A DNA stretch of 39,918 nucleotides, taken from UHGV virus genome UHGV-0076060; one strand, written 5' to 3'. Positions within the stretch are counted from its first letter, which is position 1, and each line of letters opens with the position of its first letter. Source of the DNA: a virus. The notes beneath the pieces were generated by a model. The model worked only from the letters and a program-made list of their open reading frames with translations. It was not told the origin of the DNA and did not search any database. The position numbers and the translations under genes were made by a program. Shown here in pieces: positions 1 to 39,918 of this stretch.

Positions 1-219
1 ATATATCAAACAAAATAACCCTGATTAATGAATTATTACGTTTATCATGTTAACTCATCATTATTACATCATCATTGTAAATAATTAAATTAACTTCCAT
101 AACATTAAAATATGTATTCACTGACGCTTTTTTACATAACGAAGAATTGACCATTTTGTCCTGTTGTGCCTTAATGTAAGTACCGTCCACGGCGTGGGAC
201 ATACTTCAAGGAACCTTTT

Positions 220-411
220 GTGAGTCAGGCAACCAGTATGCGAAAACGACACCGATTTAACAGTCGCATGACCCGTATCGTACTGCTCATCAGCTTTATC
301 TTCTTCTTTGGCCGTTTTATCTACTCGTCCGTCGGTGCCTGGCAGCACCATCAGAGCAAAAAAGAAGCTCAGCAATCCACACTCTCCGTCGAATCACCGG
401 TACAACGTTAG
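220..411 (+). CDS. yfgG: small membrane protein (63 aa), YfgG-like host gene
   Basis: ORF with one hydrophobic helix (IVLLISFIFFFGRFIY) and enterobacterial-style codon third positions; name is from recollection of the E. coli yfgG-yfgH-yfgI neighbourhood, not a search. Alternative starts at 238 or 265. Confidence 0.4.
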   Translation: MSQATSMRKRHRFNSRMTRIVLLISFIFFFGRFIYSSVGAWQHHQSKKEAQQSTLSVESPVQR

Positions 412-712
412 CGGTTACCTTCTCCACTCTCACAGAACATAACGGCACCTCGCTGTCGGATGCTTTTGCTCTTTGAGATTATCAAAGCGGCAGATATTCT
501 TTCATCTTAAATTTTACGTCTTTGTTCTGACTGCAGTTCGGCTGCGAAATAAATACATCATTAATACATATGTTGTGATGATGTATTTTTATAAATTATT
601 CCCCACATGAATTTTAATAAATTTAATCTATTCCTTTATACGCAATACATTTACTTTCCTCTTTTGATGATCTTAAATGTCTTATTTTTCGTAATGTGTA
701 TAACAAGGAATA

Positions 713-1231
713 GTGATGAAATTTAAAAAATGTCTTCTGCCTGTGGCAATGTTAGCGTCATTCACTCTGGCAGGATGCCAGTCAAATGCTGATGATCATG
801 CCGCCGATGTTTATCAAACCGATCAACTGAATACCAAACAAGAAACTAAAACCGTTAATATTATTTCCATTCTTCCCGCAAAAGTTGCCGTAGACAACGC
901 CCAAAATAAACGGAACGCACAAGCCTTCGGCGCGCTTATTGGCGCTGTCGCTGGCGGTGTTATCGGCCACAACGTCGGGTCTGGCAGCAATTCCGGAACG
1001 ACGGCAGGTGCAGTTGGCGGCGGAGCTGTAGGCGCGGCAGCGGGTTCTATGGTGAATGATAAAACCTTAGTGGAAGGTGTTTCTTTAACATATAAGGAAG
1101 GCACCAAAGTGTATACCTCCACCCAGGTGGGTAAAGAGTGCCAGTTTACGACAGGTTTAGCCGTTGTTATTACCACGACGTATAACGAAACGCGTATTCA
1201 GCCAAATACCAAATGTCCTGAAAAGAGCTAA
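713..1231 (+). CDS. yfgH: glycine-zipper outer-membrane lipoprotein (172 aa), YfgH-like
   Basis: Signal peptide with lipobox (LAGC), Gly/Ala-rich glycine-zipper segment; host flank; name from recollection. Confidence 0.6.
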   Translation: MMKFKKCLLPVAMLASFTLAGCQSNADDHAADVYQTDQLNTKQETKTVNIISILPAKVAVDNAQNKRNAQAFGALIGAVAGGVIGHNVGSGSNSGTTAGAVGGGAVGAAAGSMVNDKTLVEGVSLTYKEGTKVYTSTQVGKECQFTTGLAVVITTTYNETRIQPNTKCPEKS

Positions 1232-1246
1232 TAATCAGGAGGAGTC

Positions 1247-1786
1247 ATGAAGAAAGTTTTTCTTTGCGCCATCTTAGCCTCCTTAAGCTATCCGGCTATC
1301 GCCTCATCATTGCAGGATCAACTCTCGGCTGTCGCAGAAGCGGAACAGCAAGGTAAAAATGAAGAGCAAAGGCAGCATGACGAATGGGTCGCGGAGCGCA
1401 ACAGGGAAATCCAGCAAGAGAAGCAACGTCGCGCAAACGCCCAGGCCGCGGCTAATAAAAGAGCGGCAACGGCAGCAGCGAATAAGAAAGCTCGTCAGGA
1501 TAAACTGGACGCCGAAGCCACTGCGGACAAAAAACGCGATCAAAGTTATGAAGATGAGCTACGTAGCTTAGAGATTCAGAAACAAAAACTGGCGCTGGCG
1601 AAAGAAGAAGCCCGCGTTAAGCGCGAAAACGAATTTATCGATCAGGAACTGAAGCACAAAGCTGCGCAAACCGATGTGGTGCAATCTGAAGCTGACGCAA
1701 ACAGAAATATGACTGAAGGCGGTCGCGATCTGATGAAAAGCGTGGGTAAAGCAGAAGAGAATAAATCAGATAGCTGGTTTAACTAA
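1247..1786 (+). CDS. yfgI: secreted coiled-coil protein (179 aa), YfgI-like
   Basis: N-terminal signal peptide, charged Ala/Lys/Glu/Gln-rich coiled-coil body; RBS AGGAGG upstream; followed by terminator. Confidence 0.55.
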   Translation: MKKVFLCAILASLSYPAIASSLQDQLSAVAEAEQQGKNEEQRQHDEWVAERNREIQQEKQRRANAQAAANKRAATAAANKKARQDKLDAEATADKKRDQSYEDELRSLEIQKQKLALAKEEARVKRENEFIDQELKHKAAQTDVVQSEADANRNMTEGGRDLMKSVGKAEENKSDSWFN

Positions 1787-1824
1787 ACGATGTTAGTAAC
1801 TTCAAACCTATAATTCTTTAGGAT

Positions 1825-1857
1825 AAAAAACCCTCTGTAGTAACAGAGGGTTTTGTT
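1825..1857. terminator. bidirectional rho-independent terminator between convergent yfgI and guaA 3' end
   Basis: Hairpin CCCTCTG-tagtaa-CAGAGGG flanked by an A-tract upstream and TTTTGTT downstream. Confidence 0.65.
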
Positions 1858-1878
1858 CATTCATAGTGCAGGGTCAAA

Positions 1879-1893
1879 TCATTCCCACTCAAT
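1879..1893 (-). other. guaA: guaA 3'-terminal remnant (IEWE-stop), candidate prophage attL core
   Basis: Minus strand reads ATT GAG TGG GAA TGA, the C-terminal codons of GMP synthase as I recall them; the reading frame is closed by a stop immediately upstream and phage lysis genes begin about 90 bp away. Confidence 0.5.
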
Positions 1894-1980
1894 TATTTAC
1901 GATACACATAAACAATTGACTGATAACAACTTTCTTCCACATGATTTTCACCGTACCGTTTTATATACCGTCACCGGAAA

Positions 1981-2478
1981 TCAGTGCCACGATTTTTGCT
2001 TCTTCAGTGAATCGTATTGCTGTTCGCAGGATTCTCCTGCAATCCGATACTTTTCAGCCTCAGCTGCTGTTGCGTTGTAAACTCGGTTGCTTTCTTCAAG
2101 CATGTCGGCGAGCACACCGATGACCTTGCTGGCTGGCGTGCCAGTGGGGAAAGATCCGGTATAGTGTTCGGCGAGTCGCTTGGTTTTGTCAAGCTCGGCG
2201 CGCAGGCTGTCAGCAGCGGCATTAGCATGCTCAGCATCAACACGCGCCACATCGATACGGGATTGTGCTTCACGTTCAATTTGTGTTTTCTCCTGATCAC
2301 GTTGTGACCTGGCCTTATCATCAGCCTGTTTCTGATCTTCCTGTGCCTGCGCATACCCGGCGTCGTACTGACGACTGCCGTGTGCATTCCAGGCTACAAC
2401 TCCTGATATGACCAGAACAGCAAGCATCGCCATGATAACCAACTGTTTCCAGTATGCTTTTGCGAATGCCCAGATCAT
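1981..2478 (-). CDS. Rz-like i-spanin (165 aa)
   Basis: N-terminal TM helix then charged coiled-coil periplasmic domain; last gene of lysis cassette; start overlaps endolysin stop. Confidence 0.7.
2004..2252 (-). CDS. Rz1-like o-spanin lipoprotein embedded in Rz in the +1 frame
   Basis: Embedded ORF with signal peptide and lipobox (LLTAC) followed by Pro-rich short mature peptide; classic Rz/Rz1 embedded architecture. Confidence 0.6.
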   Translation of the reverse strand: MWRVLMLSMLMPLLTACAPSLTKPSDSPNTIPDLSPLARQPARSSVCSPTCLKKATEFTTQQQLRLKSIGLQENPANSNTIH

Positions 2479-3104
2479 ACCGCCAGCACCTTACTGGCAG
2501 TGATGTATCGCGCGCGCCGGTCATCAATGCCGTTCCGGCCACCATTGATAAGCAGAGTTACACGTGCAATATCTCCGGTATACTTCATGCAGCCTTTGCT
2601 GGAGAAGAACCAGGCCGCGCTACGAGCCGCGTATTCGTCCTGTGCCAGCAGTTCAGGATTCTCCAGCAGGTCAACTTTCAGACCGTTTCCGCAGTCACGA
2701 TAGTTATTCAAACCGGTAATCTGGATAAGCCCGCGCCCACGGTAATTCCAGCCATCGCCGGGAGCATTGTTACCCATGCGTTTGCTGTATACCAGATTTG
2801 CGATCGCGCGCTGGCGCTCAAGTGGCAATGGTGGTTCACCAGCGCGGCGCCCCAGTGCATTAGCCTGTCCCTGGGTGAGGCGTCCAGTCCGGACAAAGCT
2901 TGCCAGTCCGGTAACGCTGTAGTTGAAATTCTCCTGCAACCTAGTGAACCCCCCAGACTCATGCCCAACTTGAGCAATAAACATTGCCTGATCTTCTGCT
3001 TTGCTGATACCAAACTCTTTCATCGCAGAAGTTATATGCGAGAACCAGCGAGCGGCCAGCGCCTCGCTAATACCAGCAGCTCGCTGGAATTGTTTAATCT
3101 CCAT
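2475..3104 (-). CDS. endolysin, glycoside hydrolase family 19-like (chitinase class I-like lysozyme)
   Basis: 209 aa with motifs [12 protein letters not shown] and [12 protein letters not shown] typical of GH19-type phage endolysins; sits between holins and Rz. Confidence 0.8.
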
Positions 3105-3402
3105 GTTTAGACCTCGTTATTTTGAAAATCTGAACGACGTTACCGCGCGTTTTAATAACCGCAGCAAGCATGACAGCGTTGATAATGACCTCAGATAAAT
3201 CCACAGCCATTGGCGTGCGTAACCAGATTGCATAGACGACACGAACTGGAATACTGGCTGCAGCAACAATCAGGAAATAAGCAAGCCATCCCCCCCATCT
3301 TCGGTGTTGTGAACCGTTACGCCGGAAAGTGACAACGCGAATTGCTATGCCAGTACAAATAACTGCATTGGTGATAAGCAAAAAAAACTCATGCGTTACC
3401 AT
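3094..3402 (-). CDS. holin/antiholin-like small membrane protein (102 aa)
   Basis: Three predicted TM helices, immediately upstream of endolysin with overlapping boundaries. Confidence 0.55.
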
Positions 3403-3805
3403 CGTCTTTTCTCCCCGGAATTAACTCGCGTGGATTATCGGAACGGTGATAGAGCCAGATGCCAATTCGTACTGCGACGATTGCTGACACAAATGCGCCA
3501 GCAGAGAAAACAATCCCTTTCTCGAAAGAGTCCTGCGTGATGGTAGGTATCAGGCTGGCTATGCCGATAAGAATTGATGCTGCTGGTTTGTAGAAAAGAA
3601 GTCCGCAGAGAAAACTAAGCATCGACAAGAGTACGCGACGACGAATTGGGTACTCTACCGCAGAGGTAACAAAAATTACCGCGCCAGCCAAAGCTCCCAA
3701 AGCAACCTCAGGAGGCACTCCTGCTATCACCGCCGCCAGAGAACTCATGCTAAGCCACTGATTTAATGTTTCACTGGTTAGTTGAGCTGACATATTTTCC
3801 ACCAT
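3389..3805 (-). CDS. holin-like multi-TM protein (138 aa)
   Basis: Several hydrophobic helices, charged C-terminus, first gene of lysis cassette; start may be the internal Met (MSAQLT). Confidence 0.55.
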   Translation of the reverse strand: MVENMSAQLTSETLNQWLSMSSLAAVIAGVPPEVALGALAGAVIFVTSAVEYPIRRRVLLSMLSFLCGLLFYKPAASILIGIASLIPTITQDSFEKGIVFSAGAFVSAIVAVRIGIWLYHRSDNPRELIPGRKDDGNA

Positions 3806-4014
3806 TTATATGCATAACGACCCCCTAAATAGTAAAGCATCATGCATGATAAACCATTTATGGTTTTTTGTTACCCTGGCATCGTAAATCCCCTGCCTTT
3901 GATGTCGATAATAAGGCTCGCCTTTTACATAACTCTGAAGAGATTGCAGTACAGAAATTATTTAAAATATAGAGGCTTAGTTGAATTCCGCGCCATCAAA
4001 TGGCGCGGTAGCAG

Positions 4015-4299
4015 TCAAATATAGAAATAAACACCAAAACAAACAGTAACAGGAACAACAAAGTCAAACAGGCTTCCAACATCCCATACGCGCGGATCAA
4101 AACCTCCCCACCACGGCATATTCATACGCTTGCCATGCCCGAACATTTCAATCCAGCGATATTCTGCCTGGGTGTGTTCACGCGCAATGAAGAACGTACA
4201 ACCAGCTATCGCTCCGTAAGCCCAGTTTCCGGTAAAAAGGCCAATCAGTACCTGCGCAGCCACAGCACAAAACGCATGAAGGAAAGGTGTTATATCCAT
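4015..4299 (-). CDS. small polytopic membrane protein (94 aa) immediately downstream of tailspike
   Basis: ORF from ATG at 4299 with strong RBS AAGGAG; 2-3 hydrophobic helices; function unknown. Confidence 0.5.
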   Translation of the reverse strand: MDITPFLHAFCAVAAQVLIGLFTGNWAYGAIAGCTFFIAREHTQAEYRWIEMFGHGKRMNMPWWGGFDPRVWDVGSLFDFVVPVTVCFGVYFYI

Positions 4300-4333
4300 T
4301 ATCGCTCCTTTAACATAAGGATAAATAAACACT

Positions 4334-6649
4334 TCATAAAATAGATTTCGTCTTTGTAACAATAATATCTACAAAATCACCTGCAGATATAGCTGATGGT
4401 ACTGTATCTGCAAGAGTAATCTTTTCTGAAGAGATGTTTTGCACATCTAATAATTTATTTTCAACCCCATCCGTATATACCAATTTGACATCACTGAATG
4501 GAGGGTAATAAGTGACTGTTCCTTGGTATACATATATTTCACTGCCTGAAATTGATTTCACTACATACCTGCCCCTTACAAGATTAATTTTGAGTTCAGA
4601 TAAATCGGTTTTATAACAGGTAATTCCTGAACCAATGTTAGCCATACTAATATCAGTATCACTATAATAAGTAATTGCTTTTCCTTGTTTTAAGGTGAAG
4701 TTATCTTTGCTTTTCCTTGGCAAGGATGTGCTATTTTTGTAATATCTACCAGTTAAGCATAGCCATGAAAATGCAGTATTCGCTACATTACCACCAGAAT
4801 ACACAGCTAAACGAATTGCACTAACTGGAACCCCTTCATTATTAATCCTGATCTTAATGGAAGAAATGTTAGCAACAGTAGCATATCTATGGTTAGATGA
4901 ATCCCATTGCATAGAAGAAGTTATTGCTTCTGTTTGTGAAGTTATGACATTCCCATCTCCATCTAATGCATACAGGTAAATGCGAAACGATGCCGTATCT
5001 GCTGAGAATGTAAACATATCACCATTTCTTACTGGTACATCTCCAGATTCCCATAACAACCCAAAATTCCGCATAAAAGCAAACTTAGAAGAAACTAGGT
5101 GACGGATATTATATAAACCATCTACATCTGTTTGATATGCTAATACACCAACTTCTCCATTGTTGGCACTGGATATAAATGGGGTGTTAGCATTTAAAGA
5201 AAACAATGTTACTTCATCGGATATATTTTCCTGAACATGAAATACTGCATTCCCCTTGCCATTATCAGTTACCTCTACATAAGTGTAAGGTGATGGATTG
5301 TATGGTTCATTTGTATAGTAAGGAGAACTTAACCATGAAGCCTCAATTGAGTTATTCCACGTATATTCACCAAAGTTAATTATCAACTGTTGGTTAGTTG
5401 GGGATGATGGATATCGTTCAAAACGAAACCCGTAGAAGTAATTGTTATCACCTCTTTGAATATCAATTTTACCTGCCCCCTCCATAGTTCCACCATAAAA
5501 CTTATTGTGGTTATGATGATATGGATTATCAGCGAAAATGATATTATTCGTACGATTCAGATAAAAATAGTTTTCATTTATCCATCCGTTCTCAACTCCA
5601 AGAAAATGAATTGTATCGACCTTTTTCAGGTTAAAGGTTGAGTATGCTATTGAATAATCCGTCGATGCCACCGAAGCATTATAATTTGCATATAACTGTA
5701 AGTAGTCGCAACGCTCAATGTTTATATGCTGCCCTTTTGCCCCGATAATACGAATATCCGGTGTCGTTTCAGATGAAATACCAGAATTTCTGATAATCGT
5801 TCCGAAGTTTTGTCTTGGGTTGTTAGGGTTTGATGCATTCCCGCCAAGCAATACCCCTATTCCTGAGTGGGATATGGTAAAAACAGCATTGGTCATTTCG
5901 AGGCTGACATTACGAAGATTTAATGTCTCCGTAATAATAAAATTACCTTCCGCTCGTAATGTTCTGGATGATTCTCGTGCATATTCTGCAGCCAGGATCA
6001 ATGCAGATGTATCATCTGTTATACCATCGCCTTTTGCCCCAAAATCGCGAACACTAACGGTGTCTCTCATCTTATCCTGGAACGTTCGGTATACTGCTCC
6101 AGAACCATACTGAATAAACCAACCAAAACCACCAACAACCCCGGCGATTGCAGCATCGACATAATTACGCATTGAGCGATTATTTACAGCGTCCTGCTCA
6201 AGTGATGGATCTGCAAGGTTAGAAATTTTGTTTTGCTTTGCATCGTAATATTTTGCAAGCAAAGATGGTTTCATCAATGCACGTCTGAACCACCCAAAAC
6301 ATTGCTGGATCAGCATCGTCAGGTAGTCAAAAGCATCTTCATGCACTTCGGGGAAAAATTTTCCCTGATTGCGAAGATCTGTCTCCTGCACTACATCAAG
6401 CACACGATCTATCGTAATTCGCCAGCCAGCAGCAAGCGGAGACGGCAGAACCACTGAACCGCCACTATAAGTGCCCGCCCCAGTTACCGTATAACCGGTA
6501 TCCAGAACCAATTCTGTTACGTTCCCGTTCAGGTCAGACACCTGAACAACCAGGTCTGATTTTCTGAAAATTCGAAAAGTATACGGAAACGATGTCGTAA
6601 CGCCGTTACCTGTGTATTCGTTGTGGTCAACTTCGGTTGAGACCGTCAT
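4334..6649 (-). CDS. tailspike/tail fiber with T7-type N-terminal adaptor domain and beta-helix depolymerase-like body (771 aa)
   Basis: N-terminus (YTGNGVTTSFPYTF...DLVVQV) matches the phage T7 tail-fiber N-terminal pattern; DFGAKGDGITDDT resembles pectate-lyase/beta-helix motifs; C-terminal coding part (4334-5700) is markedly AT-rich. Confidence 0.8.
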   Translation of the reverse strand: MTVSTEVDHNEYTGNGVTTSFPYTFRIFRKSDLVVQVSDLNGNVTELVLDTGYTVTGAGTYSGGSVVLPSPLAAGWRITIDRVLDVVQETDLRNQGKFFPEVHEDAFDYLTMLIQQCFGWFRRALMKPSLLAKYYDAKQNKISNLADPSLEQDAVNNRSMRNYVDAAIAGVVGGFGWFIQYGSGAVYRTFQDKMRDTVSVRDFGAKGDGITDDTSALILAAEYARESSRTLRAEGNFIITETLNLRNVSLEMTNAVFTISHSGIGVLLGGNASNPNNPRQNFGTIIRNSGISSETTPDIRIIGAKGQHINIERCDYLQLYANYNASVASTDYSIAYSTFNLKKVDTIHFLGVENGWINENYFYLNRTNNIIFADNPYHHNHNKFYGGTMEGAGKIDIQRGDNNYFYGFRFERYPSSPTNQQLIINFGEYTWNNSIEASWLSSPYYTNEPYNPSPYTYVEVTDNGKGNAVFHVQENISDEVTLFSLNANTPFISSANNGEVGVLAYQTDVDGLYNIRHLVSSKFAFMRNFGLLWESGDVPVRNGDMFTFSADTASFRIYLYALDGDGNVITSQTEAITSSMQWDSSNHRYATVANISSIKIRINNEGVPVSAIRLAVYSGGNVANTAFSWLCLTGRYYKNSTSLPRKSKDNFTLKQGKAITYYSDTDISMANIGSGITCYKTDLSELKINLVRGRYVVKSISGSEIYVYQGTVTYYPPFSDVKLVYTDGVENKLLDVQNISSEKITLADTVPSAISAGDFVDIIVTKTKSIL

Positions 6650-6753
6650 GTTAAATCTCCAGATAGTCGCAGCACCCGTTGCGCCGCATATCTGGTTATT
6701 CTATTACCCAAAAAACCATATATGGATAGAAAGGCTGTGAATATGAATAGATA

Positions 6754-6768
6754 TTACCTTTCAGGTAA
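6754..6768. promoter_or_regulatory. ATTACC-N5-GGTAA operator-like palindrome (copy 1)
   Basis: TTACCtttcaGGTAA; 16 bp identical to the copy at 26545; about 105 bp upstream of the tailspike start. Confidence 0.5.
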
Positions 6769-6805
6769 TTTGCAAAACGTGCTGGATAGCAAACAAATTA
6801 TTTGC

Positions 6806-6825
6806 TACTGTATAAATATACAGTT
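6806..6825 (+). promoter_or_regulatory. LexA (SOS) box overlapping promoter of downstream small gene
   Basis: TACTGTATAAATATACAGTT fits the CTGT-N8-ACAG consensus with AT-rich spacer; overlaps a TATAAAT -10-like element 20-40 bp upstream of the ORF. Confidence 0.7.
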
Positions 6826-6845
6826 ATTGCATGGAGAAGATTAAG

Positions 6846-7103
6846 ATGCAGCAGTATCACTATCCACTGGAAGACGGATTTACCGAAAGGATTCACACGC
6901 CGGGAGGCGTCAGGTCACTGGTGGAGGGATCGCACTTGATGAAATTACTCCGGGATCTCGATAAGGATGGATTTAATGTCGATGGCCCACTTGCTGAACT
7001 GACTGCACTGATTAACTACGTCACCAGCTCACAGATGTCTATGCGGGATCTGCAAACACATCTCGACTATTGTGCCGAACAATTACGAAAACAAACCACA
7101 TAA
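6846..7103 (+). CDS. small SOS-controlled protein (85 aa), putative antirepressor
   Basis: RBS GGAGAAG before ATG at 6846; about 44% identity over ~45 aa to the C-terminal domain of the Bro-N protein at 8252..8947; preceded by LexA box. Confidence 0.6.
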   Translation: MQQYHYPLEDGFTERIHTPGGVRSLVEGSHLMKLLRDLDKDGFNVDGPLAELTALINYVTSSQMSMRDLQTHLDYCAEQLRKQTT

Positions 7104-7126
7104 AAAAAAAGGCCGCAAGAGCGGCC
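7102..7126. terminator. bidirectional terminator between convergent genes
   Basis: Hairpin GGCCGC-aaga-GCGGCC with A9 tract on one side and T-rich run on the other. Confidence 0.65.
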
Positions 7127-7854
7127 TATCGTTTCGCTTTGTGCTCGTCCCAGCACGTTTTGCACCATGCCATTAAGCCGTCCGCATTTTGATTATTAGA
7201 GTAAAAGCTGGTGCGTTTTCTGCGGACATTACAAATTGGGCACCACTTCATATGGCGTGTATTCTTTGGGCCATCGAGACACCTTGCACACCACTTAGTC
7301 AATCCATCTGGATTTTTTGACGATTTCCTGAATTTTTCATATGGAAGGTTTATTCTGCATCGCAAACACTGCTTACTACCACTTGAAACTCTGTTAGCTG
7401 ATTCTTCTTGTGATGGCGATACAGAAGGTATTCTTGCTGGCTCAGATACTACCTGAGGAGCTTTTTTAGGTAACTGAGACGATATGTCATCACCTGGGAA
7501 TCTGTCATGATATGCCGGACGCGTTGACACTCCAGGTGGAAGCTCTGCTGTAAATGGCTTTGGCTGAATCAGCGCCCTCTCTTTTGCTGACTCCTGTTGT
7601 TTATAATATGTCTGGATTACCGATATATCATAAGCAGGATGTACTGAAATATCCGGCGCATTACCTCCAGTTTTTTGAAACTGAGTGGAGGTGTGGTCTA
7701 TCACCTGTGTACGATTAATCGTTATTTCTCCATCTTCGGTCTTTATCGTTTTGCGATGATTAACGACTGTGCGATCAGAGACCTTAGTCCTGTTCTGGTT
7801 GATAACGTAAATAATCACCGTAACAACACCAACAACTATCCAGAAAACTTCCAT
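7126..7854 (-). CDS. membrane-anchored protein with tandem C-terminal CxxC...CxxC zinc-ribbon repeats (242 aa)
   Basis: N-terminal TM helix (VFWIVVGVVTVIIYVI), Pro/Ser-rich linker, two repeats of C-x2-C-x(17-19)-DGL-x3-WC-x2-C. Confidence 0.6.
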   Translation of the reverse strand: MEVFWIVVGVVTVIIYVINQNRTKVSDRTVVNHRKTIKTEDGEITINRTQVIDHTSTQFQKTGGNAPDISVHPAYDISVIQTYYKQQESAKERALIQPKPFTAELPPGVSTRPAYHDRFPGDDISSQLPKKAPQVVSEPARIPSVSPSQEESANRVSSGSKQCLRCRINLPYEKFRKSSKNPDGLTKWCARCLDGPKNTRHMKWCPICNVRRKRTSFYSNNQNADGLMAWCKTCWDEHKAKR

Positions 7855-7874
7855 TGCTTTTCCTCACAATAACA

Positions 7875-7889
7875 TTACCTTAAAGGTAA
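7875..7889. promoter_or_regulatory. ATTACC-N5-GGTAAT operator-like palindrome (copy 2)
   Basis: TTACCttaaaGGTAA about 20 bp upstream of the 7854 start codon. Confidence 0.5.
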
Positions 7890-7967
7890 TATCTTGCTTT
7901 CAGGTGATCAAGCGTTAAACGCAATCAACCAAATACGGTTGATTTTAATATTTCTCCGCGTTTATCA

Positions 7968-7982
7968 TTACCTTTTCGGTAA
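7968..7982. promoter_or_regulatory. ATTACC-N5-GGTAA operator-like palindrome (copy 3)
   Basis: TTACCttttcGGTAA, adjacent to a TTTACA -35-like hexamer. Confidence 0.45.
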
Positions 7983-8019
7983 ATTTACATCGCACTCATC
8001 TTGTGCCATAGTAATCGGG

Positions 8020-8096
8020 CACTGGCAAAATCCAGTGCCGGGATTGGCGTCCCGGATTACTAAAAGGCGCATTCACCGCGCAAGCGGTTTTTTTAT
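8020..8096 (+). ncRNA. candidate small RNA (about 75 nt) ending in an intrinsic terminator
   Basis: No plausible ORF; possible promoter (TTTACA...TAGTAAT) upstream; two internal hairpins (GGCACTGG/CCAGTGCC and CCGGGA/TCCCGG) and terminal hairpin ACCGC-gcaa-GCGGT plus T7 tract at 8075-8096. Confidence 0.3.
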
Positions 8097-8251
8097 GCGT
8101 ATAGCACGGCCACATTCGTATTATGGTGGGCTGTGTGGGGGCACCGAAAGGTGCGCCGGGTCCTTTTAGCCGGTTACGCCAACCCTGCACAGTTCACCAC
8201 CAACCGATTGGCGTCGGTAGTGGTGATTGACCAGACTAAAAGGTAACCACT

Positions 8252-8947
8252 ATGACAGCTACAAAAAGCACGTCCATTTTTTCTTTCGAATCCCAAGCCG
8301 ATATACGAGTAATCGTCATTAATGGTGAGCCATGGTTTATCGCTTCAGATGTTTGTCGGGCTATAGGCATAGCAAACCATCGAGATGCTGTTCGAAAACT
8401 TGATGATGATGAGAAGGGCGTCGCTTCAACCGACACCCCTGGCGGTGAGCAAGAATCGATCATCATCTCCGAGTCAGGCCTCTACACACTGATCCTCCGC
8501 TGCCGCGACGCAGTGACACCAGGCACTATCCCCTACCGCTTTCGTAAATGGGTTACAGGTGAGGTTCTTCCTCAGATCCGCCGCACCGGAAGTTACATTA
8601 AAAACTCGCTCCCGCAGGAAGAACGCATAAAGATGGTTGCCGACCAGGTTGCAAACGCCACAGCATCAGCAGTGATGCAGGCGATGAAGATAGAGAACAA
8701 AACCTACAGTGCCCCACTGAAGCCCGGCTACCGTAGCCTGATTCATTCGCCGTCTGGTGTTCTCGGCCTGACGGAGAACTCACTGCTGATGAATCTGCTG
8801 AACCAGTTACAGGAAGACGGGCACGATGTATCGGGAGCGGCGGCGGAGCTGACCACCATGTTCTGCTACATCGTCGGTGTGAGCAAATGCCTGCGTGATA
8901 TCCAGACCCACGCGGAGTACATCAACGACAAGGCAGGGTTCTTCTGA
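8252..8947 (+). CDS. Bro-N domain protein, antirepressor-like (231 aa)
   Basis: N-terminal Bro-N/KilA-N-like sequence (FESQADIRVIVINGEPWFIASDVCRAIG...FRKWVTGEVLPQIRRTG); C-terminal domain homologous to the 85-aa protein at 6846..7103. Confidence 0.75.
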   Translation: MTATKSTSIFSFESQADIRVIVINGEPWFIASDVCRAIGIANHRDAVRKLDDDEKGVASTDTPGGEQESIIISESGLYTLILRCRDAVTPGTIPYRFRKWVTGEVLPQIRRTGSYIKNSLPQEERIKMVADQVANATASAVMQAMKIENKTYSAPLKPGYRSLIHSPSGVLGLTENSLLMNLLNQLQEDGHDVSGAAAELTTMFCYIVGVSKCLRDIQTHAEYINDKAGFF

Positions 8948-9116
8948 CGGGCGGCGGCACAGGGATGTGCCTTTAAATAATTCTGTACAGATTGCAGGTG
9001 AATAGCTTACTATTACCTCACGGGTGATCCATAGCGATTAGGCACCGATACAGGAGGAGCCCACATGAGAAAATTTGACGAGTACGAAGGCGTTTAACAT
9101 TCGGATAGTTTAATGA

Positions 9117-9140
9117 CGGGGCCATTAGGCCCCGTTTTCA
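9117..9140 (+). terminator. intrinsic terminator / attenuator-like hairpin upstream of 9157 gene
   Basis: CGGGGCC-atta-GGCCCCG followed by TTTTCA; preceded by a 10-codon ORF with AGGAGG RBS (9065..9097). Confidence 0.5.
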
Positions 9141-9156
9141 TGTCTGGAGACAGTTT

Positions 9157-9696
9157 GTGTTAAGTGAAGAAATGCAATTTGCCATGGCTGTGGCTCAAAT
9201 CGTAAGTGCAGTCGCGGTTTCGCTTGGCTTGTTCATAGCTATCGCTACTATTATTTATAATGTAAATACAGCGAGAAAAGTACACACTTCAGTATTCCTT
9301 GGTGAAAGCAGGTTTGATGTAGATTATAAGAAAGGCCTATCTACTATGCGCCGCATTCACGAATCGAACAAATCATTCCGCTCTTATATGTATCCAAGCA
9401 ATGGACAGGCTGATCTTACGGATGAAGAAAAGACAGAGAAGAGAGAAATAATTTACTGTCTAGGTTTCTACGAACGCATGGCTGTGAGCGTGAAGCGGAA
9501 AACTTATGATGAGACAATGATTAAGGAAGTATTTTACAGCTCCGTTGTAAATAACTATCAGATTGCGCTACCTCTTATACAAGCCATTAGAGAAAAAGAA
9601 AACATAAACACATATTTTAAAGAATATGAATGGTTGGCCACACGATGGAAGGATTGTCCATTGAAGGATAAATCCCCGTGGTACAAGTTTTGGTAA
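9157..9696 (+). CDS. N-terminally membrane-anchored protein of unknown function (179 aa), AT-rich moron
   Basis: GTG start with GGAGA RBS (alternative ATG at 9172); one N-terminal TM helix; low GC; flanked by terminators. Confidence 0.6.
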   Translation: MLSEEMQFAMAVAQIVSAVAVSLGLFIAIATIIYNVNTARKVHTSVFLGESRFDVDYKKGLSTMRRIHESNKSFRSYMYPSNGQADLTDEEKTEKREIIYCLGFYERMAVSVKRKTYDETMIKEVFYSSVVNNYQIALPLIQAIREKENINTYFKEYEWLATRWKDCPLKDKSPWYKFW

Positions 9697-9722
9697 GCCC
9701 GCGCTGCGGGCTTTTTTGTGGA
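9697..9722 (+). terminator. intrinsic terminator
   Basis: GCCCGC-gct-GCGGGC followed by TTTTTTGT immediately after the stop codon. Confidence 0.7.
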
Positions 9723-9789
9723 CGAAACAAAAGTCAGTGCTACACTCATTGACGCCACATTGAGGTGGCTTATAGATGGAAATTTCACA

Positions 9790-9951
9790 ATGAAAAAAGC
9801 ATTTGCTGCACTGTTCGTTTTGTTGTCTCTGGTAGCTTCAACTCAGGCCTTTGCCGGTCGTTGTCAGCACGACAGCGATACTGCCGCTGACGGCTCCCGC
9901 TGCGGTGGGCGTTCTGCGGATTCCCGCCCGGGTGGCGGTGGCATTCGTTAA
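9790..9951 (+). CDS. small secreted peptide (53 aa precursor, about 31 aa mature, 2 Cys, Gly-rich)
   Basis: ATG at 9790 gives MKKAFAALFVLLSLVASTQAFA signal peptide then GRCQHDSDTAADGSRCGGRSADSRPGGGGIR; own promoter-like TTGACG upstream; weak RBS. Confidence 0.45.
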   Translation: MKKAFAALFVLLSLVASTQAFAGRCQHDSDTAADGSRCGGRSADSRPGGGGIR

Positions 9952-9957
9952 AAACAA

Positions 9958-9973
9958 GGCCGCGAAAGCGGCC
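9958..9973. terminator. GC hairpin with GAAA loop; terminator for minus-strand gene 9983..10339
   Basis: GGCCGC-gaaa-GCGGCC; on the minus strand followed by TTGTTTTTA. Confidence 0.6.
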
Positions 9974-9974
9974 T

Positions 9975-9986
9975 GTGACATGTCAC
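9975..9986. repeat. 12-bp perfect palindrome GTGACATGTCAC (copy 1 of 3)
   Basis: Exact 12-mer also at 27581..27592 and 29846..29857; overlaps stop codon of the minus-strand gene. Confidence 0.7.
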
Positions 9987-10339
9987 GTCCCTTTTCTGAA
10001 TGATAGCCATTCGAAAAATGATGACATTCCACCGCAGACAATAGCAAAGATGATCCCACCAAAGAAGAGAAGGCCAGCCTGCCACCACTCCCACCGCCAT
10101 ACATCCACAGCGCCAACCATACCAACAATCGCTCCAACAAATGGAATATAGCTCACGATGAAAGCAATGGGGGCTGCAATTATCCAGTGCAATCCCCACC
10201 ATGATTCAAGCCCAGCCATAATTGCTGCCAACTGAAAAAGACCAACGACGATATAAACAATGAATCCTATAGCTTGCATGTAGTCACCTAATTTACCCAG
10301 TAAAAATAAGAGGCCTCCCCTCAATAAGGCTTGCAACAA
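9983..10339 (-). CDS. small polytopic membrane protein (98-118 aa)
   Basis: Hydrophobic throughout (3-4 TM); TTG start at 10339 with AGGGAG RBS or ATG at 10279; Trp-rich (WRWEWWQ). Confidence 0.55.
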   Translation of the reverse strand: MLQALLRGGLLFLLGKLGDYMQAIGFIVYIVVGLFQLAAIMAGLESWWGLHWIIAAPIAFIVSYIPFVGAIVGMVGAVDVWRWEWWQAGLLFFGGIIFAIVCGGMSSFFEWLSFRKGT

Positions 10340-10475
10340 GAACTACTCCCTGCACAACAAAGATGAACCAGCAAATAGCTTGAGTCTGAGGGTTAAGAAA
10401 ATATTTGTAGCGGTCAATAAATAACAATCCACCAGAAATTATCACACTCAAAATAATTAAAAACACAACACTTCC

Positions 10476-12950
10476 TTATTGCGGAGTGACATCCTGTGGT
10501 CGCCACCAGTATGTCTGGTTAAACTCTTTCTTCGAACGTTGCTCCATTTTACGCAAATAACCTGGTGAAAAATACTCCTGCATCTGGTTAAAGATCATGT
10601 GATCGAGAGCCGCCTTTAAGTACCAGAGATTCGCACCTGGCATCAGACCTTTCCCCAGCTTAACCAGATCACCACCAGTCTGCTCATTCTTCCCTTCCAC
10701 AGCATTTAACGGTATGCCCTGAGCAATCTTCACTACGTCATCAACCAGACCAGCTACCGGGCCAAGCATCGACGCCAGCGCGCCGCTTCCGTACCTAGTG
10801 TGATCTGACAATAAAAAGTCACCGTAAAGGCCAAGACCACCACCTTTCAGTAGAGCACCAAGCCAAAATTTAGCAGCATCTTCTCCTGTCATCTCGCGAG
10901 GATTACGACCAGACGCAAGGTCGTTAAGTTGCTGCGACAAAGCGCCAAGAATGGTCGTACTGGCAATAAACGTCGCAATATATGCCGCACGCCCACCAGC
11001 CGACGGCATACCCATAGCGCGTGACCAGTGACGCATAACCACCGAGATAGGGAACGATTTAAACAGGAAAACACTTCTCGTTAATTCACCTTTCCATGTT
11101 CCACGCTGAATACCAGAACCGGTTATCAGTTGCTCACGTGCACCCGGTGTAATAACAGCCATATCAACTTCTTCAGTTACGGCACCGAGCAGTTTACGCA
11201 TTGCCTCAAATTTCACGCGTTCAGGCTCACCAAGATGTTTAACTGCTGAATCAGGGATACGCATAATGCTTTCCGGTGTCAGCATCGTATTATTACCGTT
11301 CCCCCAGTCCTCCTGTTGCGCCAGCTTCCATACGCTCCAGTCTGTGTCAGTAATCCCTTTGCTTTTCAGGATACGAAAATCAGAGTCATCGAGGCTACGA
11401 AGGTCTGGTGTCCGTGACACTACTTCTCCCAGGCTTCCCATCATGGTTACGCCATAGGCGCGCTTGTGCGCATCTGACCATGCTGTAAGCCCACTGGCAC
11501 GCATTACCGCCGTTGCCGCCCAACGAGACACAGACGGCCCCATATTATCCATCGCCCAGCGGTTAACACTGCCAAGTAGAGATTCCATCGCCAGACCAGC
11601 GCGGCGCGCCCGCGCAAGCTCAGTACGGTTCGTTGGGTCCATAGCTTCAAGCTGGTTGCGGAATAACTGGTTCATTGGAAGGTTGGTAACCTTCGCAGAC
11701 AGATACATGGTTCCAAGATCAGAGAACGATGACAGCAACGCGGATCCGAGTCTGCTGGCAACCAGCCAGTTGCGGATATTGTCAGACCATCGCGCGATGT
11801 GCGGATTCGCTACAGGCTGTGTCTTTCCGGAAATAAAGTTGTACAGATTCTCTGTGTTGTTCGCCAGCCGCTCGACTTTACCGGTTTTACTCGGGTTAGC
11901 TGTTGCCGTTTCTGCCTTCACCTGATCAAGAAGAGAGCGGAAAACATGATCGGGGTTTGGGCCATATGTTTCCACCAGTGCAATATCTTTACTGATACCT
12001 TCCAGGTGACCGACCATGATTTCCCATAGAGAGCGATCGCCATAAAGTTGCTGATATTGCAGATAGGAATCTGCATCTTTGAAATGTATCTGTCGTGATG
12101 CATTACCACGGTTAGCACGTGCTCCGGAAATTCGCATTCCGGTGTCAGTAAGCTTATTCAGCCCACCAGTAGCGATCGTGTTATAAGCCTCTCCAAGAAA
12201 TGCAGACAACTCGGCATCGTTCATCAGTTGTCCATCGGCTCGGGTATAATATTTGCGATCCAGCTTACCTATAACATCGCTAACCCATTTATCTTTTGAT
12301 ACCGCCCCAACCTTTTCCATAGAATGATGTTGAGGGATCCCCCAGTTTTCGAGATAGCCAATGTCCCCACCAGCATCATTAAACCGGCGGCGAAGTAGAT
12401 CTGTCACTTCTCTCCACGCCTTAGCACCTTTTCTTGCTTTAGCATTGCCAGTATTTTGCCCTCGCATTTCATATACCAGGTCACGCACGCCCGCTTCATC
12501 TTCAAACAGGCCAAAAAAGCGAGGATCAACTGCTTCAAATGCCTCCTGCAATTGACTCAATGCATAATCACGGGTGGCTTTTGTTCTGGATTCAACAGAG
12601 AGGAAATTCGATTTACCGTCTGCATTAAAAGCAATAGTACGGTTAAGAGCGCCAAGTTTCCCATCAGCCCCTTGATAGCTATTGATAAATTTATCCAATC
12701 TCTGACGTGCGGCTATAGTGAGGGCCACACGACGTTTCTTTAATGCCGCTTCTCGCTGTAATTCTTCAGATGCCAATTGTGCTGCACGATATAGCCGCTC
12801 TGATTCGGAAAGTTGTCTCCACGACATCGGGTCATCACGAGCAATGGAGCGCATATTTCGATAAATGCGGTCTTCAATGTTCTGTATTTCTCGCGCCGTT
12901 AACGTGCGCTGCGCCGCCTGCTGGACCGCTTGTATACATTCCTGTCTCAT
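10476..12950 (-). CDS. internal virion / DNA-ejection protein (824 aa)
   Basis: Large ORF in the run of internal-core genes between tail-tube genes and tailspike; position equivalent to T7 gp15/gp16. Confidence 0.6.
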   Translation of the reverse strand: MRQECIQAVQQAAQRTLTAREIQNIEDRIYRNMRSIARDDPMSWRQLSESERLYRAAQLASEELQREAALKKRRVALTIAARQRLDKFINSYQGADGKLGALNRTIAFNADGKSNFLSVESRTKATRDYALSQLQEAFEAVDPRFFGLFEDEAGVRDLVYEMRGQNTGNAKARKGAKAWREVTDLLRRRFNDAGGDIGYLENWGIPQHHSMEKVGAVSKDKWVSDVIGKLDRKYYTRADGQLMNDAELSAFLGEAYNTIATGGLNKLTDTGMRISGARANRGNASRQIHFKDADSYLQYQQLYGDRSLWEIMVGHLEGISKDIALVETYGPNPDHVFRSLLDQVKAETATANPSKTGKVERLANNTENLYNFISGKTQPVANPHIARWSDNIRNWLVASRLGSALLSSFSDLGTMYLSAKVTNLPMNQLFRNQLEAMDPTNRTELARARRAGLAMESLLGSVNRWAMDNMGPSVSRWAATAVMRASGLTAWSDAHKRAYGVTMMGSLGEVVSRTPDLRSLDDSDFRILKSKGITDTDWSVWKLAQQEDWGNGNNTMLTPESIMRIPDSAVKHLGEPERVKFEAMRKLLGAVTEEVDMAVITPGAREQLITGSGIQRGTWKGELTRSVFLFKSFPISVVMRHWSRAMGMPSAGGRAAYIATFIASTTILGALSQQLNDLASGRNPREMTGEDAAKFWLGALLKGGGLGLYGDFLLSDHTRYGSGALASMLGPVAGLVDDVVKIAQGIPLNAVEGKNEQTGGDLVKLGKGLMPGANLWYLKAALDHMIFNQMQEYFSPGYLRKMEQRSKKEFNQTYWWRPQDVTPQ

Positions 12951-12955
12951 TTAAT

Positions 12956-14758
12956 TTAACCTCTCAAGAAACACGCCACAGCGACATCAAACAGGCTGGA
13001 ATCCTGTATTGCCTGCTCACTTTCCCTGTTCGCTTCATCCAGTACTTCACGCGCGCTGCGCGATTGTGGATTACCATCATCATCCAGCACGGTGATTATC
13101 ATGTCAGGTGATTCAAGCAGCGAGTCTTCAGCTATGCGCAGATCAATATCTCCTGCCTGATCCGCCATCATTTTTTGTTCTGCCTGTTGCAATATTTTAT
13201 CAGGCTCAAAAGGAGCTACTTCGTCTGGCGTCCTGACCTCTGCTGTTTTATAGAATGAAACAGCCTGAGCATTAAGTTCACTTTCTGCCTGCTGTCTCCG
13301 AGCCAGTTCTGCTCGAGCTTCAAAAAACTGACCTCCAGGCTCGTGCGGTGCCAACGCGTTACGGGAAAATTCCAGGCGTTCTTGTGCCTGCCGGATTCGT
13401 TGATCAATATCGCGAAGTCTGGCCTGTTTATCTGATCGAGCACGAGATAAAGCCTTACCGCTACCGGTTGGCTCTTCTGCAAGAATTTGTGCGCGCTGTT
13501 CAGTGAGATTTTCAATAATTCGTTGGCTATTAGCGATTTCAGACTGGTAAACCTGTCTATCGCCACGCGGCAAAAGCTGCGCGGCCTGTTCTTCAAGCAA
13601 CCGATTTTCTATAGCGCGCGCCGTTACTCCATCATCTACAGATGACAGAGCCTCATTAACTGCCTGAGACAGCAGACTCTTGCGCCCAGGAATTTCACTG
13701 AAAGATGCAGACTCAACAATGCTGGCAACGTCTACAGGTCTCCCCTGGCTAACATCAGACATGGCTTTTCGCAGAGCCTGAATGTGAGAATTGCGCGAAA
13801 GCACGTTGATCGGGACGCCGGGAGCAATATCAATTTCAGCATGATGAGCGGCATTCGCCGCCAGTGCAGCATCGACATCAACTGGTGAAAAATTTGGTGC
13901 GCTTGTAGACTCGCCGCGAGAGTTAATAAATCTGCCGACACCACCAAACGCCACCCCAAGAACAGCATCAATAGCAATTGCCTGTCGATCCAACACATCA
14001 TACTGGTTAGCCATTTCGCTATAGCCACCATCACGAAGCGTTTTTGCAGTAAGCCCACGCTGTGCCATACCGAACGCAATATTTGTACCTGCGGCATAGG
14101 CAATATCTGGCGTTGCACGTACTGCTGTTGCTGCGGCGCGTCGCACTGAACTTTCACCCGTCCGCGCAAGCTGAGCCGCCACACCTTCCGCCAGCGCACC
14201 ACCAGCACGTAACCCGAGGCTCATAGGGATCAGTGTTCCGGCACCAGCAGTAATACCCTGCACTAATCCCGCTTCCTGCGCCGTCCTGAAATCAACACCC
14301 TGTGCTGTCAGCCGTTCAAACTCAGAAAAACCCTGTAGCGAAGTTACCGCCGCAGCACCTCCGACCGGACCACCGAGCGTTGTACCGATAACAGCCTGCC
14401 CGCCCATATCGAACAACCCATAAAGAACCTGCCCGGCGGTTCCGGTTGTCGCGGCATCAGGCGTCAGCCGCTTAACCTGCTGCTCTGCTAGTTTTCTCTG
14501 CTCGGCAATGTATGAAACTGAAGTGTCATTGAGCGAGGTGTTTTCGTTAACAAACTGAGCAATCGGGGATACGATTTTATCCATCCCTGCCCAGAGCAAC
14601 TGATCTGGCTTTGCCACCAGCCCGGAGTACAAACCAGACAATGCCGCTCCTACAGCATTGTCGAAAAAACCAACATCGCTGTTAAAGCCAGCTGGATTTG
14701 ATGCTGCTTCGTCAAGCTGCTGATTCTGGTTTACTGGATTAAGGCCAAAGTAACTCAT
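12956..14758 (-). CDS. internal virion / ejection protein (600 aa), Gly/Ala-rich
   Basis: Large ORF, Gly/Ala-rich central segment typical of internal core proteins; operon context. Confidence 0.55.
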   Translation of the reverse strand: MSYFGLNPVNQNQQLDEAASNPAGFNSDVGFFDNAVGAALSGLYSGLVAKPDQLLWAGMDKIVSPIAQFVNENTSLNDTSVSYIAEQRKLAEQQVKRLTPDAATTGTAGQVLYGLFDMGGQAVIGTTLGGPVGGAAAVTSLQGFSEFERLTAQGVDFRTAQEAGLVQGITAGAGTLIPMSLGLRAGGALAEGVAAQLARTGESSVRRAAATAVRATPDIAYAAGTNIAFGMAQRGLTAKTLRDGGYSEMANQYDVLDRQAIAIDAVLGVAFGGVGRFINSRGESTSAPNFSPVDVDAALAANAAHHAEIDIAPGVPINVLSRNSHIQALRKAMSDVSQGRPVDVASIVESASFSEIPGRKSLLSQAVNEALSSVDDGVTARAIENRLLEEQAAQLLPRGDRQVYQSEIANSQRIIENLTEQRAQILAEEPTGSGKALSRARSDKQARLRDIDQRIRQAQERLEFSRNALAPHEPGGQFFEARAELARRQQAESELNAQAVSFYKTAEVRTPDEVAPFEPDKILQQAEQKMMADQAGDIDLRIAEDSLLESPDMIITVLDDDGNPQSRSAREVLDEANRESEQAIQDSSLFDVAVACFLRG

Positions 14759-17268
14759 TGCGGAATATCTCCGGAGAATCTCTGACGCTTCTGTGTCAGA
14801 TCAAGAACAACGGGAGAACCATCATCTTTTAGCAGATAACCAGTACCAAGTTTCACCAGGTACTGACTATCGCCGTAACTTTGCAAACCATACTGACCAG
14901 GCGGTGTTTTTATCCCTGTGCCAACAACTTGTTCATTCCAAGCCTGATTAACCTGCTTATCGAATTGCTCTGCAGACATTCCCCACGGCAAAAGAACATT
15001 CCCCATTCCGTTATAGTCATGCACGCCACCTGTAGCTACGTTAACAGCCTGTTTCCAGATATCATTGTCAATTTCGCCTGATACCACGCCTTTTTTCGCC
15101 ATCACACCGGCGTAATAGTCCTTTGCGATCTCGTATGCCATTGATGCCCCCTGAGCATCACCAGCAAATGCATCCTTCACCATGTCAGAAAACTCAAGGC
15201 GGAGATCAGCATCTTTAGGCATCGGAATACCTTTCGCGTCATCAGTACCTTTACGAGCCGCCGCGCCAGCAAGAATTGTCTGCGCAGCGGTTTCAGGAGA
15301 CACGGAAACATCCGGATTAAACCAGTTTTTTTCTGCCAAAATACCACCTGGCTTATCCATCAGTATCCCGGCAACGGCAGCAGATGGAGCGTTGGCACTG
15401 ATCTGCTGTAGTGCTGACATATACACCTGCCCACCACCAGTGCTCTGCCTGATGGTATCGAGATATGCTGCCTGTTGGGAAACGGGCGCATCACGAAAGA
15501 AAACACCGATCTGATTGGCCTCGTCTTTGGAAAAGAACGTCAGTGGAGTGCCATATGACTTAGCAAGGTCACTGACCTGAGCAGCACGCAAGGCAACGCT
15601 CTGTCCAAAGTTATCCTTATTGCTCATGTCGATAGGCTTTGCCTGTCCGGCGGCAAGAGAGAACTGTACAGGATCAGCCTGTCGCTGCTTTATCACCTGA
15701 CTTGCAGCCGACACAACGTTGTCATAAAGAGCGGCTCGTGCCGCATAACCCTCCCCTGTCTCACCAGTATCCGGGCGTAATTGCTCAACATATGCTGTAA
15801 TGCTGCTTGTCGGCATGTTGCGGAAAGAGCCTATATACTGTCCGGCGATTTGCGTATTTCTGAACTCGGTATATCGCAGGTTTCCTTCTCTTACTCCATA
15901 AGCTGCAATAAAATCAGCCTCACCAGGTGGGTTAGGAAATTCAACGCCACGCATATACGCAGCTGTCGCATCGCGAACCTGGCTGTCAATCATCGTTTTA
16001 TATTCAGCCTGCTGCTGCCGACGCAGTTGATCCGCCTGTCGCATAAAACTTGCCTGCGCCTCAGGAGATGCCGCATCGAATGCTGCATTACCGGTATAGC
16101 GTTTGGTGTTGGTTGGAATTGTTGATAAACCAAGTGCTGCACTGACACCAGCAGTTAACTGCTGATCACTGTATGGCTGGCTACCGTTCTCATGATGGAT
16201 AATGGCTGCACAAAGCGCCTTCAGGGTATCAGGATTAGATGCATCGAGAGGCTCATCAGCAGAAACGCCAAGTTGTTCGCACACTGCTTTGATATACGAC
16301 ATAGTGTCATTTTTATCAGCAGGCGGTGCCCAGCGATTAATTATCTCGCTGACGGTATCAATACCCTGCCTCTGATACGACATCAGGTTCCGCCCTAATG
16401 CACGAATCCCGTGTTCAGGTGTTTCGAATTTAGCAAATCGACCATCATCACCGGTCTGGCCTACCCACGGATTAGTTTTGCTGTATTCGAGATTTCCTGG
16501 GTTATTGTTGCGTATGCCACGGGCACGCTCGGAAGAGTCACTATCTGCTACAGCACGGCGAGCTCCAGCAGCAGTATCACTTAACTCGCCATTACTTTGG
16601 ATGAATGCGGTCGCATTGTTTGCCGACCACTGGGACAATGCAGCATCAGCAACCTTCTCTTTAAACTCGATTTTCTTGGCCTGGATTTGCTCGTCACTCC
16701 AGCCATGTGCAATGCCGTAATCCTCAATTTGCTGGAAAGTTTGCTTATTAGCCAATACGTATGCGGCGTTGTCGCCATACAATGCTGCGGCATTTTTACC
16801 ATTGTTCAGCAGCGTAGCCTGAAACTGGCCTTCTTCGTAGGCATTTATTTGCCCTATCTCGTGCCGCCCTGCCTGCGTAGTGAACTGAATGCGCTGCTGC
16901 TGCGCCTGCTGCATGAAAGCATTACGAGCCTGTTCATCCGGCAGCGACATAGCCAGTTGTTCGACCTGAGCATCAAACTGCTGCGTATACTCCTGACCTT
17001 TTCCAATAGCATTTTTCCCTTTCAGGTTAAGCAATCCTGTTTCAGGATTATTCAGCAGATCACTGCTTATCTGACTGAGGTTAAGAGATGCCTCCTGAGC
17101 CAGAGCGATATTGGCACGCTGTTTTGCCTGCCCCAAAACATCAATTGCCTCTGTCCCTGCCCGAACAAAAGCATCACCAATACCTTGCTGAGAAAACGTC
17201 TGCAAGCCTGCTGACTGAACTCCACGACTCTCAACCTGACGTCCGGATACTGTTGGTACGACTGGCAT
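14755..17268 (-). CDS. internal virion protein with putative peptidoglycan-hydrolase domain (about 837 aa)
   Basis: Start at MPVVPT with GGAGG RBS, overlapping the upstream stop; internal motif RGIRNNNPGNLEYS...FAKFETPEHGIRA suggests a virion-associated muralytic domain. Confidence 0.6.
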   Translation of the reverse strand: MPVVPTVSGRQVESRGVQSAGLQTFSQQGIGDAFVRAGTEAIDVLGQAKQRANIALAQEASLNLSQISSDLLNNPETGLLNLKGKNAIGKGQEYTQQFDAQVEQLAMSLPDEQARNAFMQQAQQQRIQFTTQAGRHEIGQINAYEEGQFQATLLNNGKNAAALYGDNAAYVLANKQTFQQIEDYGIAHGWSDEQIQAKKIEFKEKVADAALSQWSANNATAFIQSNGELSDTAAGARRAVADSDSSERARGIRNNNPGNLEYSKTNPWVGQTGDDGRFAKFETPEHGIRALGRNLMSYQRQGIDTVSEIINRWAPPADKNDTMSYIKAVCEQLGVSADEPLDASNPDTLKALCAAIIHHENGSQPYSDQQLTAGVSAALGLSTIPTNTKRYTGNAAFDAASPEAQASFMRQADQLRRQQQAEYKTMIDSQVRDATAAYMRGVEFPNPPGEADFIAAYGVREGNLRYTEFRNTQIAGQYIGSFRNMPTSSITAYVEQLRPDTGETGEGYAARAALYDNVVSAASQVIKQRQADPVQFSLAAGQAKPIDMSNKDNFGQSVALRAAQVSDLAKSYGTPLTFFSKDEANQIGVFFRDAPVSQQAAYLDTIRQSTGGGQVYMSALQQISANAPSAAVAGILMDKPGGILAEKNWFNPDVSVSPETAAQTILAGAAARKGTDDAKGIPMPKDADLRLEFSDMVKDAFAGDAQGASMAYEIAKDYYAGVMAKKGVVSGEIDNDIWKQAVNVATGGVHDYNGMGNVLLPWGMSAEQFDKQVNQAWNEQVVGTGIKTPPGQYGLQSYGDSQYLVKLGTGYLLKDDGSPVVLDLTQKRQRFSGDIPQ

Positions 17269-17813
17269 TATAATCCTCCGGGTAATCTGGTTCCTGCTGC
17301 TGCCCCGATTGGCGCAGGAGTGCTTTGAGTAAACGGACTCCACGTCCCACCAAACATCTGGTACGCACCGTATGCCTTCAGAGGCGCAGTGAGCAATGTT
17401 GTTGCTGCTCCCACATTCCCCTGTTTACGGGCTGAACTGGCTTCTGCTTTATAGTTGGCAGCCTGAACCTGATAACCGTAAGCCTCGCGTTGCGCGTTAT
17501 TCACCGTCGTCAGCGAATCAAGAGCGCCAAACTGGGCAGTGTCGCCAAATATATCCAGCGCGTTACCTGTAGATAAATCAGCGCCGGTAGCCCCCATTGT
17601 CGCCGCCTGTGTACCAAGCCGCTGTCGGGTCTCTCTGCGCCGTTGCTCAGCTTCAGCGTTACCTCTGTTTATTGCATCATTTGCCTGAGCTGTGGCTATA
17701 TCTGCGTTCGCTTCTGCAACCTTCGAGGCATACTTTCCCTGTTGGTACTGGGTGTATGCCTGAATGCCACTCATGGCGAGCATTGCGCCACCAGCAATAA
17801 CCGGATCGCACAT
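17268..17813 (-). CDS. internal virion protein (181 aa), T7 gp14-like position
   Basis: Ala/Gln-rich small protein in conserved order between gp13-like and gp15-like genes. Confidence 0.5.
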   Translation of the reverse strand: MCDPVIAGGAMLAMSGIQAYTQYQQGKYASKVAEANADIATAQANDAINRGNAEAEQRRRETRQRLGTQAATMGATGADLSTGNALDIFGDTAQFGALDSLTTVNNAQREAYGYQVQAANYKAEASSARKQGNVGAATTLLTAPLKAYGAYQMFGGTWSPFTQSTPAPIGAAAGTRLPGGL

Positions 17814-18280
17814 TATTTTCTCTCCATGTGAAATCTGTGGAAATTAAGACCAAGAGCACCATAAGGCGCGGCTTCTTCAAGCCTGAATCCAAGCCAGTGC
17901 AGCCATGCTTTGGCAACATGGTTTCGCTCGTCGACGTAGTTTTCCAGGCGCGGATAAACTGCCAGCATCTGCTGCAATACAGGGCGGCAGTGGCGAAGAA
18001 ATGTCTTCTGATATTTTTCAATACGGCTGGTTCCTACCAGCCAGGGCGTACCATTGCCACCGATCATTGACGCCGGAGATACACCAAACATGGTTACCAG
18101 TTCTCCGTTCGCGAACCCTGACCAGGCCATAGTCGCAGTGCGAAGACCAACACGTAGCGCATCTTCGGTAGTCATCAGTGATACTGCATACAGTTCGTCA
18201 ATATCAGCCTGACGAACATCCGGCAAAATCATCTGAAGATGCTCTTCGGTAGCGGGAATAATTTTAACGTCGATCATCAA
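17813..18280 (-). CDS. virion assembly/internal protein (155 aa), T7 gp13-like position
   Basis: Operon position after tail-tube B-like gene; overlapping start/stop codons. Confidence 0.45.
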   Translation of the reverse strand: MMIDVKIIPATEEHLQMILPDVRQADIDELYAVSLMTTEDALRVGLRTATMAWSGFANGELVTMFGVSPASMIGGNGTPWLVGTSRIEKYQKTFLRHCRPVLQQMLAVYPRLENYVDERNHVAKAWLHWLGFRLEEAAPYGALGLNFHRFHMERK

Positions 18281-20748
18281 AATCCCCCAACAGTAAGGCG
18301 AGGAATAACGGCAAGAACAGACAGCGGCAACGGGTCAAGCTGACGGATTCTTACACGTCCGTTTTTGCCCCAGTTACTGTCCAGTTTCACTTCTACTTTT
18401 CCGGTAGCGTCATCAACAGGATCATCGTAGAACTCGAATTCACGCTGTGGATATTCGTACCATTTACCGCCTGGCGTAGTCGCCCAGATGCCGCGGCTGG
18501 CATTCACAACCAGAGTAACGGACGGGATCACCTGTTTTTTGTCCAGCAGCGTTTCCTGTCCGTTAATGTTGATATCCAGTGTTTCGAATTCAGCAGTTAT
18601 TGGCAGGCCGATGTGCACTACAGCCCCCGGTGATTCCAGCGTGACGGCACCTCCGGAAACCACTTTCTGTGGTTCCACGTTCGCATCAGAGAGAATGTTT
18701 ACGGTCTGGCCTTCAAGATGAGACAGGCCTCCAAATGTCCGGCGCGCCATCTGCCAGTTCATGGTGGCCGCATTCCTGAGGGATGGCGGGACGTTCCTGT
18801 TGGCACGAACCACTACAGCGGTATTGCTGGTTACAGAAATAATGTCGCAACGTAATTCTTTTGACACTTCATCGCCAGTATCAGGATCAGTTCCGGCATA
18901 AGGGAACTGTAGTTGCGCGCCGACATCACTACTGGTGAAGTACGCACCACCAGAAACACTGATTGTATATTCCGCGCGATAATCCCATTCGCCAGAACCA
19001 CCAGTGATGGTCATCGTTCTGTCAGACGTATTTCTTCCATCATAGCTAAGGCCAGAATCAACAAAGAAAGCATCTTCATCGCTGGTAAATAAACGGCTGG
19101 ACAGTCTCTCGATGTATCTCACTGTTTGCCCGTTAACGGTTCTGTTAACGACGAAATACACCGCATCTTCATTGCCTTCGCTGATACTGCATGTGCTTTC
19201 ATATTTTCCGGTACTGGATTGTGGTGCCCATGCAAAAACCTGCTGATCACGCAAGTAGGTCATCACCAGTAATTTACCATCATCACGAATGCAGAAGGCG
19301 CTGGAGTAAGGGACAATCGAGAAGCACCAGTCAACAATGCTGTGCTTCTGAAAAAGATGATTGGCAAGGATAGTAAGGTCGTTCCCCTGATATCCGTCAA
19401 CATCGAATGAGTAGGCCAGATCACGTACAACACTGCCTTTCTCCTGGACGAACAGAGCAATATTCGCCACGGCAATTGGTGGGACATTGCTCGAGCCATT
19501 TGATCCCTGAGAGCTGAATGCAAATGATGATGGGGTTAACACTTTGTTCTGGTCGCCGGTGATGACGTACTCACCTCCAGAAGTCAGTGCCACCAGCGAA
19601 CCGACATCAATCAGGTGGCGGATCTCATTAACCTGACGCCCGGCATAGGTGTAGATAATTCTGTCGTCATCCTGCGTAGGATTGCTTTTGCCAAAATCCT
19701 TATAATCCCCGGTACGGCTGGCCCAGATAGTCTGAGGGAACGCAGTCGATGCGGCGAAGTAAAGACGTTGTTGATAATAAACAACAGTGCCAGGATAACC
19801 ATTAACACTGTTCCAGGCATATTTAGCCCATTTATAGCTGGCATTATCCTCGCCAACTACCTGCGAAGGGATATAGGAAATCACCTCGGCAGTTGCAGTA
19901 GTTCCATTTGCAGCAGTGATACGGGCAATGCCAAAACCACTGTGCAGATATTCCCACTCAATGCCAGTATCATCATCACCGGATCCGCCCCAACCATCCC
20001 ATGATGTGCCTTCTGTATGCGAAGGGCGCAAAGTACCTGTTTTGCCTGCTGTAACGGCGCGATAGTAGTTACTGTCTGCACGGCGAATATCGCCAATCGA
20101 CGTACTCTTACTGGTTTCCCATACCGGCACTGAATCCACTGCAGGCTGTTCCAGATAGAACAATTTGCCTACCTGCTCCGCGCCAAAAATAGAGGCGCTT
20201 GCCGTTAACGTAATTGTCCCGGTGCTGGCGCTGGCATAAACCGTCACTGACTCGTCAATATTGATATCTTCAAATGGCCCGTTCTTCGTTACCACATCAA
20301 CCAGTTGCCAGTTGTCATGCGCATAGCGGCGCAACTCTTTCGGCGGGTATGCCGGGTGAACCAGCGTAAGCACGTCGGCGCTTTGCGTGAATTTAATTCG
20401 GAACAGATCGGCTTCAGTATATGGCGTGGCAATTTCATAAATAACATTGCTGCTGTTCAGCACCAACGCACCATCTTTGATAACGCGCATGTACTGGTGT
20501 CCGAACTCCAGAGCATAGGTCTGAACCGTCGAGAACTGGAACGGGATCAGGCGGCATTTCCGATTTGGGTATTTGGCGGCACCGACAAAACGCGTACCAG
20601 GTCGATTCTCAACGCCGCCATACTGCCGCACGATAAAGTTATCGCACTTGCGCAATGCCACCTGGTACTTCGCCATGTCGATACGCCCGTATAATGACGG
20701 GCCAATTTCACCACCAGCGAAGCTGGGTTGTATCCAACTGATAGCCAT
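18277..20748 (-). CDS. tail tube/nozzle protein, T7 gp12-like (823 aa)
   Basis: Size and position directly after the gp11-like gene; beta-rich composition; overlapping coupling with neighbours. Confidence 0.55.
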   Translation of the reverse strand: MAISWIQPSFAGGEIGPSLYGRIDMAKYQVALRKCDNFIVRQYGGVENRPGTRFVGAAKYPNRKCRLIPFQFSTVQTYALEFGHQYMRVIKDGALVLNSSNVIYEIATPYTEADLFRIKFTQSADVLTLVHPAYPPKELRRYAHDNWQLVDVVTKNGPFEDINIDESVTVYASASTGTITLTASASIFGAEQVGKLFYLEQPAVDSVPVWETSKSTSIGDIRRADSNYYRAVTAGKTGTLRPSHTEGTSWDGWGGSGDDDTGIEWEYLHSGFGIARITAANGTTATAEVISYIPSQVVGEDNASYKWAKYAWNSVNGYPGTVVYYQQRLYFAASTAFPQTIWASRTGDYKDFGKSNPTQDDDRIIYTYAGRQVNEIRHLIDVGSLVALTSGGEYVITGDQNKVLTPSSFAFSSQGSNGSSNVPPIAVANIALFVQEKGSVVRDLAYSFDVDGYQGNDLTILANHLFQKHSIVDWCFSIVPYSSAFCIRDDGKLLVMTYLRDQQVFAWAPQSSTGKYESTCSISEGNEDAVYFVVNRTVNGQTVRYIERLSSRLFTSDEDAFFVDSGLSYDGRNTSDRTMTITGGSGEWDYRAEYTISVSGGAYFTSSDVGAQLQFPYAGTDPDTGDEVSKELRCDIISVTSNTAVVVRANRNVPPSLRNAATMNWQMARRTFGGLSHLEGQTVNILSDANVEPQKVVSGGAVTLESPGAVVHIGLPITAEFETLDININGQETLLDKKQVIPSVTLVVNASRGIWATTPGGKWYEYPQREFEFYDDPVDDATGKVEVKLDSNWGKNGRVRIRQLDPLPLSVLAVIPRLTVGGF

Positions 20749-21353
20749 CAGGACAACCTCGCAACAGTAAATTCATCCACCGGCGGCTGGGGTTCCTGTG
20801 ATTCGTTCTGGCTATGGGAGCCAGCACTCAGGATCACGCGATTGTACATATTGAGGGCAAACGTACCGAGGTCTGCATTCCCAGTCAGCGCCATGTTAAT
20901 AGCTGCCGCAAGACGCCAGGCCAACGCCTCCATAAAAATGGCATCAAACATGTTCACATCTGAAACGCGAGATACATACTTGAGCCATGCCTGCGGCTGG
21001 TCTGTGTAGATCAACTTTCCTGTTCCGTTGGTGTCTGCACCAACTTCGTACTGAACGCGCATTGCTGCTGTTGGATTGCGTACACCAGGAAGCATAATTT
21101 CAGTAATGCGCAGACAATCGGACGGGTACTGATACGCATATTCCCAGTCAGGCGGTGGATTGCTCGTATCTGCAAGCGCCACGCGTTTGGTAGCAAAGTT
21201 CCAGTCAAAATCAGAAAGCACAGCATCACGGCAGGCCTCAAAGTGCAGCGAACATTCCCCCGCTTCCTTGCTGGCTTCCGTCAGGCTGTTAATGCTGCGG
21301 CTGTTGCCAATATTGGACAGCGCACGATTGCAGATCTCTACTACAGAGGCCAT
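20748..21353 (-). CDS. tail tubular protein A / adaptor, T7 gp11-like (201 aa)
   Basis: About 200 aa, N-terminus (EICNRALSNIG) reminiscent of T7 gp11; position before the 823-aa gene. Confidence 0.5.
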   Translation of the reverse strand: MASVVEICNRALSNIGNSRSINSLTEASKEAGECSLHFEACRDAVLSDFDWNFATKRVALADTSNPPPDWEYAYQYPSDCLRITEIMLPGVRNPTAAMRVQYEVGADTNGTGKLIYTDQPQAWLKYVSRVSDVNMFDAIFMEALAWRLAAAINMALTGNADLGTFALNMYNRVILSAGSHSQNESQEPQPPVDEFTVARLS

Positions 21354-21682
21354 TACTCACCCCCATTGCCGTACAGGGTTTCAGCCGCTGATTTTTCTAC
21401 ATCCCCGGAAACAGGAGCGATCGCCATATCAGTGATCTGCAGATCGGCGCTGCGATTAACACCATCGTCAGTTTCTCTGGCAGACAGGCCTCGAATAACA
21501 GCCTTTGCAGTTATCATCACTTCTGTTCCGACGCCCTGAGGTTGCGCCTTCAGCTTATTCAATGTGTCGTTATTAAGAGTGATGCACAGCCCCCACGGGT
21601 ATTCATCGCGAGTTCTGGTTTCTCCGCTCTCATCCTGGTAGCTGTCAGTGCCGGTTTTGAGGTTTACGAGTTCCATATACAC
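21353..21682 (-). CDS. hypothetical virion protein (109 aa)
   Basis: ORF coupled within the structural operon. Confidence 0.45.
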   Translation of the reverse strand: MYMELVNLKTGTDSYQDESGETRTRDEYPWGLCITLNNDTLNKLKAQPQGVGTEVMITAKAVIRGLSARETDDGVNRSADLQITDMAIAPVSGDVEKSAAETLYGNGGE

Positions 21683-21726
21683 TCCTGCAATAAAGGGGCC
21701 GAAGCCCCTTGTCTGATCCGCGAGGC

Positions 21727-22071
21727 TTACACGCCCAGTTCTTTACGCTTATCTGCGATCTTCTCGCGGAGCGTTTCAGCTTTGGCGTTATGGTGTGGCT
21801 TCTCGTTAAAGAGCAATTCGTACTCTTCACGGAGCTTATCCAGTTCACCATCATCTGACACATCGTTGATGATTTTGGTGCTGGTTGCTGCCATTGACAC
21901 CTTTACTGCAACTTTTGCTTTTGCCTGTCTGGCTGCATCGTTAACAGGTTCCAGTGCGCTACCAGGCTCACCTTCGTATTCGATTTCTGCCCCCTCCGGC
22001 CACAGAGTGTTATGGATATGAGAGAGGCGCAGAACGCGGTATCTTGGTTTCTCACCTGACATCAATATCAC
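21727..22071 (-). CDS. hypothetical protein (114 aa)
   Basis: ORF in the structural operon; charged C-terminal region. Confidence 0.4.
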   Translation of the reverse strand: MILMSGEKPRYRVLRLSHIHNTLWPEGAEIEYEGEPGSALEPVNDAARQAKAKVAVKVSMAATSTKIINDVSDDGELDKLREEYELLFNEKPHHNAKAETLREKIADKRKELGV

Positions 22072-22072
22072 C

Positions 22073-22510
22073 TTAACCAGTTACTTTTGAGCGGATCGGA
22101 TACGGCGTATTGGCATCAACATCAAGATTGATACCCGCAGTGAATTTGCCAGCCGTTAGTGGGCCAGTTGCGACGGAGTAGTTAACACGCAGATATCGCT
22201 GAACACCGGCTGGCACCTTTGCAGAAACAACTCGCTTACCTGCTGTCAGGGTGGCCTTTGCCAGTGCGCCACTATCATAAATAGTGGACCATGAGCTGTT
22301 ATTCTCACTCGTCTGCAACTGGATGTTTACAGTTGCCTCACCACTTGCCGTGGCGGCTTCGTTAACCAGCACCCAAAACTCAAGCGGATAACCCACGCCG
22401 ATATCGCGACGGTTTCCATCAATTGGACCGAGATCGATTACGTCAGTAGAAGCCGCGGTATTCGTAACCGCCTGAGCTTCGGAGAACATCAACAGTTTGT
22501 CGGTGATCAT
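22073..22510 (-). CDS. putative capsid decoration / head accessory protein (145 aa)
   Basis: Directly downstream of the major capsid gene; Thr/Ser/Ala-rich beta-type composition. Confidence 0.4.
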   Translation of the reverse strand: MITDKLLMFSEAQAVTNTAASTDVIDLGPIDGNRRDIGVGYPLEFWVLVNEAATASGEATVNIQLQTSENNSSWSTIYDSGALAKATLTAGKRVVSAKVPAGVQRYLRVNYSVATGPLTAGKFTAGINLDVDANTPYPIRSKVTG

Positions 22511-22561
22511 CTTCTTTCTCCATTAGTGGGCCTGTTGCGGCCCACAGGTTAATAACAGGCG

Positions 22562-23554
22562 TTACACCACGCGGGCTTCTGTTTCCAGAAGTGCGTCAGT
22601 TTCGCGAATCGGCACACCACGAAGTTCTGTCCACCATTCGCCTTCTGTCTCTTTCACGCTGATCGCCAGAGAACTCTTCTCCAGAGATTGCAGGTCAAGC
22701 ACTTCGTTAATGGTTCTGTTCATGTAGAAAATAGGACGTCCCATCCCACGATTTGGGATTCGATGAAGGGCACGAATCATCAGTTTTGCGATATTCGCAG
22801 CAGTAGAAGGAGCGTCAAGATTGCTGACATCGATGTTTGCAATGCGAACAACATAGCGCCAGTCACGCAATGTCAGCCCGTTGTCCCACTTATAATGGGT
22901 ACGATAACCTTCGTACTTGCCGCCATTAGCATCTTCCAGTGTCACCTGGCCTTTATCTTCCATCTGGATGCCAGCCTTCTGCCCTTTCGGGAAGATGCCA
23001 TGCACGGTGTTTTCGCCCCACACCACTAACCAGATTGAAGTGTTATCTGTACCCGTGCCACCAGCATCAATGATGTTCTGAGCATTACCCGCAGACAGGC
23101 TGGAATAGCGGGAGGACAGTCCCATAAACTGCTGAGGGTTAACGCTGGAATCACCGTAAAACAGCGTCTGCGCCATCGCCTGATTCATCGCTTCAATAAA
23201 TGCTCGGTCTTCAGACAGGCGGAATTCGGCAGTATTACCGTTCAGATCAGCCAGAGACTTATCGACTTCAGCATAGGTTTCCAGCATGCCAATGGAATCA
23301 GTGACCTGCACCGTTGTTGATTTGCTCGGTTGTACGCCATAGTTCAGCAAACGCCAGGTAGCGGAAGGCAAACCAGAACGAATGGTGGTTCGGTGTCCGG
23401 TAGGAAGGTTCCCTTCGACAAAAGGCATATCCTGAAGGATTGGGTTGGTTTGACTGAGAAGCTCGATAATCTTATCGACTTTCCCGTTTGGATCGACGCG
23501 CTTACCCCAGTCAGCCAGCGTTAGCGCAGTTAAGCCTTTAACAGCCATTGTCAT
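22562..23554 (-). CDS. major capsid protein (330 aa)
   Basis: Size, position after scaffold gene, strong expression context; composition consistent with an HK97-fold coat protein. Confidence 0.75.
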   Translation of the reverse strand: MTMAVKGLTALTLADWGKRVDPNGKVDKIIELLSQTNPILQDMPFVEGNLPTGHRTTIRSGLPSATWRLLNYGVQPSKSTTVQVTDSIGMLETYAEVDKSLADLNGNTAEFRLSEDRAFIEAMNQAMAQTLFYGDSSVNPQQFMGLSSRYSSLSAGNAQNIIDAGGTGTDNTSIWLVVWGENTVHGIFPKGQKAGIQMEDKGQVTLEDANGGKYEGYRTHYKWDNGLTLRDWRYVVRIANIDVSNLDAPSTAANIAKLMIRALHRIPNRGMGRPIFYMNRTINEVLDLQSLEKSSLAISVKETEGEWWTELRGVPIRETDALLETEARVV

Positions 23555-23562
23555 TTCCTCTC

Positions 23563-24264
23563 TTATTTGCCATAGAGCACTTCGGCCGCACTACGCTGGC
23601 CTTCATTACCACCGGTGACCATGCCATCTTCAGACATCGCCTTTCCGATTTTCACGAACGTTTTGACCAGATCAGGGTGATTACCCAGCCCGGTGGTGTT
23701 CAGATATTCTTTGAGTTCAGGTGTCCCGAACTGGTCAAGCGCACGCTGTGCGGCGCTAAGGTTAGAAATCAACTTGTCGCCACCGATTTCTTTGTCAGCT
23801 TTTACATCAGCAGCCCACTGCTCGGTTGTTTTCTGCCAGGCTTCTGCCTGGCGCTGCTGCACACCTGCCAGAATCTTCGGATAAGCATCAACCAGCTTTT
23901 GCGCTTGCTCGTTGGTCAGGTTAAGTTCTCGCGCCACCGGCTCGAACTCCTTCAACGCTTCTGTATCCAGCTCTACGCCTTCGGCAGCCTGAAACTCGTA
24001 CTTCTCAGGCGCACCCTGTGGTTTATCGCCGTCCTTTTTTTCATCCTGCTTATCGTTTTCAGGCTTTTTGTCATCAGCAGGTTTATCGCCATCAGCAACA
24101 GGTTGTGGCTTATCACCTTCCTGTTGTGATGGATCACCAACTGGAGCAGGGTTATCACCTGCAGGCGCTGACGGTTCTGACGCAGCCGGAGCTGCTCCAC
24201 CATCGACTTGTTGCTCATTGCAAAGACGGCGATACAGCAAACGCTCAAATAAACTCATGATCAC
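23563..24264 (-). CDS. scaffolding protein (233 aa)
   Basis: Low-complexity Pro/Asp/Lys/Glu-rich N-half and helical C-half, between portal and capsid genes. Confidence 0.7.
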   Translation of the reverse strand: MIMSLFERLLYRRLCNEQQVDGGAAPAASEPSAPAGDNPAPVGDPSQQEGDKPQPVADGDKPADDKKPENDKQDEKKDGDKPQGAPEKYEFQAAEGVELDTEALKEFEPVARELNLTNEQAQKLVDAYPKILAGVQQRQAEAWQKTTEQWAADVKADKEIGGDKLISNLSAAQRALDQFGTPELKEYLNTTGLGNHPDLVKTFVKIGKAMSEDGMVTGGNEGQRSAAEVLYGK

Positions 24265-24557
24265 TCCTGTTCACTGGCCTCTTTGGCCATCTTCAAATAC
24301 TGTTCAGGGCAATGCGCCATAACGCGCTGAAACAGTTCCAGCGCCAGATTGCGTTGCCCCTCATTAAATGCCATTGCCATAGCATCCATCGGAGAGATAG
24401 CGGAAAACACCCGGCCTTTCTCCAGCACCGACCAGACAACGCGACGCCCCTGTTCACTGCTCATGACAAAGCGAATGTCATCAATTTCACGCTGTGCCAT
24501 GTCACGTTGCTTACGGGCGTTTTCTTCTTTCAGTTGATCGTCTTCGTAATCTGTCAT
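24261..24557 (-). CDS. small hypothetical head-module protein (98 aa)
   Basis: ORF coupled between portal and scaffold genes. Confidence 0.45.
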   Translation of the reverse strand: MTDYEDDQLKEENARKQRDMAQREIDDIRFVMSSEQGRRVVWSVLEKGRVFSAISPMDAMAMAFNEGQRNLALELFQRVMAHCPEQYLKMAKEASEQE

Positions 24558-26233
24558 TGTGATTGCCCACCCTGACCACTAACTGCATTCGCCATAGCTG
24601 ACAAAACACTCGGATCCGAAGTTTTAGCTTCGCTTAGCGTCTTGGCACCCTGTGCCGCCGCCATCCCCATCGCCATCATTTGTTGCTGCTGTTGTTGCTG
24701 TGCCCGTTGCTGGCGAGCCTGCTCAACCTGTTCCTGCGGAACAATGACGGTTGGAGACACTCCGGACATATCAGCGAATGCATCGATCGCCTGATCAACG
24801 TTGAGTTTGTCGAGAGCTTCTGGTTTCGCTTGCGCAAGTTGACCAATGAAGTTGACCGTAGACGCCAAACTGGACAGGCCGATAGACTTCTGCGCCTGAG
24901 CCATGACGGAAATGTATTCGACCTTCAGGGGCATACCTTCCATCGCGTCAGGCGGTGGCGGCAGCATGTTTTTACGCACCATCATCGAGAAAGCGCGGTC
25001 AATGAGAGGATTAAGACATTCGTCGTTCAGACGCTCCAGAACCGGCCCCAACATCAGAAGTTTTTCTTCTTTCATTTCGATCACTGCTTCAACAGGCATC
25101 GAGCGGGTATTGATGTTCTGCAACATCATGAACAGATCGACAAAGTAGGCGCTGTTAATGATTTGACGAGTGTCCTGAATGTCTGCTACCAGATCTGCTG
25201 TACTGGGGTTAACCAGATAAGCAGGCCTGAAGCCATCCTGACCAGTAATCTGATCGATATACGTGATGTCACCAGGAAGAAGGGAGGCGCGCTGATTCTT
25301 GAGGGAAGTCGGAGCAACCATCGGCGGATTGGTGGCTTTATCAATCAACTGCGACTTGCGCTTCTGGAGAAGTTGCAATGCCTTAACAGGTCCAAGCGCC
25401 AGCATACCCGGGCATGATGATCCATAAACATCTTCGCCATTAACTTCCCAGCGCGGAGCCATAATTGGAAACTCATCAAATCCGGACTCACGCAACAACT
25501 TGTCGTTATCGCCACCAACCTCGTAATAAACCGATTTGAATGGCTTGTTCTTGCTATCCAGCTTCGATGTATCGCGGTCAATGTTCGGGTAAACCGAATG
25601 CATCACTTCAATCCACTTCTCGTAGGTTCCGCTTTCCCACATGCTTTTTACGGATTCGCTGACGTTATTTAGCCCGAACTCCTGAACAAGCTGACGAACA
25701 GTCATAGAGAACTTGCGAAAACAGGTGTCCACACTGCCACGAGGTGAGTTAGCCAGGTAGTAACTGCCTATCGGGAATGGCATTGTGCGAATGATGTCCT
25801 CGTCATCCTCCAGCACTGCCATTGCACCAGTGCTGTATGTGCCGAGGCTTCCGTATAACTGCGGCAGCGACTGATAGAGATTCGACTTATTGAACATATC
25901 GTTCATGCGGTTCTGCACCGCCTCAAGCCACAACTTAACAGGGCCATAATCCATCATTTCAGGATCTGGCGTAGCCAGGCGAAACCACGGACGCGCGGGG
26001 CTTGTGATGCCTGACATCATGCCGCTGGCGAGAGTGCGCGCCGCCATAGTCCCGGTCGAATCAATAATGCGTGTATTGCGTCGATCGTTACGGTTGACCT
26101 CAGAAGTCAGAAAGCGGGAACCACGCGGGTTGATGTAATCACTCAACTCGCGCCAGTGCGGCTCGAACGACTGACGCTCGCTTTCAAGTTGTGCGAACTG
26201 TTTGTTCAATCGCTCTTTAGTTGTTTCCGCCAT
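24554..26233 (-). CDS. portal protein (559 aa)
   Basis: Size, position upstream of scaffold/capsid, Gln/Ala-rich C-terminal tail. Confidence 0.75.
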   Translation of the reverse strand: MAETTKERLNKQFAQLESERQSFEPHWRELSDYINPRGSRFLTSEVNRNDRRNTRIIDSTGTMAARTLASGMMSGITSPARPWFRLATPDPEMMDYGPVKLWLEAVQNRMNDMFNKSNLYQSLPQLYGSLGTYSTGAMAVLEDDEDIIRTMPFPIGSYYLANSPRGSVDTCFRKFSMTVRQLVQEFGLNNVSESVKSMWESGTYEKWIEVMHSVYPNIDRDTSKLDSKNKPFKSVYYEVGGDNDKLLRESGFDEFPIMAPRWEVNGEDVYGSSCPGMLALGPVKALQLLQKRKSQLIDKATNPPMVAPTSLKNQRASLLPGDITYIDQITGQDGFRPAYLVNPSTADLVADIQDTRQIINSAYFVDLFMMLQNINTRSMPVEAVIEMKEEKLLMLGPVLERLNDECLNPLIDRAFSMMVRKNMLPPPPDAMEGMPLKVEYISVMAQAQKSIGLSSLASTVNFIGQLAQAKPEALDKLNVDQAIDAFADMSGVSPTVIVPQEQVEQARQQRAQQQQQQQMMAMGMAAAQGAKTLSEAKTSDPSVLSAMANAVSGQGGQSQ

Positions 26234-26247
26234 TTCAATGACTCCGG

Positions 26248-26454
26248 TTACTGACCAAGCAGCGTTTTACCGCTGGTATTAGCGGTTGATGTGTCACCCT
26301 GAGAACCGGTAAGCAGCGTAGAACTACGACCAGCAGCAGCGCGACGGCGACGAGTTTCTTCGTCGCGGGCATCAACAACGGCGGCATCCTGCTCCTGTGG
26401 TGCTGCCTGAACTTCTGGTGTTGCAGGCACTGACGGTGAGCTACCCATGCACAT
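26248..26454 (-). CDS. small hypothetical protein (68 aa) upstream of portal
   Basis: RBS GGAG 9 nt before ATG; chosen over the overlapping 26235..26474 frame, which has an Arg/His/Cys/Leu-rich out-of-frame-like composition. Confidence 0.35.
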   Translation of the reverse strand: MCMGSSPSVPATPEVQAAPQEQDAAVVDARDEETRRRRAAAGRSSTLLTGSQGDTSTANTSGKTLLGQ

Positions 26455-26544
26455 ATCAATGACTCCGTACGCAATTAAATTATTACCAATTTAACCACAT
26501 ATGATTTATTTATCGTAGGCAGTTGACATTTAACGCATGAATTA

Positions 26545-26559
26545 TTACCTTTCAGGTAA
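26545..26559. promoter_or_regulatory. ATTACC-N5-GGTAA operator-like palindrome (copy 4), upstream of head genes
   Basis: TTACCtttcaGGTAA, identical 16-mer to copy 1; about 90 bp upstream of the 26454 start; TTGACA hexamer nearby. Confidence 0.5.
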
Positions 26560-26881
26560 GCAAATGGTTCATTCCGGTTATTAACCTGACTGGCTTGTCG
26601 TTAAATTGAACAGGTGGAGTGAGCTTTTATTTTGAGCAGTACGGCGTATGGCACATGCGCCGATAGCGGTCTGGATACGTTTAAGGGGCACCCTCCCTTG
26701 CTCGGGCAAACGAACCAGGTAGCCGGAATGTGCAAGTCGAGCGGTTTTATTCCGCGCACGGGGATTCACCATCCCGGCGATTCGGTGTGACGCCTCGGAA
26801 GAGACGAGGGTACAACGATGAGAGCATTTATGGAGCCGCGACAAAGTGTGGCGCCTTAACAGGCTAAGTGCTCTCAGCGTT

Positions 26882-26958
26882 GTGGCATTAGCTCAGTTGG
26901 ACAGAGCAACCGCCTTCTAAGCGGTTGGTCGCAGGTTCGAATCCTGCATGCCACGCCA
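26882..26958 (+). tRNA. tRNA-Arg (anticodon UCU, reads AGA)
   Basis: Manual cloverleaf: 7-bp acceptor GTGGCAT/ATGCCAC, D-stem GCTC/GAGC, anticodon stem ACCGC/GCGGT with loop CTTCTAA, T-arm GCAGG-TTCGAAT-CCTGC, discriminator G, encoded CCA. Confidence 0.85.
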
Positions 26959-27001
26959 GAATCACGCCTAAGGACCGTGATGCCAGAAGTTCCAGGTGCT
27001 T

Positions 27002-27044
27002 GGCGGTGATGGTTTCCCTTGAAGGACTATCACCGCCCTTTTTA
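27002..27044 (+). terminator. intrinsic terminator downstream of tRNA-Arg
   Basis: GGCGGTGAT...ATCACCGCC hairpin followed by CTTTTTA. Confidence 0.6.
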
Positions 27045-27121
27045 CAGCAGGACGCCATTGCGATGACTTCATGCTGTAAACCAGTACAGCCACGGAAGGC
27101 ATAACTCATTGCTTCCAGTTC

Positions 27122-27146
27122 GCCCGGTTCGCCGGGCATTTTTTTA
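27122..27146 (+). terminator. hairpin plus T-tract immediately upstream of moron RBS
   Basis: GCCCGG-ttcg-CCGGGC then ATTTTTTTA, followed by RBS AAGGTGAG. Confidence 0.5.
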
Positions 27147-27156
27147 AGGTGAGATC

Positions 27157-27576
27157 ATGAAGACAATTGATATGTTGGCTAAGTATCTAAATGAATGGCC
27201 ATTAAAATATTCTCGTATCGTTCAGGCTGAAGACTGCATTTTTTATGGCGTTTTTGCTGGTAATGAAATGCATTACGAAGTAATTCAGAGTGAGGGACTG
27301 GCCGGGTTAACTCTTAGCGAAGACCATGGTACTAGCGTTACGTTCCATGACTGGATAACAGCACAACGTTATGAAATGGAAAAAGGCGATGTGTTTGATA
27401 TTTCTCGATCTGTTTACGCTAAAGCAAAAAGTGATAATGATTACATGAGCGAACACTTATACAACATGAAGTTACAATGCCTGCATGCGGCGCTTATTCA
27501 GAATGGGCACTTCGATAAAACAAGTGCCATCAATATTGCGGAAGCCATCAACGCTGGATTTAATGCCATTAAGTAA
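27157..27576 (+). CDS. moron protein of unknown function (139 aa), AT-rich, antisense to the late operon
   Basis: Good RBS, low GC relative to neighbours, own terminators; no recognisable motifs. Confidence 0.6.
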   Translation: MKTIDMLAKYLNEWPLKYSRIVQAEDCIFYGVFAGNEMHYEVIQSEGLAGLTLSEDHGTSVTFHDWITAQRYEMEKGDVFDISRSVYAKAKSDNDYMSEHLYNMKLQCLHAALIQNGHFDKTSAINIAEAINAGFNAIK

Positions 27577-27580
27577 CACC

Positions 27581-27592
27581 GTGACATGTCAC
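27581..27592. repeat. 12-bp perfect palindrome GTGACATGTCAC (copy 2 of 3)
   Basis: Exact copy; 5 nt after the moron stop codon. Confidence 0.7.
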
Positions 27593-27624
27593 AAACAGCC
27601 AGCCGATGAGCTGGCTTTGTTTTA
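27591..27624. terminator. bidirectional terminator between moron and large terminase gene
   Basis: AGCCAGC-cgatga-GCTGGCT with extended ACAAACA/TTGTTTT arms. Confidence 0.6.
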
Positions 27625-27666
27625 TCCTCATCAGAGGATATCAACGACATTATCCCCACCAGCGGA

Positions 27667-29142
27667 TTAAGCATAGGGATCGTAATCTGTGATGGCCTTG
27701 CCTTGCTGGTTCTGCTGCCCGGGAATTCGCAGACGCTTCGACACAGGGAACGCAAACGTCAGCAGTAGCGCATCGCCTTTACCCGGCGAACGCCCAAGCC
27801 GCTCCTTGATATCTTCCTTCGGTTCGATAACGATTTTACCGTCCACGCGAACTTTGTACTCTGCCGCCGACAGGTCGTCTGCTGTTTCCTGGTCATCCAG
27901 CATGCCGCCCAGCCTCAGCCATGTCTTGCATGAATTGAACATCTCCCCACGCTTGTTAAGCATCTGCGGGTCAGTTGACGCACCACCGAACGGAACAAGT
28001 TGCCATGTACGTCCCCAGCCATCACCGATTGACTTCAGACCGGTTCCGTAACCGAAGTCGATGAACACCGCGTCAGCCTGATACTGGTCTTCAAAGTCAG
28101 CGATACGCTTCGCCATAATCAGATCGTCAGTGGTCTTGTTGCCAGTCCATAGCACCTTACTATGCAACCCCTGCCGCAGGTATATCACCGCGTCATCAAC
28201 GCCTGAATATGCCGGGTCAACACCGATTATCACCGGAGCATGTGCCACCTGCGCAGCGGTTACCACCCGTTTCATTGCCTCATCAGTAAGACCGGTAGGG
28301 ATAAACTGCAATTCAGATGCATCAGGGAATATGCCGCGCACACGGATTTTAACGAAGTCGCTATCTTCCCCGTAGTCATCAACCCATTTCTGCAACTGCT
28401 GTTTGTTAGTGCCTTCCACCGTCCGGCTGTCAATCTGCGCAGTTTTCCAGCGGTGTTTATATTTGCGGAAACATTCGCGGAAACGCCCGGTGTTACGAGT
28501 AGGGTTTCCGAACGCCACCCAGATAATCTCAGTGTCTTCGTCCGTAAGCGCACCCTCAGCAACTTCCCACACCAGATCCGCAATGTTCGACGCTTCATCG
28601 AATACCACGACGATGCGTTTGCGCTCGTTGTGTAGTCCGGCGAATGCCTCAGTGTTGTGCTCAGACCAGGGGATTGCGTCAGCTCGCCACCGCTTGTCGT
28701 GCCCAGGATCATTGCTGTACATCGCGGTAGCGGTACAGGTAAACCAGTCTTTCGTGATAGCAAGGTTCGACCACTTGATAATTTCCGGCCAGGTCTTCGT
28801 TCGTAGCTGGTTGTCGGTGTTGGCGGTCACCACGACCTTACAATCCTCGCAAGTGGACATGCCCCAGTTGATCAGCATTGAGATGAATGCGGATTTACCA
28901 ATACCGTGACCCGAAGCACGTGCCAGCATAAGCGGCTGATAGCGCGTCTCTGGATTCTGCAGGTGATCACGTATCTCTCGGAACGCATCAGCCTGCCACT
29001 TACGTGGGCCGGTAGCATGTGCCAGTTCAGTCCCCTCTTCCCCCCACGGGAACGCATAGAGGGCATAGCCAAGCGGATCGTGAGTGAACCCTGCAATATC
29101 CTCGATCAACTGCTCTTCAGGAGATAACGCTGTATCTGTCAC
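27667..29142 (-). CDS. terminase large subunit (491 aa)
   Basis: Walker A-like motif (ARASGHGIGKS), size, and position after the small subunit gene with overlapping start/stop. Confidence 0.8.
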   Translation of the reverse strand: MTDTALSPEEQLIEDIAGFTHDPLGYALYAFPWGEEGTELAHATGPRKWQADAFREIRDHLQNPETRYQPLMLARASGHGIGKSAFISMLINWGMSTCEDCKVVVTANTDNQLRTKTWPEIIKWSNLAITKDWFTCTATAMYSNDPGHDKRWRADAIPWSEHNTEAFAGLHNERKRIVVVFDEASNIADLVWEVAEGALTDEDTEIIWVAFGNPTRNTGRFRECFRKYKHRWKTAQIDSRTVEGTNKQQLQKWVDDYGEDSDFVKIRVRGIFPDASELQFIPTGLTDEAMKRVVTAAQVAHAPVIIGVDPAYSGVDDAVIYLRQGLHSKVLWTGNKTTDDLIMAKRIADFEDQYQADAVFIDFGYGTGLKSIGDGWGRTWQLVPFGGASTDPQMLNKRGEMFNSCKTWLRLGGMLDDQETADDLSAAEYKVRVDGKIVIEPKEDIKERLGRSPGKGDALLLTFAFPVSKRLRIPGQQNQQGKAITDYDPYA

Positions 29143-29813
29143 TGATTACCATCCTGACGTTCTTTGAGTCGCTTCCTGGCTGCTGCTATGCGATCAGCAA
29201 TTGTCACATTCACATTAACATCCAGACGTTCTTTGAACGCGTTGACATCAACATGCTTACCAATCAGCTCAAGGTTCTTCACCTTGTCAGGCCATTTAAT
29301 TTTTTTGAGGATTGTCTCTATCGAATCCTCGTTCATGTTCATGATGGTCGATGACAGATCAAAGCCACTAAGCGTAGTGCGCCAGATTTTCGGCCACTCA
29401 CGGATTGGTTTAAGGCTCCCATCGTCGTTGAGGATGTCGATCACGTCCATCTGGTCGATCTCCACCAGGCGCATGAGAACGTAATCAGCACTGACGCGCA
29501 TTCGTTTGTTGCGCTCCTCCATCAACTCGGCAATCCGTTTTTGAATGCGTTCATCGCGCATCATGACGCTGGCTTTAACTGCCGCTGTATTTGGGGAGAA
29601 TCCTGCGTTAATCGCTGCCTGAGTCTGGTTTTCAGGCGTTTTGATGTATGACTGGCAATAAGCCTCCTGCATTGCTGTTAGTGGCTTAAATTGCGTTGAT
29701 TTGCGTTTATAGGTTTTAGGTTCAGCAGGCATCATAACCACCGTGGTAATAGTTACCGTTGTGGTAATAGTACCATGCAAAATAAAGCCGCCATAGTTGG
29801 CGGCAGTATCCAA
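29139..29813 (-). CDS. terminase small subunit (about 200-224 aa)
   Basis: Position upstream of large terminase, basic N-terminal region; the ORF's first in-frame codon is TTG, true start possibly the internal MMPAEP. Confidence 0.6.
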   Translation of the reverse strand: MDTAANYGGFILHGTITTTVTITTVVMMPAEPKTYKRKSTQFKPLTAMQEAYCQSYIKTPENQTQAAINAGFSPNTAAVKASVMMRDERIQKRIAELMEERNKRMRVSADYVLMRLVEIDQMDVIDILNDDGSLKPIREWPKIWRTTLSGFDLSSTIMNMNEDSIETILKKIKWPDKVKNLELIGKHVDVNAFKERLDVNVNVTIADRIAAARKRLKERQDGNQ

Positions 29814-29845
29814 AACCCGTCAAATTCATCATGCATAATCTACTC

Positions 29846-29857
29846 GTGACATGTCAC
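29846..29857. repeat. 12-bp perfect palindrome GTGACATGTCAC (copy 3 of 3)
   Basis: Exact copy overlapping the stop codon of 29854..30195, just upstream of the terminase genes. Confidence 0.7.
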
Positions 29858-30195
29858 ACTATTAATTTCGTTTCATGCCAGCCTTTAGTCACCCAGCATT
29901 GCGAGTCACCATTACACGGGCATGAATTAACGGGAACTCTCTCGCCGCACTTACCGCAAAGTTTTCTGCTGATCGATTTTATACGCCCGCGCACACGTGC
30001 ATCATCCTGGCGGATCAGCAGCGCTATATACTCACCAAATTCGTAAGGCGCACGCCCGGGGCGACGCGTGGCACAGTTACGCTCCAGCATTTCAATTTCC
30101 TGAGCATCAAGCACAATCTCCAGCTTACGCACACCAGATGCAGCTTGTCTGGCTCTCTGAGCGGCTTTGCGCTCTGCTGCTGATTTAGCCATCAA
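29854..30195 (-). CDS. hypothetical protein with Cys-rich C-terminus (113 aa), candidate regulator
   Basis: Basic/Ala-rich N-terminus, C-terminal CGKCGERVPVNSCPCNGDSQC cluster; immediately upstream of the terminase operon. Confidence 0.5.
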   Translation of the reverse strand: MMAKSAAERKAAQRARQAASGVRKLEIVLDAQEIEMLERNCATRRPGRAPYEFGEYIALLIRQDDARVRGRIKSISRKLCGKCGERVPVNSCPCNGDSQCWVTKGWHETKLIV

Positions 30196-30466
30196 TATTT
30201 ACCTTTATCGCGAACACCTTTACCGGTTTATCACCGAAGTGCGGATGTGTGATTGTCTTGATTTCATATCCGTCATACGGAATATCAATTCTGCGGCTGG
30301 AATCGTCGCGCTTAGGATATCCCTTTGTGATAATCAGGCGGTCATACTTACGATTAACGAGGCGTTTATTCCAGTAGTCATTGCACAGGCGATACTCTTC
30401 CGTTTTCTCCCCGCGAATCATGGCATCGAAGTATTCACCTTTGACGGCAAGTTGCAGGTTAGCCAC
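30185..30466 (-). CDS. ASCH/PUA-like domain protein (93 aa)
   Basis: N-terminal AVKGEYFDAMIRGEKTEEYR resembles the ASCH signature; from memory of the family. Confidence 0.45.
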   Translation of the reverse strand: MANLQLAVKGEYFDAMIRGEKTEEYRLCNDYWNKRLVNRKYDRLIITKGYPKRDDSSRRIDIPYDGYEIKTITHPHFGDKPVKVFAIKVNIDG

Positions 30467-31271
30467 GGTTAACCTCCTGCGGCGGTTCTGGTAGCGGCAT
30501 CCAGTGTGTTACCTGCTCAACACCATTACCCGACTTAATCGTTGCCTCTCCGCGCCGAAAGGTGCTTCCGGTATAGCGTGCGGAGCATATTAGCGGTTCA
30601 ACCAGAGAGCTGTCGAAATTCACCGAAATAAGCACGTTCTGGTTCTTTTCCGGCATTCGCTCACTACAGCTTATCCAACCATCCGGAGTTACCGGATAGT
30701 TGCCAGCCTGAACAGTAGGCATATCAGGACCTTTGCGAATCGCCCTGGCAAGATCGATTGGGTCGTCGTACAACCAGTCACCTGTTTGCGGATGATTGGC
30801 TTCTGCCAATTGTGCAGCCCACTCCAGGCCGTCTTTGTGTCCTTGCAGATAGTCCAGCGGTAACTCATCACTATTACTTACAGGTTCGGCCTGAAGCATG
30901 GCGGCGCGGCAGGCATTCCAGCCTCTCACCTCTGCAATAGCGGCAACAGCATCGACCGCGTACATTTTAAGAGGGTTAGGCATTGGTTTTTCTTCAGGTA
31001 CTACTGGCACTGGAGGGGCGGCATAAACAGGAATAACGTCCGATTGCTCTTTATTGCTTTCATCCGTTAAAGCCCAGAATAATTTTCCGGCCGGATGTTT
31101 GAAAATATAAGCAACTGGTTCTGCGCTATCAGCTTCGCGCCGCTTCTGTAGCTCTGCTGCCATTGCTCTCACGACTTCAACTGGTGCCCTTGCAGCAAAC
31201 TCTATGTTGGTGATTAGCTCATTAAGATATTGCTCGCCTGGATACTGTTTCTTATCGGTTATAGTGGTCAT
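30459..31271 (-). CDS. hypothetical early protein with DUF551-like C-terminus (270 aa)
   Basis: Start at MTTITDKK with AAGGAG RBS; C-terminal VTHWMPLPEPP resembles DUF551-type prophage proteins. Confidence 0.5.
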   Translation of the reverse strand: MTTITDKKQYPGEQYLNELITNIEFAARAPVEVVRAMAAELQKRREADSAEPVAYIFKHPAGKLFWALTDESNKEQSDVIPVYAAPPVPVVPEEKPMPNPLKMYAVDAVAAIAEVRGWNACRAAMLQAEPVSNSDELPLDYLQGHKDGLEWAAQLAEANHPQTGDWLYDDPIDLARAIRKGPDMPTVQAGNYPVTPDGWISCSERMPEKNQNVLISVNFDSSLVEPLICSARYTGSTFRRGEATIKSGNGVEQVTHWMPLPEPPQEVNRG

Positions 31272-31450
31272 ATCACTCTCCTTTAGTGCGCAAGTGGTTT
31301 TTCCAGCGGTTTTGCGCCGCGCTACGCTTATCTTTGACTCCCTCTCTGGCAATTCCAGAATATAAGTACAACACCACACGGCGATTGCTAACTCTCAACC
31401 ACTGGCTGGGGTAGCAAAATCTGTATACACGGGAAATAAGCATCTTTGCT

Positions 31451-31972
31451 TTACGGTTTTTCATCGTTTTGTTCTCCTGCGTCTCCTTTGATGCGAATGC
31501 CAGCGGCGCGTGGCACATTAACTTCCACGATGCGCACTGTTGGTTTGTACATCTCAATCGCTGTCAGCCAGTCAGCTCCTGTCATGCGCTTTTCCGCATC
31601 GCCATTAGTCCACTGAACCGGTACACCAATAGCCTTCATCGCGATTTCTATTTCCCCGGCAATGGCGCTTTTTCCGCAACCAGTAAAACCAGAAACAACG
31701 ACAAGAACTTCACCTTTGGCTGGTTTTATTTCCCGTGCTTCCAGTTCTGCAATGCGCTTTTTGTCTGCTTCCCGTTCATCCAGTAGTGCCAGCACGGTTT
31801 CTGGTCCGGCCAGAAATTTGAAGGCGTTGAGCGCATCAATATCCACACCGTAATCTTTAAGTTCCTGTTCACTTAACAAATCATCATCAACTGGCAACAT
31901 TAACAGGCGTTCCATTGCTGGAATTGCACGTTCCGCCGCCTCACGCAGTGCCTGGTAATTAATTTCGCTCAC
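31451..31972 (-). CDS. Ead/Ea22-like protein with C-terminal P-loop-like motif (173 aa)
   Basis: GTG start with AAGGAGG RBS; coiled-coil N-half; GFTGCGKS resembles a Walker A motif. Confidence 0.45.
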   Translation of the reverse strand: MSEINYQALREAAERAIPAMERLLMLPVDDDLLSEQELKDYGVDIDALNAFKFLAGPETVLALLDEREADKKRIAELEAREIKPAKGEVLVVVSGFTGCGKSAIAGEIEIAMKAIGVPVQWTNGDAEKRMTGADWLTAIEMYKPTVRIVEVNVPRAAGIRIKGDAGEQNDEKP

Positions 31973-32264
31973 TGGTTGCCTCCTTTGCTGGGCTTTCGAA
32001 TGTATCAAACTCAAACAACTTAACCACGTCATCAAACAGGACATAATCGCCATCAGAATCTTCAGTCATGTCAGCGCCACAATCCTGACCGAACGAGTCA
32101 CAACCATCCATATCAAGCTCGTATCGCTTGAGTTTTGCGATATTTGATAAATTCAGCGCCAGTGCAGCAAGGTCATAAACCTCTTCGGCGGTATACCCTG
32201 CGCCATGCCCATACATTTCAATGCGGGATATGATTTCTTCTACCCGTTGTTTTGTGATCGTCAT
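31959..32264 (-). CDS. small acidic hypothetical protein (101 aa)
   Basis: ORF in early operon; strongly acidic C-terminal half (DMDGCDSFGQDCGADMTEDSDGDY). Confidence 0.45.
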   Translation of the reverse strand: MTITKQRVEEIISRIEMYGHGAGYTAEEVYDLAALALNLSNIAKLKRYELDMDGCDSFGQDCGADMTEDSDGDYVLFDDVVKLFEFDTFESPAKEATSERN

Positions 32265-32740
32265 TTTTGCTCACCTCCCTGTTCTTCCAGAAAAATACGC
32301 ATAGCCTCAAGCATCTCTTCGGTGTCATACGGAGACAGCTTGTCACGCAGGATGTGTTCAATGCTGTTAATGAACTTTCGGATTGCTTTGCGTTCAATTT
32401 CAGCCAGGAAAGCATCGGTGGCTGGGGTGTCTGATTGCAGAGACTTTGCGCGATAGTCATTCCACCCTCTTGCATACATGGGATTAACTCGCACTCCATC
32501 TTTTACGCAATATGCCTGCCCTCCACGGTTGATAACCTTGATTTCGTCCATAGCGCCAGACTTCAGCCCCGCATTCTCCGCCGCCAGCGCATTAGCACGC
32601 ACCAGTTGCACTTCCAGTTGCGTTGCCAAATCGCTGATCAGCTTTGCCACACTACGCATATCAACGGCACCACATTCTGCTTTCAGTTCCGAAGCCATCT
32701 CATGCCCGGCGGCAACTAACCCTTTGATATTACTTTCCAT
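32261..32740 (-). CDS. hypothetical early protein (159 aa)
   Basis: ORF coupled in the nin-like region. Confidence 0.45.
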   Translation of the reverse strand: MESNIKGLVAAGHEMASELKAECGAVDMRSVAKLISDLATQLEVQLVRANALAAENAGLKSGAMDEIKVINRGGQAYCVKDGVRVNPMYARGWNDYRAKSLQSDTPATDAFLAEIERKAIRKFINSIEHILRDKLSPYDTEEMLEAMRIFLEEQGGEQK

Positions 32741-32801
32741 CTTTACCCTCGCTTATCCACATAACTTATTGATAACATTGATAACTAAAAAGATCGTCGA
32801 T

Positions 32802-33146
32802 TCAGAACTCTTCGATTTTCCATCCGCCACCTGCTTTCTTTGGCTTAACAGTTACCCCGATGATTCGGAACGGATATTGATCTGCGGCGACTTTGGTTTT
32901 CACCCAGGCGTCGTCGGTCCAGAAACCTTTCACTTCGTGCAGTTCCATCTCTCCGGTGGCGAGCATCACAGCGAAATCTGGCGTATAGAACGTGTTATCA
33001 GCTAACCGCAGCTTGATACCCTCGAATCGATACCAGGCGATTTCCCCTGCACGTTTACGCAGCTCAAGGTGCTGGCAATACGCAGATTCTGTTTTGTTCA
33101 TCTGGCCTGTTTTGAGTCGACCAAGAGCCTGTATCTGTTTTCTCAT
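32802..33146 (-). CDS. VRR-NUC-like PD-(D/E)XK nuclease (114 aa)
   Basis: Motif PDFAVML...ELHEVKG fits the PD...(D/E)XK pattern of small VRR-NUC nucleases. Confidence 0.5.
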   Translation of the reverse strand: MRKQIQALGRLKTGQMNKTESAYCQHLELRKRAGEIAWYRFEGIKLRLADNTFYTPDFAVMLATGEMELHEVKGFWTDDAWVKTKVAADQYPFRIIGVTVKPKKAGGGWKIEEF

Positions 33147-33149
33147 GAT

Positions 33150-33164
33150 TTACCCCTAAGGTAA
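33150..33164. promoter_or_regulatory. TTACC-N5-GGTAA operator-like palindrome (copy 5)
   Basis: TTACCcctaaGGTAA abutting the 33146 start codon. Confidence 0.45.
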
Positions 33165-33211
33165 TTAAAAACCACATAAGACACGAAATCAATAGAGTTT
33201 AGAATATTTTA

Positions 33212-33226
33212 TTACCCGACAGGTAA
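33212..33226. promoter_or_regulatory. ATTACC-N5-GGTAAT operator-like palindrome (copy 6)
   Basis: TTACCcgacaGGTAA, 62 bp from copy 5. Confidence 0.5.
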
Positions 33227-33263
33227 TTATCAAGACGTAAAAAAATGCGCTATCGCGCTGGTA

Positions 33264-34040
33264 TTACTTGATAAATCCTGCCGCCTTTCCCCGCCTGTAT
33301 TCCTCCATCAGCCACTGCGCCGGTGTTATTCCCCCCAGGGTAGCGGCGTTAGGCATACACCCGAAACTTCGCCCTGGTGGATGGTAAACGTCTCTCCCTG
33401 TGTCCGGAGGCGTACTCATGGGTTCTGGCTTTGCCTGTATGCTGATCACCGGATCGGGTATCTGCTGTCCGGAAGCCACCTTTTTCGCCCAATCATCAAG
33501 CAGCCTGCGCGCATGTTTCTCAACCTCAATCTCGCTAAGCTGGCGCTGATACATTGCACGGCGGGTATCACATACGACCCAGTACATAACCGGATGCCGC
33601 CACGGGAATCTTTCGGGACCACCAGGATATAAACTTTTTTCCTTGCTGTACCGGTGAAACTCCGCCATCACATCGTCAATGGTGACGCCAAGAACCATCT
33701 TGCTGTCTTTACACCACTTGATAAATTGCCCTGGCGACGGCCAGAACGGAGATTCACTGGCGCGGGCGTGGCGCATACCAGCGTTAACCTGTTCCATTGT
33801 AGTGATCCCATTCTCCAGAAACGCAAGCATCCATTGCTTACGGAATTCATTAAGTTTGTTCTGCTCCCTTATGGTCGAAACGCTTGCAGGAAATGCAGCC
33901 TGTAACTGGACAAATAGTTCATTGAAAATTCTAGCGACCTGCTCCTTTTTGCCATTGCTGTCACGCCGCTCTTCATGCACAGCAACACCATGCTCACGTA
34001 AGCGATCGTACTCATTGAGAAGTTCTGGAGTTGATTTCAT
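33264..34040 (-). CDS. replication protein P-like DnaB helicase loader (258 aa)
   Basis: Recalled lambda P signature [15 protein letters not shown]...PSPGQF is present nearly verbatim. Confidence 0.75.
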
Positions 34041-34842
34041 CCCACACCCCTTCTATCCAGTCAGTGTTATTCCAGTCAAGCTCATCGCTTTTCCCGGCGT
34101 TTTTTGATTTTCCCCTGATATGATTTACGTGCCTGGCGAATTTTTGTTCCCACTGAACCTGCGTGAACACTTTGCCCTCAGCCATCCAGTAATCCCGGAA
34201 TGCAGCAAGTTCAGCAGGTGTAAATTCCGGTTCCGGCAGGGCCGTTCCCCACAGCGCAGCACGCCGTCGAAAATCCGGCGATGGATGCCAGCCATCGGTC
34301 ATCGGAAATTTCCCAATAGGTTCACTCAGGCCATCCAGAAATGCAGGTTCTGCCACCTGCAACGGCGTACCGTTCGCTTCACTGGTCGGATCACTCTCGC
34401 GCGCGTGTGCTATGTGTGGGGTTTTATATATATCTTCCTCTTCCTCTTCCTCTGGTAACTCCTTTTGTAACGCTGTTGGCGTTACTTTTTGCGTTACTCG
34501 TTTTCGATGCTCTGCCACTCTTCTATTCGTAAGTGCACGTTTTTTCGATGATTCTCCATTATGTCGCTCAAAGTTTGGAAGAATTAGTTTGCCGTCATGA
34601 TAAGCAAGCCATCCGACGCTAATGAGGGCGTCAGCAAATCCTGTAATAAAAGCGAGTCTATCAAGTACTCCTTTTGTAACGCTGCCAGCGTTACCGTCTA
34701 TTGTTTGCTGGTCAGCCCATGCCCATATACGAACCAGCTTTCCAAGAACAGCATCTGGATCAATACCCAGAATTTCTGCTATCTGAAAAATTTCAGGTTT
34801 ATCAGGAGTGATAACTTCAACCTTAATCCAGCTGCTTGCCAT
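34012..34842 (-). CDS. replication initiation/replisome organizer protein with DnaT-like C-terminal domain (about 276 aa)
   Basis: Start at MASSWIKV with GAGGGG RBS; C-terminus ([32 protein letters not shown]) resembles the DnaT C-terminal region; acidic linker. Confidence 0.6.
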
Positions 34843-35017
34843 AGGTTTCCCCTCTTGCACTCTTTAGTGCACAAGCAAATTCATTACGATGGCGGTTGGC
34901 GCTATTCATTGCACATTCAACACATGTTCCGTTCAGAACATACCTTTCAGAGAGATGGCCGTGACGGCACCGCTTTCCTGTGAAATAGCGATTTAACCCG
35001 GCTTTTGCGGCCTCCAT
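34823..35017 (-). CDS. small zinc-finger-like protein (64 aa) in cII-equivalent position
   Basis: ATG start (MEAAKAGL...), motif CRHGH...CVEC; between Cro-like gene and replication genes; weak RBS. Confidence 0.4.
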
Positions 35018-35114
35018 TCTGGTTACTATCTTCAATTTTTCCGCCCCCTTTTTGTTATTGATATTGGCTATTTTGCACAATTGGAAAATTTGATCAACCA
35101 GATTTGGTTTTTTA

Positions 35115-35129
35115 TTACCTTTGAGGTAC
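35115..35129. promoter_or_regulatory. imperfect operator-like site (TTACC-N5-GGTAC)
   Basis: ATTACCtttgaGGTAC, one mismatch to the palindrome. Confidence 0.35.
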
Positions 35130-35136
35130 GAATAGA

Positions 35137-35162
35137 TATGAAAAGACCGCCGGATGGCGGTC
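35137..35162 (-). terminator. intrinsic terminator after the Cro-like gene (tR1-like)
   Basis: GACCGCC-ggat-GGCGGTC followed on the minus strand by TTTTCAT. Confidence 0.6.
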
Positions 35163-35184
35163 TACAGAGGGTTGTGGCTGGATA

Positions 35185-35415
35185 TCATGAGTAGAAGAAG
35201 TATGCCAGTTCTGCTTTTGAGCGCAGCCATTGTCTTGTTTTACAGGCTTTAAAAAGCCCATTCATCAATACCTTACCTGGCATTTTGCGCTTACCTGTTA
35301 AGTGAGTCTGGATATAGTGACTCGTCGTTCCGGCTTCCTGTGCGAAGGCTTCACGCTCATCCGGAGTAAGTGCAAGCCAGTGCTTTTTGAAATCGAAATG
35401 TCCGTTATCGCTCAT
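35185..35415 (-). CDS. Cro/YdaS-like HTH regulator (76 aa)
   Basis: Small HTH protein (ALTPDEREAFAQEAGTTSHYIQTHLTGKR), first gene of the replication operon, divergent from the cI-like gene. Confidence 0.6.
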   Translation of the reverse strand: MSDNGHFDFKKHWLALTPDEREAFAQEAGTTSHYIQTHLTGKRKMPGKVLMNGLFKACKTRQWLRSKAELAYFFYS

Positions 35416-35461
35416 AGCTATTGCCTGATATTTATTTCAGATAATAAATATTCACCCATAA

Positions 35462-35514
35462 GGTAACAAAAATCAAGGATAGTTACCTATGGGGTGCATT
35501 TACCTGTTGGGTAA
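35462..35514. promoter_or_regulatory. immunity-region operators (OR-like) between divergent Cro-like and cI-like genes
   Basis: GGTAAC-N14-GTTACC at 35462-35487 and TTACCtgttgGGTAA at 35500-35514; candidate -35 TTGTTA / -10 TATTAT for the Cro-like gene overlaps them. Confidence 0.55.
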
Positions 35515-35569
35515 TATTGCTTTAAATTGAATCATCTACTGATTCATATACGAGGCGATTTTCCAGAAA

Positions 35570-36154
35570 ATGAAAAGTATCCAGGACGTCCGCAGGCAAA
35601 ATCTCAACGACTTGATCGACCGTGAATTCAATGGTGTTCAGACGCGGATGGCAGAAAAACTTGGAACTCAGGCAAATCTGGTAAACCGCTGGGCTCTTGG
35701 CAAGAAGGTTATCGGCGACCAGGTTGCGCGAAAAATTGAAGCTGCCGCCAATAAACCCCGTAACTGGCTTGATATCGATCGCTCGCTTTCTCAGGAAGGT
35801 TTTCAGCCTGTCGGCCCAAGCGACATTGGTCAGCTGGCGGCTCACAACCTGGAACGCTGGATGAGCGAAAGCCGCGACCTTTCAACACAGGGAAAACTTC
35901 ACCGCGCATCCGGCGTCGCCCAGGTGACAATCAGCCGCCTGTTAAACAATGAGGTCAGCGTTTCCATTTCCACCCTGGAGAATGTTGCATCCGCATTCGG
36001 GCGTCACGGCTATGAATTACTGATTCACCCGCACGACCCTGCGACCATCAACTATGACCGCTCGCGCTACGCATTGTTACCCGAAACCGAGAAAGCAAAG
36101 ATCGAAAGTTACATTGAATTTGTCATCAACCAGAACGAAAAAAACAAACAATAA
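35570..36154 (+). CDS. cI-like repressor candidate with two HTH motifs and no recognisable autocleavage domain (194 aa)
   Basis: HTH-like segments (QTRMAEKLGTQANLVNRW; LHRASGVAQVTISRLL); monocistronic with own terminator; no Ala-Gly / Ser-Lys S24-type motifs seen by eye. Confidence 0.55.
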   Translation: MKSIQDVRRQNLNDLIDREFNGVQTRMAEKLGTQANLVNRWALGKKVIGDQVARKIEAAANKPRNWLDIDRSLSQEGFQPVGPSDIGQLAAHNLERWMSESRDLSTQGKLHRASGVAQVTISRLLNNEVSVSISTLENVASAFGRHGYELLIHPHDPATINYDRSRYALLPETEKAKIESYIEFVINQNEKNKQ

Positions 36155-36175
36155 AATCATATTTTTCAGTAAGTA

Positions 36176-36199
36176 AGCCGCCTTCTGGCGGCTTTTTTA
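36176..36199 (+). terminator. strong intrinsic terminator after the cI-like gene
   Basis: AGCCGCC-ttct-GGCGGCT followed by TTTTTTATT. Confidence 0.75.
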
Positions 36200-36210
36200 T
36201 TGTCTACACA

Positions 36211-36227
36211 ATTACCTTAAGGGTAAT
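36211..36227. promoter_or_regulatory. ATTACC-N5-GGTAAT operator-like palindrome (OL-like, distal)
   Basis: ATTACCttaagGGTAAT. Confidence 0.5.
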
Positions 36228-36272
36228 TTTTTTAACTCATATCTATTGACACCAAACCAAATACGCATAATT

Positions 36273-36289
36273 ATTACCTCAACGGTAAC
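36273..36289. promoter_or_regulatory. ATTACC-N5-GGTAA operator-like palindrome (OL-like, proximal), overlapping promoter
   Basis: ATTACCtcaacGGTAAC; TTGACA at 36246-36251 with -10-like ATAATT about 17 bp downstream; 62 bp from the distal copy. Confidence 0.5.
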
Positions 36290-36307
36290 AGACCGAGGTA
36301 ACAAGTT

Positions 36308-36460
36308 ATGCAGTGGAAAATCATCAACGGTTGGTACTGCGTTACTGCATGCGGATTCATGAGCTGGAAGTTCCGCACCTTACAGGAAGGCATTAAGTGG
36401 GCTTTCGTCAGCAAAGAAGCTCGCGATGTGGCCAACGATAACGAGATATGGGAGGGCTGA
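36308..36460 (+). CDS. small hypothetical protein (50 aa), first gene of the leftward-type operon
   Basis: ATG with GAGG RBS; absent from the ORF track because under 60 aa. Confidence 0.35.
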   Translation: MQWKIINGWYCVTACGFMSWKFRTLQEGIKWAFVSKEARDVANDNEIWEG

Positions 36461-36462
36461 TA

Positions 36463-36762
36463 ATGAACGTTAATCAGCAGAAAAATCTTCAAAAAATCAT
36501 GCTGGCATTCGACAAGGACTACCGCCTGTCAGAACAGCTATATGACCGACAAGTTGAACTGATCGAGAGCATCCGGCTTCATCAACTGGCCTCAACTTTT
36601 GACGCTGTAACAGGCAAAGGAGTTCGCCAGGAAGTGCTGGAGGCAGCTAAAGACAGCCCTGAGTTCGAAGAACTTATGGATGCCTACCGGCGCGAGGCAA
36701 TAGCAATTATCGCCCGCTGGGATCTGGCGGATCGGATTGATGGGCAGAGGGAAGCGGCATGA
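36463..36762 (+). CDS. hypothetical early protein (99 aa)
   Basis: ATG with GGGAGG RBS; overlaps next gene start. Confidence 0.5.
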   Translation: MNVNQQKNLQKIMLAFDKDYRLSEQLYDRQVELIESIRLHQLASTFDAVTGKGVRQEVLEAAKDSPEFEELMDAYRREAIAIIARWDLADRIDGQREAA

Positions 36763-37580
36763 AACCGGGAATTTATTTCGACATCAGCAACGAAGACTAC
36801 CACGCCGGTGACGGCGTGAGTAAGTCGCAACTGGACATGGTTGCCAAGAATCCGGCGCTTCTTAAATGGGTTCAGGCAGCACCAGAAGACGAAGAGAAAA
36901 AGTCTGCACTGGATATGGGAACCGCATTGCACTGTCTGCTTCTGGAACCTGGAGAATTCGACAAACGCTTCATCGTTTCACCGAAATTCGATCGTCGGAC
37001 AAAACAAGGTAAAGCTGACGAAGAAGCATTTCTTCGTGATGTGGCGGATATGGGTATTACGGTACTTGATGTCGAGCAGTGGCGAAAACTGGAGCTGATG
37101 CGTGATAGCACAATGGCTCACCCGGCTGCACGCTGGATGTTGGAAGCACCTGGTTACTGCGAAGCGTCAATGTACTGGAACGATGAAGAGACGGGTGAGT
37201 TGTGCCGAATTCGTCCAGACAAATGGCTGAACGAGCACAACGTGATCGTCGACGTGAAAAAGGTTGCAGATATGGACCGTTTTGCACGCCACATCGAGGA
37301 ATTCCGCTACCACGTGCAGGACGCAATGTACCGCGAAGGCGCAATGAGGGTTACTGGTCAGCCGCATGGTTTTTTCTTTCTTGCCGTGAGCGAAAGCATT
37401 GATTGTGGTCGGTATCCGGTACGCGTGTTCGAGCTGGATGCGCAGGATGTCGATGCCGGGCACGCTCTGTTCCGCCGGGATCTGAATACCTATCACGAAT
37501 GCCGCATCAATGATGAATGGGGCGGTGTGGAAATCATTAAACGCCCTGAGTGGGCACGCAAACAGGATATGTACATATGA
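36759..37580 (+). CDS. PD-(D/E)XK family exonuclease (RecE/YqaJ-like partner of RecT) (273 aa)
   Basis: Motifs IRPDKW and IVDVKK fit a PD-(D/E)XK core; translationally coupled (ATGA overlap) to the RecT-like gene. Confidence 0.6.
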   Translation: MKPGIYFDISNEDYHAGDGVSKSQLDMVAKNPALLKWVQAAPEDEEKKSALDMGTALHCLLLEPGEFDKRFIVSPKFDRRTKQGKADEEAFLRDVADMGITVLDVEQWRKLELMRDSTMAHPAARWMLEAPGYCEASMYWNDEETGELCRIRPDKWLNEHNVIVDVKKVADMDRFARHIEEFRYHVQDAMYREGAMRVTGQPHGFFFLAVSESIDCGRYPVRVFELDAQDVDAGHALFRRDLNTYHECRINDEWGGVEIIKRPEWARKQDMYI

Positions 37581-38518
37581 GCAACGACATCGCAAACATC
37601 AACGCACCAGTAGACACAGCAATCGCTGGAACTGCTGCAACTATTTTCAGCCCAGACGGCTTGAACCAACTGATGAAATTCGCCGAGGTAATGGCGCAAA
37701 GCCGCGTAACGGTACCGGCGCACCTCGCCGGGAAACCAGCTGATTGCATGGCCGTGGCAATGCAGGCTGCGCAGTGGGGAATGAACCCGTTTGCCGTGGC
37801 TCAGAAAACCCATGTTGTGAACGGCACGCTAGGTTATGAAGCCCAATTAGTAAACGCAGTTATCTCAACGATGTCGCCAACAAAAGATCGCATCAACTAC
37901 GAGTGGTTCGGGCCGTGGGAACGCGTGATCGGTAAGTTTGTTGAGAAAACATCCAAAAACGGCAATCCATATATTGCACCAGGCTGGACTCTAAAAGACG
38001 AAGAAGGCTGCGGTGTTCGCGTATGGGCAACCATGAAGGGCGAGGATCAACCTCGAGTGCTTGAGTTAATGCTATCTCAAGCACAGGTAAGAAACTCCAC
38101 ACTTTGGGCCAGTGATCCGAAACAACAACTCGCATACCTTGCGACAAAACGCTGGTCTCGCTTGCACTGTCCTGACGTAATCATGGGCGTCTACACACCA
38201 GACGAATTACAGGAAACGGCACCGCGCGTTGAGCGAGACATTACTCCGCAAACGACCACTGCTGCGGGAATGAACAGTCTGATCAACGCTAAACAAGTGA
38301 AAAAGCCTGATGAGCAAACGCGTAAAGCGGATAGCCGTGATCCAGAAGAAATGCTGATGGCCTTTACCAGCGCAGCGATGAATTACAGCACTGTCTCCGA
38401 ACTGGATAAAGCTTACAAATACATTGCACAAAAACTTTCAGATGATGACGAACTGCTGGCAAAAGCCACCGACGTTTACAGCGTTCGTCGGGAAGAATTA
38501 AACGAAACATCTATGTAA
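37577..38518 (+). CDS. RecT/Bet-family single-strand annealing protein (313 aa)
   Basis: Start MSNDIAN overlapping exonuclease stop; MKFAEVMAQS...AAQWGMNPFA resembles RecT/Bet family N-terminal regions. Confidence 0.65.
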   Translation: MSNDIANINAPVDTAIAGTAATIFSPDGLNQLMKFAEVMAQSRVTVPAHLAGKPADCMAVAMQAAQWGMNPFAVAQKTHVVNGTLGYEAQLVNAVISTMSPTKDRINYEWFGPWERVIGKFVEKTSKNGNPYIAPGWTLKDEEGCGVRVWATMKGEDQPRVLELMLSQAQVRNSTLWASDPKQQLAYLATKRWSRLHCPDVIMGVYTPDELQETAPRVERDITPQTTTAAGMNSLINAKQVKKPDEQTRKADSRDPEEMLMAFTSAAMNYSTVSELDKAYKYIAQKLSDDDELLAKATDVYSVRREELNETSM

Positions 38519-38567
38519 CCACCACCGCGGCGCCACGCGCGCCGCACTGCAACCAAGAGAGGTATTT

Positions 38568-38816
38568 ATGAAAGGTGCATTAGGTAAGAAGGAACTCCTG
38601 GCGGTGGTGCCACTGTCATGGAGCACTATCGACCGCATGGAGCGCGCAGGGGAATTTCCTAAACGCTGGTATATCACTGACAAACGCTGCGCATGGAACC
38701 GTGACGAAGTTGAGCGTTGGCTTGATGAACGTCAGGCAGCAAGCCCGGCAGAGTTCCAGGGTAAAAAGCCTCCTGTTCAGCAACGTGTATATCGTCCTGT
38801 GAGCAACGCTGCATGA
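38568..38816 (+). CDS. AlpA/Xis-like excisionase-type HTH protein (82 aa)
   Basis: LSWSTIDRMERAGEFPKRWYITDKRCAWNRDEVERWLDER matches the AlpA-family pattern. Confidence 0.65.
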   Translation: MKGALGKKELLAVVPLSWSTIDRMERAGEFPKRWYITDKRCAWNRDEVERWLDERQAASPAEFQGKKPPVQQRVYRPVSNAA

Positions 38817-38925
38817 GTGTGCTGCTAAGGCACTGGAGCAAATGGTCAGGATGGTACTTATTCCTGGCCTCTGTTTCAGCATGGCTTTATCTGCTGGCAT
38901 TAATTTTCAGAGAGGGTTGGATTAA

Positions 38926-39225
38926 GTGAGAAAGTTAAGCCGACTTGAAAAATATCACATGAACAAGGTTTCAATGCGCAGCCCTTCAAAGGTTGTTGCC
39001 GTTACTCCTGCGGCGATAGAGATCGAAAAACGCGCGATTGAAAGAGAGAAAAAAGGGCAGTTCCGCATTGCCGCCCACCTTTGGCTTCAGTGTATGGATG
39101 TTGCTTCTGGTGATGTTGAGCGTGCAAGGATCGCGGTTCGCAGGGACCAATGTATCACAAAAGGTAACGGCCTTCGCCGTGGCGACTATAGCGGCATAGG
39201 ATGTTGTGGGGTGGTTTATGACTAA
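38926..39225 (+). CDS. hypothetical protein (99 aa)
   Basis: GTG start with GAGG upstream; alternative ATG at 38959. Confidence 0.4.
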   Translation: MRKLSRLEKYHMNKVSMRSPSKVVAVTPAAIEIEKRAIEREKKGQFRIAAHLWLQCMDVASGDVERARIAVRRDQCITKGNGLRRGDYSGIGCCGVVYD

Positions 39226-39868
39226 GAAATACACACTAATCTATGCAGATCCACCCTGGGTATACCGGGACAAAGCCACAGATGGTAATCGCGGTGCCGG
39301 TTTTAAATATCCGGTTATGAGTGTGCTGGATATCTGCCGCCTTCCTGTGTGGGATTTGGCCGATGAAAACTGTCTGTTGGCCATGTGGTGGGTGCCAACA
39401 CAACCACTCGAAGCACTAAAAGTTGTTGAAGCCTGGGGATTCCGTCTGATGACCATGAAGGGCTTCACATGGATAAAATGTGGTAGTCGACAACCAGATA
39501 AACTGGTTATGGGTATGGGACACATGACTCGCGCCAATAGTGAAGATTGCCTGTTTGCAGTAAAGGGAAAACTACCTCCGCGCATTAATGCAGGGATCGT
39601 TCAGTCATTTACCGCACCGCGGCTTGAGCATTCAAGAAAACCAGATGTCGTTCGTGAAAAACTTGTGCAATTGTTAGGCGATGTTTCTCGTATTGAACTG
39701 TTCGCCCGCCAGTCGTCTCATGGCTTCGATGTTTGGGGTAATCAGTGCGAAGACCCGGCAGTGCAACTACACCCTGGATACGCATTGGATATTGCCAGAT
39801 TAACAAATGCATTCAGCAATGCTCCGCTGTCACCAACAGACAACCAGGGGCGGGAGCGTGCAGCATGA
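39206..39868 (+). CDS. MT-A70 family DNA N6-adenine methyltransferase (220 aa)
   Basis: Catalytic DPPW motif (IYADPPWVY) and overall MT-A70 pattern; no adjacent restriction endonuclease. Confidence 0.75.
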   Translation: MGWFMTKKYTLIYADPPWVYRDKATDGNRGAGFKYPVMSVLDICRLPVWDLADENCLLAMWWVPTQPLEALKVVEAWGFRLMTMKGFTWIKCGSRQPDKLVMGMGHMTRANSEDCLFAVKGKLPPRINAGIVQSFTAPRLEHSRKPDVVREKLVQLLGDVSRIELFARQSSHGFDVWGNQCEDPAVQLHPGYALDIARLTNAFSNAPLSPTDNQGRERAA

Positions 39869-39918
39869 ACCGGGCATCACCAGCAGATTTAAGGAAATGC
39901 CTTGAAACTGCAAACTTG
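39865..39918 (+). CDS. 5' end of a further gene (partial, runs off the window)
   Basis: ATG overlapping the methyltransferase stop (ATGA); only 18 codons visible. Confidence 0.25.
   Translation, partial: MNRASPADLRKCLETANL

What the first reader, a model, noticed from the sequence alone, without database searches (positions are those of the whole stretch)
26475..27630. tRNA-Arg(UCU) and an AT-rich moron inserted antisense between portal and terminase genes
Between two minus-strand late genes lies a plus-strand unit with a tRNA-Arg reading the rare AGA codon, two terminators, and a 139-aa AT-rich ORF with its own RBS and a bidirectional terminator. Carrying a rare-codon tRNA beside a foreign-composition gene is a classic cargo configuration. 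The moron has no recognisable motifs.
Basis: seen in the sequence. Interest (0 to 1): 0.6.

Follow-up and report, generated by a model that had tools for sequence, protein, structure and literature searches.

The report
Unannotated structured RNA beside phage tRNA
The tRNA-Arg and the small AT-rich gene are real but ordinary; the surprise is the "spacer" in front of the tRNA, a ~170-base pseudoknotted RNA with a 19-base invariant stretch that no database names, although it sits in about a third of complete E. coli genomes and in phages such as P1, Stx2c phages and epsilon15-like phages.

Summary
They lie on the plus strand between the portal and terminase genes of an epsilon15/phiV10-like (Uetakevirus) E. 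coli prophage. The "tRNA plus moron cargo" reading is only partly right. The unit starts at a conserved TTGACA-17-TACCTT promoter overlapped by a palindrome (TTACC-N5-GGTAA) that occurs 10 times in the window against 0.09 expected. So it looks repressor-controlled, not like an autonomous moron. The ORF contains no AGA or AGG codon. The constant element is not the tRNA but the 172 nt before it (26641-26812). This is a conserved non-coding RNA with five covarying helices, one a pseudoknot, and an almost invariant 19-mer, followed by a long stem (26813-26882) that abuts the tRNA. It has no Rfam match. It occurs in 1836 of 5426 complete E. coli genomes, always unannotated, and in P1 (upstream of ban). 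In lambdoid phages it usually sits just downstream of the cI repressor gene. Relatives carry tRNA-like RNAs or small ORFs in place of the tRNA. Its function is unknown. My best guess is a cis-acting early-operon leader that controls elongation or termination.

The parts
26523..26551 (+). Sigma-70-type promoter: -35 TTGACA (26523-26528), 17-nt spacer, -10 TACCTT (26546-26551).
   Evidence: Read from the sequence. The same TTGACA-17 nt-TACCTT/TACCCT arrangement is present in Leclercia and E. coli relatives and in epsilon15. The tool's stricter consensus scan did not call it.
26545..26559 (.). Palindromic operator TTACC-N5-GGTAA, overlapping the -10 hexamer and the transcription start.
   Evidence: The motif occurs 10 times in the window against 0.09 expected; 0 of 100 shuffles reach that count. 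The epsilon15 record annotates a 'repressor' binding site at the equivalent place.
26641..26812 (+). Core structured RNA. Hairpin A: 26642-26662. Stem B: 26671-26674 with 26715-26718. Invariant 19-mer GGUAGCCGGAAUGUGCAAG: 26718-26736. Variable hairpin C: about 26741-26755. Stem D: 26761-26765 with 26771-26775. Pseudoknot: CACC 26767-26770 with GGUG 26785-26788. Stem E: 26793-26797 with 26805-26809.
   Evidence: Covariance model R1 scores it 140.8 bits, E = 1e-40, and it is the only hit in the window. On 62 representatives, 96.3% of cells pair and 12 of 25 pairs change on both sides; 0 of 500 shuffles match this, and slid controls pair at 27-48%. The pseudoknot column pair reads CG 54 / AU 11 and is always paired. 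The 19-mer is exact in 221 of 234 copies that were found through a different motif. No Rfam match at E <= 10.
26813..26882 (+). Stem F: CAACG-A-UGAGAGCA (26813-26826) pairs with UGCUCUCA-G-CGUUG (26869-26882) and encloses a 42-nt variable insert. Its last base is the first base of the tRNA.
   Evidence: Of 120 unique F elements, 112 are closed 5'-to-3' in their minimum-energy fold. The closing helix has a median of 17 bp, there are 56 distinct strand pairs with compensatory changes, and total length is 44-255 nt. The window's own fold predicts the stem.
26882..26958 (+). tRNA-Arg, anticodon UCU, with the 3' CCA encoded.
   Evidence: ARAGORN; Rfam RF00005, 73.3 bits; annotated as tRNA-Arg in RefSeq E. 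coli genomes.
26961..26981 (+). Trailer hairpin AUCACG...CGUGAU, conserved after both tRNA and tRNA-like cargo.
   Evidence: It recurs as AAUCACGCCUNAGGACCGUGAU in many unrelated loci.
27002..27043 (+). Terminator T1: 14-bp stem followed by CUUUUU. The base of the stem, UUGGCGG/CCGCC, is conserved across the family.
   Evidence: -20.6 kcal/mol in the window.
27044..27077 (+). Conserved hairpin ACAGCA...UGCUGU between T1 and T2.
   Evidence: The same sequence follows T1 in loci from other genera. Conservation therefore continues past T1.
27122..27145 (+). Terminator T2: GCCCGG-UUCG-CCGGGC followed by U7. It ends immediately before the ribosome-binding site of the ORF.
   Evidence: It is conserved in L277, L278 and epsilon15 and annotated as a terminator in epsilon15.
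27157..27576 (+). 139-aa ORF of unknown function (RBS AAGGUGAG at 27146-27153). GC is 39% and it has no AGA or AGG codon. Its N-terminal ~90 aa are variable and its C-terminal ~45 aa form a conserved helical hairpin.
   Evidence: PHROG 4846, E = 5e-89. No Pfam or PADLOC hit. 103 homologues, all unnamed, all in Enterobacteriaceae. The C-terminal domain is shared with 123-aa proteins that differ in the N-terminal part. Homologues occupy the same slot. AF2 gives pLDDT 68 and no fold match.
27597..27616 (.). Terminator T3, shared with the convergent terminase gene.
   Evidence: The phiV10 record annotates a rho-independent terminator at the equivalent site.

Best explanation
The region 26523-27616 is one early transcription unit of an epsilon15/phiV10-like prophage. 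Its order is: a sigma-70 promoter overlapped by a repressor operator; an ~80-nt variable leader; a 172-nt conserved pseudoknotted RNA (the 'core', a family with no match in Rfam 15 or in the searchable literature); a long processing-type stem F that abuts the tRNA; tRNA-Arg(UCU); terminators T1 and T2; an accessory ORF; and terminator T3.

Shown here: the anatomy, the RNA's conserved structure, its strand, its wide distribution and the modular exchange of what follows it.

Inferred: the unit is silent in the lysogen and fires on derepression. The tRNA is cut out, most likely by RNase P at the F/tRNA junction, and adds AGA-decoding capacity for phage genes. The core acts in cis on its own transcript as a leader that governs elongation or termination. 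In other words, it would be an RNA-based, N-independent antitermination or attenuation device, analogous in role to HK022 put, the Bacillus EAR element or the rrn leader. That would let RNA polymerase cross the long untranslated, structured cargo and terminators T1/T2 to reach the downstream genes.
For: Anatomy.

Structure: 96.3% of cells pair, 12 pairs change on both sides, and the controls fail to match. The pseudoknot covaries. Many G-U pairs fix the plus strand as the folded strand. Length differences that are not multiples of three rule out coding.

Position: in 118 of 229 distinct loci the core lies 99-405 nt downstream of an HTH + S24 CI-type repressor gene on the same strand, behind its own TTGACA promoter. 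That is where PL and nutL/putL sit in lambdoid phages. In P1 it lies in the C1-controlled ban operon. In the window its promoter carries the dispersed operator palindrome.

Terminators: 216 of 226 loci have a terminator-like hairpin at a median of 403 nt from the core start. Conservation continues beyond T1. No further promoter was found before the downstream ORFs.

Need for antitermination: the first PL-side genes (yfdP/yfdQ/yfdR type) include no recognisable N protein. [quoted passage not shown]

Leader role: the core can be followed directly by ORFs (ban in P1; small ORFs in L176, L260, L274), so it behaves as a general 5' leader.

tRNA: AGA is used at 6.8 per 1000 codons in the prophage.
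Against: No experiment or transcript data bear on any of this. In P1 the core is about 2.3 kb from Pban, not next to a promoter. Phage LLS has homologous F, tRNA-like and T1 modules and the same yfdP operon, but a different leader and no core. So reading through T1 does not strictly need the core, unless the LLS leader does the same job. The core shows no similarity to HK022 put. epsilon15 has lost most of the core yet keeps T2 and the ORF. The very high sequence conservation and the adjacency to tRNAs would equally suit a trans-acting stable RNA. The operator assignment rests on motif statistics and on another record's annotation, not on binding data.
Confidence: 0.38

Rival explanations
1. 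The core, with or without stem F and its cargo, is a stable trans-acting RNA that is processed out of the early transcript. It would bind a conserved host component such as RNA polymerase, the ribosome, an RNase or a tRNA-handling or defence enzyme. The tRNA-like cargoes might act as decoys for tRNA-targeting defence nucleases, or the RNA might assemble on its own like GOLLD and ROOL. T1 would then simply be the end of the RNA gene.
For: It has a complex fold with a pseudoknot and dozens of invariant nucleotides, which meets the Weinberg et al. criteria for 'sophisticated' RNAs (PMC5737381). It lies in prophages next to tRNAs, as GOLLD and ROOL do. The cargo is a tRNA, or a tRNA-like RNA with D and T arms or a 6-7-bp acceptor-like stem. 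A conserved strong terminator follows. Cores are about 80% identical among otherwise unrelated phages. LLS keeps the cargo modules without the core, which shows that the modules are separable.
Against: No partner is known. The invariant motifs show no better-than-shuffled complementarity to the rrnH operon. In P1 and several other loci the core directly precedes an ORF as a 5' UTR. Conservation runs past T1 into T2 and the ORF region.
Confidence: 0.3
2. The core is only a processing and stability leader. It would fold so that RNase P, RNase III or RNase E cut correctly at stem F and release the tRNA or tRNA-like cargo, and it would protect the 5' end of the early transcript. It would have no effect on RNA polymerase.
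For: Stem F is a closing helix with a median of 17 bp that encloses a variable insert, much like the RNase III stems around rRNAs, and it ends exactly at tRNA position +1. Cargo without a tRNA still has an acceptor-like stem, GUGGUGA/UCACCAC.
Against: Ordinary tRNA leaders need nothing like a 170-nt pseudoknotted RNA with a 19-nt invariant strand. In P1 and some other loci the core precedes ORFs with no F stem or tRNA-like cargo.
Confidence: 0.12
3. The core is the aptamer of an undescribed riboswitch. It would sense a host metabolite or ion and so gate early phage transcription.
For: Its size, pseudoknot, invariant junction nucleotides and position in the 5' leader of an operon are typical of riboswitch aptamers. 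LLS has an attenuator-like terminator in the equivalent leader.
Against: No expression platform overlaps the 3' side of the core. What follows it varies: stem F, an ORF, or the ban ribosome-binding site 45 nt away. It matches no known class.
Confidence: 0.1
4. One reading: a horizontally acquired moron plus a rare-codon tRNA as cargo, with the remaining intergenic DNA being spacer.
For: The ORF has foreign composition and the gene in the slot varies among relatives. The prophage is AGA-rich.
Against: The 'spacer' is the most conserved part of the unit and is a structured RNA. The tRNA is optional. The ORF has no AGA/AGG codon and no promoter of its own. The promoter carries an operator.
Confidence: 0.03

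Closest known systems
HK022 put RNAs (putL/putR), cis-acting antiterminator RNAs
   Same: Both are non-coding RNAs placed just downstream of the repressor-controlled early promoter of a lambdoid phage that lacks N. Both are followed by terminators that must be passed to express early genes.
   Different: put is about 70 nt with two stem-loops. The core is about 170 nt with five helices and a pseudoknot. There is no sequence or model similarity. Only one copy occurs per phage, with no putR-like second copy. Its activity is untested.
GOLLD and ROOL large ornate RNAs
   Same: All are structured RNAs of unknown function found in prophages and often beside tRNA genes (PMC5737381).
   Different: GOLLD and ROOL are 580-800 nt, occur mostly in Firmicutes and metagenomes, and have their own Rfam models, none of which match here. 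The core is about 170 nt and was found almost only in Enterobacterales and their phages; the one exception is a record labelled as a Stenotrophomonas phage.
rrn operon leader (boxB-boxA-boxC) with RNase III processing stems and spacer tRNAs
   Same: Both are untranslated operons with a leader, long stems that enclose a product, and embedded tRNAs. The 3' strand of stem F often reads UGCUCUUU, which is the start of rrn boxA, UGCUCUUUAACAA.
   Different: The boxA-like string is base-paired. It varies with its partner strand and is absent from some F stems, for example GAGUCAUCAGC. Nus-factor binding is untested.
P1 C4 / P4 CI / isrK immunity RNAs (Rfam clan CL00128; isrK RF01394)
   Same: These are also phage regulatory RNAs cut out of longer transcripts. 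According to the literature as I recall it, RNase P does the cutting at tRNA-like features. They occur in the same phages as the core: the window (8019-8204), mEp460 and P1.
   Different: They are different loci, much smaller, and their models do not match the core.
Morons of lambdoid phages (Juhala/Hendrix definition)
   Same: Like a moron, the ORF is an extra, compositionally odd gene in a slot between conserved genes, followed by a terminator.
   Different: It has no promoter of its own. It sits behind two terminators in a unit with a repressor operator, so it is probably not expressed from the repressed prophage.

Membership tests
tRNA (Rfam RF00005) | Cloverleaf that scores above the family threshold, with a defined anticodon. 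| tested here: met
   73.3 bits against a gathering score of 29. ARAGORN calls tRNA-Arg with anticodon TCT at position 35.
tRNA (Rfam RF00005) | Arg identity elements (A20, C35) and a 3' CCA. | tested here: met
   Read from the sequence: the D loop is AGUUGGACA with A20, the anticodon is UCU, and the 3' end is ...AUGCCAC-G-CCA. The identity rules come from established knowledge of E. coli ArgRS.
tRNA (Rfam RF00005) | The mature RNA is made and charged. | not testable with these tools
   Needs a Northern blot and an acid-gel charging assay.
Moron | An extra gene between conserved neighbours that is replaced or absent in relatives. | tested here: met
   phiV10 and epsilon15 have a ~120-aa ORF in this slot, SPN1S a 64-aa ORF and BUCT711 a 263-aa ORF. 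Only 114 of 1096 matching E. coli genomes cover at least 80% of the whole query.
Moron | Base composition differs from the flanking DNA. | tested here: met
   GC is 0.39-0.42 against 0.53-0.57 on either side.
Moron | An autonomous unit with its own promoter and terminator. | tested here: not met
   A terminator is present (T3). No promoter lies between T1 and the ORF. T2 ends at the ribosome-binding site. The only promoter is 600 nt upstream and is shared with the RNA and the tRNA.
Moron | Expressed from the repressed prophage. | not testable with these tools
   The operator palindrome over the -10 hexamer argues against it, but this needs RNA-seq of the lysogen.
HK022 put RNA | About 70 nt, two stem-loops, and sequence relatedness to putL/putR. 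| tested here: not met
   Model R1 finds nothing in the HK022 cI-nun region. The put region read shows no likeness to the core. The core is 172 nt with five helices.
HK022 put RNA | Lies downstream of an early promoter and upstream of terminators, in a phage without N. | tested here: met
HK022 put RNA | Makes RNA polymerase terminator-resistant through the beta' zinc-binding domain. | not testable with these tools
   Needs in vitro transcription and rpoC mutants.
GOLLD / ROOL | Match to the family covariance model. | tested here: not met
   No Rfam hit other than tRNA at E <= 10 on 26400-27250, and none on six related loci.
rrn / lambda nut-type boxA | A single-stranded boxA (GCUCUUUA-like) that binds NusB-S10. 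| tested here: inconclusive
   UGCUCUUU or UGCUCUCA is common on the 3' strand of stem F, but it is base-paired and is not universal.
Known riboswitch and ribozyme classes (Rfam 15) | Match to any curated model. | tested here: not met

The most novel reading that the evidence does not exclude
The core, its stem-F modules and its tRNA or tRNA-like cargo may together form a previously unrecognised class of phage RNA machinery. It could be an RNA-only antitermination system unrelated to put, used by many temperate Enterobacterales phages including N-less lambdoids (the core also lies upstream of ban in P1). Or it could be a tRNA-mimic array that acts in trans on host tRNA-targeting defences or on RNA polymerase. 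Either way it has been hiding unannotated in about a third of sequenced E. coli genomes.
Probability: 0.3. Interest if true: 0.85.

Novelty: new variant of a known kind. Interest (0 to 1): 0.62.

Why it matters
If the core is a cis-acting antiterminator or attenuator, it would explain how a large group of lambdoid phages that lack N switch on their early-left operon. Phage geneticists raised this question explicitly in 2025 (PMC12315714). It would also add a structurally new RNA to the very short list of RNAs that reprogramme RNA polymerase (put, EAR). If it acts in trans instead, it is a new, abundant, complex phage RNA beside tRNAs in the best-studied bacterium and in phage P1, comparable in puzzle value to GOLLD and ROOL. 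Either way there is a practical gain. A covariance model would annotate thousands of currently blank intergenic regions in E. coli, Salmonella and Klebsiella prophages, Stx phages and P1-type phage-plasmids. It would also remove spurious ORF calls that overlap them, such as mEp460 gp37, mEp390_036 and phiV10p04. The tRNA and the 139-aa ORF by themselves are ordinary.

Tried and rejected
1. Coding potential of 26560-26880. Rejected: homologues differ by insertions and deletions that are not multiples of three, and substitutions are compensatory.
2. Any Rfam family, including group I introns, RNase P, tmRNA, Y RNA, HEARO, riboswitches, GOLLD and ROOL. None matches at E <= 10.
3. Literature search for the invariant sequences. 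No relevant paper. The Pas sRNA preprint and the Minerva preprint describe other elements.
4. Relatedness to HK022 put. None.
5. A boxA/NusB site on the 3' strand of stem F. Suggestive only; the string covaries with its partner strand and is sometimes absent.
6. Antisense pairing of the invariant motifs to 16S, 23S, 5S or spacer tRNAs. No better than shuffled queries.
7. Partners for the invariant 19-mer, sought by mutual information. Nothing beyond the defined helices, because the motif does not vary. RNAalifold's alternative pairing GCACAU:AUGUGC cannot be tested for the same reason.
8. A copy in E. coli K-12. CPS-53 keeps yfdP-yfdR but has no core.
9. Function of the 139-aa ORF. No Pfam or PADLOC hit. 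PHROGs places it only in PHROG 4846, a family of unknown function. The AF2 model is weak (pLDDT 68, pTM 0.37) and Foldseek against the PDB gives nothing with E < 2.
10. An N-like protein among the first PL-side genes. None recognised.
11. Folding as ssDNA, or an attC-like element. I considered this and set it aside because of the transcription-unit layout (promoter, tRNA, terminators); no test here separates RNA from ssDNA folding.
Full report
WHAT THE WINDOW IS. The query region is 98-99% identical to prophages in many E. coli chromosomes and 91-98% identical to Escherichia phages HEMP4, PAS61 and phiV10, to O157 typing phages 9 and 10, and to TL-2011b. More distant matches are Salmonella SPN1S and epsilon15 and Klebsiella BUCT711, all of the genus Uetakevirus. 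The minus-strand neighbours are the portal (Pfam Head-tail_con, E = 1.6e-187), a 68-aa gp3-like ORF, and the large and small terminase genes.

CHECKING THE OBSERVATION.
- tRNA-Arg(UCU) lies at 26882-26958. It is the only tRNA in the window and scores 73.3 bits with Rfam's tRNA model. It has A20, C35 and an encoded CCA.
- Terminator-like hairpins lie at 27002-27037 (T1), 27122-27137 (T2) and 27597-27616 (T3).
- The 139-aa ORF runs 27157-27576 and has an AAGGTGAG ribosome-binding site.
- GC is about 0.40 there, against about 0.54 in the flanks.
RefSeq already annotates the tRNA and the ORF as "hypothetical protein" in identical prophages.

THE tRNA AND THE ORF. Over 44 ORFs of the prophage, AGA is used 6.8 times and AGG 3.8 times per 1000 codons. 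From memory, that is roughly three times the E. coli K-12 averages, so a tRNA-Arg(UCU) is plausibly useful to the phage. The 139-aa ORF itself has no AGA or AGG codon, so the two are not functionally paired.

The ORF is a real gene. It matches PHROG 4846 (E = 5e-89) and has 103 homologues at 36-97% identity in E. coli, Salmonella, Citrobacter, Klebsiella, Leclercia and Cronobacter. None of them has a name or a Pfam domain. Its C-terminal ~45 residues (SDxDYxxEHLYNMKLQCLHAALIQ...AINAGFDAIK) are shared with 123-aa proteins that differ in the N-terminal part. These occupy the same slot and match the size of phiV10p03. Every homologue I looked up lies between gp3/portal and terminase. Structure prediction was weak (pLDDT 68, pTM 0.37). 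Only the C-terminal helical hairpin is confident, and Foldseek found nothing in the PDB. No defence-system profile matched. Its function stays unknown.

THE UNIT IS NOT AN AUTONOMOUS MORON. The ORF has no promoter of its own, and T2 ends at its ribosome-binding site. About 600 nt upstream lies TTGACA-17 nt-TACCTT (26523-26551). This arrangement is conserved in relatives from E. coli and Leclercia and in epsilon15. It is overlapped by the palindrome ATTACC-TTTCA-GGTAA(G). The motif TTACC-N5-GGTAA occurs 10 times in the window against 0.09 expected, and no shuffle out of 100 reaches that count. Other copies lie in front of the isrK/C4 immunity RNAs and other divergent promoter regions. The epsilon15 record marks a repressor binding site at the equivalent position. 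I therefore read it as one of the prophage's dispersed operators, and the whole plus-strand unit as repressor-controlled.

THE OVERLOOKED ELEMENT. The 431 nt before the tRNA match not only Uetakeviruses. The 3' 245 nt also match, at about 80% identity, otherwise unrelated phages: lambdoids (cdtI, mEp460, Ayreon, 2H10, PhiR55_1, twelve Stx2c-converting phages), P1, P7, D6, SJ46 and RCS47, Klebsiella phages, and a phage labelled as a Stenotrophomonas phage. Nearly every listed hit has no feature annotated there; the few exceptions are overlapping hypothetical-protein calls.

Alignments show insertions and deletions that are not multiples of three, and compensatory substitutions. Pattern scans of viral, genome and metagenome collections gave several hundred copies. 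From the first three scans I obtained 154 unique cores and 66 representatives below 95% identity.

On 62 representatives (alignment A3) I tested a structure of four helices and one pseudoknot. 96.3% of cells form standard pairs, and 12 of 25 pairs change on both sides (113 cells). None of 500 shuffles reaches these values, and sliding the partner columns drops pairing to 27-48%. Frequent G-U pairs show that the plus strand is the one that folds. The pseudoknot (loop-D CACC with downstream GGUG) switches to AACC:GGUU. In an independent alignment dominated by metagenome copies, that column pair reads CG 54 / AU 11 and is never unpaired.

Between the helices lie invariant strands: UGGCACAUG, AGCGGUC, GGCGAU-CGGUGUGAC and the 19-mer GGUAGCCGGAAUGUGCAAG. 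The 19-mer is exact in 221 of 234 copies that were collected through a different motif.

A covariance model of the core (R1) hits the window once, at 26641-26812 (140.8 bits, E = 1e-40). Rfam 15 has nothing there at E <= 10, nor on six related loci. A full-text search for the invariant strings found no relevant paper.

By BLAST the core is present in 1836 of 5426 complete E. coli genomes, with up to four copies per genome and 554 places on plasmids. Every listed hit is annotated "none". K-12 lacks it: CPS-53 keeps the downstream yfdP-yfdQ-yfdR genes but not the core. That may be why K-12 transcriptomics never flagged it.

WHAT FOLLOWS THE CORE IS MODULAR. After stem E comes stem F. In the window, 26813-26826 pairs with 26869-26882 and encloses 42 nt. 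Among 120 unique F elements, 112 close 5'-to-3' in their minimum-energy fold. The median closing helix is 17 bp, there are 56 distinct and mutually compensating strand pairs, and total length runs from 44 to 255 nt. The inserts often contain T-arm-like hairpins (GGUUCGAUUCC).

F ends exactly at tRNA position +1. About a fifth of the unique downstream sequences hold tRNA-Arg(UCU), and ARAGORN calls no other tRNA type there. The rest carry one of three things:
- a tRNA-like RNA with D and T arms that ARAGORN does not call;
- a conserved RNA closed by a 6-7-bp acceptor-like stem (GUGGUGA...CCGGAGAUCAGCACCGG(U/C)CACCAC);
- a small ORF.
Next come a conserved trailer hairpin, a conserved strong terminator (UUGGCGG...CCGCCCUUUUUAC) and, often, further hairpin-plus-F modules.

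Uetakevirus-type prophages L277 (Leclercia) and L278 (E. coli; L280 gives the same core hit and no tRNA) have the promoter, core, F, tRNA-like cargo, T1, T2 and the ORF, but no tRNA. So the tRNA is one optional cargo and the core is the constant.

epsilon15 has lost most of the core. Its hairpin A and half of stem B are fused to the 3' half of T1 at a 13-nt string (UUCCCUUGAUGCU), which is found in SPN1S in the stem-B loop of the core and again in the loop of T1.

CONTEXT. Of 229 distinct loci with enough upstream sequence, 118 have the core 99-405 nt downstream of an HTH + peptidase-S24 CI-type repressor gene on the same strand. At least 61 have it in the Uetakevirus portal/terminase gap. A few have it in P1-type phages between trnI and ban, inside the C1-controlled ban operon.

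In the repressor-adjacent loci I examined (mEp460, Stx2c, mEp390, BUCT708) the layout is: the terminator of cI, then a TTGACA-type promoter, then the core. That is the PL position. 216 of 226 loci have a terminator-like hairpin at a median of 403 nt from the core start. No further promoter was detected before the downstream ORFs. Those ORFs (yfdP, yfdQ/DUF2303 and yfdR types, among others) include no recognisable N protein.

MECHANISM: WHAT I COMMIT TO AND HOW FAR. Shown: a promoter with an operator motif; a conserved, strand-specific, pseudoknotted RNA; a processing-type stem that abuts exchangeable tRNA or tRNA-like cargo; and conserved terminators followed by genes that lack promoters.

Inferred: the core is a cis-acting leader of repressor-controlled early operons that governs elongation or termination. 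It would be functionally analogous to put, EAR or the rrn leader. It would allow transcription through long untranslated, structured cargo and through T1/T2. The tRNA would be released by RNase P and supplement AGA decoding. I put about 0.38 on this class of explanation.

Several results weaken it. LLS carries homologous F, cargo and T1 modules but a different leader and no core. In P1 the core is far from Pban. The core is unrelated to put. epsilon15 retains T2 and the ORF without an intact core.

The main rival (0.3) is a trans-acting stable RNA in the manner of GOLLD and ROOL, which share the prophage-and-tRNA context, possibly tied to tRNA biology or to anti-defence. Smaller rivals are a pure processing/stability leader (0.12) and a riboswitch (0.1). 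A boxA-like string on the 3' strand of stem F and pairing to rRNA were examined; the first was inconclusive and the second negative.

COMPARISON AND NOVELTY. The tRNA-Arg and the hypothetical ORF are already annotated and are ordinary. The variable slot is moron-like, but it fails the "own promoter" criterion. The core belongs to none of the families tested (put, GOLLD/ROOL, C4/isrK, and all Rfam riboswitches and ribozymes).

By the criteria of Weinberg et al. (a pseudoknot plus many >97%-conserved nucleotides), it is the kind of RNA that usually does something biochemically sophisticated, although it is confined to one bacterial order. I rate it a new structural variant of a known kind, namely phage cis-regulatory or structured leader RNAs. 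There is a real chance that it is something more unusual.

VERDICT. The interesting feature inside the given coordinates is the unannotated RNA at 26641-26882, not the tRNA-plus-moron pairing.

Noticed in passing
window 8019-8094 and 8119-8204 (+): Rfam finds isrK (77.9 bits) and C4 antisense RNA (77.7 bits) in tandem. This is a P1-type immI immunity module. It is preceded by two copies of the TTACC-N5-GGTAA palindrome (7875, 7968). mEp460, which also carries the core RNA, has the same isrK + C4 pair.
   Followed up: partly
window 6754, 7875, 7968, 26545, 29753, 33150, 33212, 35500, 36212, 36274: There are ten copies of the 15-bp palindrome TTACC-N5-GGTAA, against 0.09 expected by chance. It looks like a dispersed operator set, reminiscent of P1 C1 control of many scattered operons. 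The site at 29753 lies inside the small-terminase ORF.
   Followed up: partly
L154 (epsilon15) 1813-1882: epsilon15 retains only hairpin A and half of stem B of the core, fused to the 3' half of terminator T1 at a 13-nt string (UUCCCUUGAUGCU). In SPN1S that string occurs both in the stem-B loop and in the T1 loop. A YCCUUG-type motif recurs in stem-B loops and in many T1 loops, which may point to a shared partner.
   Followed up: partly
L403 (phage LLS) 5740-6290, minus strand: LLS has the same yfdP/yfdQ/yfdR early-left operon and homologous stem-F, tRNA-like and T1 modules. In place of the core it has a different leader that contains a terminator-like hairpin (CUGGCUG...CAGCCAGCUUUUU). It may be an alternative leader module with the same role.
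   Followed up: partly
L004 (mEp460) 2745-2870; L005 (Stx2c phage); L246, L207, L256: In place of the tRNA there are conserved tRNA-like RNAs. One type is closed by GUGGUGA/UCACCAC and ends in a CCGG-AGAUCAGCA-CCGG arm. Another keeps true D and T arms around a long insert. None is called by ARAGORN or Rfam.
   Followed up: partly
L001 (phiV10) 3154-3405; L004 (mEp460) 2443-2811; L128 (mEp390) 2511-2753: The annotated hypothetical proteins PhiV10p04, mEp460 gp37 and mEp390_036 overlap the tRNA or the core RNA. PhiV10p04 and mEp460 gp37 lie on the opposite strand; mEp390_036 is on the same strand. All three are probably spurious ORF calls.
   Followed up: no
window 27157-27576, and proteins P0094, P0098, P0100: The 139-aa ORF and the 123-aa proteins of related prophages (the size of phiV10p03) share only a ~45-aa C-terminal helical domain. 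Their N-terminal parts are unrelated, which suggests domain shuffling within the slot.
   Followed up: partly
window 4334-6649 (-): This 771-aa ORF has GC 0.39 and the highest AGA/AGG count in the prophage (14 codons). It is a likely horizontally exchanged gene, not identified here, and a plausible main client of the tRNA-Arg(UCU).
   Followed up: no
L003 (P1) 2411-2486 and 2501-2678: In P1 the core lies 15 nt after trnI (anticodon CAU) and about 95 nt before the ban start codon. It has no stem F. No feature is annotated there, even though the P1 record is otherwise very densely annotated.
   Followed up: partly

Follow-up and report, generated by a model that had tools for sequence, protein, structure and literature searches.

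How does a temperate phage that lacks a recognisable Q-type antiterminator move from its early to its late genes? The question is raised by UHGV virus genome UHGV-0076060, whose 39,918 nucleotides (the whole stretch analysed here, hereafter the window) make up a near-complete prophage of the epsilon15/phiV10 group, genus Uetakevirus, with long stretches 96-98% identical to phiV10, TL-2011b, ZX5 and others. Epsilon15/phiV10-like phages serve as reporter phages for E. coli O157 and Salmonella and are common as prophages. An initial sequence-only reading recognised no Q and put forward two small proteins as late regulators, a Cys-rich one encoded directly upstream of the terminase genes and a zinc-finger-like one at 34823..35017, either of which might act through ATTACC-N5-GGTAA sites in front of the head and tailspike genes. 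The first observation was upheld: among the 29 window proteins scanned there were zero matches to Q-type Pfam families, and tblastn searches of the window with the Q proteins of N15 and of a Salmonella prophage returned only noise.

The late genes of the prophage lie on the minus strand. From the immunity region the order runs through the repressor gene (35570..36154, +), cro, a zinc-finger gene (ZnF), O-like and P-like genes, a DUF1064 gene, variable genes and an ASCH gene to the gene under study, and continues with terS, terL, a moron with a tRNA-Arg gene, the portal and structural genes, the antirepressor region, the tailspike gene and the lysis genes (Table 1). The tRNA-Arg(tct) gene (26882-26958, +) and the moron (27157..27576, +; low similarity) occupy the opposite strand between terL and the portal operon, and the phiV10 gene at the position equivalent to the moron has been reported as a distant neaT homologue. 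In the antirepressor region, Rfam matches at the gathering score to isrK (8019-8094) and C4 antisense RNA (8119-8204), both on the plus strand within 8019-8204, lie just 5' of a Bro-N antirepressor gene (8252..8947, +), an anti-immunity module of the P1/N15/Gifsy type whose promoter region has operator-like sites at 7874 and 7967 on its flanks. A perfect LexA-box-like sequence, TACTGTATAAATATACAGT (6806-6824, +), stands 5' of a 90-aa gene (6831..7103, +) transcribed divergently from the tailspike promoter region; this gene is probably of the antirepressor type and under SOS control. Membership of a defence system was rejected, PADLOC giving zero matches.

Table 1. Positions of the features discussed, numbered along the window
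Feature	Position	Strand	Description
gp55 homologue (gene under study)	29854..30192	-	homologue of phiV10 gp55 / epsilon15 gp49; 112 aa; N-terminal basic helix, ribbon-helix-helix, C-terminal Cys4 zinc module
PAL1	29846..29857	.	12-bp perfect palindrome GTGACATGTCAC; contains the TGA stop (29854-29856) of the gp55 homologue
PAL2	27581..27592	.	exact copy; terL stop on one side, convergent moron on the other; hairpin 5 nt away
PAL3	9957..9986 (palindrome 9975-9986)	-	includes the TGA that ends the last structural-operon gene; terminator hairpin 9957-9974 directly after
T1	29778..29806	-	intrinsic-terminator-like hairpin GCCGCC-AACTAT-GGCGGC (29806-29787) with tail TTTATTTTG
Two adjacent ATTACC-N5-GGTAA-type sites	29734..29768	.	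between T1 and the terS start codon
ATTACC-N5-GGTAAT sites	6753, 7874, 7967, 9012, 26544, 29734, 29752, 33149, 33211, 35114, 35499, 36211, 36273		
terS (small terminase)	29139..29735	-	probable start ATG 29735; Terminase_2 match, E 1e-29
terL	27667..29142	-	next after terS
Late-promoter-like block CATATGTGGTTAAATTGGTAATA	26481..26503	-	5' of the portal/head operon
Late-promoter-like block CATATATGGTTTTTTGGGTAATA	6702..6724	-	5' of the tailspike/lysis operon
ZnF protein	34823..35035	-	Cys/His zinc-finger gene after cro; ligands C17, H21, C32, C35 (64-aa numbering)
AlpA-family candidate	38568..38816	+	family match; phiV10 annotation; leftward early operon
PerC-like candidate	38926..39225	+	family match; phiV10 annotation; leftward early operon

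The gene upstream of terS was called as a 113-aa reading frame with a TTG start (29854..30195, -), but homologues begin MAKS or MPKS, which makes the ATG at 30192 the likely start. Its product, which we call the gp55 homologue after its phiV10 counterpart, has a pI of 9.6, 22 lysines and arginines and six cysteines, five of these at residues 79-99. The small basic protein with a Cys-rich C-terminus noticed directly 5' of the terminase genes is real. The gene holds its place next to terS in all epsilon15/phiV10-like genomes examined, with mosaic neighbours upstream. A profile match to PHROG 536 (E 3.8e-54, residues 1-111) carries the name 'transcriptional regulator', which is annotation only, and sequence searches of Pfam, NCBIfam and the PDB gave no match. 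The family itself is large, comprising 726 clusters at 90% identity and 152 representatives at 50% identity (E<=0.001), chiefly from Enterobacterales and Vibrio prophages and nearly all labelled hypothetical; a scan of viral contigs with the window's protein returned only copies 97-99% identical to it. A BFVD fold search yielded nothing beyond a fragment of the same family. Searches for publications on the family or on the palindrome described below found nothing, and both appear to be undescribed in the literature searched.

The AlphaFold2 model (pLDDT 89) shows the strand-helix-helix fold of the ribbon-helix-helix (RHH; MetJ/Arc/CopG) superfamily. In the family alignment the N-terminus is basic (RKxxQRxR, with R13 invariant and R8 invariant or near-invariant) and is followed by G-h-x-x-h-E-h-x-L, two helices and C-x2-C-G-x2-L-P ... 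C ... C, where C79, C82 and C99 are invariant and the fourth cysteine is variable. When the family profile was compared with PDB sequences, YbiI and TraR were the sole top matches (E 0.015-0.02, residues 49-112), and hhalign against F-plasmid TraR, with a TraR sequence that agrees with the stretch aligned in the PDB match, gave a probability of 51% (E 1.6e-4). The similarity to TraR is marginal: the first knuckle and the helix align, and the second CxxC is absent. Membership of the DksA/TraR C4 zinc fingers was judged by the pattern CxxC-x17-CxxC after a long helix, and the corresponding Pfam family matched none of 57 family members. Taken together, the fold and the profile and hhalign matches suggest a DNA-binding RHH head joined to a zinc finger with a possible relationship to the TraR/DksA type. 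The protein is probably both DNA-binding and zinc-binding and, being also small and basic, is a legitimate candidate for a regulator. It did not fall into the Q or Ogr/Delta families: the window's protein matched no Q family of Pfam at E<=0.1, nor did any of the 57 family members at E<=1, and the protein, its family and the ZnF protein all lacked an Ogr_Delta match.

What might such a protein bind? The sequence-only reading had pointed to a palindrome over the stop codon of the gene. The window contains three exact copies of GTGAC-NN-GTCAC, against 0.01 expected from shuffles, and all three lie at the 3' ends of operons (early-right, terminase and structural), PAL2 and PAL3 at junctions with convergent genes. 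The palindrome is distinct from ATTACC-N5-GGTAA, the nearest examples of which lie at 29752-29768 and 29734-29750 by the terS start codon. Across five phage genomes the spacer is always 2 and never 3, and the stop-codon register xxG TGA Cnn GTC AC is common to N15 gene 46, a P2-like Yersinia phage and further loci. Among 21 species-representative genome loci, 10 have the stop inside the palindrome in this same register, 3 more have the palindrome 5-7 nt past a different stop codon, and one frameshifted copy keeps it at the ancestral stop; the stop likewise lies inside the palindrome, in that register, in 49/49 N15-type loci and in 75/80 phiV10-type viral contigs. Of nine relatives at 28-35% identity, five have it at the stop, one within the gene and three not at all. 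All four Uetakevirus genomes, from four host genera, carry it both at the gene's stop and after the last structural gene, and three of the four also near the end of terL, the Klebsiella phage BUCT711 being the one without. In Providencia and Rouxiella prophages the family gene has no palindrome, and two copies occur elsewhere in the early arms.

Similarity between loci stops right after the palindrome, and within it the central dinucleotide varies (AT, TG, GC, AC, AG, CT) while the outer pentamers are invariant. That non-coding and wobble positions are kept across such wide protein divergence argues for a functional link between gene and palindrome. The palindrome is most likely the binding site of the gp55 homologue, a putative operator, and it is this linkage that leads us to suppose that an RHH dimer would place its two-stranded sheet in the major groove of a specific site. 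N15 (L041) has three palindromes, at 28550, 33237 and 39269, with a TG/CA centre: one at the stop of gene 46, one inside repA, and one 24 nt 5' of a promoter-like TTGACG-17-TAGAGT before antirepressor genes 32-30. LexA-box promoters directly follow the palindrome in Klebsiella phage BUCT711, in Citrobacter and Pseudocitrobacter prophages and in the Yersinia P2-like phage, and in three distant Vibrio and metagenomic relatives (L032, L039, L006) a co-oriented tyrosine-recombinase gene lies within the early operon, at most 2 kb 5' of the family gene.

The half-sites of the palindrome equal those of matS, GTGAC[AG]N[TC]GTCAC, a resemblance only, and raise the idea of a MatP-like architectural or bridging protein that would pair palindromes for looping, replication, packaging or segregation and not for transcription. 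We regard this as very unlikely. The phage palindrome measures 12 bp with its unvarying spacer of 2, unlike the 13 bp of matS; the gp55 homologue has no predicted four-helix bundle or coiled-coil tail and carries a zinc module instead; and no partner genes are conserved. Homology to MatP was rejected, hhalign against the E. coli protein giving a non-significant probability of 0.7%, and a search for MatP homologues gave only E. coli copies. The two motifs are one base of spacing apart, and a study of 500 E. coli and Salmonella prophages reported matS in none of them (PMC3603311).

A second alternative would have the palindrome act in RNA or translation, or bind a host factor, with the protein directed at another target. 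A mini-ORF (29850-29828, -) opens at the palindrome's central ATG (TGAcATG), and equivalents of 3-13 codons exist in related loci, those of several enterobacterial prophages ending beside or within the downstream terminator hairpin; the layout could be a translation-coupled attenuation arrangement. Termination at TGA-C-ATG with reinitiation into a mini-ORF that ends at the hairpin, or a hairpin masking the next ribosome-binding site, are examples of what such a mechanism might involve. It would agree with these mini-ORFs, with the place of the palindrome in N15-type and several other loci, where it abuts or covers the start codon or Shine-Dalgarno sequence of the next gene, and with the folding of the intergenic RNA, which is better than that of shuffles (z = -2.9). 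Against this, copies exist inside genes and far from any start codon, the varying central dinucleotide means that the central ATG is not general, and perfect symmetry in the DNA together with unvarying outer pentamers is typical of the sites of dimeric DNA-binding proteins, all of which leaves the RNA-level account with a low probability.

Forty nucleotides past PAL1, between the gp55 homologue and terS, lies the terminator-like hairpin T1, which is kept in Salmonella and Enterobacter relatives. The 45 nt from T1 to the terS start codon hold two operator-like sites, one of which, at 29734, extends over the terS ribosome-binding site, and lack convincing -10/-35 elements; the late-promoter block described below is absent before terS, and a search for known RNA families in the spacer found none. 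Across the family, a terminator lies within 80 nt of the palindrome in 27/61 cases, against 22% of random positions, and in several unrelated enterobacterial prophages a terminator-like hairpin stands 20-23 nt past it, whereas in N15-type loci and most of the distant ones no terminator follows and the next gene's ribosome-binding site comes directly after. Family-wide coupling of palindrome and terminator was dropped as an explanation, the enrichment being only two-fold and nil in distant members. A weak promoter-like GTGACA-18-CATGAT overlaps PAL1, and we considered whether the palindrome could supply the -35 element of such a promoter, akin to PR'. The contexts of three lineages do look promoter-like, yet promoter-likeness in 48 palindrome contexts was no higher than in shuffle controls, and the idea was set aside for want of statistical support.

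The company kept by family members constrains their role. Salmonella lambdoid prophages carry an orthologue of 80% identity in their nin region, three genes 5' of a canonical Q (PF06530); N15 carries Q (gene 40) as well as gene 46; the P2-like Yersinia phage also encodes a 72-aa regulator where P2 keeps ogr; and at another locus a PrtN-type activator lies two genes downstream of the family member. Since members coexist with Q, an Ogr-position gene or a PrtN-like activator, the family-wide role is not that of the late switch.

We favour, tentatively, the reading in which the gp55 homologue, as an RHH/zinc-finger protein that binds the palindrome, would regulate how polymerase passes operon junctions, proposed because the three palindromes mark the 3' boundaries of three operons. 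The 112-aa protein would bind GTGAC-NN-GTCAC through a dimeric RHH head that follows an arginine-rich helix, and its Cys4 module, to judge by its TraR-like character, may contact RNA polymerase. The most relevant step would be read-through of T1 from the early operon into the terminase genes, as terS and terL have no promoter-like element of their own. Whether passage would be helped or hindered is a finer matter: we lean slightly towards a positive, antitermination-like effect over a roadblock, though each taken singly is rather unlikely, the rest going to architectural, RNA-level and other modes. RHH proteins are mostly repressors. PAL3, moreover, speaks against antitermination, since it precedes a terminator beyond which genes converge, where insulation fits better. 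In its most ambitious form the antitermination idea would load the zinc-finger protein onto polymerase at the stop-codon palindrome so that the next terminator is read through, giving a Q-independent early-to-late switch in epsilon15/phiV10-like phages and an auxiliary gate in lambdoid, N15-like and P2-like phages; this we consider improbable.

The opposite polarity gives an operon-end insulator or negative autoregulator, in which the palindrome-bound protein would block the elongating polymerase, limiting its own synthesis because transcripts stall before the stop and preventing read-through into the next operon or convergent genes, while late operons fire from their own promoters. Much in the positions of the sites is in keeping with it: 3/3 window palindromes at operon 3' ends, two of them at convergent junctions; throughout the family, a palindrome that falls within the gene for the protein itself or at its end, in one case inside the coding sequence; and the N15 copy between the end of the repA operon and the promoter-like TTGACG-17-TAGAGT 5' of the antirepressor genes. 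The RHH fold and the promoter-like blocks owned by the head and tail operons point the same way. Yet terS and terL would then need a promoter of their own in 45 nt that offer two operator-like sites and no convincing -10/-35, and lytic growth would seem ill served by a block to transcription 5' of Q in lambdoid prophages; on balance we find the insulator doubtful.

The ATTACC-N5-GGTAA sites, which the sequence-only reading placed before the head and tailspike genes, do not look specific to the late genes. The 25 strand matches (about 13 sites, against 0.4 expected in the window) mark the start of almost every transcription unit, PL and PR included. Sites 36211 and 36273 flank the TTGACA promoter that opens the leftward operon, 35499 lies between cro and the repressor gene, and 35114 follows the cro terminator before the ZnF-O-P genes; 33211 fills the spacer of TTGATA-16-TAAAAT before the operon running from DUF1064 to the gp55 homologue, with 33149 at the ribosome-binding site. 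The remaining sites precede terS, the portal operon (26544), the antirepressor module (7874, 7967), the DUF4760 gene (9012) and the tailspike gene (6753). Terminator-like hairpins lie after cro (35144-35161, -) and after the P-like gene (33230-33250, -), both with a promoter-like, operator-associated sequence beyond them, which suggests that the rightward early region is divided into units under separate repression. All Uetakevirus-like loci, from four host genera, retain the motif despite repressors only 42-73% identical; it occurs only where the repressor/cro/ZnF region of Uetakevirus is present, and none of the non-Uetakevirus loci with the gp55-family gene and the palindrome contains it. 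Because they follow the immunity region and not the gp55 homologue, the sites look like repressor operators, and the motif seems to behave as a multi-site immunity operator, neither late-specific nor the site of the gp55 homologue, in a layout reminiscent of that of P1 C1. A late activator working at these sites was rejected on their distribution and co-occurrence.

What, then, precedes the late operons? A 23-bp block, CATATnTGGTT-N5-GGTAATA, occurs twice in the window (0.09 expected), each time downstream of an operator-like site. Phages of Salmonella, Enterobacter and Klebsiella have it at both of these places, and in six further prophages it precedes the portal operon. The block includes a -10-like TAATA(A/G) and, in its -10-like part, the operator half-site GGTAAT, and has neither a -35 element nor the palindrome. 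A -10-like part without a -35 suggests an activator-dependent promoter, and as these elements carry another conserved motif, the gp55 homologue probably does not activate the head and tailspike units directly. Candidate readers of the block are the PerC-like, AlpA-like and ZnF proteins and the HTH repressor/cro pair. The ZnF protein, the second one singled out by the sequence-only reading, is likewise real and conserved, with its four Cys/His ligands invariant among homologues; its probable start, TTG 35035, has a good Shine-Dalgarno sequence before it and gives 70 aa. It had no Pfam or PDB match and 22 close homologues only, and its AlphaFold2 model is of low confidence (pLDDT 61), too poor for a fold search.

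These observations make it possible, at a probability we would place below even, that the late switch is thrown by other factors and that the gp55 homologue is an accessory early-region gene. De-repression at ATTACC-N5-GGTAAT would combine with an activator of the late blocks, whether PerC-like, AlpA-like, the ZnF protein or the pair of two HTH proteins, repressor and cro. Operator-like sites do stand before PL, PR and the early units, and also before those of terS, portal and tailspike; the late blocks are kept in four genera and six more prophages without the palindrome and hold an operator half-site in their -10-like part; and PerC and AlpA family matches are present. Overexpression of the repressor in the close relative ZX5, whose repressor is that of phiV10, reduced holin transcript levels by 99.97% (PMC9782041). 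On the other side, the late block has no assigned factor and the ZnF protein no relatives of known function. AlpA-type proteins beside P4-type integrases, moreover, are usually excisionases.

The proposal that the gp55 homologue is a late regulator thus survives in part: it is a plausible regulator, with a putative late role, in a prophage where no Q was recognised, but the sites through which it was supposed to act were the wrong ones. One wrong lead is gone with the assignment of the ATTACC-N5-GGTAA sites as likely immunity operators, and two concrete elements are gained, a protein-palindrome pair spread across podo-, sipho- and myovirus prophages and a conserved late-promoter-like block. 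The family, with hundreds of 90%-identity clusters, has no Pfam model and no solved structure. If the stop-codon palindrome is indeed its operator, it would be an unusual regulator that acts from the 3' end of its own gene.

Like lambdoid Q (Phage_antitermQ, PF06530), the gp55 homologue is encoded by the last gene before the late (terminase) genes, has its putative DNA site just 5' of an intrinsic terminator that must be passed on the way to terminase, and may contact polymerase via a zinc-containing domain. Unlike Q, it has no sequence or family match to it, is about half the size and has an RHH fold; its site has no supported promoter or pause element, and close orthologues coexist with a true Q. 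Proteins with a TraR/DksA-type C4 zinc finger bind the secondary channel of RNA polymerase. The gp55 homologue shares with TraR and DksA the long helix followed by CxxCGxxhP, but two separated cysteines replace the second CxxC knuckle and the N-terminus of the helix is tied into the RHH and not free for channel entry, while TraR has no such N-terminal DNA-binding head. Ogr and Delta of P2/P4 are, as predicted here for the gp55 homologue, small zinc-binding phage regulators; the gp55 homologue differs in its cysteine spacing and lack of a Pfam match, and one P2-like phage has both a family member and an Ogr-position regulator. The RHH repressors of the Arc/Mnt/CopG type, finally, share the fold and use short palindromic operators about one dimer site long, whereas the putative operator of the gp55 homologue lies at the 3' end of its gene in a polycistronic operon and not at a promoter, and the protein bears an extra zinc module.

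Follow-up and report, generated by a model that had tools for sequence, protein, structure and literature searches.

A repeated ATTACC-N5-GGTAAT palindrome as the probable operator of the Rep repressor in a phiV10/ZX5-type Uetakevirus prophage

The palindrome and the prophage that carries it

The immunity region of UHGV-0076060 (39,918 nucleotides, the whole stretch being called here the window) contains, at 35462-36289, several copies of a palindrome that is also found in front of genes far from the switch. The sequence is that of an E. coli prophage, a Uetakevirus of the phiV10/ZX5 type. The presence of host genes yfgG/yfgH/yfgI (1-1790) and of the att core (1877-1893) ruled out a complete phage genome lacking an integrase; the end of int and the int-upstream operator copy fall beyond the window. 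The operon downstream of rep is not that of replication: according to the ZX5 and phiV10 annotations it contains recE, recT and xis, and the replication genes are on the Cro side. The immunity region of this prophage type was present in 541 of 5426 complete E. coli genomes.

Perfect TTACC-N5-GGTAA cores were located at ten positions: 6754, 7875, 7968, 26545, 29753, 33150, 33212, 35500, 36212 and 36274. Nine of these had been recorded by the first-pass annotation, whose list lacked both sites before terS, the perfect copy 29753 and the neighbouring 29735. One-mismatch copies were found at 9013 and 35115 (both already noted as degenerate), 35452 and 29735, and a two-mismatch copy, TTACCTATGGGGTGC, at 35484. 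The “inverted arrangement” described at 35462-35487 turned out to be the right half of the 35452-35466 copy followed by the left half of the 35484-98 copy, rather than an element of its own.

The repetition of ATTACC-N5-GGTAAT, a 17-bp palindrome, is genuine and strongly non-random. The ten perfect sites correspond to 14 two-strand 16-mer matches in the window, against none in 100 dinucleotide shuffles. A position matrix trained on epsilon15, SPC32H, Tyrion and BUCT711 only (cut-off of at least 8 bits) gave 14 hits in the window, with 0.47 expected from Markov shuffles. All 14 were intergenic, with non-coding DNA accounting for 9.3% of the window (binomial P ~4e-15), and the frequency in an unrelated genome, that of lambda, was at chance level (no perfect copy, one with one mismatch). 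Two intragenic one-mismatch copies (2900 and 3655) scored under the matrix threshold and are probably due to chance. The perfect copies are fully symmetric, and the window holds about 15 sites altogether (14-15).

Six phages from four host genera kept the motif and its positions, with Rep proteins as low as 42-45% identical to that of the window; syntenic sites were found at the switch, early-left, nin, terS, head and ant/tailspike positions. Among six enterobacterial prophage loci, the motif was present at the switch in all six and also at the nin pair in five. In the alignments the half-sites were invariant and the spacers and flanks varied freely. The spread past a simple OL/OR layout, remarked on in the first-pass annotation, is real and conserved across the genus.

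Rep as the putative binder and the layout of its sites

The 194-aa lysogeny repressor encoded by rep (35570..36154, plus strand) has a DNA-binding HTH at its N-terminus, after which come the domains for dimerisation and tetramerisation. The protein was 100% identical to the phiV10 and ZX5 repressors and 42% identical to the epsilon15 protein, and matched SPC32H Rep (PDB 5D50) over its full length (residues 1-190, E 4e-42). The NLVNRW segment was invariant in the five aligned Reps (window, Tyrion, BUCT711, epsilon15 and SPC32H), as was window F184, which was matched by eye to SPC32H Phe187, a residue of the tetramer interface. Pfam matches were restricted to HTH families and the S24 autocleavage domain was absent, so that the earlier “cI-like” label gives way to membership of the Rep/Ant antirepression type. 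SPC32H Rep is described as binding palindromic sites in tetrameric form, with DNA-binding-domain pairs drawn from different dimers, and as being disassembled by Ant (PMC9638917). Its C-terminal domain adopts a p53-like “TetDloop” looping fold, and its mode of repression has “not been extensively characterized” (PMC9986798). Overexpression of the ZX5 repressor abolished free phage and lowered lysis-gene transcripts by ~99.9% (PMC9782041).

The epsilon15 record (NC_004775/AY150271) contains seven “protein_bind: repressor / lysogeny” features, which on being read out gave the same palindrome in syntenic places: before terS, before the first head gene, in the ant/tail-fibre gap, around the repressor gene and before the RuvC/nin region. 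The palindrome is very probably the operator of the prophage master repressor Rep, because of the homology with SPC32H and epsilon15, the annotation of the same motif in epsilon15 and the phylogenetic footprints. Repressor operators had already been suspected on the grounds that the copies flank the divergent repressor and Cro-like genes and overlap promoter elements, and this proposal is well supported by the same homology, annotation and footprints. Binding by Rep, like the promoter positions, the looping and the role of each site discussed below, is inferred from the sequence, and the promoter positions given are consensus predictions, with start sites predicted near 36281, 33157, 35441, 35534 and 6823.

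More distant comparisons were also made. The motif was absent where distant Rep homologues carry a different recognition helix. In a Pseudomonas phage whose cI has a Rep-like N-terminal domain, TTACC-N4-GGTAA was found three times around the cI gene, and no similarity was detectable between the Cro-position protein of this phage and that of the window; this comparison gives a weak hint towards Rep over the Cro-like protein. Homologues of the N-terminal domain in Hydrogenovibrio, Thiomicrospira and Paraburkholderia showed no recurrent palindrome among the kinds searched. Within the genus, covariation did not separate Rep from the Cro-position protein as binder, both proteins and the motif being invariant where relevant.

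At the immunity switch, the Cro-position gene (35185..35415, minus strand) encodes a 76-aa HTH-like protein homologous to epsilon15 gp39, which matched phrog_35 “transcriptional repressor” (E 5.6e-13) and gave no match in Pfam or PDB searches. Three operators lie between this gene and rep. Oa (TCACCcataaGGTAA, 35452..35466) falls within the leftward promoter predicted for the Cro gene (TTGATT-17-GAATAT), at the spacer/-10, and its half-sites and the adjacent AAAAATCAA were invariant in six genomes. Ob (TTACCtatggGGTGC, 35484..35498), a degenerate copy that aligns with perfect operators of epsilon15, SPC32H and BUCT711, lies at about -43 relative to the predicted rep promoter. Oc (TTACCtgttgGGTAA, 35500..35514) covers the -35/spacer of the predicted rep promoter TTTACC-17-TTAAAT and is centred at about -27. 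The three sites were conserved in six genomes; their spacings are 32 and 16 bp. Beyond the Cro-position gene, a one-mismatch operator (TTACC...GGTAC, 35115..35129) precedes the replication genes, ~13 nt past the terminator of the Cro gene (35144-35163), with syntenic one-mismatch counterparts in phiV10, Tyrion and BUCT711.

The intrinsic terminator of rep (36175..36200, plus strand), also annotated in phiV10, is followed after ~12 nt by OL2 (36212..36226), whose centre is near -62 of the early-left promoter, predicted as TTGACA-17-AATTAT (36246..36274, plus strand). This promoter, with 10 of 12 consensus positions and an invariant CTATTGAC in six genomes, would drive the gp37/gp36-like genes, recE, recT, xis and a perC-like gene. 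OL1 (36274..36288) covers the end of its -10 and is centred on the predicted start site. The same arrangement was found before the DUF1064/Eae-like operon, with a predicted promoter TTGATT-17-TTTAAT (33164..33192, minus strand; TATTGA invariant in six genomes), an upstream operator at about -62 directly after the replication-operon terminator (33212..33226) and a downstream operator at about +1 (33150..33164) whose spacer holds the Shine-Dalgarno of the gene at 32802..33146. A promoter scan had placed the nin promoter over operator 33212; the six-genome alignment favoured the conserved promoter between the operators. The two 62-bp spacings reported earlier (33150/33212 and 36212/36274) are exact, and this spacing was held within 1 bp in more than 20 pairs among the enterobacterial phages and prophages examined. 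The fixed geometry of the operator pairs may be new.

The gap separating ant from the tailspike gene (4334..6649, minus strand) contains the operator 6754..6768 (epsilon15 19895-19911), near -62 of the promoter predicted for ant. A perfect LexA box, TACTGTATAAATATACAGT (6806..6824), conserved in six genomes, overlaps this promoter. The ant gene (6846..7103, plus strand) encodes a small antirepressor 87% identical to SPC32H Ant; its ORF opens at 6831, and 6846 is the likely start from the Shine-Dalgarno position and the ZX5 annotation. The -62 sites of ant and of the replication genes have no core-promoter partner and offer no obvious mechanism of repression. Three further sites belong to the accessory module: 7875..7889, 21 bp before the start of an accessory gene matching phrog_6762 (7126..7854, minus strand); 7968..7982, overlapping promoter-like sites before isrK-like/C4-like RNAs and the Bro-N gene (8252..8947); and the one-mismatch operator 9013..9027 (10.9 bits), downstream of the Bro-N gene. 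The window contains a Bro-N “anti-repressor” behind isrK-like and C4-like RNAs.

Late-gene sites and other readings of the palindrome

Upstream of terS, the operator at 29753..29767, a repressor site in the epsilon15 record (12-27), lies directly past the late terminator 29787-29806, and a one-mismatch operator (29735..29749) follows at 18 bp and abuts the terS start codon (29732). The head operator (26545..26559; epsilon15 2931-2947) lies ~90 bp before the first head gene (26248..26454), and the lysis-upstream operator copy is degenerate in the window. Most operators lie at predicted +1, -18 or -62 positions, and only the 29735/29753 pair, and perhaps 7875, are roadblock-like in placement. 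At this subset, Rep operators might also act as a roadblock to elongating polymerase, in a stoperator-like manner compatible with binding by Rep. This is a tentative reading, to which several observations lend weight: a promoter has no room between the terminator, the two operators and the terS ATG; five genomes kept the order of a promoter-like GTGACA element, terminator, two operators and terS; and an intrinsic terminator followed by an operator ~12-13 nt on was found in four cases. Against it, an operator beside a terminator may simply serve the promoter that follows, which is the case at the early-left and nin-like positions, and true stoperators are neither symmetric nor so few. The resemblance to genome-wide stoperators put forward in the first-pass annotation may hold for the terS pair after its terminator, and is not supported for the rest, given their symmetry, their number (~15) and their mostly fixed promoter positions.

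The operators of lambdoid switches are common to Cro and CI. By analogy with lambda Cro on OR, the 76-aa Cro-position protein could be the principal binder during lytic growth, the sites forming a lytic-repressor regulon. The protein belongs to a PHROG of transcriptional repressors and is 58-84% identical across the genus, more conserved even than Rep and as conserved as the motif, with an invariant HTH-like segment (AGTTSHYIQ.HLT). The epsilon15 annotation assigns the sites to the repressor, the Pseudomonas phage combines TTACC half-sites and a Rep-like N-terminal domain with a dissimilar Cro-position protein, and the 62-bp operator pairs fit the kind of tetramer described for Rep, which has two DNA-binding units. 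The Cro-position protein is an improbable principal binder, although it is quite possible that some switch operators are shared by both proteins.

It is very unlikely that the copies are structural or non-regulatory repeats, that is, RNA hairpins or terminators, restriction-modification or methylase targets, or mosaic “boundary” sequences. The phage does encode an MT-A70-family DNA methyltransferase, and two breakpoints of similarity between the window and ZX5 (7962 and 8989) fall 13-31 bp from operators 7968 and 9013. A modification target, however, would not shun coding sequence, and the majority of the other mosaic breakpoints lie well away from the sites. The hairpin reading was ruled out by energy (-3.5 to -6 kcal/mol, without T-runs and with genuine GC-rich terminators adjoining) and by the lack of compensatory changes, the half-sites being invariant and not covarying. 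Operators of Rep may also mark exchange junctions of accessory modules, with two breakpoints for and many against.

The least probable reading, a regulon of late genes under an activator such as the Cys-rich 113-aa regulator (29854..30195) or the PerC-like protein (38926..39225), draws on the copies preceding terS, the head genes and the tailspike gene and on the conserved candidate activators encoded by the phage, but the strongest copies lie over predicted early -10/+1 elements and flank the repressor gene, which is the geometry of a repressor, the distance from palindrome to late gene varies, and the late genes carry other conserved motifs. The late-activator regulon suggested earlier is thus unlikely. 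These other late-region elements are CATATRTGGTT (3852, 6714 and 26493) and a second palindrome, GTGACATGTCAC, at the ends of late transcription units, which is unannotated and may be new.

Proposed silencing and comparison with known systems

With Rep as the binder, its N-terminal HTH would read the TTACC half-sites and, by homology to SPC32H Rep, the protein would act as a tetramer. In the lysogen, Rep would occupy ~15 sites and cover every transcription unit. At the switch it would bind all three operators, Oa within the Cro promoter and, relative to the rep promoter, Ob near -43 and Oc near -27. Elsewhere it would take up single or paired sites that precede ant/tailspike, terS, the head and replication genes and the Bro-N accessory module. 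At the early-left and DUF1064/“nin-like” promoters, where the two operators of the pair are exactly 62 bp apart (~six helical turns) and the downstream one covers the predicted start site, a single tetramer would clamp both operators and bend the DNA tightly; we infer this bridging, and the loop would be very tight. Induction would require no repressor cleavage: inactivation of LexA would derepress Ant, which would take the Rep tetramer apart. Silencing of the whole prophage by in-phase 62-bp micro-loops at two promoters, a stoperator-like roadblock formed by the two operators past the terminator and over the ribosome-binding region of terS (in a Gram-negative podophage) and possible operator-marked junctions of accessory modules is, as a combined scheme, speculative.

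Little is added as discovery, because the motif and its repressor assignment are already public in the epsilon15 annotation and the Rep/Ant protein system is structurally solved; literature text searches for the motif or the epsilon15 operators found nothing usable. What is left is a testable hypothesis on the conserved geometry of the 62-bp pairs and on the post-terminator operators. The prophage type is common and its relatives include serotype-converting Salmonella and O157 phages, and the operator set could be of use for the prediction of immunity groups, for studies of prophage induction and as a genetic part together with Rep. A single operator specificity across the Uetakeviruses examined, despite diverged repressors, suggests cross-immunity.

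One of the closest known systems is that of epsilon15 (gp38 sites), with the identical palindrome, syntenic positions and a homologous repressor; its record lists seven sites and its genome contains 11 perfect copies. By comparison, the window has extra accessory-module sites (7875, 7968 and 9013) and has lost the lysis-upstream site. The phiV10 and ZX5 records have no operator annotation. The SPC32H Rep-Ant-LexA switch (PDB 5D50, 5D4Z) has in common with the window a homologous Rep, an Ant with a LexA box at its promoter, and the set of operators; the Bro-N gene behind its small RNAs is an addition of the window. As with lambda CI/Cro, divergent repressor and Cro genes have three operators between them, there is an early-left cluster and binding is probably cooperative or looped. 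Unlike lambda, Rep has no S24 domain and is inactivated by an antirepressor, the switch spacings (32 and 16 bp) differ, pairs 62 bp apart around one promoter take the place of adjacent triplets, and there are extra late, replication and accessory sites.

Cluster A mycobacteriophages (L5 gp71) have two to three dozen stoperators in each genome, asymmetric 13-14-mers whose orientation matches that of transcription and which act on elongation. As in these phages, one repressor would serve many sites prophage-wide, some downstream of promoters; the window sites differ in being symmetric, ~15 in number and mostly at core-promoter or -62 positions. Multiple asymmetric operators were noted in PMC1934351. 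Like the pLS20 Rco/TetDloop repressors, Rep would be tetrameric, with an N-terminal DNA-binding and a C-terminal tetramerisation domain and proposed bridging; unlike them, sequence similarity is confined to the DNA-binding domain and the proposed loop is fixed at 62 bp. The scheme also resembles the RP4 KorA/KorB global regulons, in which many operons of a mobile element are under a single regulator.

Integrated prophage and repeated palindrome

Positions 33000-37000 of the window were 97-98% identical to Escherichia phages vB_EcoP_ZX5, HEMP4, TL-2011b and phiV10, all belonging to the genus Uetakevirus (epsilon15-like podophages). The first 1.8 kb, found in all complete E. coli genomes, encoded the host proteins YfgG (DUF2633), YfgH (a glycine-zipper lipoprotein) and YfgI (DUF5384), and the 17-bp att core described in ZX5, phiV10 and epsilon15 (PMC9782041) was matched at 1877-1893 (ATTGAGTGGGAATGATT). 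Accordingly, the window represents an integrated prophage, which reaches from one attachment site almost to its integrase gene; the integrase end lay past position 39918. The immunity region of this prophage was present in 541 of 5426 complete E. coli genomes.

Perfect copies of the palindrome TTACC-N5-GGTAA were located at 6754, 7875, 7968, 26545, 29753, 33150, 33212, 35500, 36212 and 36274, against none expected from shuffled sequences, confirming the repetition described in the first-pass annotation. Further copies had one mismatch (9013, 35115, 35452 and 29735) or two (35484). The sites listed originally were real, but the perfect copy at 29753 and its partner at 29735 had been overlooked, and the “inverted arrangement” at 35462-35487 was not an element of its own: it corresponded to the inner half-sites of two adjacent operators. 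A weight matrix trained on four other genomes only (threshold of at least 8 bits) retrieved 14 sites in the window (0.47 expected), all 14 in non-coding DNA, which makes up 9.3% of the sequence. The full consensus was ATTACC-N5-GGTAAT, with an A/T central base pair almost without exception; in phage lambda, the motif did not rise above chance level.

Probable assignment of the palindrome to the phage repressor

The epsilon15 RefSeq record contains seven features annotated as “protein_bind: repressor / lysogeny”, and all seven read as this same palindrome. They precede terS and the first head gene, occupy the gap between gp19 and the tail-fibre gene, follow the repressor gene and precede a RuvC-like gene (homologous window positions, in the same order: 29753, 26545, 6754, 36212/36274 and 33212); repressor-site features are missing from the phiV10 and ZX5 records. 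A public record thus already documents the motif, its distribution over the genome and its link to the repressor; given also the structural studies of the SPC32H Rep/Ant/LexA system, the operator finding is not new.

The lysogeny repressor of the window, Rep (35570..36154, plus strand; 194 aa), matched SPC32H Rep over residues 1-190 (PDB 5D50, E 4e-42) and shared 100% identity with the repressors of phiV10 and ZX5. Pfam detected HTH families only, with no S24 peptidase domain, and the recognition helix (NLVNRW) was invariant across five aligned Rep sequences. Overexpression of the ZX5 repressor left no free phage and lowered endolysin and holin transcripts by about 99.9% (PMC9782041). SPC32H Rep has been described as a tetramer on palindromic sites, in which paired DNA-binding domains come from different dimers, and which is dismantled by the antirepressor Ant (PMC9638917); its DNA-binding domain is N-terminal, its dimerisation domain lies in the middle and its C-terminal tetramerisation domain has a p53-like “TetDloop” fold, with around 100 Å between the two pairs of middle domains, and its repression mechanism had “not been extensively characterized” (PMC9986798). 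The Ant ORF of the window (6831..7103, likely start 6846, plus strand) was 87% identical to SPC32H Ant. It was preceded by a perfect LexA box (TACTGTATAAATATACAGT, 6806-6824) conserved in six genomes, and the prophage therefore appears to be SOS-inducible via Ant and not via repressor cleavage.

The motif occupied the same places in epsilon15, phiV10, SPC32H, Tyrion (Enterobacter) and BUCT711 (Klebsiella), with Rep identities to that of the window down to 42-45% among motif-keeping phages. In six enterobacterial prophage loci, it was present at the switch in all six and at the nin pair (33150/33212) in five. Five regions were aligned, namely early-left, switch, nin, ant/tailspike and head; half-sites were invariant in them and spacers and flanks variable, the pattern expected of a sequence recognised by a protein, not of an RNA helix. 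The motif was absent for the Hydrogenovibrio, Thiomicrospira and Paraburkholderia N-terminal-domain homologues, which have a different helix. In Pseudomonas phage PseuP_224, the N-terminal domain of cI resembles that of Rep, and three TTACC-N4-GGTAA copies flanked the cI gene (2922-2975 and 3794-3838). Taking together the epsilon15 annotation, the homology to SPC32H Rep and the conserved half-sites, the operator interpretation was upheld: the palindromes are very probably operators of the phage repressor.

The product of the Cro-position gene (35185..35415, minus strand; 76 aa) might be a second binder of these operators. It matched a PHROG of transcriptional repressors, with no match in Pfam or the PDB, and was 58-84% identical within the genus, with an invariant HTH-like segment; being itself conserved, it was not separated from Rep by covariation within the genus. 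Against this, PseuP_224 has operator-like half-sites although its Cro-position protein lacks detectable similarity to that of the window. A late-activator regulon, suggested originally, is unlikely, since the motif overlaps the predicted -10/+1 of early promoters; late regions share other elements. The proposed likeness to stoperators was not supported either, except possibly at terS: stoperators are asymmetric, oriented and much more numerous, whereas the operators of the window are symmetric, number about 15 and mostly keep a fixed position relative to promoters. Readings as hairpins, terminators or modification sites were rejected (weak RNA stems, no compensatory changes, avoidance of coding sequence).

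Promoter and operator layout

Promoters and start sites were predicted from conserved consensus elements. At the early-left promoter, the rep terminator (36175-36200) was succeeded by operator 36212, 19 bp, TTGACA (36246), 17 bp, AATTAT (36269) and operator 36274, the latter centred on the predicted start. The DUF1064/“nin-like” promoter (minus strand) followed the same plan: a terminator, operator 33212, TTGATT (33192-33187), 17 bp, TTTAAT (33169-33164) and operator 33150, with the Shine-Dalgarno of the next gene in its spacer. In both, operator centres fell at about +1 and -62 of the predicted starts, and more than 20 pairs from the genomes and prophages examined departed from the 62-bp spacing by no more than 1 bp. 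This distance is about six helical turns, so that both operators lie on the same helix face; a Rep tetramer with two DNA-binding units could grip both if the DNA were sharply bent. A single operator was placed at about -62 of the predicted ant promoter (6754); another, with one mismatch and also at about -62, lay between the Cro-gene terminator and the replication genes (35115).

Three aligned operators made up the switch: Oa (35452), within the spacer/-10 of TTGATT-17-GAATAT, which is conserved and points leftward; Ob (35484), degenerate in the phiV10 type, whose placement about 43 bp before the predicted rep start is reminiscent of lambda OR2; and Oc (35500), over the -35 and spacer of the predicted rep promoter (TTTACC-17-TTAAAT). 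In front of terS, a GTGACA element resembling a promoter came first, then a terminator (29787-29806), two operators spaced 18 bp (29753/29735) and the terS ATG, a layout kept in five genomes that leaves no space for a promoter; a roadblock is a reasonable reading of this pair, the sole location where that role fits.

The operator upstream of the lysis cassette was perfect in epsilon15 and had one mismatch in phiV10, SPC32H and Tyrion; in the window (3806-3960) it had decayed past recognition. The O-antigen acetylase gene, present there in relatives, was missing from this prophage. In PseuP_224, a terminator, operator, promoter and operator followed cI in that order, and a divergent 76-aa ORF (2661..2891) was absent from the annotation.

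Late-region elements and accessory module

A second palindrome, GTGACATGTCAC, had three perfect copies (9975-9986, 27581-27592 and 29846-29857; 0.13 expected) and syntenic copies in epsilon15, phiV10, SPC32H, Tyrion and BUCT711, with none in lambda and no annotation in the epsilon15 record. It adjoined terminator hairpins at the ends of late transcription units and, at two sites, took in the stop codon (TGA) of the gene before it. CATATRTGGTT (core CCATATATGG; 7 matches, 1.26 expected) lay within strongly conserved blocks, with sense-strand copies preceding the lysis, tailspike, head and DUF1064 genes (3852-3865, 6714-6727, 26493-26503 and, on the minus strand, 33170-33180), and may be a late-promoter or activator element. 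One candidate for a late activator or antiterminator is a 113-aa regulator (29854-30195, minus strand; 71-79% identical within the genus) with an invariant Cys-rich C-terminus (CGKCG...C.C...C); its gene is the last one ahead of the late promoter-like element and terminator. A tRNA-Arg (anticodon TCT; 26882-26958, plus strand), situated between terminase and head genes, was antisense to the late genes and overlapped a mechanical ORF (26888..27139); a tRNA-Arg is likewise annotated between these genes in SPC32H.

Relative to ZX5 (segments 7104-7961 and 7962-8989), the accessory gene 7126..7854 (phrog_6762; C-terminal zinc-ribbon/endonuclease VII-like) was an insertion. The similarity breakpoints at 7962 and 8989 were 13-31 bp from operators 7968 and 9013, hinting at operators at module junctions. 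The strict +1/-62 geometry of the pairs, the post-terminator terS operators, the extra operators of the accessory Bro-N module and the second palindrome may be undescribed. In this module, Rfam matches above the gathering score to the Hfq-binding sRNA isrK (8019-8094) and the C4 antisense RNA (8119-8204), both on the plus strand, directly preceded a Bro-N “anti-repressor” gene (8252..8947). The whole stands behind Rep operator 7968 and looks like a second antirepressor module, resembling P1 immI.
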